NCBI GenBank assembly: GCA_951406725.2
Contig: OX597830.1
Span: forward strand, 1,426,001 to 1,490,000
DNA from: Octopus vulgaris
Taxonomy: Eukaryota
Direction: 5' to 3'
Length of the DNA: 64,000 nucleotides
Under the pieces are notes generated by a model. It had not been told where the DNA came from. It ran no database searches and worked only from the letters and a program-made list of their open reading frames with translations. This document shows positions 1-64,000 of the stretch, in pieces (positions within the stretch are counted from its first letter, which is position 1; the number at the start of each line of letters is the position of its first letter). Both the position numbers and the translations under genes were made by a program.

Positions 1-1779
1 TAACCACACACCATTTCTGTGTACGTAATAAAATATTACATGGTATTTTATACTTGGTATATGCAGCAAACGAATCTATGTTTCTTAGAAGAGAATATTA
101 TATTCTTACAAAATTTATTGTTAAGTGTTTGATAGCTTCAATAAACGAAAATCCTTTAAAAACATACAGTAGACTTTATTGATTGTTGCTTTCATTGACT
201 TATTTGTTGTAAAGAAATCAACACATAATTATGATAAATCTTCTACAAAATTGCTGGCCTTTGTTGCTCTCAAAACTGAGTTTCTTTATAGAAAATATGC
301 AGATTGGCAATGAATAGGTAAATGCATAAACCTACATTACATTATTCTTAGGCTGCATTAATCAAATGATGTATAGCAATATTCATCTAGATATACATAA
401 ATTCATATGCACACTATAATATTCATATATATAAATTTATGAATATATGCAATGTGAGTATATTTGAGGATGTGTTAGCATAAATAAAATATATAAGAAT
501 TATATGCAATGCATAAGTCAGAAAATATGTCTACATATGCATGTATGAATAAATATATGTATATATATAGGAAAGGTCACAGCAAAATAAACAATACTTT
601 TTTCACAATGTGCAGAGATTTTTTATTACACTTTGAACTAAAATCTGGTGTGAAACCAAGCAAATTTTACAGTCTTCAGCAGAGAACGAAAAATCATATG
701 GCCTTCGTGATTTCATACTTTTTAACTCTTGAAGTACAAAGGGTTTTCTCTGTCTTTAATGAGAAATCAGCCATTTTCTCATCCAATACTGCATAAGACG
801 TTAATATGTTTCGTTTGTGATCATATTTTTGAACTAAAAGAGAGCCTCAGTTGGTTTGCTGTCCTTTAGAAATAGCGGCTAAATTTCTTTCAATTCAAAA
901 GTCTCCATCTTTGAAAGGCAAAGGACAGTGGACAAAATATGTCCCAGAAATGGAATAAATTAGTTGTGAGTTTGGAAAATAAAATACTTGACGATTTTAT
1001 CATAGGTTTAGGTTGAACTTATGTTGAATTCTTTGAACATTTGACAGGCTCTCGGGAACAAGTAGAAGGAACAGAGACTGATCTGGAAATGCATCAAACA
1101 CTTGCAAATGGCTGCGAAAACGTACGGCACTTGGGTCACGCAGTGTAATTAACGCAAGTGACTGATTGAGACACCTTCCTAATGCTATGTGCATCTGGAT
1201 CGAACGCAAAACATGACGTTGTCCAGAAAGTGTCCAAATCACACAGTCGTTTGCGTAAGTATCACAATGTCTGTGTAAAAATTTCACGTATTTGTGCTTG
1301 TGAGTTCGTAAGGAAAGACAGGTGTAACATTTGTATGTGTGTGCTTGATTGTTTTGGAGGAGAGAGAGAGAGGGAGAGAGAGAGAGAGAAAGAGAGGGAG
1401 AGAGGGAAATAATTTTGCCATTACACAGGGATTTCAGAAATACATGACAGCTATATATGAGTGTGACAAACATACATAATCTCTATTATTTTTCTAGAGT
1501 AAACCGTTTTTCTTTGATAACAACAAGCACTAAGATTTAATTTTTAGTAACAGAGACTTCACTAATAAATCTAAACCCGAATTTGTTTGTCATTTTCTAA
1601 ATATCAAATGATAATTATAATTTGGTGCAAATATTTCAATGTTCGACCATGGATACAGTTATATTTGAGTGGAGACAGTTCGAAATGTTCTTGTGAAATA
1701 AAGCAGCACACGTGTGCCCCTGGTGAGGGATAGAAATCTCAAATTGGGATCAATGATAAGAGGTGGAATGACCAATCAT

Positions 1780-2290
1780 ATTGCAGTTGCCGTGAAAAAT
1801 CTGAGATTATCGTTAGAACAATAAAAAGAGCATTTACAGAGATCGATAATGACACACCTTGAAATCGCTTCAGTTGTACGATGGGACTCTATATCAAATA
1901 TAATGTTATTACTTGGAGACCATGCTTTATCGAGAATTAGAATCTGGTTGGGAACATGCAGCATTAGAGGAGCTCTGCTATAAGGCCAGTTATAGAACGT
2001 ATTTATGATTTAGCATCAATGATCGTCAGATTGAGAAAAAGAAATTTTACAAACGTCTATAAGATGATAGTAAGTGAAGTGAACGTTGACAGAGATAATA
2101 TCTTGAGAATTATATCTGTAATCAATGAAAGGCTTTTGAAAAAGATTAAAGTGATGCAGAGAAGCTACAATCGATGAGGAATCTTCTCAAACGGGTTTCA
2201 TACGAAGTGGAATGGATTACCAAGGGAAGTTATCGAGATAAAAAATATAAGATTTCACTCCAATAATATGAAGGATAAATATCAGAAAAA
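1780..2290 (+). mobile_element. Highly decayed CR1/L2-group LINE 3' remnant
   Basis: Hand translation gives RLRKRNFTNVYKMIVSEVNVDRD...IFSNGFHTKWNGLPREVIE, resembling the CR1 ORF2 C-terminus (RRLRGDLI.VYK...FFS.RVV..WN.LP.EVV); stops present. Confidence 0.55.
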
Positions 2291-4354
2291 AAGAAACTTG
2301 AAACATATTGCTCATACGCGGAAGTACTACATAAAGAATGAGTCAATATTTGCGGTTTGTGCTTATCGGTTGGGAAAGAAACAAAAAAATATTGTAATAT
2401 TAAATACCAGCGATTTCCTAACCGAGTGTGGAACTACACGAAAATTGCTTATTCCATTGCGCGCGTGCACACACGCATGTATACGTACAAACATACCTAC
2501 ACATATATATATGAATGTGTGCTTTTACATATCTATCTAAGGACGTATGCACGTCTGTATTTCTTTGAACATCTCTTATCTTCTTAACTCCAATATACAG
2601 AAATGTAACCTTTGAAATATCGAAGGCTGGAAGATAAAATTAGTTATTAATACATCTAACTCAAAATGCTTAAGAATATTGGCCTCTGTATCCTTAAATC
2701 ACATCGGGACATTTCAGTTTGAAGTGGGGTGGACATACAGATCAATATTTGACATTATCAGTTTATATGAAATGAAATGACACAGCTCAGAAAAGCTGAT
2801 GGCTAGATATTGATGGAACTCAAGCAGACATCATACAGAAATTCATCGTTTAACCATTTTCCATTCCCTCCCATATTTTACCTTGTGCATTCTACTGCTC
2901 TCAGATTCCGCTATTCCTCCCGTCTTCCAAAACATCCGCTTCTCTTCTTCAAACGACCTTCTGGTCAGCATCTTCTTAGTCCCCCACCACACCCTATCAC
3001 AGTCAAGGGACTGTGTTTCTCTCCCTAACCGACACATTTCAGAAGCTGTTACTAAGATGCCACAAATGTTGCATCGATTTCCTTCCACCAACGCTCATAC
3101 TCGCAATATCTTACGATCAAAATCACATCACAGTCTTTGCCTCTGCATAGCTTTAGCTTATCCACTCATACCCCACTCCACATTTACTTTCCATAAAACG
3201 TTTCTTATTCTTTACGATAACGTCATTATTCATTTCCAATCTTTTTCATGTAACTTATTCAATCGGATAGAGGCCAATTACATCGGTCACTTCAGCCGAT
3301 TCAAACGCATGTAAATATGCAAGAATTTTTAAAGCCGATTCCTCATATACCGACGTGCAAGGTCAATATTAATGATAGATTTAGTAAACTCGGACGTTTT
3401 AGTTAATAATTACATATTTATTGATGCACGCTAATATCTAATGTTAAACTATATAAAACTAATGATGTGCTTATTAGAGAAACTAATAAGCCTGATATTT
3501 AATGCCTGAGTATGTTTCCAAAATATTAACTATCAACAAGATTTTCACTAATTTTTCCGATATCTAAGCATTTTAATCTAAATGAAACATTCCCATCTAC
3601 AGCCAATTGATGAACATTTGAATTAAAATGTCAATATCCAGAACATAGGACAGCATTGTATTGAAGTCCCGAGAAAGTTCTGTTATCTGAAGAGACATTC
3701 TGGTAATTTCATTCAAACAAATTTTTACTGTCATCCTTAGAGACTTATCCAAAATGTCATAAAACAGAAAATCGATGTACTTGACGCGCTCCCACCCCCG
3801 AAATAGTTTGCGTCAAAATTTGAAACCAATAGTCTACATTTAATTAAACTTAGCATGGACATAACTTCTCAAACGATATGACTTCTGATTAAATGTTATC
3901 CTGAGTTTAACTTCCAAATACTGTATCCACCTTAATATGATATTACCTATGTTCCTTTAATTATCCCCGGTAATTATATCACAACAATGTATTTTATTAG
4001 ACCAATGTAAGGATATGGTATAGATATTTGTATCTCTTTAATTATTTATTAACGCTATTATTTTAATTAAACTCATTGACCTCAAAAGGAATACCTGAGT
4101 CAACCCAGCAAAATTCTTTTTATTATTTGATAGCAAAAGATATTTTTTCTTTGTGTCCTTACACGTAAGAAATACTGATTCGATTTGACTTTTGGAGAAC
4201 TTGAAATATTCTACCGAATAAACAATAATATAATGCTCTCATCATTTTATGCTCAAATATTTTGACTTATAGACTCTTTAAGAGCTTTGTGCTGTACAAA
4301 ATTATATAATAGGGATTTTACACACTGAAAATTTACAAATTTACAACTTAGATG

Positions 4355-5265
4355 AATGGGGAAAAATTCAATCGCAGTCATTTTTATGCTACCTGTGGAA
4401 CAATGGGCAGAATGCAAGTGCAGTGGCAACAAAAATTAAGGACGTGGGAATCCCAGGAACTGTCGACGAAGTTGTGGCACAAAATTGATTCAAATGTTTC
4501 ATAGAAGGTGACACTAGCTTCGAAAACAACCTAGGGTCAGTGAATACTTATTGTAGAAGGTGAGGCTTTGCTTGGAATGGTTAAACAACCAAGCACAAAC
4601 ACTCGGAATTTGTCAGAACTTGGTCCGAAGTAGGGCACCATCAATCAAAATCTCTACATGCTGGGCCTTGTGAACAGACTTGAGAAGCTTCTCGTAAAAT
4701 GACCAACAAACATACTCAGCATCGTTTGAATATTTATAAACAATTGCCGAAAAATTCTCGAGATTCCCATTTTGGGCGTTGAATTATATATGTGGGGAAG
4801 AGAAACAACAGTGTTTTGAACAGAATGCCATGTTGTTTATTTTGTGGAATTTCCAGTGGATGTCTCAGATGCCGTGAATCGTAATATTTAGGCTCAACAA
4901 CCCTAGCAAATATATGATATTTAGGAAGTCTGCTACCCAACATTGACCAAAGACAGGAACTCTTGCAGCAAAGCAATGTCTTGTCACACACTAGCTATAA
5001 GACCAAACACAAACTTGAAGTACGTAAGTGTCTTATGGTGCTGGAAGCACTGCTTCAGCCTACCTACAATCCAAAATTTGCACCATCAGTTTACCATATT
5101 TTTCAAGTCTTAGTTCAAATCCTGTGTGGAAGGTGGTTCAACAAAGTGAATGAGGTTGAAAACAGGTGCAGCGAGTTTTTTGCCTCAAAATCAACCAAAT
5201 GCTACAAGCCTAAAATCGAGCTTTCGGCAGAATGATGGCTACAGATAATAGAATATAAGGGTCTT
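4355..5265 (+). pseudogene. Mariner (Tc1/mariner superfamily) transposase pseudogene
   Basis: N-terminus reads YLWNNGQNASAVATKIKDV..GTVDEVVAQN*FKCFIEGDTSFE (mariner HTH region). ORF 4963-5235 has QQSNVLSHT...LLQPTYNPKFAPSVYHIF...EFFASK, the degenerate HDNARPH / HPPYSPDLAPSDYHLF motifs. Many stops and frameshifts. Confidence 0.85.
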
Positions 5266-5555
5266 GGCTTAGTGGTTATCGCAATCATGATAGTGAGTTC
5301 AATTCTCGGACCGGGCTGTGAGTTGTGTTCTTAAGCAAGACAATATATTTCACGTTACTCCAGTTCACTCAACTGTAGAAAGGAGTTTCCACGCTTTATT
5401 GGCCTTTGCCTTTCCTTTGGACAACATTGGTGACGTGGAGCGAGGAGACTGGTATGCTGGTCTTCTATAAACAATCGTGCTCGGACTTGTGCCCAAGTGA
5501 GGAACTTTCTAAATGCAACCCCAGCGTTATTAATGACCGTGCGCGCTCTTTAGCC
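5266..5555 (+). mobile_element. tRNA-derived CORE-type SINE (diverged copy)
   Basis: A box GGCTTAGTGG, B box GAGTTCAATTC, CORE-like TGTGTTCTTAAGCAAGAC. Colinear with the reverse complement of the SINE at 24649-24983. Confidence 0.8.
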
Positions 5556-5737
5556 ATTACCCTATTTTTCTGAATACACGCTTTTCGTATGTGATATGTT
5601 TGAAATATAAATTAAAGCTTGAAATACGAAAAACTTTGACTGAACCCGGTACATAGCTGTATTGGCAAAAGTTTAATTTTCCACTAGAAATGAAATTCTT
5701 TCGTATTTAAAGGAACTATATCATGGGAGACCGAATT

Positions 5738-6824
5738 TTGTTAGTTACTTAGTTAATTTTTGGCTCAAAAAGCAAAAAGCAAGGCCATGTAGGGGAACAC
5801 GGAGTTATGTACTGGGTGGTGTTCATGTAAAGAGTTCAGGCCACTTGTGGTCAAGGGAGACTTTGAACCGAGCGGTCGTCGGCATCTTCACCATCTCGTC
5901 CGGCAGCTTATTCCACGGATCCGCAACCCGAACGGAGAAAGCCCCTCTCCTTCGATTGAGATGAAATCGTCGCAGATAGAGCTTTTCGGAGTGACCCCGC
6001 AGCCGACGCTGTGGAGCAGGAGTGAAGAACAGCTCTTTCGAGAGGTTACACTTTCCGCTTATGATGTTGTGAGCAAGAATGAGATCACCACGGCGTCGTC
6101 GTTTTTCTAGAGAATAAAGGTCGAGCGTCTTCAGCCTTTCTTCTTAAGACAAATTCTTGAGACCAAGAACCATGCGGGTAGCCAACTTCTGGACTCTTTC
6201 GAGATGCTGTATGTCTTTGAGGATATAAGGAGAAGAGACTTGAATCCCGTACTCCAATATGGGTCTCACCAGCGTGACATAGAGCGGTAGGAATATGGCT
6301 GCTGTGAGCATTCCGAATGACCGTCGAATCAAGAACAGAACTCCGCGTGCTTTGTTGGCAGCATGGACGCACTGGGCCGAAGGCGAAAAGGAGGAATCCA
6401 CCAAGATACCCATGTCCTTTACCTGGGCGGTCCTCTCCAGCAACAGATGACCCGGCTCGAAATCAAGTTGGGTTGCAGGAGGAGAGCCAACAGACAGATG
6501 ACAACACTTTGACACGTTCAGACACAGGTCCCATTCGTTAGACCATCTCCAAACTTGGTGGAGGCATCGATGAAGATCCTCTATATCACCGCGAGGAGCG
6601 ACCAGTTTGACATCGTCGGCAAATAGAAGGGTGTGTTGCGTGAGGTCGTCGGGCAAGTCATTTATGAAGACTAAGAACAATAAGGGCCCAAGCACTGAAC
6701 CTTGAGGCACGCCACTGCTCGCACTGGAGACGTCGGACAGCGAAACATTAACTTGGACTTGGAAGGAGCGATCTGAGAGGAAGGCACCAACCCATCGTAC
6801 AATATCCGGATGGATTATTAACAT
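5738..6824 (-). mobile_element. 5'-truncated CR1/L2-group LINE (RT C-terminal half, 3'UTR, TAAC-like tail)
   Basis: ORF 6144-6824 has GVPQGSVLGPLLFLVFINDLP and FADDVKL. After an in-frame stop it continues EERLKTLDLYSLEKRRRRGDLI...WNKLP. Tail reads TAACTAAGTAACTAAC on minus. Confidence 0.92.
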
Positions 6825-6947
6825 TCAGCATTTAGCTGTCACATATTCCCAGGTTACGGCATATTATTCGAATTTGAGAACTAATTCTACAGTATGTCGA
6901 ACTAACTTCATTGTGTAGTTTGAAAACTAAATTTCAATTCATTTATA

Positions 6948-7120
6948 GACTAAAAATGACCCGCTCTACGCGCGGGTAAGTGTGTGGTTGTTAATTTATG
7001 TTGCTTCAAATCTGTTTCTTATTGCTACGTTCTCCCTCTTTGTTTCTCTCTTTCTCTTTCACCTTTCCACTCTCTTACTCTTCCTTTCTCTCGATCTCTC
7101 CCTCGCTTTTTCTTACGCGT
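6948..7120 (-). mobile_element. Possible Helitron-like 3' end remnant
   Basis: ACCCGC-TCTACGC-GCGGGT hairpin close to a degenerate CTAG-like end (minus strand TTAG), next to a CT-rich tract. Confidence 0.3.
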
Positions 7121-7542
7121 GCACGTAAAAATCACAAAAATAATTCAAAATTAATAATAATTATTAATAATTCACCGCAGGATGTTACTTTATCTATTTC
7201 ATTTTTACTGGTGTTATCACGCTTTTATAATTGGTATCTCGCTATATTTATGATATACCATAGAAAATACGATTGAGACCCAGGTTTTAAAAACCAGCCC
7301 TTTCCTCTATCACCTGCTATAATCTAGCGTATCATGCTAACTAAATAAGCAATTAGTTTCAATGCAAATGGTTGCTATGTACGGAATGGGACCTTAGCCT
7401 CTGGAAGTTGTGCGATAATTTAAATTTTGTTGGCCAGAAATAGGATTAGGAATCAATCTAATTTATATATACGTAATTAATCCTCTACATATTTTGGTGC
7501 ATGTATTTAATCGTATATATATGAATGAATGTTTCTTATATA

Positions 7543-7543
7543 A

Positions 7544-7609
<66 letters not shown>

Positions 7610-7623
7610 GTGTGTGTGTGTGT
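7543..7623. repeat. (TG)n microsatellite
   Basis: Seen directly in the sequence. Confidence 0.95.
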
Positions 7624-7799
7624 TGTTATGCCTATATAAGATCAGGTGGCAAAACGGAATTGATATTTTGGCTACGGAAATATCCCGATGGGAATTCAAT
7701 ATATCTTTCTCCCATTGAAGGATTATGTAAATATATACAGCGTCTGTAACTATCCTAATATATAACACCCATAATGTATAAACACACACACACATGTTT

Positions 7800-8900
7800 T
7801 GAAGTTAAGGCAGCCAACAATGGGAAAGGAAATAAAATTATGACACAACCACATTTATTCGATATGGTCACCTATGTTTCTAATCACAGCTATAAATCTA
7901 AGTGCGTATGTTTCATACGCGGCGCGCAGATGTTCTTGCGGAATCCAAGCCCATTTCTGGCGCAGTTTTGCTTTCAGTGAAATCCAACGGACTGAGTTCG
8001 CGGTTTCTTGTGGGCCATACACCCTTACCTGTGAACGACAGAATATTTTTCTGAAACCAGTGTTATGTCTGTCTAAAGTTATGGGATGGTGCCGAATTAT
8101 GCTGGACAATTCAAGGAGCGCCTTGAAAGTGTTCATTTGCAGATGGAAGTAGTTCAGCTTCTAGAATGTTGGCAATGTATCAGTGGTTATTAATGTTAAC
8201 GACCGAGGACACAAAAATGAGGGGAGACCTTCCAATGGCTGTCACAACTGCCCAAACCATAACTGGATGTGGGGTTTGACGTCGATTTACTAGTCTAGCC
8301 TCGACGGAGTATGATACACTCCAAAATCGATCATTCTGGTGGTTTACTATCTATTCGATGACAAATTTCTTTTCATCAGTGCTTGGACACCAAGCCTTCA
8401 GCAACCTGCCGCAGGATAAGACGAATATTCTCCAATCTCATGGCCTTATAAACTTGCGTGAGCTCCTGGCGGCGGATCCGTTTGATATTTGGCTTAATTT
8501 TGCTGTGGCAGCCAGTTTTCTGTTGGAACAACGAGGCTTTCGCCCTATCGTTTCTCTATTACGTTTGATTGATAAGCTAAGGGTCCACACACTTCGGTTA
8601 CGTTCAGGACGATCAGCGGTGGTACTTGTCTCTTGAAATTTCTTGACACTTTTCCAGACAGTAGTGCGGTTAATTTTAAGCTTTTTGGTATAGCTTTGTT
8701 ACTTTCGACTCCTTTAAGGAGGGTTATGGTTGAATTTCGGTCCATAGCCATTATCTAATTAATAAATCTGAATTTTAGTCTGAAAGGAAAAGAAGACACA
8801 TTAAGCTTTCATAATGATGGATAATTTTCATATCTTATCACACTGATTGACAATTATTAAAGATCGAATCTTCGGTTGCCCTAATTATGGGACACCCTGT
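7800..8900 (-). pseudogene. Tc1/mariner-superfamily (maT/DD37D-like) transposase pseudogene with one recognisable TIR
   Basis: Minus-strand translation across frameshifts: KLKINRTTVWKSVKKFQET...TDEKKFVIE*IVNHQNDRFW...PVMVWAVVTAIGRSPLIFV...ILEAELLPSANEHF...VQHNSAPSH...WPTRNRELSPLDF. End at about 8899 reads CAGGGTGTCCCATAATT on minus. Confidence 0.85.
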
Positions 8901-8902
8901 GC

Positions 8903-8973
<71 letters not shown>

Positions 8974-9388
8974 TAGGAATTAATAGTATATTAAAAGAAT
9001 TAGAGATTATGTTCAAAATAACAGGCCAATGCATAATTATATTATTATTATGTGAGCGTCACATCTCCAGTAGTCTTGTTTTTGTTCTGGCAGAAATTAT
9101 TTGTAACCTTTGCCAAAAATATTTTACTTGATTTAGTTCTTGTTTTCTCTCATTGCAGAATTGCAAAATAATTATTGTCAGAAATAAACGAAAACTTGGA
9201 TACAGACAATACGAAGTATTAGTAGTAGTAGCAGCAGTTGTAGTTGTAGTAGTAACGATATTTTTCTATGTCAGATTAAGGAAAGAGCACTTGTTCTACT
9301 TTGTGCAAACTATGTAACTAACATTTCACCAGGCTACGTAGCTTCTCACCGTTCAATAGCCATGTTTTAATGTATTTGCTTCTTGTAA

Positions 9389-9776
9389 TCTCTCTCTATA
9401 TAAACGGCAGTTTGTCTGTGTGTGTTTCTGTGTGTCTGTTTGCTTGTACCCTCACCCTGACCACGGCTTTCAACCGATTCTGATGAAACTTGACACACAC
9501 ATAGCCCAATGTCATAATTCAAAACTAACGCAGCGAAAATTTTGAAAAGTTCCCCCAGTTCTGAAAAAAATCGATAAATTCGACATGGGGTCGAGAATCA
9601 GAAACCCAAACCACAGACCGTCTAGGGGACGCAACTCCACCTTTTTTAACTCTCAAAAAAACTTTACCATCATTTTTTTACCATTTTTTTTTGCTATTTT
9701 TTTGGCTATAACTCTCTAAAAATGCTTTATAGTTATTTCCCTTACAAACCCGAGCAGCGCCGGGCGATACTGCTAG
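9389..9776 (+). mobile_element. Non-autonomous Helitron with both termini (388 bp)
   Basis: Starts TC at 9389 after A and ends CTAG (9773-9776) before T, i.e. an A/T insertion with no TSD. Subterminal hairpin CCCG-AGCAGCGC-CGGG at 9749-9764. Internal (TGTC/TG) tract and AACCGATTCTGATGAAACTTG motif. Confidence 0.85.
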
Positions 9777-9862
9777 TATACTATAAACTCGCAGGTCGAA
9801 CAAATCATTTTAATATATATAATATATACTGTTTTTATTTCTCTTTCTGTTTAGTTTCATTA

Positions 9863-9898
9863 TTTTCTGTTGAAGAGCGTTGGCTCGAAACGTAAAGG
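9863..9898 (+). ncRNA. Minimal hammerhead-like motif (variant core) in a short Penelope-like repeat
   Basis: tttt CTGTTGA A GAGC-gttg-GCTC GAAA CG TA aagg. Homologous copy on minus at 14212-14247 with shared downstream sequence. Confidence 0.5.
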
Positions 9899-10201
9899 AC
9901 TCTCACTTTACTGAGCATGAAACTAATACACCTGCTTGTTCATACACCTGTCTTCGTCTTTTGTTTTTTTGTAAATTTAATCTATATGTGTGCGCGCGCA
10001 CGTATGTGTGTATACACCTGTGTGCGCGTGTGCGTATGTTTACATGAATATCCATTTCTTTCATTCATTGGACTGCGGGCATTTAATCTCTTAGGCCGGA
10101 CCGGAAGGTTGCATAAACAGACACATATGTGTAAATGTGTATGTATATATATATATATAAACTTACTTTGAAATGGATGATTGGCGTTTAATCATAATAG
10201 A

Positions 10202-10243
<42 letters not shown>

Positions 10244-10973
10244 ATACATGTGTGTCTGTGTGTGTATGTGTGTGTGCATATATGGGTAGAGGACGATAGA
10301 AAACGTAAACATGGAATACGAAGACGAATTACAAAAACATGAACTACAAAGGTAAACTTGGTATGCGAACAACGAGAGAAACAAATGGAAAGCAAGACAA
10401 GTTACATAAAGAGCGACCCTTCATCAGTTGTCGGTTGTTCATCTATTCCATATTTCTAGCAATTAACGAGAATATCAGGCTTCAAAAAATAGTTGCTCCC
10501 GTGAAGAAAAATAAAATTTGGAATTTGCGGAGGGTCAAAGTTTGTAACAAAAACAGGACGATGGAGACATACAGCAAACCAAACAAAAACAAAGGTAGCA
10601 AACACTGGAATAATATTCTTTGACAAGAGAAAAGATAGCAGAGGAAACATAAGAATGCGTCTGGTCTGTTCGACAGACCGAAGGAAATGATGATCACATG
10701 AGGAAAAGATGGACGATGGTCACATGTGAGCAACGAGAGAGAGTAAAGGATGAAGAGAGAGAGAGAGAGAGAGAGACAGAGACAGACAGACACAGAAAAC
10801 GCTGAAGTGGAGAAAAAGAATTACAGAAAGGATGAAAAAGATGAAAGTGGGAGAAGGGGAGAGAAGAATTAGAGAAAGGGAGGGAGAGAGAACAGTGCAG
10901 GGTTCATCAAAATTATTAAGATAAACTTACTTGGAATTGGATGCGCGACGTTTAATCACGTAATAAATAGTAC

Positions 10974-11034
<61 letters not shown>

Positions 11035-11629
11035 TACAAGACGAGCTACTTTCAATCTGCGTCTACCATATCCACTCACAAGATATAAAAGAATATAAGT
11101 CTGATACATATATACAATAACTTTTGACTTGTAATAAATCCGTAAATGTGCTAGAAATATTCAGGAATTCTTTAGTTCTGTCTCGAACGTAAATGTTGCA
11201 AGACAGCCAATTTCTGAAAACCACTAATGTGAAGGAAATAAAATTTTGACAATACAATTTACATAAGGTGAATACAAATGGTTTTCTATATAAAGTTGGT
11301 GCACGAAATTGAAGACTTTTATTTGGCGAAATTAGTTTATTTGGCTCATAAAGCCAAGTATGACAACAATTTGTCAAGTTCTAATAAAAACATTCATAAT
11401 TCTGTTTAAAAGGTTACAATACTTAAGTAACCTCTCCATATCCCTTTGTCTGTTGCATTGGAGGAAATATTTTGCAAACATTAAGAAACTGACAGCTAAT
11501 AGCAACATCATCGCACTCATGTTTACAGAGAATCGAAATAAAATATTCTTCTTTTTCTGGACAACTAAAATCTATTTTTTGAACAAAACAATTCCATTTA
11601 GATTTGTTGTTGATTCTGCGCTTTTTGCT

Positions 11630-11960
11630 CTCCTTCCTCCACTATTCCTCCTCCTCTTCCTCATCATCCTTACAGCCCCCGTCGTCACTGCCGCCATTAT
11701 TCAATCATCATCACAGCTGCCACTGGTGTTGTCATAGCCTTCCATGACAACACCATCTTCATACTTATCATCGTCATTGCTGTAATGCTTTTCGTTATTG
11801 ATATCGTAGCCATCATTATGGTTATCGTTCACATCATCTTCACAAATATCTACATCGTCATCATCATCATCATCATCATTACCATCTTCACCGTTAGCAT
11901 CTTAACCATCTCCATCCTCATCATTATCATCGTAATTGTCATCTTCATCATCATTACCAA
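11630..11960. repeat. Degenerate (ATC)n low-complexity tract
   Basis: Repeated CATCATCAT units; explains the Ile-rich ORF 11785-12099. Confidence 0.85.
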
Positions 11961-12884
11961 TGAAAAAAAAAACCCAAAATGTTTCCAAGCACACAGATTA
12001 CACAAGATAAAAATAGATTTACGATTTTTAAGATTACTTTTTTCATGTTATCTCTTTACTAAGTCTAAATTCTTTGACTTTTGGCAAAAGCCAGTTTAGT
12101 TTAAGGTATAGTCTTAAACTGGAGCCCTCGCTATACAGAGACAGAAAAAAAATGAAAATAAAACTGGTCTGCAATAATTATAAGAAATTTGACAAATCTC
12201 TACCTGCAGCGACAGAAAAGTAGTAATTCTGGCTAAGTTAAAGAAAATTGGATTATAAAGTGCAGGTGAAAGTTTAAATCTGAACTACAGGAAGCGCAGG
12301 CAGTTACTTGAATTAGTCTGCTGAGTTGTACATATTTATGTATTCGTTTGTATTTCAGAAGATATTCAGGGAAAATGACTTCAGTCTATATTGAGATTAA
12401 GATGAATATTTCGATGATGTTGTTTAGGTCCAGGTCAGCCATGAACGCAAACATCTCATCAAAGAAATTATTTGCTTTCTCAATCCTGTATTGTATTTCC
12501 GATATTGCATTTGTGACAATACATTAACAAATAGGTTTACTGCTTCATGATTACACGAAATGCAATATAAAGGAGAATTTTGCAAATATTTTAACAGGTC
12601 GCAAGACCACATAAAGACACCATGTTTTGTGTCTGCTATTTTGTCTGGTTTTAAAGAAAGCAGTTTAACAATCATTCAAATTATTCAGAATTGTAATATT
12701 ATTCTGAAGGTGATACGCATACAAATCTACATAAGTATATGATACATATAGACATAGATATATAGGCGTATGTGTATACACACACATATATATATACATA
12801 CATAAATATATATGTATATATGTATCTGTATGCATGCATATGTAGATACGTACATATCTGTATGTCTTTATCTCTGTTTCTGTC

Positions 12885-13049
12885 CTTCATCACGGTTTCA
12901 AGACCGGTGTTGCTGTGTTGACGTCCACATAACATAGCGGGTCGGCAAAAGGGACCGAGATAATAAGTACCAGGCTTTAAAAAAGAAGTCTAAGGGTCAA
13001 TTTGTTTCGACATGGTGTCACAGCATGACTTCAGTCAAAAATGACGGAA

Positions 13050-13051
<2 letters not shown>
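12885..13051 (+). mobile_element. 3' half of a SINE with LINE-like tail
   Basis: ATAAGTACCAGGCTTTAAAA...GGTGTCACAGCATGACTTCAGTCAAAAATGACGGAAAC matches the SINEs at 47480 and 60505. Confidence 0.7.
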
Positions 13052-13089
<38 letters not shown>

Positions 13090-13097
13090 TATTTATT

Positions 13098-13790
13098 ACA
13101 TTGTAATCATCGTTGAAACCATGGATCAGCTTCAGACCATGCTGACGGAGCTCGACATCAAAAGCTCTGTAGTAGGTCTCAAGATGAACCGCAAGAAAAC
13201 GAAGTTCATGAAGTCAGACAACGCACCAACAGGTCGAATGGTGGTCGGCATTGATGAAATAGAGGAGGTAAAGGAATATGTCTACCTGGAACAGGAATTG
13301 AATATGTGCCGAAACAGCGAAAAGGAGATCTCGCGGAGAGTAAGGACCGGATGGAGGCGTTCAATGGCATAAGGGATGTGCCCAAGAGAAGGTTGGACAG
13401 GACCACCCGCGCCAACCTCATCAATCGCACAATGGGCTACAACAAAGAGAGAAGAACAGAGATTGGTAATGGCTCAAGAAGCCATGGAGAGGTCAATGCT
13501 TGGAATCTCGTTGAGAGAGTACATCAGTAGAGAGATCATCAGACAGAAGTCCGGTGTGAGAGATGTCATCGTAGAATATACACGCAGTAAGTATAGATGG
13601 GCTGAACACGTTGCCCGGATCACCGGTAATCGGTGGACCCGCGCATTTGAGGGGTGCCCGCGCGAGTGGAAACGACCACTTGGAAGGCCTCCATAACGGT
13701 GGAATTACGATTTCAGGAGGGCGATTGGGATCACGTGGATGAGGAAGGCACGATCCAAAGACGACTGGTCGATCAAGGTGATCAAGGTTA
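13098..13790 (+). mobile_element. RTE-clade LINE 3' fragment (frameshifted)
   Basis: LQTMLTEL...GLKMNRKKTKFM...IEEVKEYVYL...EISRRVRTGW, then AMERSMLGISL...KYRWAEHVAR...PREWKRPLGRPP. Confidence 0.9.
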
Positions 13791-13809
13791 TATATATTCA
13801 CGTGATGTC

Positions 13810-14100
13810 ACGTGGCGCAGTGCATTAGATCGTAAGGTCAGGATTTTTATTTTCGTCTGCACATCATGTTTTTGAGCAAGTCACTTTATTTCACAATGTT
13901 GTAGTCCACTGAACAACCGAAGTAGTACCTGTATCTCAAAGGGCCAACATTTTCACACTTAGTGTCACGGTGATTCGTTCTACGTTAAGTGTACGCGTGC
14001 CTGTGGAGTGCTCAGCCACTTGTACATCAATTTCATGAGTTGGCTGCTCTGTTGACCGAATCAATTGGAATCATCGTCGTCGTAACAAACAAGTTTGTCT
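13810..14100 (+). mobile_element. Degenerate CORE-type SINE
   Basis: GTGGCGCAGTG A-box-like start; TGAGCAAGTCACTTTATTTCAC core shared with the other SINEs in the window. Confidence 0.6.
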
Positions 14101-14211
14101 GTAATATATATATATATATGTGTGTGTAGTTCAAATTTATATAAAAGAGACGAAGACAGTTGAAGAAACAAGCAGGTGTATTCGTTTAACACTTGTGAAG
14201 AATGGAAAACT

Positions 14212-14247
14212 GTTTGACGTTTCGAGCCTACGCTCTTCAACGGAAAC
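14212..14247 (-). ncRNA. Minimal hammerhead-like motif (variant core)
   Basis: Minus strand: GTTT CCGTTGA A GAGC-gtag-GCTC GAAA CG TC AAAC. Stem I GTTT/AAAC is perfect; GUC triplet. Confidence 0.55.
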
Positions 14248-14293
14248 TATGGAGAGAGAAAAAATTACTTTGGGATCAACGGTCCAATAGATA

Positions 14294-14464
14294 TAAAGTT
14301 AGCCAAAAGTCATATGCGAGTAAGTCAAAACGCATTTAATTCTAAGATTTAAAAAATGATTTTATGTGAGTTAAATATTCATAATTTGAACGAATAAATA
14401 AAATTGAATATTAAGTATTTATGGCATTTTGATTTACTGCCGGGTGACTTTTGGCCCACCCTGT
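14294..14464. mobile_element. Small Tc1/mariner-type MITE (degenerate)
   Basis: Left GCCAAAAGTCA and right TGACTTTTGGCCCACCCTG are inverted; CAGGGTGG-type terminus. Confidence 0.5.
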
Positions 14465-14483
14465 GTGTGTGTGTGTGTGTATA

Positions 14484-14526
<43 letters not shown>

Positions 14527-14865
14527 AAGTATGTATGTATAAAGATAAATACACAGAAGTTGAAGAAGCCATGTAGACAGACGGACAGACAGGATAAGGT
14601 AAAGAAATTGACGTCTTAATTAGTTAAGTCTAACCATACCAGGCAAAGACGCCTTTGGGTAGCATGAAAACCGACCATACGAATACAATACAATTTCAAC
14701 CAACCGAGAGAGAGACCCTTTTCTTTCTTTCTCCTTCCTTTTTTCTTTGTGTTTTCTGTCACTTAATATATATATATAATCTGAACACCACTTCAAGCAA
14801 TTTATACCTACCTAACTACCTACCTACCTACCTACACATATATGATACTGCACGCACGCATGCAC

Positions 14866-14914
<49 letters not shown>

Positions 14915-15344
14915 GCACACAGACATACACACAGATACACACGTTTGCAAATGAGTTGTTCAGCATATTAATTACAATGTTGCTAATATAAAATATTTAG
15001 GTTGGCGCTCTCCACGTTACAAACGCGCCCTTCGTATCAGTAGCAGTGCGCAAACTGGAATGAATTATTCAGATCTTTGTCCCCATTGTAATCTCGTAGC
15101 TTTTAATTGCATGGATTTGACGTTGCTATTTATAATAAATTGCATGACTATTATGTTTCTTGTTGGCTTTTAGAAAATATTTTTTGTATGGAGTTCAAGA
15201 AAATTTGAATTAATCTAACGATTAACGACATAAAAGTATACAAATGAATATATATATATATATATATACTGATGTACGTGTATATGTATTTATATATATG
15301 TACATGTATATATGCATACGCACTCACACATATATACGTGTGTA

Positions 15345-15421
<77 letters not shown>

Positions 15422-16904
15422 GTACATTTATATATACATGTATGCATACATGTAGGTTTCTATGTGCAGGCCAACGAGTGCAATCCAGTAAGGTACAATT
15501 TAATAAAAATTACAAAGCAACTTGAAAGTAAGTAAAATTTGTAATATTTCATGTTAATAAAATATCCCTAAATAAAACGAAAATCATTTCAAAGAAGTGA
15601 ATTGAAATATGAAAATATGTAATTTTCGATTTTTCGGAGACAAATGTTAAAATGATTAAATTAGGAAATTTAATTCATATATTGCAATATTATTGAAATT
15701 TTGCTATAGGAATCTGTTCAATAAGTCTTACATTGATAGAAGCAATGAAGTAACTGTTGATTGTACAGGTTTTTATATTTTATATTTAATTCTCGTAGCT
15801 TAGGATTCTGACTGAATTTGGCTGTAGTTTGAGAATCTGAAAAAGTATTTATAATAAATTGCTTGTGACAATTTAAATAACTACTTCTGTATATCCATTG
15901 ATTCGAAATCACGAAATACACCTGTTATATTTTAGAGCTAGTTATATGTGCTGTACTTACATTAGAGCCAGATTTAGTAGAGCAAAGTGTCACTAAACTC
16001 CATTGGACTGATCCCAGTGTATTTGTTCCGTCAGAGCTTGTCTTGCTTTAATTTTTCTTGCAATGGGCGTTGAAATTGTCTTTTTTTTTTTGACAATGCA
16101 TTCTGATCTTTACAAGTGATTTGAGGGTAAATTAGTTGCTACTGTTTAGCAGGACTGGTGATCGGGTCTGGCGGTGCTGTTGGCAGAGAGAACTGAAGTT
16201 ATTCTGTAACGAGTTTGCTGCAAATGATCTTTAGAAATTCCATTTATTACAATCGGAATCTTGCAGATGTAAACAGAGTTCATTTTCTGCCAGAATACAT
16301 GTAAAATATTGCAAGAAAACATGCCAACTGTTTGAGCCAATTAACTATTTCTAATATAAATGTTTATTTCTATAGTACTTTTTATATTCAACATCATTGA
16401 GTCCCTGTCACGGGTTTATGGAAACCGTTGTGAAAATAATTTAAAATTATATCACCACAAGATATACTGAACATCTGACGAATGTAGAGCATCCTAAAGT
16501 CACCGGCGCCTTAGTGTCATAGCTTTTATTGAATCAACGAATTAATCAGATCTCTATATAAATTCATTGTTATTAGAATGTTAAATCACCAGCATAATCT
16601 TTAAACAAGGGATATTTCTTCAGGTAATATTTGAACTGTAAAATAAAACAGGCGACGAAACCAGAACAAAAACTGAATGGAAAAACAGGAAATTGATGAA
16701 ATGAAGAAATGAAAGAAATAAAGGAGAGATGGAGAGAAAGAAAAGGAAAGCTACAATGGGGATAAGGATGTTACAAGTAACAGGAATTCGGAAGTGTTTA
16801 TTTAATCATAGAAGCAGTTATCCAATCACACCATTATTACGTTTGTTCATTACACATACCTACAAGAGTAAAGTAACAATACTTTGTACTTACATACACA
16901 TAAC

Positions 16905-17270
16905 AAGTTCAGGTTATACCTGTAATTATTGGGACACTGGGATATGTAACACTGCCTAAATACTAATCTTGAGAATTTAGACTTCTCAAAACAAAAAAAG
17001 GAGAAAGCTGATTCGAAGACTGCAGATCCAAGCCATCACTGGTACTGTAAAGATCTGTACAACCTTCCAGAAGTTTATCATTAAATTATATATAACCATT
17101 TATAGACATTCAACAATATACATGAGAATACATACATAAAAGCAAAACAAACAAATCTGCACATATACATACAAAAATATCTTCATGTTGAAATTTCAAT
17201 AACGAAGCTTGAATCTAGGTTAGAGACCGGCTCTTTATTCAGAAGAAAATTTGAAATAAAACTAAATATT
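16905..17270 (+). mobile_element. 3' end of an RLE-type non-LTR retrotransposon (R4/Dong-like)
   Basis: QVIPVIIGTLGYVT/CLNTNLENLDFSKQKKEKLIRRLQIQAITGTVKICTTFQKFII* resembles the PIVIGALG...LQK..L.GT C-terminus of restriction-like-endonuclease LINEs. Confidence 0.7.
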
Positions 17271-17464
17271 GACATGCATTTAAATGTTGAAGAGAGAAAC
17301 CCAGTCTCCCAGATAACTTGTAACACTATATCACCTGTCCCATACAAAGAATGCTACTGGTACCTTGACGAATATATACAATATGGTATCGATTACTCTA
17401 CATTCCAACGATGCAGCTTTGTATCTTTATTGGAAACCAACACCTTCTTGAAAAGAAGAAATAC

Positions 17465-17536
17465 TTAAATATATACATACACACATACGTACAGGCACAC
17501 ATTCATACATACACGCACACATAAAAATATACATAC

Positions 17537-17567
<31 letters not shown>

Positions 17568-17652
17568 CATATATATACATACATACATATATATACATAC
17601 ATACATATATACATACATACATATATACATACATACATATATACATACATAT

Positions 17653-17685
<33 letters not shown>

Positions 17686-18006
17686 CATACATATTTATAT
17701 ATACATACATACATATATATACATAAATACATATATATACATATTTATATATACATACATACATATATATACATATTTATATATACATACGTACATATAT
17801 ATACATATTTATATATACATACATGCATAAATATACATACATACATATATATACATACATATATACATACATACATATATACATACATACATGTACATAC
17901 ATACATATACATACATATACATACATACATATACATACATACATATATATATATATATACATACATACATATACCTACATACATACATATATACATACAT
18001 ACATAT

Positions 18007-18039
<33 letters not shown>

Positions 18040-18818
18040 CATACATATTTATATATACATACATACATATATATACATACATACATATATATACATATTT
18101 ATATATACATACATACATATATATACATATTTATATATACATACATACATATATATACATATTTATATATACATACATGCATACATATACATACATACAT
18201 ATATATACATACATATATACATACATACATATATACATACATACATATACATACATACATATACATACATATACATACATACATATACATACATACATAT
18301 ATATATATATATACATACATACATATACATACATACATACATATATACATACATACATATATACATACATACATATATATACATACATAGTTACATACAT
18401 ATACATATATACATACATATACATACATATATACACACATATATACATACATACATATATATACATACATACTTATATATACATACATACATATATATAT
18501 ATACATATATACATACATATATATACATACATATTTATATATACATACATATTTATATATACATACATAGATATTTATATATACATACATACATATATAT
18601 ACATACATATATACATACATATACATACATACATATACATACATGCATATACATACATGCATATACATACATACATATATATATACATACATATACATAC
18701 ATGCGTATACATACATACAAATATATACATACATATATATACATACATACATATACATACATACATACATATACATACATATACACATACATACATATAT
18801 ATATATACATACATACAT

Positions 18819-18851
<33 letters not shown>

Positions 18852-18878
18852 CATACATATATACATACATATACATAC

Positions 18879-18925
<47 letters not shown>

Positions 18926-18937
18926 CAGACATATACA

Positions 18938-18977
<40 letters not shown>

Positions 18978-19304
18978 CATACATATATACATACATATAC
19001 ATACATATATACATACATATACATACATACACATACATACATACACATACATACATATACATACATACATACACATACATACATACATATATACATATAC
19101 ATACATATATACATATATATATATACATACATACATATATACATACATACATACATATATATATACATACATACATATATATATATACATACATACATAT
19201 ATATATATAGATACATACATATATATATATATACATACATACATATATATATATACATACATATATATATATATACATACATATATATATATATACATAC
19301 ATAT
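17465..19304. repeat. About 1.8-kb compound (TACA)n/(TA)n microsatellite
   Basis: Seen directly; the source of the spurious YI/HT/MYV ORFs. Confidence 0.97.
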
Positions 19305-19353
19305 AGGTGGTGTAGTAAATTGATCAAAATAAAAACATGATGAGAAGGAATCA

Positions 19354-19431
19354 GTGGTACATATGTTTCGGGCCTTTATTAGACAGATTTATAACAATGC
19401 ATAATATATGTCTGTGGCCTTCTTCAGCCGC
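19354..19431 (-). ncRNA. Type I hammerhead ribozyme motif
   Basis: Minus strand: GCGG CTGAAGA aGGCC ACAGA...TCTGT...GGCCc GAAA CATATG TA CCAC. Canonical core, palindromic stem III ACATATGT, GUA triplet, stem I GCGG/CCAC with one mismatch. Confidence 0.75.
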
Positions 19432-19439
19432 ATAAAAAT

Positions 19440-19676
19440 AGAAAAGAAAATATGTATTTGTCCGTCGCTACAGACAATGTCTTCTAAAATAAAAACTAAT
19501 TGCGACTATACTTTTAACACACAAATATACATACACATAGATATTTTACAGAATTTAAGCAGAGAAAAAGAGAAAAGAAAATATATATTTGTCCGTCGCT
19601 ACAGACAATGTCTTCTAAAATAAAAACTAATTGCGACTATACTTCTGACACACACATATACATACACATAGATATA
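19440..19676. repeat. Tandem duplication, about 105 bp with period 131
   Basis: GAAAAGAAAATATRTATTTGTCCGTCGCTACAGACAATG... at 19441 and 19572. Confidence 0.9.
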
Positions 19677-20318
19677 TTATTATTTTCTGTTTGAAAGAAC
19701 ACTAATGATAAAAAAATAAATAATATCTTCCTTACCTTACCGGCTGAGAGAGTACTTACGCGATTCTTTTTTATGAGAAAGGAAGATAGATAGACAAGAC
19801 AGTCCTTTTATACTCCTTAAGCGTATTTTGTAAACAAAAGGGATTTGAGTTTCGATTTAGCACATGCAACAGTTTGAGGAATACTTTCTGTATTTTCCTA
19901 AGCGATTTGGTATTAAGCAGCAAATTTTTCAGAGGCTTTTTTCAGAACACGCAGATATACATCAAAAACGAAAATATCCTGTGTCTTGTTGATTCACAGA
20001 CGAAGATTAAAATTCACTTCGAGTTCGGGAAAGTTACACACACGTGCGTTTTAACACGTGTATTCGCGAGTATGTTCTAGTTGCAAAATACTATGTCAAA
20101 AGCGAAAATATTCTTCTCAAATACAGTGACTTGTTGTACTTTCACTTATATTCGCTTTGCAGACAATTTCGCTTCTGATAACATCGATCTCTGGAAGGAC
20201 TTCTTTAATATTTAGGAGAGACACGTTAACACACTTGTTGTTAGTTCAGCGCCATCTTGTATATATACATATATATATATACATATATATATATACATAT
20301 ATATATATTATATATACA

Positions 20319-20580
20319 TTTGATTTTGATTTTTCCAGTTTCAGCTAATGAGCTGTGGCCATGCTGGGGCACCGCCATTTGGTTTGCTACACGGGTTTAC
20401 CTCACGGATGCTTTTTAGCAAACGCCATCTGATGCATCAGAGAGTTCGATGCAGCTGCCCTCATCTGCACCTCCTGCCGTGAAATTGGTTCATCCGGGAC
20501 ACCTGACAGGAAGAGAACCAGTCCTACTTTAAAGACATCCGAATCTACACCATGCAGGTCCCTCAGGTTCTTCGGGATAT
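20319..20580 (-). mobile_element. CR1/L2-group LINE copy A (3' 260 bp, AAAATC tail)
   Basis: [11 protein letters not shown]...VPDEP...RAAASNSL; 3'UTR nearly the same as copy E. Confidence 0.92.
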
Positions 20581-20616
20581 ATATACATATATATATATAT
20601 ATACATATATATATAC

Positions 20617-20649
<33 letters not shown>

Positions 20650-20692
20650 CACATATATATATACACATATATATACACATATATATATACAC

Positions 20693-20741
<49 letters not shown>

Positions 20742-20763
20742 CACATATATATATATACACATA

Positions 20764-20795
<32 letters not shown>

Positions 20796-20926
20796 CACAT
20801 ATATATATATACATATATATATACACATATATATACACATATATATATATATACACATATATATATATACATATATATATATACACATATATATATATAC
20901 ATATATATATATACACATATATATAT

Positions 20927-21053
<127 letters not shown>

Positions 21054-21093
21054 TATGTATATACATATATATACATATATATATATATTTATA

Positions 21094-23634
21094 TGATTGA
21101 TTGATTGATTGATTGATTCTAGTTTCAGCCTATGAGCTGTGGCCATGCTGGGGCACCGCCATTTGGTGTTGCTACTTGGTTTCACTTCATGGAAGCTTTC
21201 TAGCAACTGCTATTTGGTGCATGAGAGAGTTCGATGCAGCTGCCCTCATCTGCCCCTCCTGCCGTGAAGTTGGTTCATCTGGGACACCTGACAGGAAGAG
21301 ATCCAGCTTCATTTTAAAGACATCTGTATCCACCCCATGCAGGTCTCTCAGGTTCTTCGGGAGGATATTGAAGAGCTGTGGGCCTCGGAAGCCCAGGCTA
21401 TCACAGAATCTTGTCCTACATCTTGATGGCAGGATTGGCGTCCTAGGCACCACGCAATGGCGCCCAGTTCTGGCATTTGCGTAACTCTCGATGCCAAAGT
21501 TCAGGACACTTCCCTCCAGGATCTTCCAGATGTATATTATGGCATATCTTTCCCGCCTACGCTCCAGGGAATATAATTTTAATCTCTTGAGTCTTTCCCA
21601 GTAGCTTACATTCTGCATAGAGGCTATCTTCTTTGTGTAGCTTCGTTGGATCGCCTCAAGTTCTGTGATCAACTTGACACTGGATTGTGACCATAGCTGA
21701 GAGCAATAGTCAAAGTGGCTTAGGACAAGTGTCTTCCAGAGGACCATCATGGTTTCTTGTTCTCTTGTTCTAAAGGTTCTAAGAATCCATCCAGCCAGCC
21801 GTCTACATTTCATTGTCAGTTTAGCAACATGTACATGAAAGGTCGCGTCATCACTAAAGTGAATACCCAGGTCACGCACTGATTGTGCCTCTGGGATTGC
21901 AATCCCTCCGGGTCCAGTGTATTCATTGGGTATTGCATTCAGTTTTGCGTGCTGATAGTATAAAGCTTGAAACTTTCCAGCATTGAACTGCATGCTATTC
22001 TTTTCAGCCCACTTGTATATTTCGTCCAGCTTACATTGCAGGTGTTTAGTTTCCTCAGGGTTCTGTATTGCCTGTGAAACTTTTGTATCATCTGCATAAC
22101 TTGTGATCGTGGCTCTCTGCGTGGCTGAGGGCATGTCTGAGAGGGCCATTATGAACAGTAGTGGTCCCAGAACAGTGCCCTGCGGAACACCGCTCACTAT
22201 TTGTGTGTTAATGGAGGTGGCCCCATTGGCTACTACCACCTGACTTCTGTCCTTCAGAAAGTCATGAAGCCATTCTCCCAGTTTTCCAACTATGTTGAGA
22301 TCACGCAGTTTGTGACATATCATTCCATGATCGACTTTATCAAAGGCCTTTGCAAAGTCGAGATATATCACTTCCACATTTGAGTGGTTGAGCAGCCGTT
22401 TCAGCACCCAGTCATAGTGTTGTAGGAGCTGAGTTAAACAGCTTCTCCCTGGTCGGAAACCATGTTGGGTGTCGGGCAGCAAGTCATTTTCTTCAAGGAA
22501 GGTGATCAGCTTCCTTCTGACTATTCGTTCCATGACCTTGCTGATGTGTGAGGTCAGAGAGATAGGTCTATAGTTCTTGGCTTCCGCTCTGCTACCTCCT
22601 TTATGAATGGGGCATATCTTACCTTCCTTCAGTTTTCCTGGAAGTTTGCCAGCTGCAAGGAAGCTCTGAAAGAGGAACTGCAGTGGTCTTGCTAGGACTC
22701 TCTTATATGCTTTTAGGAGGATTGCCGGGAATCCATCGGGGCCAGTAGCTGAGTCTGTTTTCATTTCATCTATAGCCTTGGTTACATCGTCTTCCTTTAT
22801 ATCGATGTAATCTATCGTCGCCGCCTCTGATTTTATATCTGCAGTGGTAAAAAAGTCAGTTGGATTGGTGATTTGGAGATGCCCAAGGGGTGGAGTGAAA
22901 ACACTCTTGAATTGCTCATTCAGTATTTCACTTACCCTCATTGGTTTTCCTGTAAGTGTGCCATCCTTTTCGAGGAGTGGCCCTATTCTACAGTGCACTG
23001 TAGCTGTTTCTTTGGCATACCTGTAGAAAGCTCTGGGGTTAGATTTTATGTTTTCTATAGCCCAGGCTTCTTTGTCTGCTCTTTCTTTTTCATGGGAGAG
23101 TTGCAGACATTTTTCGATTTCCAACAGTTTTATTTTTAGGCGGGACTTTTCACTGCTTTCAATCTGTTTGTTTAGGCGATTTGAAAATTTCGTACGCCGT
23201 CTCATTAAAATTTTCCTCTCTCTGGGGATTTTGTTCTTGTGTACAGTGGCCTTTCTCTCTGGGACACATTTGTAGCATATGGCTTGCATTACAGACATGA
23301 ATTGTTAAAGTTTCACGTCGATGTCTGGCGAGGAGAGACATTTAGGCCAGTTTTGTTTGAGGATCTCTTTCTCAATTTGTTTCCAGTTTGCCTTATGGTA
23401 GTTCAAGCTGGAAAGATTTTGAGGGTTTCTTGTAGGCTGCATGTCCGTGCTCTCTTTTGGCCCGTACATGGTCAGCTCTATCATGTTGTGATCCGAGAGT
23501 AGTGTCGGTGTCACTTTCACATTATGGATGAGATCCATGTCATTTGTGAAGCAGAGATCCAGTGTGTTACCTGCCCTGGTTGGTTGGAGTATTACCTGCT
23601 CCATGTACAGGGTGTTGATGAGGTTCAGGAGGGA
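21094..23634 (-). mobile_element. CR1/L2-group LINE copy B (5'-truncated, (AATC)n tail)
   Basis: End of the APE domain ([16 protein letters not shown]), in-frame stop near 23305, then the RT ORF. Flanked by TA tracts. Confidence 0.97.
21187..23298 (-). CDS. LINE ORF2 reverse transcriptase (703-aa open portion)
   Basis: [53 protein letters not shown]. Confidence 0.93.
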
Positions 23635-23920
23635 TATATACATATATATATACATATATATATATATATACATATACATATACATATATATACATATATA
23701 TACATATATATATACATAAACATATACATACATATACATATATATACATATATATATATATACATATACATATACATAAACATATATATACATATACATA
23801 TATATATACATAAACATATATATACATATACATATATATATATATACATATACATATATATATATACATATATATACATATATATATATATACATATATA
23901 TATATACACATATATATACA

Positions 23921-23953
<33 letters not shown>

Positions 23954-24025
23954 CCACATAAACATATATATACATATACATACATATACATATACATACA
24001 TATACATACATATACATACCGATAC

Positions 24026-24058
<33 letters not shown>

Positions 24059-24137
24059 CATACATATATATATACATATATATACATATATACATATATA
24101 TATACATATATATACATATATATACATATATATATAC

Positions 24138-24179
<42 letters not shown>

Positions 24180-24222
24180 CATATATATATACATATATAC
24201 ATATATATATACATATATATAC

Positions 24223-24302
<80 letters not shown>

Positions 24303-24550
24303 TATACATATATATACATATATATACATATATATATATACATATATATATATACATATATATATACATATATATATATATACATATATATACATATATG
24401 CATATATATATACATATATATACATATATATATATACATATATATACATATACATATATATACATATATATACATATATATATATACATACATATATATA
24501 CACATATATACATATATATACATATATATATATACATACATATATATACA

Positions 24551-24584
<34 letters not shown>

Positions 24585-24648
24585 CATATATATACATATA
24601 TATATATACATATATATATATACATATATATATACATATATATACATA

Positions 24649-24983
24649 TAAAGACCCCCTTCGGTCATGAGTGACCATGGGTTTGCACCCAGAGAGTTAC
24701 CCTCTGAGGCACAGGTCTGGGCAAGGTTGTTTTTATGGAAGACCAATAGTCGCCCATGCATACCGGCCTCCCCTCTCCACGCCACCAGTGTTATCCAAGG
24801 GAAAGACAAAGGTCGATACAGCTTGGCACCAGTGACGTCGCAACTCATTTCTACAGCTGAGTGAACTGGACCAACGTGAAATAAAGTGCTTTGCTCAAGG
24901 ACAAAACACGCAGCCCGGTCCGGGATTCGAATTCACAACCTCACGATCGTAAGCTCGACGCACTAACCACTGAGCCATGCGCC
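24649..24983 (-). mobile_element. tRNA-derived CORE-type SINE, near full length
   Basis: Minus strand: GGCGCATGGCTCAGTGGTTAG (A box)...GAATTCGAATCCCGG (B box)...TGTCCTTGAGCAAAGCACTTTATTTCAC (CORE-like). Inserted in a TA tract. Confidence 0.88.
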
Positions 24984-25080
24984 TATATATATACATATAC
25001 ATATATACATATACATATATATATATATATATACATATATATATACATATATATATACATATACATATATATATACATAT

Positions 25081-25768
25081 ACTCTTTTACTCTTTTAATT
25101 GTTTCAGCCATCCGGCTGAGGCCATGCTGGGGCACCGCCCTTGTTGCTACCCTCTCTAAGTCCAGTTTGCCGTGGCTGGCCACTGATCTAAGAGAGAGTT
25201 TGTAGCTGCTGCCCTTAGGTTACCTTCGTACCTTGCAGTGGGTTCATCTGGGATCCCGGAAAGCAGCTTGTCTAGATGTTTTTTGAAAATGTCCACATCC
25301 GCATCATGTAGATCTCTTAGTTTTCTTGGCAGTTTGTTGAAAAGCTGAGGGCCCCTGAACCCCAGGCTATTACAGTATCTGCTCCTTACCCTGGATGTGG
25401 AAGACGGGACCTTTGGCACCACACAGTGACGTCCTGTACGGGGATTGGAACAGCTCTCAATTCCAAAATTTGGTGCTAGTCCCTCCAGGATTTTCCATAT
25501 ATATATCACTGCATATCTCACTCGTCTTCGTTCCGAGGAGTACAAATTGAGTTCCCTAAGCCTCTCCCAATAGTTCTTTTCTTTCATGGTGGAAATCCTC
25601 TTGGTGAAATGTCTTTGGATTGTCTCAAGCTCTGTGGTTAGTTTGACACTATGCGGTGACCACAGTTGGGAGCAGTAGTCCAGGCGGCTTAGGACAAATG
25701 TCCTCCATAGTGTCAACATGGTCTCGCAGTCTCTTGTCCGGAATGTCCTCAGGATCCAGCCAGTGAGT
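25081..25768 (-). mobile_element. CR1/L2-group LINE copy C (related subfamily, TAAAAGAG tail)
   Basis: [10 protein letters not shown]...[10 protein letters not shown]...[14 protein letters not shown]...RAAATNSL. Confidence 0.93.
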
Positions 25769-26490
25769 ATGTATACATACATATATATATACATATACAT
25801 ATATATATACATATACATATACATATATATATACATACACATATATACATATACATATATACATATATATATATATACATATATATATACATATACATAT
25901 ACATATATATATACATATACATATATACATATATACATATAAATATATATATACATATATATATACATATATATACATATATATATACATATATATATAC
26001 ATATATATGTATACATATATATATACATACATATATATATACATACATATATATATAATTACATATATATATATATACATATATATATATACATACATAT
26101 ATCTATATACATATATATATATACATATATATATATATACATATATATACATATATATATATACATACATACATATATACATATATACATATACATACAT
26201 ACATATATATATACATATATACATATATATATACATATATACATATATATACATATATACATATATATATACATATATACATATATATACATATATACAT
26301 ATATACATATATATACATATATACATATATATACATATGTACATATATATACATATATATATACATATATACATATATATACATATATATATATATACAT
26401 ATATATATACATATATATACATATATATATACATATACATATATACATATATATATACATATATATTTATATATACATATATATATACAT

Positions 26491-26521
<31 letters not shown>

Positions 26522-26556
26522 TTTATATATACATATATATATATATACATATATAC

Positions 26557-26587
<31 letters not shown>

Positions 26588-26953
26588 CATACATACATAT
26601 ATACATACATACATACATATATACATACATACATAAATATATATATACATACATACATATATATATATATACATACATACATACATATATATACATACAT
26701 ACATACATATATATACATACATACATATATATATATACATACATATATATATATACATACATACATATATATATATACATACATACATATATATATATAC
26801 ATACATACATATATATATATACATACATACATATATATACATACATACATACATATATATACATACATACATACATATATATACATACATACATACATAT
26901 ATATATATATACATACATATATATATATACATACATATATATATACATACATA

Positions 26954-26985
<32 letters not shown>

Positions 26986-27011
26986 CATATATATATATAC
27001 ATACATACATA

Positions 27012-27043
<32 letters not shown>

Positions 27044-27427
27044 CATATATATATATACATACATACTTATATATACATACATACATACATATATATACAT
27101 ACATACATATATATACATACATACATACATATATATACATACATACATACATATATATACATACATACATACATATATATACATACATACATATATATAC
27201 ATACATACATACATACATATATATACATACATACATATATTCATATATATACATACATACATACATATATATACATACATACATACATTTATATACATAC
27301 ATACATATATATACATACATACATACATATATATACATACATACATACATATATATATATACGTACATACATATATATACATACATACATACATATATAT
27401 ATACATATATATATATATACACATATA

Positions 27428-27456
<29 letters not shown>

Positions 27457-27458
<2 letters not shown>

Positions 27459-29326
27459 GGCACACTCACAGGAAAACCAATGAGGGTAAGTGAAATACTG
27501 AATGAACAATTCAAGAGTGTTTTCACTCCACCCCTTGGGCATTTACAAATCAGCAATCCAACTGACTTCTTTACCACTGCAGATATAGAATCAGAGGCGG
27601 CGACGATAAATTACATCGATATAAAGGAAGACGATGTAATAAAGGCTATAGATGAAATGAAAACAGACTCAGCTATTGGCCCCGATGGATTCCCGGCAAT
27701 CCTCCTAAAAGTATGTAAGAGAGTCTTAGCAAGACCACTGCAGTTCCTCTTTCAGAGCTTCCTTGCAGCTGGCAAACTTCCAAGAAAACTGAAGGAAGGT
27801 AACATATTCACTATTCATAAAGGAGGTAGCAGAGCGGAGGCCAAGAACTACAGACCTATCTCTCTGACCTCACACATCAGCAAGGTCATGGAACGAATAC
27901 TCAGAAGGAAACTAATCACCTTCCTTGAAGAAAATGACTTGCTGCCTAACACCCAACATGGTTTCCGACAAGGAAGAAGCTGCTTAACTCAGCTCCTGCA
28001 GCACTATGACTGGGTGCTGAAACAACTGCTCAACCACTCAAAAGTGGAAGTCATATATCTCGACTTCGCAAAGGCCTTCGATAAAGTCGATCATGGAATG
28101 ATATGTCACAAACTGCGTGATCTTGGCATAGTTGGAAAACTAGGAGAATGGCTTCACGACTTTCTGAAGAATAGAAGTCAGGTGGTAGTAGCCAATGGGG
28201 CCACTTCCATTAGCACGCAAATAGTGAGCGGTGTTCCACAGGGCACTATTTTGGGACCACTAATGTTTATGATGGCCCTCTCAGACATGCCCTCAGCCAC
28301 GCGGAGAGCCACGATCACAAGTTATGCAGATGATACAAAAGTTTCACAGGCAATACAGAACACTGAAGACACTAAGCACCTGCAATATGAGCTGGACGAA
28401 ATTTACAAGTGGGCTGAGAAGAATAGCATGCAGTTCAATGCTGAAAAGTTTCAAGCTTTATACTATCAGCATGCAAAACTGAATGCAATAACCAAGGAAT
28501 ACATTGGACCCGGAGGGATTGCAATCCCAGAGGCACAATCAGTGCGGGACCTGGGTATTCACATGAGTGATGACGCGACCTTTCATGTACATGTTGCTAA
28601 ACTGACAATGAAATGCAGACGGCTGGCTGGATGGATTCTTAGAACCTTTAGAACAAGAGAACTAGAAACCATGATGGTCCTCTGGAAGACACTTCTCCTA
28701 AGCCACTTTGACTATTGCTCTCAGCTATGGTCACCATCCAGTGTCAAGTTGATCACAGAACTTGAGGCGATCCAACGAAGCTACACGAAGAAGATATCCT
28801 CTATGCAGAATGTAAGCTACTGGGAAAGTCTCAAGAGATTAAAATTATATTCCCTGGAGCGTAGGCGGGAAAGATATGCCATAATATACATCTGGAAGAT
28901 CCTGGAGGGAAGTGTCCTGAACTTTGGCATCGAGAGTAACGCAAATGCTAGAACTGGGCGCCACTGCGTGGTGCCTAGGACTCCAAACTTGCCATCAAGA
29001 TGTAGGACAAGATTCTGTAATAGCCTGGGCTTCCGAGGCCCACAGCTCTTCAATATCCTCCCGAAGAACCTGAGAGACCTGCATGGGGTGGATACAGATG
29101 TCTTTAAAATGGAGCTGGATCTCTTCCTGTCAGGTGTCCCAGATGAACCAACTTCACGGCAGGAGGGGCAGATGAGGGCAGCTGCATCGAACTCACTCAT
29201 ACACCAAATAGCAGTTGCTAGAAAACCTCCATGAAGTGAAACCAAGAAGCAAAACCAAATGGCGGTGCCCCAGCATGGCCACAGCTCATAAGCTGAAACG
29301 AGAATCAATCAATCAATCAATCAATC

Positions 29327-29327
<1 letters not shown>
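27457..29327 (+). mobile_element. CR1/L2-group LINE copy D (5'-truncated, (AATC)n tail)
   Basis: Very similar to copies B and F; flanked by TA tracts. Confidence 0.97.
27480..29234 (+). CDS. LINE ORF2 reverse transcriptase (584-aa open portion)
   Basis: All RT motifs including YADD; uninterrupted to the natural stop. Confidence 0.92.
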
Positions 29328-29377
<50 letters not shown>

Positions 29378-29422
29378 CATATATATATATACATATATAT
29401 ATATATACATATATATATATAC

Positions 29423-29485
<63 letters not shown>

Positions 29486-29497
29486 TATACATATACA

Positions 29498-29529
<32 letters not shown>

Positions 29530-29530
29530 C

Positions 29531-29641
<111 letters not shown>

Positions 29642-29770
29642 CATATATATATATACATATATATATATATACATAAATATATATATACATATATATATAT
29701 ATACATATATATTTATATATACATACATATATATATATACACATATATATATATACATATATATTTATAT

Positions 29771-29817
<47 letters not shown>

Positions 29818-29837
29818 TGTAGGTCCCGGTTATACAC

Positions 29838-29960
<123 letters not shown>

Positions 29961-30012
29961 CATATATGACTATACATATACATATATATATATACATATA
30001 TATATATACATA

Positions 30013-31349
30013 TTACAACACTATGACTAGGTGCTGAAACGGCTGCTCAACCACTCAAATGTGGAAGTGATATATCTCGACTTTGCAAAGGCCTTTGATA
30101 AAGTCGATCATGGAATGATATGTCACAAACTGCGTGATCTCAACATGGTTGGAAAACTGGGAGAATGTCTTCATGACTTTCTGAAGGATAGAAGTCAGGT
30201 GGTAGTATCCAATGGGGCCACTTCCATTAACACACAAATAGTGAGCGGTGTTCCGCAGGGCACTGTTCTCGGTCCACTACTGTTCATAATGGCCCTCTCA
30301 GACATGCCCTCAGCCACGCAGAGAGCCACGAACACAAGTTATGCAGATGATACAAAAGTTTCAAAGGCAATACAGAACCCTGAGGACACTAAACACCTGC
30401 AATGTGAGCTGGACAAAATATACAAGTGGGCTGAGAAGAATAGCATGCAGTTCAATGCTGGAAAGTTTCAAGCTTTATACTATCAGCATGCAAAACTGAA
30501 TGCAATACTCAATGAATACACTGGACCCGGAGGGATTGCAATTCCAGAGGCACAATCACTGCGTGACCTGGGTATTCACATGAGTGATGACGCGACCTTT
30601 CATGTACATGTTGCTAAACTGACAATGAAATGTAGACGGCTGGCTGGATGGATTCTTAGAACCTTTAGAACAAGAGAACAAGAAACCATGATGGTCCTCT
30701 GGAAGAGACTTGTCCTAGGCCACTTTGACTATTGCTCTCAGCTATGGTCACCATCCAGTGTCAAGCTGATCACAGAACTTGAGGTGATCCAACGAAGCTA
30801 CACGAAGAAGATAGCCTCTGTGCAGCATATGCGCTACTGGGAGAGACTCAAGAGATTAAAGCTCTATTCCTTGGAGCGTAGGCGGGAAAGATATGCCATA
30901 ATATACATCTGGAAGATCCTGGAAGGTCTTGTCCCAGACTTTGGCATCGAGAGTCACACAAATGCCAGAACCGGACGCCACTGCGTAGTACCAAGGACTC
31001 CAAATTTGCCATCAAGATGTAGGACAAGATATTGTGATAGCCTGGGCTTCAGAGGCCCACGGCTCTTCAATATCCTCCCGAAGAACCTGAGGGACCTGCA
31101 TGGTGTGGATGCGGATGTCTTTAAAGTAGGACTGGATCTCTTCCTGTCAGGTATCCCGGATGAACCAACTTCACGGCAGGAGGTGCAGATGAGAGCAGCT
31201 GCATCGAACTCTCTCATGCACCAGATGGCGTTTGCCAACAAACGTCCGTGAGGTAAAACCGTGTAGCAAACCAAATGGCGGTGCCCCAGCATGGCCACAG
31301 CTCATTAGCTGAAACTGGAAAAATCAAAATCAAATCAAAATCAAAATCA
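30013..31349 (+). mobile_element. CR1/L2-group LINE copy E (RT 3' half, AAAATC tail)
   Basis: ORF 30031-31251 with DFAKAFD, GVPQG and YADD. Confidence 0.95.
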
Positions 31350-31440
31350 TATATATATATACATATATATATATACATATATATATATACATATATATAT
31401 ACATATATATATATATATATTTACACATATATATATATAC

Positions 31441-31486
<46 letters not shown>

Positions 31487-31490
31487 GTAC

Positions 31491-31523
<33 letters not shown>

Positions 31524-31524
31524 C

Positions 31525-31555
<31 letters not shown>

Positions 31556-31940
31556 CATATAATAATAAAAGGGTGAAATTAATTAATTAGGGATAATTAT
31601 CAATTACACCAAGTAGATTTCGGTATGTAAAAGCCCCATTCGAGGAAAATTTAAGTAATACTAAGTAATTAAGGGTTTAGCAACGAATTGCCTCACCAAC
31701 ACACCGAATTTAGAAATAGCAGTCAAAGAGATATAGCTCTTCCTTCTACTAAAAGGGGGATCTCAGCAAAAACACAGCACTTAAAAGGCAAACACAGACA
31801 GGTAAGAAAGAAAGAATGAAATGACGGCAATCTTTGAATTTCGTGGTACTGGTCATGCTTTGGCTCGCTCTGATACTGAGTTGAGATGACGCATTCTAGT
31901 ATCTCAAAATTTAATATACAATTATTCACAATTGTAGTAT

Positions 31941-32032
31941 CCTGCGCCGATGAGAGAAGAAGTCTGGGTAAAGTAGAATTTTCTAATTCTTATGATATCC
32001 TAAAACTTGATCTCGAAACGTACGTCTGTAGG
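31941..32032 (+). ncRNA. Type I hammerhead ribozyme motif (copy 1, U4C core)
   Basis: CCTGCG CCGATGA GAGA-[53 nt]-TCTC GAAA CGTACG TC TGTAGG. Predicted cleavage after 32026. Confidence 0.8.
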
Positions 32033-32529
32033 TAACTTAAAATTGCATGATGGATTGCCGTCATTTCATTCTTTCTTTCTTACCTGTCTGTGTTTGCCTT
32101 TTAAGTGCTGTGTTTTTGCTGAGATCCCCCTTTTAGTAGAAGTAATAGCTATATCTCTTTGACTGCTATTTCTAAATTCGGTGTGTTGGTGAGGCAATTC
32201 GTTGCTAAACCCTTAATTACTTAGTATTACTTAAATTTTCCTCGAATGGGGCTTTTACATACCGAAATCTACTTGGTGTAATTGATAATTATCCCTAATT
32301 AATTAATTTCACCCTTTTATTATTACTGATAACCATATTTTATCCCAGTAAATGACCACAGCATTTTGTCTTGGCTACACGCGGGTGGAAGGGGGCTGGT
32401 GACACAAACTTTCATTCAATCTTTGAATTTCGTGGTACTGGTCATGCTTTGGCTCGCTCTGACACTGAGTTGAGATGACGCATTCTAGTATCTCAAAATT
32501 TAATATACAATTATTCACAATTGTAGTAT

Positions 32530-32621
32530 CCTGCGCCGATGAGAGAAGAAGTCTGGGTAAAGTAGAATATTCTAATTCTTATGATATCCTAAAACTAGAT
32601 CTCGAAACGTACGTCCGTAGG
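32530..32621 (+). ncRNA. Type I hammerhead ribozyme motif (copy 2, U4C core)
   Basis: Same as copy 1, with stem I CCTGCG/CGTAGG fully paired. Predicted cleavage after 32615. Confidence 0.82.
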
Positions 32622-32912
32622 TAACTTAAAATTGCATGATGGATTGCCGTCATTTCATTCTTTCTTTCTTACCTGTCTGTGTTTGCCTTTTAAGTGCTGT
32701 GTTTTTGCTGAGATCCCCCTTTTAGTAGAAGGAATAGCTATATCTCTTTGACTGCTATTTCTAAATTTGGTGTGTTGGTGAGGCAATTCGTTGCTAAACC
32801 CTTAATTACTTAGTATATATACATATATGTAGGTCCCGGGTTGATTCGGGGTTAACCACAGTAAATAAGGTACTCAATACATAGCAGAGTAAAATTAATT
32901 TATTATATAGAA

Positions 32913-32966
32913 GGAGCTTCTACAGGACTAGAACTGTTTCATTCGAGAGAAATCATCAGGGCTGCA
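32913..32966 (-). ncRNA. Hammerhead-like motif, stem I partly disrupted
   Basis: Minus strand: gcagcc CTGATGA tTTC-tctc-GAAt GAAA CAG-ttctagtc-CTG TA gaagct. Confidence 0.55.
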
Positions 32967-33669
32967 TAAAATCGACGAAATAACTTGGCAAATCACTCAC
33001 AAAACGTAGAAATTGTTACTTTATAGACGTGTACCTGGATATTTGCTTAGAAGCCGCAATATATTTCTGCCACAAGTCAAGTATTGACACAAGGATCTCT
33101 TCCTGTCGAAACGCACGTGGAGTCTTCTAAATTTATTTCCAGTCGATAAGTACCCTAATTCCTGTTTATATCTCCGCAAAAAACGTATCACAAATTCTTG
33201 TTTTACTGTTAATTTCGTTATATCTATTATCTATAAATTACCTGTTAAACTCTGTAAAATCTCTTGGCTTGTTTTCTTTCAGCTGTTTTATTATTATTAT
33301 TTATCATTATTATTATTCTATTTTATTATCTATTATTATTATCACTTGTTAAATATATGTGTGTGTATATATGTGTATGTGTTATATATATATATGTGTG
33401 TGTGTATATACTATATATATATAAACTCTGTAAAATCTCCTGGCCTGTTTTCTTTCAGCTGTTTTATTTTTATTTTTATTTTTATTTTTATTATTATTTT
33501 ATAATTACTTACTATTATTACTTTTGTTTATATATGTTTTATTATTATTTTTGTTTCTTTATATACTCACTTGTTACTCTTGTCTATATATGTACATGTG
33601 CACACGTGTATGCACGTGTGTATGTGTGTGTGTGTATACATGTGTATGTCCCAATAGCTTCGTTTAGAA

Positions 33670-34298
33670 TTCTGTCTGTCTCTTCAGTTCTCTCCCTTAC
33701 CCTTCTCTGTCTGTCTCTTCAGTTCTCTCCCTTACGCTTCTCTGTCTGTCTCTTCAGTTCTCTCCCTTACGCCCCTCCTTGGCCCAAGAGCTTCTTTTAG
33801 AATTCTGTCTGTCTCTTCAGATCTCTCCATTACGCTTCTCTGTCTGTCTCTTCGGTTCTCTCCCTTGCGCTTCTCTGTCTGTCTCTTCGGTTCTCTCCCT
33901 TACGCCTCTCCTTGTCGATTCTACCTTACTCTCCTCTCTCAGCTCTCAATCTCTCTCTGAGGGCATAGACGCTTTCTCTATCTTCCTTCAGCACTCAGTC
34001 TCTCCTCTTCCTCTTCTCTCTTGCTCTCTTCTCTTGGCTCCCAATCTCTCCTTAAGTACATGGACGCTCTCTATTGCACTATTGGATTAATATAACTTAA
34101 TATAATTAGATAGATAGATAGATAGATAGATAAAATATCTCTCCTCTTCCTCTTCTCTCTTGCTCTCTTCTCTTGGCTCCCAATCTCTCCTTAAGTACAT
34201 AGACGCTCTCTTTCTCTATTACCCCCTACCCCCCTATTGCACTATTGGATTAATATAACTTAATATAATTAGATAGACAGATAGATAGATAAAATATC
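33670..34298 (+). repeat. LINE 5'UTR tandem repeats (about 33-bp CT-rich units; 140-160-bp duplication ending in (GATA)n)
   Basis: CTGTCTGTCTCTTCAGTTCTCTCCCTTACGCTTCT about six times; 34000-34139 duplicated at 34140-34298. Confidence 0.85.
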
Positions 34299-34302
34299 AA
34301 GA

Positions 34303-35155
34303 ATGTCCAGAGCCTGGAAATGTGATGAACTGGCGTGGTTCCTGCGAGGATGGCAATGCGCTGACGGAGAAAGTCCAAGTAACATAATTGCGGCAGCACT
34401 AAGGAACAAAGGATTCAAAAGGACGTCAGCACAAATAGAGCGGAGGAGGCAAGAGTTCGTACGCTCATACGCACTTGTCAGATCGCACATAAACACACTG
34501 GATGCCATTTTTAACAGCGAAAAACGCGAACAAAGTAAAGATGGCAAGGATGGAGACGCGGGCGCAGATGAGGAGGGTCACCCCCACCTGGTGGACGCCC
34601 AGGAAGAAAACTCCAGCGAGAGGCGTGCCCGGGAGGTGAACCCAGGTACGGATGCTCCTACCGGCACCAAAAGCCATGGACATGGAGATGAAGAAGCCAA
34701 AAAAAAGAGGAAAAACTGAAGCAAAAACTCAGACAAAGCCAAGGGGCAAGGCAGCCAGGGATAGAGGCAAACCTAACTATACATATGCCAAAAAGGATGG
34801 AAACAAGCAGCGCACACGGGTATGTAGGTTCTACCTGAAAGGTGCCTGCCGGCATGGAGAGGAAGGTGCAGGCTGCCGCTTTGCACATCCGGGACCCTGC
34901 CACAGAAACCAACCACCGAAAGGAAATGGGATGGACCACGCATCACTTGCCCCAAAACGGAGGTACGCAGATGTGGTGCGTACCACAAACCACCAACGTG
35001 TTGTTGAAAGGGCAGCTGCTGAGCAGGAATCTTTTTTGTGCATGGCACAAAAAAGCAGATGGAACTGCCCACGGTTCACAAGACCGCCAAGGCAGATGGA
35101 CCCAGGGTGGACACCGCCGGCAACAGCATACACCTCACCTCGATGCTCCTACTGA
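34303..35155 (+). pseudogene. LINE ORF1 (split into two frames) with a CCCH zinc finger
   Basis: ORFs 34303-34719 and 34652-35155; CRFYLKGACRHGEEGAGCRFAH is C-x7-C-x8-C-x3-H. Confidence 0.75.
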
Positions 35156-37877
35156 ACATCAGAGGACTACTAACACACAGTAACAGGACAAAAGTCCCGT
35201 TCCTGAGAGACTTTGTCGCAAGCAATCAAGCCTTATGCATAGCACTCACAGAAACGCATGTGAAACCGGACATAGCAGATGCGGAATTACACATACCACA
35301 GTATGTTGTACTACGGACCGACAGGAAAGAAAGGAGTCATGGAGGAGTTGCCATGTACATCCGTGGGGACCTCACACCCCAGGTCCTTTTGTCATACTCA
35401 AACTCGGTGTGTGACACACTAATTGTACACATAAGGCAACTTGATATAGTTGTGTGTGCTACATATCGCCCTCCAGATGCCCCAAGTCATATGGGCAAGT
35501 TTGAGGACTGCCTTTTAAAAATAGAAGAAGTTCTAACCACATTAGAACAACACATAAGTGTACTTCTCATGGGAGACTTCAATCTACCGAATGTCAGATG
35601 GCCCGAGGGCCTTTCTCTCCCAGGAATGACAAGATGTGAACGAGGACAGGCGAGGTCCCTCCTGAACCTCACCAACACATTGTACATGGAGCAAGTAATA
35701 CTCCAACCAACCAGAGCAGGTAACACACTGGATCTCTGCTTCACAAATAATATGGATCTCATCCATAATGTGAAAGTGACACCGACACTACTCTCGGATC
35801 ACAACATGGTAGAGCTGACCATGTACGGGCCAAAAGAGAGCACGGACATGCAGCCTACAAGAAACCCTCAGAATCTTTCCAGCTTGAACTTCAATAAGGC
35901 AAACTGGAAACAAATTGAGAAAGAGATCCTCAAACAAAACTGGCCTGAATGTCTCTCCTCGCCGGACATCGACATGATACTTCAACAATTCATGTCTGTA
36001 ATGCAAGCCATATGCTACAAATGTGTCCCAGAGAGAAAGGCCACTGTACACAAGAACAAAATCCCCAGAGAGAGGAAAATTTTAATGAGACGGCGTACAA
36101 AAATTTCAAATTTCCTAAACAAACAAATTGAAAGCAGTGAAAAGTCCCGCCTGAAAATAAAACTGTTGGAAATTGAAAATTGTCTGCAACTCTCCCATGA
36201 GAAGGAAAGAGCAGACAAAGAAGCCTGGGCTATAGACAACATAAAAACTAACCCCAGAGCTTTCTACAGGTATGCCAAAGTAACAGCTACGGTGCACTGT
36301 AGGATAGGGCCACTCCTTGAAAAGGATGGCACACTCACAGGAAAACCAATGAGGGTAAGTGAAATACTGAATGAACAATTCAAGAGTGTTTTCACTCCAC
36401 CCCTTGGGCATTTCCAAATCAGCAATCCAACTGACTTCTTTACCACTGCAGATATAGAATCAGAGGCGGCGACGATAAATTACATCGATATAAAGGAAGA
36501 CGATGTAATAAAGGCTATAGATGAAATGAAAACAGACTCAGCTATTGGCCCCGATGGATTCCCGGCAATCCTCCTAAAAGTATGTAAGAGAGTATTAGCA
36601 AGACCACTGCAGTTCCTCTTTCAGAGCTTCCTTGCAGCTGGCAAACTTCCAAGAAAACTGAAGGAAGGTAAAATATGCCCTATTCATAAAGGAGGTAGCA
36701 GAGCGGAGGCCAAGAACTACAGACCTATCTCTCTGACCTAACACATCAGCAAGATCATGGAACGAATAGTCAGAAGGAAACTAATCACCTTCCTTGAAGA
36801 AAATGACTTGCTGCCTAACACCCAACATGGTTTCCGACCAGGAAGAAGCTGCTTAACTCAGCTCCTGCAGCACTATGACTGGGTGCTGAAACTACTGCTC
36901 AACCACTCAAATGTGGAAGTCATATATCTCGACTTCGCAAAGGCCTTCGATAAAGTCGATCATGGAATGATATGTCACAAACTGCGTGATCTTGGCATAG
37001 TTGGAAAACTAGGAGAATGGCTTCACGACTTTCAGAAGAATAGAAGTCAGGTGGTAGTAGCCAATGGGGCCACTTCCATTAGTACGCAAATAGTGAGCGG
37101 TGTTCCACAGGGCACTGTTTTGGGACCACTACTGTTCATAATGGCCCTCTCAGACATGCCCTCAGCCACGCGGAGAGCCACGATCACAAGTTATGCAGAT
37201 GATACAACAGTTTCACAGGCAATACAGAACCCTGAAGACACTAGGCACCTGCAATATGAGCTGTACGAAATATACAAGTGGGCTGAAAAGAATAGCATGC
37301 AGTTCAATGCTGAAAAGTTTCAAGCTTTATACTATCAGCATGCAAAACTGAATGCAATACCCAAGGAATACACTGGACCCGGAGGGATTGCAATCCCAGA
37401 GGCACAATCAGTGCGTGACCTCTATGCAGAATGTAGATAGCCTTTATGCAGAATGTAAGCTACTGGGAAAGACTCAAGAGATTAAAATTATATTCCCTGG
37501 AGCGTAGGCGGGAAAGATATGCCATAATATACATCTGGAAGATCCTGGAGGGAAGTGTCCTGAACTTTAGCATCGAGAGTTACGCAAATGCCAGAACTGG
37601 GCGCCACTGCGTGGTGCCTAGGACTCCAAACTTGCCATCAAGATGTAGGACAAGATTCTGTGATAGCCTGGGCTTCCGAGGCCCACAGCTCTTCAATATC
37701 CTCTCGAAGAACCTGAGAGACCTGCATGCGGTGGATACAGATGTCTTTAAAATGGAGCTGGATCTCTTCCTGTCAGGTGTCCCAGATGAACCAACTTCAC
37801 GGCAGGAGGGGCAGATGAGGGCAGCTGCATCGAACTCTCTCATGCACCAAATAGCAGTTGCTAGAAAGCCTCCATGA
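35143..37877 (+). pseudogene. LINE ORF2 (APE endonuclease + RT), disrupted
   Basis: LLNIRGL, LTETH, DR..GGVAMYI, YRPP, GDFNLP, TLDL, SDHN. RT motifs in 36757-37440; C-terminus in 37446-37877. Confidence 0.95.
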
Positions 37878-38376
37878 AGTGAAACCAAGTAGCAACACCA
37901 AATGGCGGTGCCCCAGCATGGCCACAGCTCATAAGCTGAAACTAGAATCAATCAATCAATCAATCAATATATATATATATACATATATATACATATACAT
38001 ATATATACATATACATATATATATATACATATATATATATACATATATATATATACATATATATATATACATATATATATATACATATATATATATACAT
38101 ATATATATATATACATATATACATATATATATATACATATATATATATATACACATATATATACATATATATATATATACATATATATATATACATATAT
38201 ATATACACATATATATATACATATATATATACATATATATATACATATATATATACATATATATATACATATATATATATACATATATATATACACATAT
38301 ATATATACATATATATATACATATATATATACATATATATATATATACATATATATATATACATATATATATATAC

Positions 38377-38429
<53 letters not shown>

Positions 38430-38441
38430 CATATATATATA

Positions 38442-38477
<36 letters not shown>

Positions 38478-38850
38478 TATATATATACATATATATATAT
38501 ACACATATATATATATACATACATATATATACATAGGTACATATATACATACATATATATATATATACATACATATATATATATATACATATATATATAC
38601 ATATATATATATATACATATATACATACATATATATATATATACATATATACATACATATATATATATATACATATATACATACATATATATATACATAT
38701 ATACATACATATATACATATATATACATATATATATATATACATATATATATACATATATATATATACATATATATGTATATACATATATATATATATAC
38801 ATATATATACATATATATATATACATATATATATATACATATATATATAC

Positions 38851-38925
<75 letters not shown>

Positions 38926-39033
38926 TATATACATATATATATATACATATATATGTATATACATATATATATATATACATATATATACATATATATATAC
39001 ATATATATATACACATATATATATACATATATA

Positions 39034-39098
39034 TGATTGATTGATTGATTGATTCTAGTTTCAGCTTATGAGCTGTGGCCATGCTGGGGCACCGCCAT
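39034..39098 (-). mobile_element. CR1/L2-group LINE copy G (65-bp extreme 3' end)
   Basis: (GATT)n followed by CTAGTTTCAGCTTATGAGCTGTGGCCATGCTGGGGCACCGCCAT, within a TA tract. Confidence 0.9.
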
Positions 39099-39444
39099 AT
39101 ATATACATATATATTCATATGTATATACATATATATATATATACATATATATTCATATGTATATACATATATATATATACATATATACATATATACATAT
39201 ATATATACATATATATATATACATATATATATATACATATATATATATACATATATATATATACATATATATATACCTATATATATATACATATATATAT
39301 ACATATATATATATACATATATATATATACATATATATATATACATATATATATATACATATATACATATATATATATACATATATATATATACATATAT
39401 ATATACATATATATATATACATATATATATACACATATATATAC

Positions 39445-39475
<31 letters not shown>

Positions 39476-39530
39476 CATATATATATATATACATACATAT
39501 ATATATATATACATACATATATATACTTAC

Positions 39531-39561
<31 letters not shown>

Positions 39562-39636
39562 CATACATATTCATATATATATACATATATATTCATATAT
39601 ATATACATATACATATATACATATGTATATATTCAT

Positions 39637-40306
39637 ATATCAACAATTGAGGGTAAAATTAATTAATTAATCAATTTCACCAAGTGTTCAGTATGTAAAA
39701 GGACCATTTAAGGCGAATTCAAAATATTACATTATATAAATAGGGCTTAGTAAAATAAATTACTTTTCCACATACTGAACTTAGTAGAAATAGCAGCCAA
39801 AGAAAATTTTTGTTAGCATTTCTACTACTCAAAGAAAATTTCTCTCAGATAATGTTTACTCCAAACAGCTCACGAAGGTTTGGGGGTAAATACAGAAAAA
39901 TATCACAAGTACATAGATCGTTTGTGTACGTCAACGTTTCAAGATTAGCCAAAGAAAATCAGCATTTCTTTCGTCAGCTCAAAATTTCTTAATTTGGATT
40001 TGGAAACACTAAAATGAAGGAACTTTACCTATCAGCGTACTTGTCGCTTCAGATGAACAACTCCAACTAAACAGAGTCAACAAATTCAAAATGCGCAGGC
40101 GTAAAATTCTGCACTCCCCATTCCACCCACGTGGTCTATCTGGCAAACATTATATTTTAACCGTGAGAACCGAGGCAGTATGACCCAGAGAAATGAATTA
40201 TAATATCAACAATTGAGGGTAAAATTAATTAATTAATCAATTTCACCAAGTGTTCAGTATGTAAAAGGACCATTTAAGGCGAATTCAAAATATTACATTA
40301 TATAAA
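39637..40306 (-). mobile_element. Non-coding retrozyme-type element, 566-bp unit with about 104-bp terminal direct repeat
   Basis: 39637-39740 repeats at 40203-40306. Shares homologous blocks with the 589-bp element and contains a hammerhead motif. Confidence 0.8.
39921..39983 (-). ncRNA. Type I hammerhead ribozyme motif (canonical core)
   Basis: Minus strand: TTTGAG CTGACGA AAGA-[22 nt]-TCTT GAAA CG-TTGA-CG TA CACAAA. Stem I is 5/6 paired. Confidence 0.78.
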
Positions 40307-40456
40307 ATTATACATTCATATATATATATACATATGTATATATACATATATATTCATATATATATACATATATATATATATACATATATATACATATATA
40401 TACATTTACATACATATATATACATATATATACATTTACATACATATATATACACA

Positions 40457-41513
40457 TAAATCCTTAAATCCTTAAAAATGTTTTCAGCCCGAAGGCCGCG
40501 GCCATGCTAGGGCACCACCGCTGAATGAGCTACACTAGTTTGTGAATCCACCTCTGATACGTGGCACTTGATCAACAAAGGAGTTCGATGCTGCTGCCCG
40601 CATCCGTGTCTCCTGACGTGAGGTAGGTTCATCTGGGACTCCCAACAAGAAGAGATCCAGTTTAGTTTTAAAGAAACCCACATCCACACCATGTAAGTCT
40701 CTCAGGCATTTAGGGAGGATGTTAAAGAGCTGTGGTCCTCTGAAACCCAAGCTGTTGCAGTATCTGGACCTGTATTTTGATGGTGATGTTGGAATCCTTG
40801 GCACCACGCAGCGGCGCCTCGTTCTGCGGTTGGAGTAACTTTGAATGCCAAAGTTTGGGACAAGACCCTCCAGGATTTTCCAGATGTATATCACTGCATA
40901 TCTCTCCCGCCTCCGCTCCAGGGAGAAGAGGTTTAATACCTTCAGTCTTTCCCAGTAGCTGACATTTTGCATTGAGACGATTTTCTTTGTGTAGCTTCTC
41001 TGAGTTGCTTCGAGTTCTGCTGTTTGTTTTATATTGTGTGGTGACCAGAGTTGGGAGCAGCAGTCCAAGCGGCTGAGGACAAATGTTTTCCATAGGACCA
41101 TCAGTGTCTCCTTCTCTCTTGTTCTGAAAGTTCGGAGAATCCATCCAGCTAGCCGTCTGCATTTTATCACCAGATTAGCAATATGCATTTGGAAAGATGC
41201 ATCATTGCTCATGTCAATGCCCAGGTCACGCACTGATTTTGACTCAGGGATTGCAATTCTTCCTGGGCCAGTGTATCCAGTCTTCACGTCATTTACCTTT
41301 GTGTGCCAGTAGCGCAGGGCCTGGAACTTACCTGCATTAAACTGCATGTTGTTGTCCTCAGCCCACTTGTATATTGTGTCCAGCTCATGTTGCAGATGCG
41401 CAATATTTTCAGGGTTTTGTATTGCGTGGGAGACTTTTGTGTCATCTGCATAGCTAGCAAGGGTGGTCATCGTAGCAACTGAAGGCATGTCTGAAAGGGC
41501 CACTATGAACATC
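40457..41513 (-). mobile_element. CR1/L2-group LINE copy H (another subfamily, TTTAAGGA tail)
   Basis: [14 protein letters not shown]...[14 protein letters not shown]...RAAASNS. Confidence 0.94.
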
Positions 41514-41789
41514 ATATACACATATACACATATATATACATATATATGCACATATATATACATACATATACACATATATATACATACATATACACATATA
41601 TATACATACATATACACATATATATACATACATATACACATATATATACATACATATACACATATATATACACATATATATATATACATATACACATATA
41701 TATATACATATACACATATATATACATACATACATATATATACATATACACACACATATATATATATATATATTTGTATGTATATGCAT

Positions 41790-43935
41790 GTAGAACTCAG
41801 AAAAGCACGAAATAAAACCCAACTGACAGCCAGACGCTGTGCAAATAGGTATTGGCAGGAAATCTGTCAGAGTATCCAGTTAGCTGCAGACAGGGGCGAC
41901 ACCCGTGGGATGTATGACGGTTTGAAGAAGGCCCTCGGTCCATCCGCAACCAAGTCAGTCCCTCAGAAATCAACAACTGGTGATCTCATCAAGGATCAAA
42001 GCAAGCAAATGGATTGATGGGTGGAGCACTACCACTATCTCTACTCACGGAAGACTACAGTGGTTGAGGCTGCAGTCGTGCGTGTCAAGATCTTGCCAGT
42101 CATGTGCGAACTTGACAGTCCGCCATCTATAGCAGAGCTCATCGCGGCTGTTGACGCCCTAGCAAGAAACAAGGCTCCGGGAAAAGACGGCATCCCCTCA
42201 GAGATCATCAAAGCCGGCAAAACACCATCCTGCTTCGGCACCTTCATGAGCTTCTGTGTCAGTGCTGGGAAGAGGGTACAGTCCCTCAGGATATGCGGGA
42301 TGCTAACATCATTACACTTTACAAAACCAAAGGTGACCGTGGTGATTGTAACAATTACCGTGGAATATCTCTTCTAAGCACTGTTGGAATGACCTTTGCC
42401 CGCGTTATCCTGGCCAGGCTACAACTACTTGCTTCTCGAATCTATCCGGAATCGCAGTGTGGCTTTAGAAGAAGCAGATCAACTATCGATATTCTCCATA
42501 CGCCAACTTCAGGAGAAGTCCAGAGAGCAGAGAATGCCATTATATATGGCCTTCATTGATCTAACAAAGGCCTTTGACTCGGTAAGCAGAACAGGCCTCT
42601 TCACCCTGCTCCAAAAAATCGGATGTCCACCAAAGCTGCTGAGGATCATGAAGTCTTTCCATGATGACATGCAAGGCACCATACAGCACAACGGTTCAAC
42701 ATCAGCCGCCTTCCAAATAAAAAACGGGGTAAAGCAAGGTTGTGTCCTCACTCCTACATTGTTTGGCATCTTCATCTCGCTCTTACTCTCACATGCCTTT
42801 CAGACATCAGATGATGGAGTGTTTCTGCACAGTAGAAGTGACGGGAAACTGTTCAATCTCTCGCGCCTGCGTGCCAAGACCAAAATCAGAGACGTCCTGA
42901 TCAAGGAGATGCTATTTGCTGATGATGCCGCTCTGGTATCACACACAGAAGAAGCCCTCCAAAGGCTCATCAACTGTTTTGAGCAAGCATGTTACGACTT
43001 TGGCTTAGCTATCAGCCTTAAGAAGACCAACATCATGGATCAGGCTACATCGGATATCACAAACATACATATTGGAGAACACAGATTACAAGAGGTGGAG
43101 AAGTTTACCTATCTGGGCTCTACCGTCACCTACAACATATCCCTCGACGCAGAGGTCAATATACGCATTGGCAAGGCAGCTGCTGCGATGGCCCAACTCT
43201 CCAAACGGGCTTGGGACAACAATAAGCTGACCAAGACCACGAAAATGAAGATCTACCAGGCATGTGTACTTAGCACTCTACTGTATTGAAGTGAGACTTG
43301 GACGCTATACACACGCCAAGAGCGTCGCCTAAACCTCTTTCACCTGCGCTGCCTCCGGAAAATCCTCCGCATCAAATGGCAGAACCGTATCCCCAACAAA
43401 GATGTCCTCAGGCAAGCAGGAATACCAAGCATGTTTGCATTCCTCACACAAAGACGTATGAGATGGCTTGGGCATGTTAGCCGTATGAAAGATGGCAGAA
43501 TCCCCAAGGACATACTCTACGGAGAGCTTGCTAGGGGTACTAGGTCTGTGGGTAGACCGCTCTTACGTTACAAGGATGTTTGCAAAAGGGACATGAAGGC
43601 CTGCAACATCAATATTAGCGGTTGGGAGGCAGTTGCCGGCAACCGTGGAGACTGGCGACGTACCGTAAGAGAGGGAATACAAAGGAGTAACAGAGAGAGA
43701 GAGAGAGGAGAAATGGAAAGACAAGAAAAGACGTCAACAAGAAACTATGACACTACAACCAGCCAGGAACAGTCTTCGCTACATTTGCGGTACCTGCCAG
43801 AGGGAGTGTTTGTCCAGGATAGGACTACACAGCCACAGCAGGAAATGTATCAGGACATGAAATGTAAAAGCCGAACTAGAATACTTTATGCGCAACTCCA
43901 TTGTCTCCCGAAACAAAAAGGATGCCAACGAATTA
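41790..43935 (+). mobile_element. RTE (BovB-like) LINE, 5'-truncated and frameshifted
   Basis: KAPGKDGIP, NYRGISLLS, PESQCGFR, FIDLTKAFDSV, GVKQGCVL, LFADD, LRWLGHV-like, RPLLRYKD; terminal C..C.R.CLSRIGLHSH.R.C. Confidence 0.95.
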
Positions 43936-46900
43936 CATATATACATGTATATATAATACTCACATATTTCTGATATTTATGTATGTTTGCCTGTGGTACA
44001 TGGAAGAGAAGATGGGTTCTCATTTTAAACGCTGATTCCCATTGATGCGCCATCACGTAAACTCAATACATCCGATGATGTGATTGTTTCCTTGTTTTAT
44101 GGTAATATTGACTATCGAATGACTTTTCTTTGCCATTTTGTGACCTACATTTTATGATTATGAATTGGTCTTAGAAGTGTAATATCAGGATGCACTAATT
44201 GTACATGCATATTTACGGAGGCATGTTGCCATTTGGTACAAGTATGTCAGTATCTGCAAAGGAAATACTTCATCAGTGTAAGGAAGAAGAGAATGGTTCA
44301 TGTTGCTGTTAGTCTGTGACACGCTACAGCACATGGTAAGTTTATGAGTGAGAAATTTCTTTTATGTTGGTTGGCCTGACATCAAATTCACAAATCATAA
44401 CAGCAGGACTAACTAAACACTTGGAGTCCGACAACACATTTAAACGAAGAACTCGAGTTTGAAATTTCGCTGCTTTCCTGGAATTGATTTAATTGCAGCA
44501 CAGGATATATGAACTTGTTTAACAAATATCAGCCACAGATTCACTTTGTTTATAACATTTGATAAGCTTCAGTATATTCTCAGACAAATATACTATTCCA
44601 ATTTTCCTTAATTCTAGGATTAATTCTTTATTTCCTAAATATTGGGAACACACGCCATATATATATTATTCCAAACTATGGCACTGGCTCCATATGGAAG
44701 CCCTTTCTCTGTAACGTAACCTGCTAGCTAGCGCAAGCAAGTCTTAAAAAAGGACGTATTTAATTATGTAACTGTAGATACAGCGTGTCTGAATAAGTCG
44801 AGTCTGTCAATGTTGCACTTCGACCATAAGTGTCTTTGATCAAGACTGAAATGTCGGTGAAACAGCAGTAAGAACATTATCATACGTTCAATTAGCTAAT
44901 TTGGTACCATAAATTAATTACTTGAAGACAGTTGACAATTTAAAAAATATGAAAACAGCAAATATACAATAGATAACTTAATCATTTACACCGACTTCTG
45001 TAATGTTTAATTCCTGGGGGAAATAACTCTTTCTATAATTCTTCATCACTTAAGTTGCCATCTTTAAAGCAAAGATGGGACGATTTCCTATCAAATCCCA
45101 AGTAATAAATGTTTGTGAATTTCGACAAATAAATAAGATAACATTTTGAAAATGTAAATCATTAAAAGCTATTTCAAGTGGTAAAGTGTTTGTATCATAT
45201 TGAAAATTGAACAATTCAACTTTGACATGCATTGAAATTAATAAATGGATATACAATACCTTTTAGTATTCTGTATTGTTTTGTTTAGATATTTTGTGTT
45301 GTTTGAAATATAAACATCACGTATTCAGTAACAAATTAGGTAGTGCCAACACTGAACATTAATCTAAGATAAAGCATTACCATTATAGGAATTCTTTGCA
45401 AATTATGAGATTAAAAAAAAAACTCACTACGATAAAGATTAATGTAACAAGGAATAATCTATTGTATGTGTATCTGCAGCGTATTTAAATGTTATGTCGA
45501 ATATAGCATATAATTATGATAAGGAAGAAAAAGCAAGGAAGAGATATTATAGACTTTTGCTACAGGATATAAACAACGGTATACGGGAAAAAGGAGAATC
45601 AAGAAGGGTATCAGTAAGTGTTATGAAAATAGTTTCTTTCTAAAATATTTTATAACACAAATATAATTGTGATTTTAAAAACATTATCATGAAATAATGT
45701 CGATTTTACAGATTATTTAATGGGTTTATGGTTTTTATTTATACATTTTTAGCGTAATATGTTATTTGTAATAAAGTTTTAATTACATGGAAGACACGTG
45801 TTCTGAAAAGAATGCTTAAATGAAATCAACTTGTCTTTTCTTCTTGATATTTCATATGATAGAGTGTGAAACCCATCCAACTGACAGTTAAATAGAGAAG
45901 AAGAGGAAATATTGTTTCAGAGGAAATTGTTATGATGTTCCATGTCAGGTGTGCAAGTATAATTACACGCAGTTAAATCTTGACATTCTAGAAATGTCAA
46001 ACATATTCACGATTTGACGATGAAACTGTGGAAATGCTCATTCTTATATTTGAATATTTGTCTTGCCCCTTCCAGTTTCAATGAAGCATCATGTCAACAT
46101 ACAGAACGGACGACAAGCTTAAAATAATAATTTTCTTCGAATTTCAGGAAGGAAAACATTTTTAACACAGTTTTAAATAAGAGTTACAATACAACTATAT
46201 TCTTTTTTAAATGAATTCATTATTTTTATAATTTGTCTGTGTAAACGATAAAAGTTTAAACTTTCACCGTTTGTGTTGAATAGTTGTAAACAACTTGATA
46301 TGAGATTCAATTCTATGAAAATTAACCTCTTTCAATACATGCAAACTTGATGCATGTTGTTTAAAATACACAGTAAATTGAGTTTCTAAAATTTCAACAA
46401 CCTGTCTCTGCAGTATTTTCCAGCAAATTAAATTCAGAAATATTCCAAGAAAAAATAAAATTAAATAATAAAGATATTATATAACTTTCAAAAATAGTCA
46501 CATACACAAGAGACTGCCTAATGTAAAGAAAATCCCATTGCTTCTATAGTTTGGATAATTATTGAAGATTCACTTCATCTTTAAAAGTTTAGATATGTCA
46601 CCACTACCACACAGTGAAGCACTCCAAGTTCACTTGAAATGTAACAATACAGCAACCACTCAACAAACTCTCCTGCGTCTTTAATATAAAGAAGATGGTA
46701 TTCGAGACAGAAATATTTACGTAACATGACTGTATTAAATTAACAAGTTTGGCACGTGTCATTAATAGCGTGTGATTTTCAAAAATGACAAATGGTATCC
46801 AACAATAATAAATGGCAGATATCAGTAGTAAATAATACTGGAGAATAAAAGGTGGTTCACGACAATAGTGGTACTCGACATGAAAGAGTGCTACTCGACA

Positions 46901-47479
46901 GTAAGAAGCGCTAGATATCAATAGGATGTAACACTCAACAATAACATGCGGCAGATGACAATAGCAAGTGGTAGACGACAATAACAAAAGATACACGAAA
47001 ATAATTCCTGACACTAAACCGTGCTGATAGTTATTCAACAAGTTCTGGAATTATGATTAAAAACTCCTCAATATTAAAATGTTAAATATTAAAGATTGAA
47101 TCAGGTGAAGATTGATACGATAAATAAAATATAACAGATTGTGATATGTTCTTTCAGAACGATTTCTTATCAAATATGGTGTCCAAGATATTTCCTTTAT
47201 ATCATTCGTATTATTTCTATGTATTGACAACTTAAGCAGAAGTAATTAACCTTCGCCACAATTATATTACTTGCTTTTCTTCTAAAAAAATTTACGTACC
47301 AAACCGAAAACCCAAAATTGTCCTCTAATTGATTATGACAGCAGATTCTTTTAGATTTCATATATAATCACCATGGAAATATTCTTGAACATGATCCAGA
47401 TTACATGTGTGGAATACAGAACCAATATATTCTAACTTTACTACAAGTGCAATGTCAATCTTTTATGCCACAAAGCAGC

Positions 47480-47880
47480 GTAGCTGTGAGATGAGGCTGC
47501 TTCTCAACCACATGGTTCCGGGTTCAGTTCCACAACGTGACACTTTGGCAAATTTCCGCTGCTATAGCTTCCGGTCGACCAAAGCATTGGATGGATTTGA
47601 TAGACGGAAACTGAAAATAGCCCGTCGTAATTATGTACGTATGTGTGTATGAGTATGTGTGTGTGTGTGTTTTGAGTCTCTTTTTGTCCTTCTGTCTCCA
47701 ACCACCGCTTGACACCCAGTCTTGACTTTACGTCTTTATAAATTAGCGGTTCGCTAAGAGAGCTCAATAGAATGAGCACCAGGCTTTAAAAAGTCCTGTA
47801 GTTGATTCGTTCCACTTAAAAGCTTTCAAGGTGGCGCCCCATCTTCACTGCGGTTTAATGACTGAAACAATTAACAAAAG
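47480..47880 (+). mobile_element. SINE with internal (TG)n and LINE-like 3' tail
   Basis: GGTTCCGGGTTCAGTTCC B-box-like; AGACGGAAACTGAAA..AGCCCGTCG; tail AAGGTGGCGCCCC...TGACTGAAAC. Homologous to 60505-60870. Confidence 0.75.
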
Positions 47881-47993
47881 GTATATATATATATAGTTAA
47901 TCCAAACATGAACAAAGAGAAAACACAACAACGCGAGGACGTGGAACAAGTATAGTGTTATTGGACGCTCAGGAAACGAAAGAAAGAAGGAGG

Positions 47994-48028
47994 ATCTAAC
48001 GTTTCGAGCGGAGATCTTCGTTAGAAAC
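47994..48028 (-). ncRNA. Degenerate minimal hammerhead-like motif in a Penelope-like repeat (about 47895-48100)
   Basis: Minus strand: ttt CTAACGA A GATC-tcc-GCTC GAAA CG TT aga; G5 is mutated. Confidence 0.35.
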
Positions 48029-48118
48029 ATAGAAAAATGGAAAGTCCAAGGAAGGGAAAACGGAGAAAGAAAATCGCCAACGATACACACGTGGTCACAT
48101 TGTATGTATGTATACATG

Positions 48119-48149
<31 letters not shown>

Positions 48150-49873
48150 TGCTCAATAATTCTTTCTATACATATATTTTTGCGACGCAATCTCTAGATG
48201 TCTGAAAGTCAACAGCGAAGCTGTATTAAGTTTATAACAAAGCATCAACGGCCTTAGCATCGTATCATTATCCTGGAATTTCTTAGTGGAGGGAAAATAG
48301 CAAAGATAAACATCTGTGAAAATATTTGTTCGGAGTCGAATTCATATCATTCCCTTGAATACTCTCAAAGCACTCCAGTTGGTTATAGGAGAATGGAATC
48401 AGAATACGACCAAACAATCAAACATCATAACTGATATAAAGTTCTTTAATCGTACATTAAAAGCCAAGCTCAGTATTTGAGGGGAATTTGACTTGACTGC
48501 TATAGAAAGCAATTTAAGTGATTAGTATAAGCTCCTTCGTAAGAGCAAAGTATTCTGTGTTTGTGGAGAAAATATATTAATTCGGTAGATATATTTATTG
48601 TCTCTCACACTTAATCTTTCAATCTGCACGTTTCACTTCATTTCGAAATATGAACATGTATTCACCATTCACTGAACCAACAATAAATTGGATTTAATAG
48701 ATCTTCGCTGTTTGGATGGAAATGCAAGATATACGATCTCCTATGTTTCTTGTCTTAACATTTACATCTTGCTGTATGTAATTTCCACTTTAGAGACAAT
48801 AGCAAGATATATGAGGAATTTTCGCAATCTGCGCGATATATGATTACTATCATTAAGGATGCGTGACTGTATAAGATGCTGTGTATCTCTCCTGCGCTTC
48901 ATAAGAAATCTAATGCTGTATATCAACCATACATAAATAAACGAAGGGAAAGATTTCAGCTGCTGGGGATGAATATATTAAATTGATTTATTGACACAGA
49001 AAGAGCTTAATAAGGTCGATACGCTTCTAAATGTGTGTACAGTAATTTGAAATATATTTATTAACTCGGATTGCCTAGGCAATTAGATTACAAAATATTC
49101 TTCTAGACATGTTTGAAATATAAAATCTAACAAAGAATATAGACATTTGAAACTTTACCAAAATAAAGACTGATGGGAGTAGGTCTTGTCACTGAACAGA
49201 CCGGCGAAAGCAAAGATGTTTCGACCTTGTTAATGCTCATTACTGAATCGTATTCACATTAGCTGGGGATACTGGAAAAGGACGAAGTACAGATAGAAAT
49301 AATCTAACTATATCGATCTTGATGAAGATATGAAGAATAATCAAAACGAAAAATAATTGAAAGAAGAGTGCTGCATGATGAGGACATATACGAGTGTGCG
49401 TGTGTGTGTTCATATTTATATGCGTATGTATGTCTGAGATTGTGAGTATATTTATATTTATGTGCAAACATACTATAATTTCAGGTATATGATATGACGT
49501 ATCAAAATTCTGCGCCTATTATCCTTGAAATTAACAGACAACCCACCCCCCTCTAAGGATTGTAAATAATCAAAGGTAACAAGCAGTGTGATTATCATCA
49601 CGGAATTATTTCATTCGAAGAAGACAAAGCTGTAATTGAATAGGCCAAAAGACTGGCGGGTTCTCAATATGTATTCATTGAAACTTCCTTTGACACTTCA
49701 TAACGGCCTACAGGGGACCATCACGGCTGTATCGACACCTTGAATACCCCAAGTTTCCCGGCAACTGGCATTGCATTTGCCATATACCAATTCGGCATCC
49801 AATTATAAGTCACCCCTTCATCTAATTCATAATTATTTTATATTTCAGTTATTCCTCTTGACTCTATTGAGTA

Positions 49874-50040
49874 CAGTAATCCCTCGATTACTCCGTGGTG
49901 TACTTTTGCATTTATAATAAAATAAATATATACAAATAATAAAAATAAAAGGAAAATACAGTACTGTTTCTACTTCGCGGATTGACACCTATCGCGGGTG
50001 TTTCTGGAACGTAATACCTGCTATAGTCTAGGAATTACTG
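49874..50040. mobile_element. pogo/Tigger-like MITE
   Basis: TA then CAGTAATCCCTCG on the left, AGGAATTACTG on the right (inverted termini). Confidence 0.6.
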
Positions 50041-51326
50041 CCAATGTACTTCAAAGTAAAATTCAAATCATTTCTTTGTTTATATTACCTGTAAGCTAAT
50101 ACGTGAAATATTTGTATTCTACCATCTTTATATCCTTAATTTCCAATTAACTCGGTTGCAAAATGAGCTTAACAAACATCACACACTAATATCATTAAAT
50201 ACTTCGTAATTTTGTCGTACAGAGTTCGACACCTTTCATGTAGAGTTCAAATGTAAATTAATGGCAGTGCCCTTAATTTGGGTTATATGATCCTTATATA
50301 TCAGGTTACTCCAGGCCTCATTCAAGGACGTAGACAAAAGTAAACATTAAAAATCCTTTGCATAGGAAATATTCACGGAGTTCATGGTAATTTCGGTAAA
50401 CGTATGTGAAGACATGAAATACGTGAGCTCGTAATGGCAGATATATATGTTACTCCGCGCGCCTAATTACGGATCGTGGAATTAGAAATTAGCTAAAAAC
50501 GGCAGTTCTACAGATCTATTTGTTTCCTTCAGACACCAAGTAAAAATATTGGTTTTCAACGAAAAACTACGTCTGTTAAAGGGTAGCAATAACTCCAGTG
50601 TAAAATATGTAAGGATCTACAACACAAGCGGAAATGGAGAGGGAGAGGTTGAATATATATTTTTCTTTCCTTCCTCAATTGGCAAATGTATAAACAAGAA
50701 AATCGTGTTGGCTTATATAAGATATTCACTGAAAGTATAAGATGAGATTCATGATTTTTTTCCTCTTCTAAGTGAAGTATTGCTATTAACATATACAGCA
50801 TCTGTTTCAATATTCAGATAAATATTTATATTTATACAACAACACTCAAAACGTCTGACTTTGAAGAAAAATAGATTACATTATACTTTCATTTTATTAT
50901 AGCAACGAACAATAAGCTTAGTGTATTCAGCCTCTATCATATGAAATATATGGCTGGAGACACTTTCGAGGGCAATTCTTTTTTAAGTAAGACAACGGTT
51001 GATCACAACTCCATTAATATTCAAACTTATTTTGATAACCGCTTTTATGACTTTCATAGAATAGAACAAGAAGAGCAGCGGACAGAACTCCTCGGTGGGA
51101 GGATGTTATACTCGCAATGAAGAGACCTGACTCGATTCTTGTGACAGAATCTGCTAAACATTGAGTGGGGTGGTAGGGGCTAAATAGAACCACAGTTAAA
51201 TATTTCAGGTTTCGGTATATGTATATAACTATTTCTAAGATCCTAAGGAATAATAACTATCCCAGGTTATCAGGACATTTGCTATTTTACACTTTACTAA
51301 CGCAATGTAAACAGTATCATTTATAA

Positions 51327-51989
51327 TATTACAAATTCGGGATTTTACCGATAGAACTGCAACTCCTATTTCAGGATAACCTTATTGTATGGAACACACA
51401 TAGAAAGTTATATCCAATAAATAGAAGCAATTAAAAAACCTACTATAAAATACAATATATTTGCAAAAATATTTGAAAAAAAAATCAATATCACTTACCT
51501 GTTATTAGTCTGTGGGAAAAGAAGATTTTTAAATCCACCCGTGCCTTCCCAGACTGTTTATCTTATTGTTATTATTATTAATGGATCAAGGTTTAAAATA
51601 CATATAAGTCATCTTGAATAGAAAAAGTAATATGAATAAAAATATAATAAAAATATATAAATTGCAAATATATCTTTGAAAATTAGAAAATTACACAAAT
51701 TAATTTTTTTTAATTTAAAAAATTAAACACCTGAAATTACAACACCGATTATATAACGAAAATGCTAAACCTAAGGAAACCCTCAACGACTTTATTATAA
51801 ACACATCAAATCCTACAACCTATCTATATAAACATTACGGTAATTAATAATTTAGTGTAAGATTTACCCCTATCTATACAAGTATAAATTACCATTTTTT
51901 AAATAAGGAAGGATACTCCTCATTCCTGTGTAAATGGCTGCTCCTGAAATGGGAGTTGCGGTTCTATTTGTAAAATCCCAAATTTGTAA

Positions 51990-51991
<2 letters not shown>
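51327..51991. mobile_element. Non-autonomous DNA transposon with about 50-bp TIRs
   Basis: 51327-51376 (TATTACAAATTCGGGATTTTACCGATAGAACTGCAACTCCTATTTCAGGA) is the near reverse complement of 51942-51991. Confidence 0.8.
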
Positions 51992-52044
<53 letters not shown>

Positions 52045-52045
<1 letters not shown>

Positions 52046-53211
52046 GATAAGAAAATGGAGAAATACATCTAAATCAAATATCGATTACCAGATAATACTC
52101 AATCACATACTTTATTAAGCCACCACATAAGAGACTGTAGAGTTAAACATAAAAAAGCAGAACAAATCAGTGTACACAAAGGAATGTACATAAAAAAGTG
52201 TACATAAAAGAGTAATGTTGTATAATAAGTAAAATATATATAAAAAAGAGAATATAAATATAAGTAAATATAAATATAAGTATAGATTACTTCTTACAGC
52301 TGTTTCGACCTGTAGATAAGTATGTCTCATTTTACCAATATTAGCCTTTTATGGTAGGTCAATATATGGATATAAATGAGACATTTACAAAAGTATCATA
52401 AGGCCTCTTCGGAGATATACATATACATATGAGTGCATATACTCACACTCCTATAGATATAAAAATATACATATACATAATAATGTAAATAAATAATATA
52501 AATTAGTAAACATATATATGTTCCACACTCAATGTTTCAGTTTTTCAACTTAATATTGTGATAATAAACATACACATATTAGTACCTAGATGCAAATATA
52601 CATGGTCAATAGTACATTATATTACTTCCTACTAATTTCCAAAGTGTCATTAAAGTTAGCATCATTATCGTTGTCAATACCATTAATGCTACCATCATTA
52701 TCATTCATAATATTATTAATAACGCTTACATTAGGATCCAAAGTGGCACATATGTATGTCCGGGTTCCATTTAGTAATTTTCCTTATGACATAAATACAC
52801 TATTGGATTTGAATTTAAATTATCATTGCCTTCCTCATGGTTGGTCTGTTGAGAGCCGCCCCTACACCGCACAAGAAAAACATACACATCCACATCCAAC
52901 CCTAAACCCACACGTCCACATAAAGACCCACACACACATGCACACACATGAGTAAACCCCGACACATCGCTACACATTCACTAAGAAGTAATATATACTT
53001 ATATTCTCTTTTTTATATATATTCTACTTATTATACAACATTACTCTTTTATGTACACTTTTTTATGTACATTCCTTTGTGTACACTGATTTGTTCTGCT
53101 TTTTTATGTTTAACCCTACAGTCTCTTATGTGGTGTTTTAATAAAGTATGTGATTGAGTATTATCTGGTAATTGATATTTGATTTAGATGTATTTCTCCA
53201 TTTTCTTATCT
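52045..53211 (-). mobile_element. Penelope-like non-coding element with 230-250-bp inverted arms and a hammerhead motif
   Basis: 52045-52296 is inverted relative to 52982-53211; the ribozyme motif sits at the inner edge of the left arm. Confidence 0.78.
52292..52416 (-). ncRNA. Type I hammerhead ribozyme motif (U4C core, about 100-nt stem II domain)
   Basis: Minus strand: TCT CCGAAGA GGCCT...ATGTCTCATTT...AAATGAGACAT...AGGTC GAAA CAGCTG TA AGA. Palindromic stem III ACAGCTGT. Confidence 0.75.
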
Positions 53212-53975
53212 AGTATTAGTAATTTGTGGTAAATCATTTTACCTTTGCCCATATAATACAGTAAATGAATTGATTGCATCGCAATCCTTAACATTTATTA
53301 TTAACTTTGTTGGGTACTTCACTAGCAGTATGTTGGATATATGTTATCCCATGGAGGGTTGCATTTACAACCCCTATCTCAATTTGTATATATATAATTA
53401 TATATCTAAAGCATCGGTTATCGAACGACTTTATATACTATATCACCCCTGAAACATTTAAGCATATATAAAAAATAACCAATAATACCTGTACATAAAA
53501 TTACAGGTAAAAATAAAATAAATATCCACTGGCTAAAAAATTTTTATCAGACGATTAAAATATTCTTTTTTGATTAATTTTTTGTTTTTAAATATTTGAA
53601 AAAATATTCGAAAAAGCCTTTTACTTACCTTTTAGAAGTACGTCCAACGTTCATAAATAAACAGATTTCCACAGGTCAAATTCACATACATCTTGAAAAA
53701 ATGCCTTTTATCTACTCCATATTTCTTTATTATGATTATACAATCGTTACATAGAAGGACAAATACAGGACATACATGCAAAAAACAGTTAGGAGGTTCG
53801 ATTAAAAATTTTCCATAACATTTGGATTATTCATTATAAAAATTCGTCTGTAAATTGTCCTTTACATGACCAATAGAATATTATAACATTACATAAACTT
53901 TCGATCTTACCGAAGTTTTAAACCCCGGCAATTTATAAGGCCCCGCAGCTTTTGTTTCCTCTCCTCCCTCCATAG

Positions 53976-56900
53976 TTAATCTGGGTTTCTGACACCCACC
54001 TTTTTTTCCACTTCCTTCCATCTTTTCTCATACACACCCCGTGGTAAGATCCTCTTTTCCAGCCCCATTTTGCTCTTCAGATGATATCTGAAGTAAGTGA
54101 GCAAGCCGGGGCCCGAGACAAAGGATCCTATCGCGACTCCTTCCATTCTTGTACGCCACATGCATTCTTTTACTACTGCAACCGTGCAGTGAAAACATGC
54201 CTCACCTTCCTTCGAGAGTCCAGTTGGCGGTATCATCTTAATCATAGACTCAGCCGACAGCTGTACTCGTCCCAGATGCGATAACACGTGTTCTGCGTAA
54301 CTTATCAAGTCGGACAACTTCCGACAGTGTACGAAAGCGTGCTGGACGGTTTCATCGTCCAACTCGCACCTTGGACACGTCGGTGGCACTGAAATTCCGT
54401 GCCGCGATAACTTCTCGCGAACAGGTAAAGCATTCCTATAGCACTGCCAGGCCAGGGATCTTTGGAAATTATCCAAATACCCCGTCCTGAAAGTCTTTTT
54501 AAACAGGTTGGTAAGCTGGTCTTCGTCAAACCCCAGAGCCCCTCCTAGGACGTCGTCGTTCTTTGCCTCTACCAGCCTTCTATAAAATACCGAGGTGGTA
54601 TTTCCGCAGCCGGCCTTGCCCGCCTTGTGGATCAGCGTGAGTGCCTGTCGGCACTCCTTTTGCCATAAAGTCAGTTTCCATCTTTTGATGCGACCGGGTT
54701 TAAAATTCACTAAGGAGGCCGGTCGCGGGAAAAATTCCCCTGCCAGCGGACTCCACACCTTATCACCCTCTAGGTGGTGCCAGAGATGCTTCAGCCTCAA
54801 CGCATGTCTGCGCATCATCAACCAAGGCATTCCTAACCCACCCTTTAACGGTTCCTGGCAGCAAACGGAGCGCCTCACAAGTGGCTTTCCTCCCTTCCAC
54901 AAAAAGCGGAAAAGGATTCGCTCCAACTTGCTAAGCCATGAATCGGGGCAAGGGACAACGGTCAGGCGGTAAGTGATTACAGATGCAATGAACATCTGTA
55001 CCACCTCCACCCTTCCTTTCAAGGACAGAAACCTTCCGGACCAGGTCCGTACTATTGCCTCCACCTTGCTCGTCACCTCACTCCAGTTCCTCTCCGTTTG
55101 GGAGTCTGGCCCAAACCAAACTCCTAGCAACTTAACAGGGCCATCCGTCCAGTGTCCCACGACACTGGACGATATCGACTTGCTCCTCCAGGTGCCGAGG
55201 CGCAAGCCCACCGACTTGTCCTTGTTAACCTTTGCTCCTGCCACCGCCTCGTATCCTCTGATAGCCTGTTCCACACAAGGTAGCTGGGCCTCATTGGACA
55301 CGATGAGGGTGACGTCATCCGCATAAGCAGTAACCGTCCTCCCACCTCCGATCTCATCCGAGTTACTTCCCAGCCTCTCCAACTTTCGCAGCAATGGCTC
55401 AAGAGCCAACACGTACAAAAGTGGTGACAAGGGGCACCCTTGACGAACTGAACATTCGATCGAAAACGGTTCCGTTAGGTAACCGTTTATCTGGACGGTG
55501 GACTTGATGCCGCTATACATAGCGGAGATCCACCCGCGAAATTCAGGGCCCAGTCCAGCCGCTTCGAGGACCGTCGCCAGGTACTGATGGTCTACCCTAT
55601 CGAACGCTTTACTTTGGTCTAAATGGACCATTACCCCGCCCTTGCCGGTTAATTTACCCACCCTATCTAAGGTGTAGCGTATAAGGTGAAGATTGTCCTG
55701 GATCGACCTGCCTGGGATTGCACATGTCTGTGCTCTCCCTACAAGTTTCTCCACGACAACCGTCAACCTTTTTGCCAACACCTTGGCCAAAATCTTTAAC
55801 TCTACATTAAGTAGAGTTATGGGCCTGTAGTTACTAATGTTATCCCCCTTGCTCGGGTCTTTCTGGATTAGCGTCACCACTCCCCGGCTTACAGAACTGG
55901 GAATTCTCCCATTCTGCTGCCAGTTCCTGTAGACGCCTGCCAATATTCCCCCGAACAAGTCCGGCATACTTTGGTAAAACTCGTAGGGCAGACCATCCAA
56001 CCCCGGCGACTTCTCCCCGGCGCATCCGGCCAGTATCCCCTCTATCTCCGCGGGAGTGATCGCTTCTTCACAGCACTCCACCTCACGCCCCGAGAGCCGC
56101 GGTCCGCCGGCTAGGAAGTCCTTTAAGGTCCTCCCCGCTCCGGCGCCACACCACCCCCGAACACGCGGGCGAAATGCTGGTGAAGAAACTTTTGCATCTC
56201 CTCCTGTCCATAGATCTTTTGTCCCTGTTCGTCAGTTAAAGACTTGATTGAGGCTTTGTTACCTCTCTGACTCTCCACTCGACGGGCCCATCCGGCAACG
56301 TTAATACCTTCTCGTTTCCCAGCGCGTAGCTTAGCTCTGACTCTGCAACCTTCGTGTTTGGAGTTAAGGTGACGGTACAATACCGTCCTTGCCGCCATCA
56401 CTCCGGATGCAGAGCCAGCTTCCATTGCCTCGTTTAGATTCTTAACTAAATCGTCCTCTATCCTAGACCTATCTAACCTTAGCTGATTGCTAAATCTAAC
56501 GGACTCTGAACGAATGGCTCTTTTGAGGGAGTGCCACCATCTATTGTTAATGATGGTGTCACACAATGCCCTCTGTACTAACACCTTAATCCGGGTACGG
56601 AAGTCTTCACAATTCAAAATAGCCTTGTTCAGCTTCCAGTACCCGGGTCCCTGTCTATGACACTTGTCTAATTGCATCCTACACGTCACAAATTTGTGAT
56701 CCGTGTAAGGCACAATGTGAAACTGTGGACAACTAAACGTATCCTTATCTCTTTTCTTAATAAATATCCTATCTAAATACGATCTGTGTGAGCCGTCGTT
56801 GTTACTCCACGTCCACTGTGGAACGCTCGGCTCATCCAGTCGGTAACGGTCCACTAGATCAAAGCTCTCTAGTAGACCCTTGAGGCTAGGGTTCCCCTTC

Positions 56901-57363
56901 CTATTGGTTGAGCCAACACTGTCGACCCGCGCTTCAAGGACAGTGTTAAAGTCCCCTACTAAGACTACCGTTTTCGACGTCGCTAAAAAGGGCTCCAGGT
57001 TCCGAAAAAACCCGTCTGCCTACACTCATTCGGAGCGTAGACAGCTACCAACCTGAAGGACTGTTTACTTACGTGGGTCACATCCAGAACAACCAGCCTG
57101 CCTTCTGGGTCCAGAAAGACAGTACTTACCTGCAAGTCCAAGCTCTTCCTGATAAGGACTGCCACGCCTCTGCCTCTTCCTCGGCTAGGAGAAATAAATT
57201 TCTCGAACCCATTTAGAAGAGGCGAGAACGCTTGGGCCTCGTTCATCTTGGACTCGGTTGCAATAGCTATGTCCACTCCATGTGTCGTGAGGTCGTTCAG
57301 GAAACAAATTTGTTTCCATTTCGTCCCCATTCCACGTACATTCACACAACCCAGCTTAGCCAT
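53976..57363 (-). pseudogene. Tx1-type ORF2 (APE + RT + CCHC), at least two frameshifts
   Basis: CVNVRGM, ATESK, VYAPN, GDFN, WTW...SYLDRIF..TDHK; SPGLDGLPYEFY, LDQSKAFDRVDH, VRQGCPLSPLLY, YADD, CPRCELDDETVQHAFVHC. Confidence 0.93.
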
Positions 57364-57389
57364 TGTCGGTGAGAGAAAAATAAATGAAC

Positions 57390-58530
57390 TTACGGTTGAG
57401 AAAGGGAGCATGACAGTTTAAATCTGCCCGCTTCCCCTTCTTCCTCCCTTGTGGTCGTAGCTGCAGGGCTCTTAACCGGCGTTGCCACCGGGCTCTGGGT
57501 AGGTGTGGTTGCCGGGGTTATAACAAGTTTACCCTCCAGTACTTCCTTTGTTACGTCTCTTATCAGTCTATTCTTTAGATGTTCTTGTATTATTTCCTCC
57601 TTCCACTCGTCTTCCTTTATTTTTGCGAAGCGAGTGGTTGCTTTTATGTCTGTAGCCTTGCTAAATAGTTTAAATTTGGAAAATTTAAAGTATTTATATA
57701 CCCTCTCGTTTTTTTCATCAAATGCAATGATCTTATCATTTTTTTTTAAAGACTTTTTCACATCTTGTTTTATGGGGAGGGGCTTGGCGAACTGTTTTCC
57801 AATGAATACAGTGCCGTGGGGGTAGGGCTGGGGAATTTGCTTTGTATGTATGTCTGAGGTGCTTGCTGATTTTTTCCTTGTTAGGGGAGGGGAGTCCAGG
57901 GTGTTATCTTTTTTTCTTTTGTGTGTCACCTGTGTGTAATCCATTTGTTCGATACAATCCTCCGTTTCTGTTTCTTTGCTTGTCGTCGTCTTGTTTTCTT
58001 TTTCCGCCTTCTCCCCTTCAGTGTTTGAAGCACTTTGAGGAGGGGCTTCGTTGGTTTTCTTTTTTTTTAAGCAGTTCGAGCGGACGTGACCCTTCTCGCC
58101 ACATTTAAAGCACCTAGGTCTGCGTCCCTCCACTGACACTCTCATGGACGTTCCATCCTCGTTAAATATCCTATCGGGCAGGTTCTCCAATATCTTGTTT
58201 TCTGCCTGAACGAGGAGTTCCAGCGTCTGTCCCTTCCAGCGTACCTCCTCTTTCCTTCTCATCTGCAGAATCGAAACTTCCCGCTCTACATTGTGCAGGA
58301 CCGCCGCTGCTACCCACATTATGTCATACCCTCTCGGTATGTCCTCTACCAGCAGTTTAGCTGTTCTTTTTCCCATATACGAGGGTAGCAACATGATATC
58401 ATCATTTTTCAGGGTCATTGATGACACCTCTCTTGCTACCTCAGCCGAGTCAAAATGTGCTTCAACAGTAGCGCTGCGAGCACCTCGAACGACATGGCGA
58501 ATTTTGTCCCACGCCGCTTTTATTTCTAAA
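57390..58530 (-). CDS. Tx1-type ORF1 (gag-like zinc-knuckle protein); N-terminus uncertain
   Basis: VEGRRPRCFKCGEKGHVRSNC is CX2CX4HX4C; the frame stays open upstream to about 58530. Confidence 0.8.
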
Positions 58531-59379
58531 CACTTTCAAAAAGGTGGACGAAAACCTATGGTTGCAAAAGGGGATCACCTCAGTAAATCTATTCAAAGTT
58601 TTTGGCCCCAAAGACTTAATATTGGCAAGGGATTCTTTTACACACAATTTACAATTATTTATAGTTATCTGAAGGAAGGTGCTCTCGAAATAATGGCCCA
58701 TTCCACAGAAAGTCGTTGACCCAAATCCAATGTTTGTTCTATGACCAATGCTTCTTAATATATTCTATACATATATATATATGTGTGTGTGTGTGTGTAC
58801 TTATATAGAGACATATACACAAGCACACACACATATATATATATACATATATACACACATAAACGAATATTTATTTATATGAAGACAGACAGACACACAC
58901 ACACATACATGTTTTAATTAGCCCCAACATAATTTCCAATAGACATCTTTTTGTTGTTGCTTTCTTCTTTCCTTTCACACGTCTCTTGCCCTGCCCCGCC
59001 CCCTTCCCGACTGCCTACACCTGCACACTCAGTATCGTCATTCATCGTCACCACCACCACAACCTCCATCGCCATACGCTACCATAATCCTCACCTGTTA
59101 CCACATCTTTCTTCTCCCTTCTCATTCTTTTCCAACAATATTCACACAAACACTACCAACACACGCACACACACTCTTTCTCTCCCTCTCTGTCTCCCAC
59201 TCTCTCTCTCCCTCTCTTCAAATGACAGCTCACTAAACTCCCATCATTCACTGCTCAATGTTCAACTTGTCAAGATGTCTTTCTGTCCTTCTAACTTGTA
59301 CCTCCCCCCTCTCTTTCTGTTTTGGAACATATTCATAGATTTCTGACCAAGTAGACAGTCTGTACATATTGCTGTTGTT

Positions 59380-59832
59380 AGGCGGCGAGCTGGCAGAAAC
59401 GTTAGCACGCCGGGCGAAATGCTTAGCGGTATTTCGTCTGCCGTTACGTTCTGAGTTCAAATACCGCCGAGGTCGACTTTGCCCTTCATCCTTTCAGGAT
59501 CGATAAATTAAATACCAGTTACGCATTGGGGTCGATATAATCGACTTAATCCGTTTGTCTGTCCTTGCTTGTCCTCTCTGTGGGTAGTCAAGAAATTATT
59601 AGGCGGTGAGCTGGCAGAAACCTTAGCACGCCGGGCGAAATGCTTAGCGGTATTTCGTCTGCGTTACGTTGTGAGTTCGAATTCCGCCGAGGTCGACTTT
59701 GCCTTTCATCCTTTCGGGGTCGATTAAATAAGTACCAATTACGCACTGGGTCGATCTAATCGGCTTAATCCTTTTGTCTGTCCTTGTTTGTCCCCTCTAT
59801 GTTTAGCTGCTTGTGGGCCATAAAGAAATAAG
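59380..59832 (+). mobile_element. Two tandem tRNA-derived SINEs with a Nin-like central domain
   Basis: AGGCGGYGAGCTGGCAGAAAC...GAGTTCRAAT(W)CC...GCCTTTCATCCTTTCGGGGTCGAT(W)AA at 59380 and 59601. Confidence 0.85.
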
Positions 59833-60379
59833 TATTTTTCATTTGAAAACGAGCTCATGTAGGCCCTATACCTTCCCTTAAAATTCACCGTACCACCTAC
59901 ATAAAACCTAACTAAATTATCCTCATCCTTAACAACGCATTTATAAATTGTATTTGTAATTAGACCGACCCCATCAAGGGGAATTAATCCAGGTTTCTAC
60001 ATTTACATAATTACTGAGGACCATCCCGGATCTTATTTCTACTACTAACAGTACTTGTCACGTTTCCCACATTCACTCCTTCACATTCTCTCATTACAGG
60101 GGTTCGATAAACCCGGTGGGAGGAACATGTTAGCATCATTAACCTTAAGCATATCAGAACTTACCTGCCCAGGTAAGAACACTTCCGGTGCCCTTGCCCA
60201 TTTACCTTGCTTCTATTTATAGATGCAATAATGGAAGCCAAATTTGGCATTACTGAGTAAGAGGACTTGATAGAGCACTTTTTGCAAATGCCGTATCTTT
60301 ATCTTCGCCTCATTTGAGCCTTTCTTTTGCAGTCCTATAAACCCTTTTATTTCTATTAGAAGAGACAAATATTATTTCT

Positions 60380-60431
<52 letters not shown>

Positions 60432-60450
60432 CATCATCATCACCACCACC

Positions 60451-60484
<34 letters not shown>

Positions 60485-60504
60485 TCATCATCTAACAATA
60501 TATA

Positions 60505-60870
60505 TAGGCGTGGCAAGAAGTTTGCTTCCCAGTCACATAGTTCCGATTCAGCCCTGCAGTGTGACCTCATGAGCAAGTGTCTTCTACTGTAGCGTCAGGC
60601 CGACCAACGCTTTGTGAGTAGATTTGGTAGACGAAAACTTATAGAAGCCCATTGCACACACGCAAACACATATATATATATATATATTAACAAACGGAGT
60701 TGGTACGTTAATGTCCCCGTAACTTACTGGTTCAGCAAAAAACGGAGATGGATTAAGTACCCGGCTTTAAAAAATAGGTACTCGCGTAGATTTCGTTCGA
60801 CTAAAATTCTTCAATGCGGTACCCCACCATAGCAGCAATCTAATGACCGAAACAAGCAAAGGAGATAAAA
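60505..60870 (+). mobile_element. SINE with LINE-like 3' tail
   Basis: GAGCAAGTGTCTTCTACT core; tail GCGGTACCCCACCATAGC...TGACCGAAAC. Confidence 0.75.
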
Positions 60871-61747
60871 TATAGAAATATAGATATGCATATCATAGTG
60901 AGTTGTTCGTCGGATAATTAAATGAATTCGCTTCCGTCTTAAAGGCAACAGCTGAATATAGATCACTACTGATATAAACCGACACGTCTGATTCGTGAGA
61001 ATGTATATGTATGCGCCTGTGTTTATTTGATCTCTTTACTAACAGGAAAGCACCCTTACAAGGGATAATTCCTGTATAATGTGGCATACTACGAACATCA
61101 GACGAACTCTCACACTTTCCTACTCCAGCTGATCATGTTCTCTTCAACAGCTTTGTATGCAATGTTTAATTATAGGACACTAATTAGTCCTTTGAACATA
61201 CTTCAAAGGGAAATCATTTCAATTTTATTTTTGATTAATCTTTTAGTAAAAAGCAAACGTTATATAAAGGCTGTTGTTGTTTAGCCCTTGGTGAGACATT
61301 ACCGAACAGAACTAAAAGCTAAGTTGCTACGATCAAAACTACAACCCCATCCGTTTCTTACAGACTTGTCTTTCTTTTCTGTTTTAAGTTGGTAATATAT
61401 TATACGAAGGAGATTTGCCTTTTATTTCTTGTTGGTTGAGTGATTTTATAAAGCAGAGTCGAGGAATTCTTAGCTGATAAAATGCTTTTTAATTTTAAAT
61501 TTAAACCCGTGACTTACATACGCCCCCAACCCCGGGGAAAGTACTGTTTTCAACTGTAATACCAAACATCATTTAAGATAGGAGGAATGGTGTTTCATGT
61601 ATAAAACGAAAGAGGCTGCATTATTGTTGTCAGCGCAGCTATGTTGCCACAGATGTTACATACGTTGTTATTCCCTCACAATAGAAATCTTCAGCCGAAC
61701 ACTGATATAGACTGATTGATCATGAAGACCAGGTGGCGCTGTTATAG

Positions 61748-61798
61748 TTCTGGATATATGTAAATTACGATCAGCCCGTAATTTACATATATCCAGAA
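61748..61798. repeat. Perfect 22-bp inverted repeat with a 7-nt loop
   Basis: TTCTGGATATATGTAAATTACG-atcagcc-CGTAATTTACATATATCCAGAA. Confidence 0.95.
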
Positions 61799-63023
61799 TT
61801 ATTGCCCAGTGCGTCATACCGTTTGAAAATAATTGCCGTTTTGCTTGCAGGAAGGAGCTTGTAAAACAGTTCGTTGTTTTAAGAAAATTGTCAGAGCATG
61901 GGAAATCGTTTCATGATTTTTCCCATGGTACTAAATAATGGTGGGCAAAACAAAGAATAAGTGACCAAAACGGTTATCTCATAAAATGCTTTAAACCAAG
62001 TGTTTTCTGTTAGAACCACTGAAGTTTCCATTATAATGACCAGCAGTCAGGATTTTATATACCCACTAAATCGAAGGTTGCTATTTCAAATTTACAATTG
62101 AGTGATTTACATCGAAACTGCCGGGTAATTTTCTTTAATCCAAGAACCTCTTAACGATGGATGATATCAACAAAAATAAATGGAGTTAGTGGGAGTTCAA
62201 ATTAGTTCAGCTGCGATGAGTAATTGAGTGCCTAAACTCCTGTGCTACATAGCTTTAACAAAGTCGATGGAAGAAGACAAAGGAAGTGTTTGCCTGGCTA
62301 ACTTCAACCTAATATATTAAGCGTTTTCGTTCTACTTTTTGTTGAACGCAGCTTTAGACTGCTCACGTTTCTAATCACGGCAATAAACTTGTCAACAAAA
62401 TCCATTTCTGGATGAACTCAAGAATTAGCTTTAATTTGATGCAACTCTCTGAACGGGTTCCGGGGCATCCAAGAGTTGGTGTTATTTAGCTTAAAGTAGA
62501 TCCTTCTTGAGTGCGCCTGTGATCTAAAGACATGCTAGCTTTGGCTGCACCCTAGTATTGTATGCAACAAACTGCATTGGTCAGTGCATCCTGGTTTAAG
62601 CAGGTCATGTTAACCACAGAGAGTTTCGAGATTCCAATTGTAAAATTAATTTCATGACTCACCAGAAATAGCGGCGAAATTTCCTTCAAATTACAATTTC
62701 TCCTGAAAGATAAGAAAAGGCTACACCAGACAGTCAAGTTCCCTACATCATTAAAGACAGAATGGTTACGAAATGAACGCTTTCTATCTTAGGACGATTG
62801 GACATGGATTCACCAAGGGCTGAATAACAGCTACAGCAACACTAAAAATAGCAATAGCAACAACAATACAGCAACAGTTTAGTTGTAAAATAAAATTTAA
62901 ACATTTGTAAACATCAATCGGGAAAAAAATTCGCAATCATTAAAAGTTCTAAAACGTTTCACATTTCAATCTCACGCTCCTTTTCTCTTTCTCTTTCTTT
63001 CTTTCTCTTTCTCTTTCTTTCTT

Positions 63024-63060
<37 letters not shown>

Positions 63061-64000
63061 TTCTCACTCTTCCTTTCCTATTCATTTGCTGTTTCGCCCA
63101 TCAAATCCGTCACCGAATGGCACTTTTACTGGAAATGTATGATTGTTAATAAGACTTAGGGGATAGCATGAAACTATAAACGTCAATATATATTATTGTT
63201 AAGCAAACATGTTAAACAATTTGAAAAGCGGACGCACATGCACGAGTAACGAAAAGTGAGACTGCACAGGGCTTCTCCGTTTCGAGTTGAATGACATTTG
63301 TAATATAACCAGCGAAGCTTTTTCAGAAACACCATATCGTTTAATTAAACATTGAAACCGCCATATCTGGCTGCCTTGAAAGATATTTTTACGTGTGAAA
63401 ATTGACAATAGCTGCCCTGGCGACACGCATGCGCTTGATAACAGGAAAAGAAGAATGGAATTGCAAAGCAGCTCGGCTTACATTAGTTATTTCTCCAAAT
63501 ATCAACTTTATATGAATATAAACACAGCATTAGTTCTCGGGAACGCTGTGGACAAATGTCAGTTACCAAGAATTTGGTATACGGACTCAACCATTTTTGT
63601 ATATATTAGTGGTAAAATTAGGCCGAGGAGGGGATCTTAGCAAGTTCAGGCTGTGAATCATATATAGTTTCTATTGTTATTTAAGAATGCATCGTGGTTC
63701 GCTCACCTCTCCGAAATAACCTTGATATTGATTATAAACTATCAAGTTTCTTTTTTATTTTATTATCTAAAAAAGGCGTACATCGAATCCGGAAAGGCAA
63801 ATACCACACATACAGACAATGCATTACGTGACATAACATAGAATCGAGGAACTAAAATTATAAAATAGAAATTTGAGAAAAGATGTAAAAATAAAAGAAA
63901 CGAATGAATTATGAAAAGATTATACAATGAGGCGGAATGCTCACTCGAACCCCGAAGTCGAGTGGTTACATTTAGACAGTCTTTCTCTTTTTCTCTCTCT

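Follow-up and report, generated by a model that had tools for sequence, protein, structure and literature searches.

A non-coding hammerhead repeat with Penelope-like ends in Octopus vulgaris, likely copied in trans

The 64,000-nucleotide stretch of Octopus vulgaris DNA analyzed here (GenBank assembly GCA_951406725.2, contig OX597830.1, positions 1,426,001 to 1,490,000; hereafter the window) is animal-type eukaryotic DNA of ~35% GC with long TA/CA microsatellites and many pieces of LINE reverse transcriptase. Positions 39637-40306 hold a 670-bp insert on the minus strand that amounts to 1.18 units of a 566-nt repeat and carries a single ribozyme motif. The unit itself (39637..40202, minus strand) is non-coding, with 34% GC and longest ATG-initiated reading frames of 14 aa in the sense and 46 aa in the antisense direction. 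It is preceded by a 5' partial copy resembling a pseudo-LTR (40203..40306, minus strand), which repeats the unit's last 104 nt exactly, so that 39637-39740 and 40203-40306 are identical at 104 of 104 positions with a period of 566. This bears out an earlier note, made from the same DNA, that described one unit with a 104-bp terminal redundancy. The insert is flanked by (TA/CA)n microsatellites, one at the 3' end of the element (39116..39631), presumably the target, and one at its 5' end (40317..40458), which hides any target-site duplication. There is no inverted copy at this locus, unlike at the locus of a sister family described below.

The surroundings hold several other repeats. A single LINE family accounts for densely nested 5'-truncated copies, 85-98% alike and in both orientations, at 20300-38000 and 39036-39098; most of them end in a TA/CA microsatellite or are inserted into one. 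A near-complete LINE lies at 53976-58535 on the minus strand, with a zinc-knuckle ORF1 and an endonuclease/RT/zf-RVT ORF2 in two frames. Terminal inverted repeats of 54 bp (89%; 51323-51376 and 51942-51995) surround an AT-rich 670-bp stretch in the manner of a MITE, beside (TA)n at 51996.

On the minus strand, the body of the 566-nt unit carries a type I hammerhead motif (39983-39921) whose core segments lie at 39977-39971 and 39940-39937; the GUA cut is predicted between 39927 and 39926. The core CUGANGA ... GAAA ... UH is complete and in type I order; stem I forms 5 of 6 pairs, stem II has 4 bp followed by an inner 5-bp helix, and stem III has 3 bp. None of 20,000 dinucleotide shuffles matched the hammerhead descriptor, which was composed post hoc with the motif already seen. 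The hammerhead had previously been called canonical, a description that suits the core and fits less well elsewhere: the Rfam hammerhead models did not match the 566-nt unit at the gathering score, nor when hits up to E<=10 were admitted (the sister unit was likewise unmatched), pair 10.1-11.1 is A-U here versus G-C in the sister family, stem II is extended, and stem I is mismatched. A G10.1-C11.1 closing pair is typical of canonical hammerheads without being absolute (PMC4209133). The hammerhead also differs from the minimum-energy fold (-4.5 versus -9.7 kcal/mol).

The stem I mismatch, an A.A opposition at position 39925 of the 39637-40306 copy, was compared with contigs of other copies taken from 4 of 24 listed runs; the 24 runs come from 9 studies, and 20 of them contain part of the stretch. 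In all four runs (9, 12, 8 and 4 contigs), the letter at 39925 is the one that completes the pair, at all covering depth. Because this letter restores stem I, the motif of the family is better than that of this copy, and the fold is supported. An alternative descriptor match with a cut at 39910 was dropped: it would form only with a long loop 3, and the cut at 39927 is the one that agrees with the letter at 39925. Helix III and loop 3 (39928..39937, minus strand) are self-complementary, and in a dimer they are predicted to pair as a helix of 10 bp, at -10.8 kcal/mol. On this model the ribozyme is predicted to be most effective as a dimer, and it may be weak in the solo, mismatched copy at 39637-40306. 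The contigs additionally reveal further, diverged subfamilies of the 566-nt unit (loose ends at 40014, 40078 and 40187; piece 31 of run X9 at 39934-40010), one of which has G for A at 10.1 and a shorter stem II.

The window contains a second, related family with a period of 589 nt and 36% GC, arranged around two end positions that we designate Y (outer) and X (inner). Its locus begins with an inverted, 5'-truncated copy of 273 bp (31560..31832, minus strand) that ends at Y with its tail kept and adjoins (TA)n. Across an inversion junction with 5 bp common to the inverted and direct copies, there follows a 5'-truncated direct copy (31828..32325, plus strand) with a hammerhead at 31941-32032 that ends at Y, and then a second direct copy (32326..32816, plus strand) with a hammerhead at 32530-32621 that ends at X, without the tail, by a short TA run. 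The partial tandem amounts to 400 bp. In both sister hammerheads the core has the U4C variant and stem II carries a long insertion; the U4C variant is reported to have reduced activity in vitro, yet to be sufficient in vivo (PMC3088659).

Alignment of the two units supports treating them as sister families, in line with the homology claimed before. BLAST aligns the 566-nt and 589-nt units at 70% over 188 columns (E 1.8e-12), and global alignment of the whole monomers yields 354 identities in 504 aligned columns with a score of 222, against a mean of 73 and a maximum of 113 in 300 shuffles (z=11). The signal lies only in the 3' part. None of 500 shuffles scored as high for the tail or for the segment from cut to tail, versus 33 of 500 for the pre-ribozyme segment and 172 of 500 for the ribozymes, neither of which is significant alone. 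All four blocks quoted in the earlier note occur in both elements; the interval it gave for them in the sister, 31570-31750, is the inverted arm, and the collinear homologue is 32156-32315. The blocks do have the same orientation relative to the ribozyme, as both ribozymes read away from the strand of the blocks. The GGGTRAAATT block, placed earlier at about 280-290 nt downstream, lies 276 nt from the predicted cut here and 288 nt from it in the sister, and the distance from cut to end is 290 nt in the 566-nt unit and 299 nt in the sister.

The ends of the two families coincide. Site Y at 39637/40203 is homologous to 32325/31560 of the sister, and site X at ~39729-39731 is homologous to 32816. 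Between the inner end X (~39731) and the outer end Y (39637 = 40203) lies an optional tail of ~94 nt (39637..39730, minus strand; 98 nt in the sister). The two outer ends of the sister locus are thus one Y and one X of the 566-nt element, placed head to head. Contigs matching the element number 2073, 1444, 1033 and 71 in the four runs, which carry three organism labels; these figures are not a copy count. Single matching pieces reach a depth of up to ~4,900, and the 566-nt family consists of many dispersed copies. In contigs of other copies, (TA)n loose ends occur before 40199 (15 contigs of run X3, 8 of run X4) and before 39731 (9 of run X3). Together with the two loci, this evidence comprises 3 of the 24 loose-end rows listed, out of 189 in all, and in run X1 none of the 6 rows listed has (TA)n at X or Y; the data accordingly speak for preferred ends and do not amount to a census. 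No contig among those listed bridges the Y junction with 31 letters on both sides, and no recurrence of the 40306 5' end was observed.

Fixed ends bear directly on how the element was copied. In a classical retrozyme circle, the hammerhead would free a monomer that is ligated and reverse transcribed from any starting point for more than one round, giving circularly permuted copies. Such a route would explain an insert that exceeds one unit with its ribozyme site intact, it suits the 61% of bases paired in circular folding, and animal retrozymes have been reported as circRNAs (PMC7229834). We nevertheless regard it as very unlikely, for ends coincide at X and Y both between the two diverged families and among other copies, neither an inverted head-to-head copy nor a one-sided tail is predicted by it, and the single ribozyme at the 566-nt locus makes release of a monomer by the locus itself impossible. 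A circle primed at fixed sites belongs instead to the reading that we favor. Random circular permutation is not supported; the earlier note had proposed checking other genomic copies for circular permutation. That note had also taken ends shared by all copies to speak against its template model; such ends are largely what we find, in two families and in contigs of other copies, with 'all copies' reaching beyond the rows listed, and they point to Penelope-type internal priming rather than arguing against reverse transcription.

For none of the 24 listed runs is an RNA source on record. Run X9, whose RNA nature is a guess, holds a 384-nt piece over the predicted cut and a 52-nt go-back joint (depth 5), both of which were excluded from the evidence. 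Joints from 40255 to 39690 arise from the locus's own terminal repeat.

A passenger of the SINE type, copied by the LINEs of the window and trimmed at its 5' end by the hammerhead, appears most improbable. LINE reverse transcriptases are abundant in the window and a 63-bp LINE 3' end lies close by at 39036-39098; against this, the element has no poly(A) and no 3' sequence in common with any LINE in the window, its ribozyme sits in mid-unit, and it is PLEs that are marked by two alternative 3' ends and a copy inverted head to head.

The 104-bp repeat itself might have arisen at the level of DNA, by a second copy landing in an older tail-only copy, recombinational collapse of a tandem array, slippage that duplicated the end, or an artefact of assembly or polishing. 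The family would still be PLE-like under such an origin, and the redundancy would then be uninformative on the template. Tail-region sequence is indeed far commoner than the body: summed contig depth over the tail is 16x, 18x, 62x and 22x higher than over 40013-40183 in the four runs, where summed depth is not copy number. This excess fits 5' truncation, further sister families with the same module, or both. The repeats are also identical, while the body of this copy differs from most contigs at ~13 of 462 sites, which under decay after insertion has P ~0.003; and a recent preprint favors local tandem amplification of PLE ends (10.64898/2026.07.22.740005). At the divergence between the sister's repeats (8/673), however, zero differences in 104 nt has P=0.29, and a young insertion from a diverged source would fit the identity, as would homogenisation in assembly. 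Moreover, diverged relatives run past Y into sequence like the start of the unit (loose ends before 40187, 4 of 4 runs), which makes the head-to-tail junction a feature of the family. A DNA-level origin is on balance unlikely, if less so than the two preceding alternatives.

Judged from the alignments, the part conserved in both families is a 3' module, for which three structural features are predicted. A terminal hairpin (39652..39681, minus strand), common to the sister family, lies just inside end Y. A long-range stem (39686..39780, minus strand), in which 39780-39766 pairs with 39700-39686, encloses two small hairpins and an unpaired AU-rich stretch that holds X, and is predicted in the sister as well. 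Upstream of these, a further hairpin (39782..39827, minus strand) completes the module. All 36 of 36 pairs of the consensus fold hold in both families, five of them with both sides changed; 12 of 500 shuffles reach this result and slid partners give 0-1, where the covariation is that of two sequences, which also supplied the structure. Other copies were less favorable to the fold. Among the 40 variant rows listed, of 80 in all and taken from unphased contigs, 7 alternative letters fall where the 3' fold of this copy is paired, and 1 of the 7 keeps the pair when considered alone; the variants at 39784 and 39825 would pair together if on one molecule, and the contigs give no phase. The idea that letters private to this copy damage its 3' fold was rejected on the same counts, with 1 of 7 keeping the pair and 4 of 11 rows unpaired. 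Given this variant check and the two-sequence basis, the 3' fold is predicted and not established. We tentatively suggest, at somewhat less than even probability, that this structured module of 170-190 nt, which is conserved where the hammerheads have diverged, and not the ribozyme, is the landing and start signal of a Penelope protein for a radiation of ORF-less families, with two starts separated by ~95 nt, the one within the long-range helix and the other past it.

No ATG-initiated frame in either the 566-nt or the 589-nt unit exceeds 49 aa, and hence neither encodes RT with GIY-YIG; from this, we infer copying in trans. A search for the corresponding helper found no autonomous element with the same 3' module within the 64-kb window, and Pfam, applied to 22 plus 48 ORFs of the window (the 48 chosen from 103 short ORFs), reported no domain of a PLE. 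A short-motif search of the supplementary consensus file of PMC8557442 gave no convincing match among the passages listed, in which wrapped lines may hide words. Scans for exact motifs found 0 loci in each of the viral, metagenome and prokaryote collections, a result of little bearing on an animal repeat. A search of published papers found no description of the family nor of any tail near 95 nt; the 566-nt family may already be entered in a repeat library such as Repbase or Dfam.

The window does contain a decayed remnant of a PLE-type GIY-YIG endonuclease on the minus strand, in at least three pieces (~58520-58680, 59833-60030 and 60200-60300) broken by later insertions. It starts beside (TA)n at 60380-60427, is interrupted by a two-copy repeat, and then runs directly against LINE ORF1. 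The core piece is similar to GIY-YIG clusters (score 0.94), in which 40-53% of members carry the family, and it has 13 relatives at E<=0.001. In several of these a linker rich in cysteine precedes the motif; the Pfam scores of the relatives fall below the cut-off, and two further pieces of the remnant match the same relatives. We take the linker to suggest a Neptune or Nematis type (compare PMC8557442). Since the remnant has no DNA similarity to the 566-nt or 589-nt units, it speaks only for the past presence of such elements in the genome. A repeat at 59375-59801 consists of two tandem copies (89%) of a ~220-bp sequence that is presumably SINE-like. A third PLE-like insert, at 52038-53218, is bounded by a 225-bp inverted repeat (52038-52262 and 52994-53218, 96%) adjoining (TA)n; on its minus strand, a motif resembling a hammerhead (52418-52289) has a U4C core, a ~100-nt stem II region and a self-complementary loop 3, and would cut at a predicted distance of 257 nt from the 3' end. 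This insert has no similarity to the 566/589 families.

The best reading of the 566-nt element is a non-autonomous PLE derivative, that is to say, an animal non-LTR retrozyme. It is a protein-free, many-copy hammerhead repeat with PLE ends, which has probably been copied into (TA)n by a borrowed Penelope-type RT-endonuclease that is predicted to start from X or Y. The activities that this requires are on record for a PLE protein: in vitro, it cuts nicks into both strands of AT-rich DNA and initiates reverse transcription internally on the RNA, at two sites between which the genomic tail lies. Its template can be uncleaved RNA, such that ribozyme cleavage is unnecessary (PMC11167929). The insertion pattern of PLEs, with a partial tandem, an inverted 5'-truncated copy and a one-sided tail, is described in PMC8557442 and PMC3846280. 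A cycle of this kind would begin with read-through transcription of a head-to-tail locus, after which the helper protein would bind the structured module of ~170-190 nt and nick AT-rich DNA. Synthesis of cDNA would then begin at Y, retaining the tail, or at X, losing it. Here, cDNA begun at Y would have crossed the hammerhead site and continued 104 nt into the next unit, before an AT-rich stretch at its 5' end was joined to the target. That end stops ~10 nt past X, and microhomology with the target is the likely cause. At the sister locus, Y and X ends would have come to lie head to head as from priming on both nicked strands.

The template deserves separate consideration. A ribozyme-cut linear monomer copied from Y would yield just 290 nt, versus an insert of 670 bp that crosses the predicted cut and continues 104 nt further, which suggests a more-than-unit template such as an uncut multimer, a religated circle or a template jump. 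The proposal in the earlier note of a circular or multimeric template is retained to this extent, without free random permutation. If the template was intact at the hammerhead site, an uncut multimer and a religated circle have about even odds.

PLEs have been proposed as the movers of animal retrozymes, and the mechanism is not demonstrated in the parts of the literature examined; the portion consulted of Li, Clavereau & Pollet 2026, who derive non-LTR retrozymes from PLE pseudo-LTRs in 31 vertebrates and 4 invertebrates, leaves mobilisation open (10.64898/2026.07.22.740005). With two diverged, ORF-less hammerhead families that bear PLE-specific footprints, a small module on which two ends are mapped becomes a candidate for recognition. 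This makes the question testable by one in vitro priming assay and allows the role of the ribozyme to be separated from that of the 3' module. Should the module prove to be the start signal, the ends would provide direct footprint evidence for trans copying of animal retrozymes by PLE internal initiation, and the module would constitute a compact, portable template signal. The class is already known, and for now the families make a good example rather than a new system.

Comparison with known systems places the element accordingly. Like the animal non-LTR retrozymes (PMC7229834 and 10.64898/2026.07.22.740005), it has a unit that is non-coding, low in GC and repeated head to tail, includes one type I hammerhead and occurs in many copies; the proposed PLE origin and PLE helper are likewise in common. 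The 566-nt unit falls within the 51-972 bp range of Li et al. (10.64898/2026.07.22.740005) but above the 150-450 bp of Cervera (PMC7229834). Under the two-ribozyme definition of an 'active' element given in the former, the 566-nt locus has one motif and the sister locus two. Ends fixed at two sites, as found in the 566/589 families, do not appear in the portions of the retrozyme descriptions examined.

The hammerhead of the 566-nt unit can be compared with type I hammerheads of the dimer type, as described in PMC4209133 and PMC3088659. It resembles these in the full core, the 6-bp stem I, the 4-bp proximal stem II, and a short stem III with a self-complementary loop that would give a 10-bp dimer helix. 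In contrast, it has A-U at 10.1-11.1, an enlarged stem II and no Rfam score, and in the sister family the core is of the U4C type and the loop region of stem II measures 54 nt. The non-autonomous Chlamys elements, MRC1 among them, are likewise ORF-less PLE derivatives with pseudo-LTRs and head-to-tail insertions, but they are green-algal, mostly lack hammerheads, and have 3' similarity to autonomous families (PMC8557442).

Traits of non-autonomous PLEs present at both loci are a pseudo-LTR partial tandem (104 bp here, 400 bp in the sister), an optional tail, and insertion at AT-rich or (TA)n sequence. Agreement with EN+ PLEs extends to partial tandems, an inverted 5'-truncated copy, a one-sided tail, (TA)n targets, a hammerhead near the end and a 3' excess (PMC8557442, PMC3846280 and PMC11167929); the 566/589 units differ from EN+ PLEs in having no RT or GIY-YIG ORF. 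They differ also from the anole PLE, which has an AC-rich stem-loop whereas X lies here in an AU-rich predicted loop (PMC11167929). The kind of element is thus already known, and what is new here is the conserved 3' module and a tail of ~95 nt (94-98), ~3x the published 30-40 bp.
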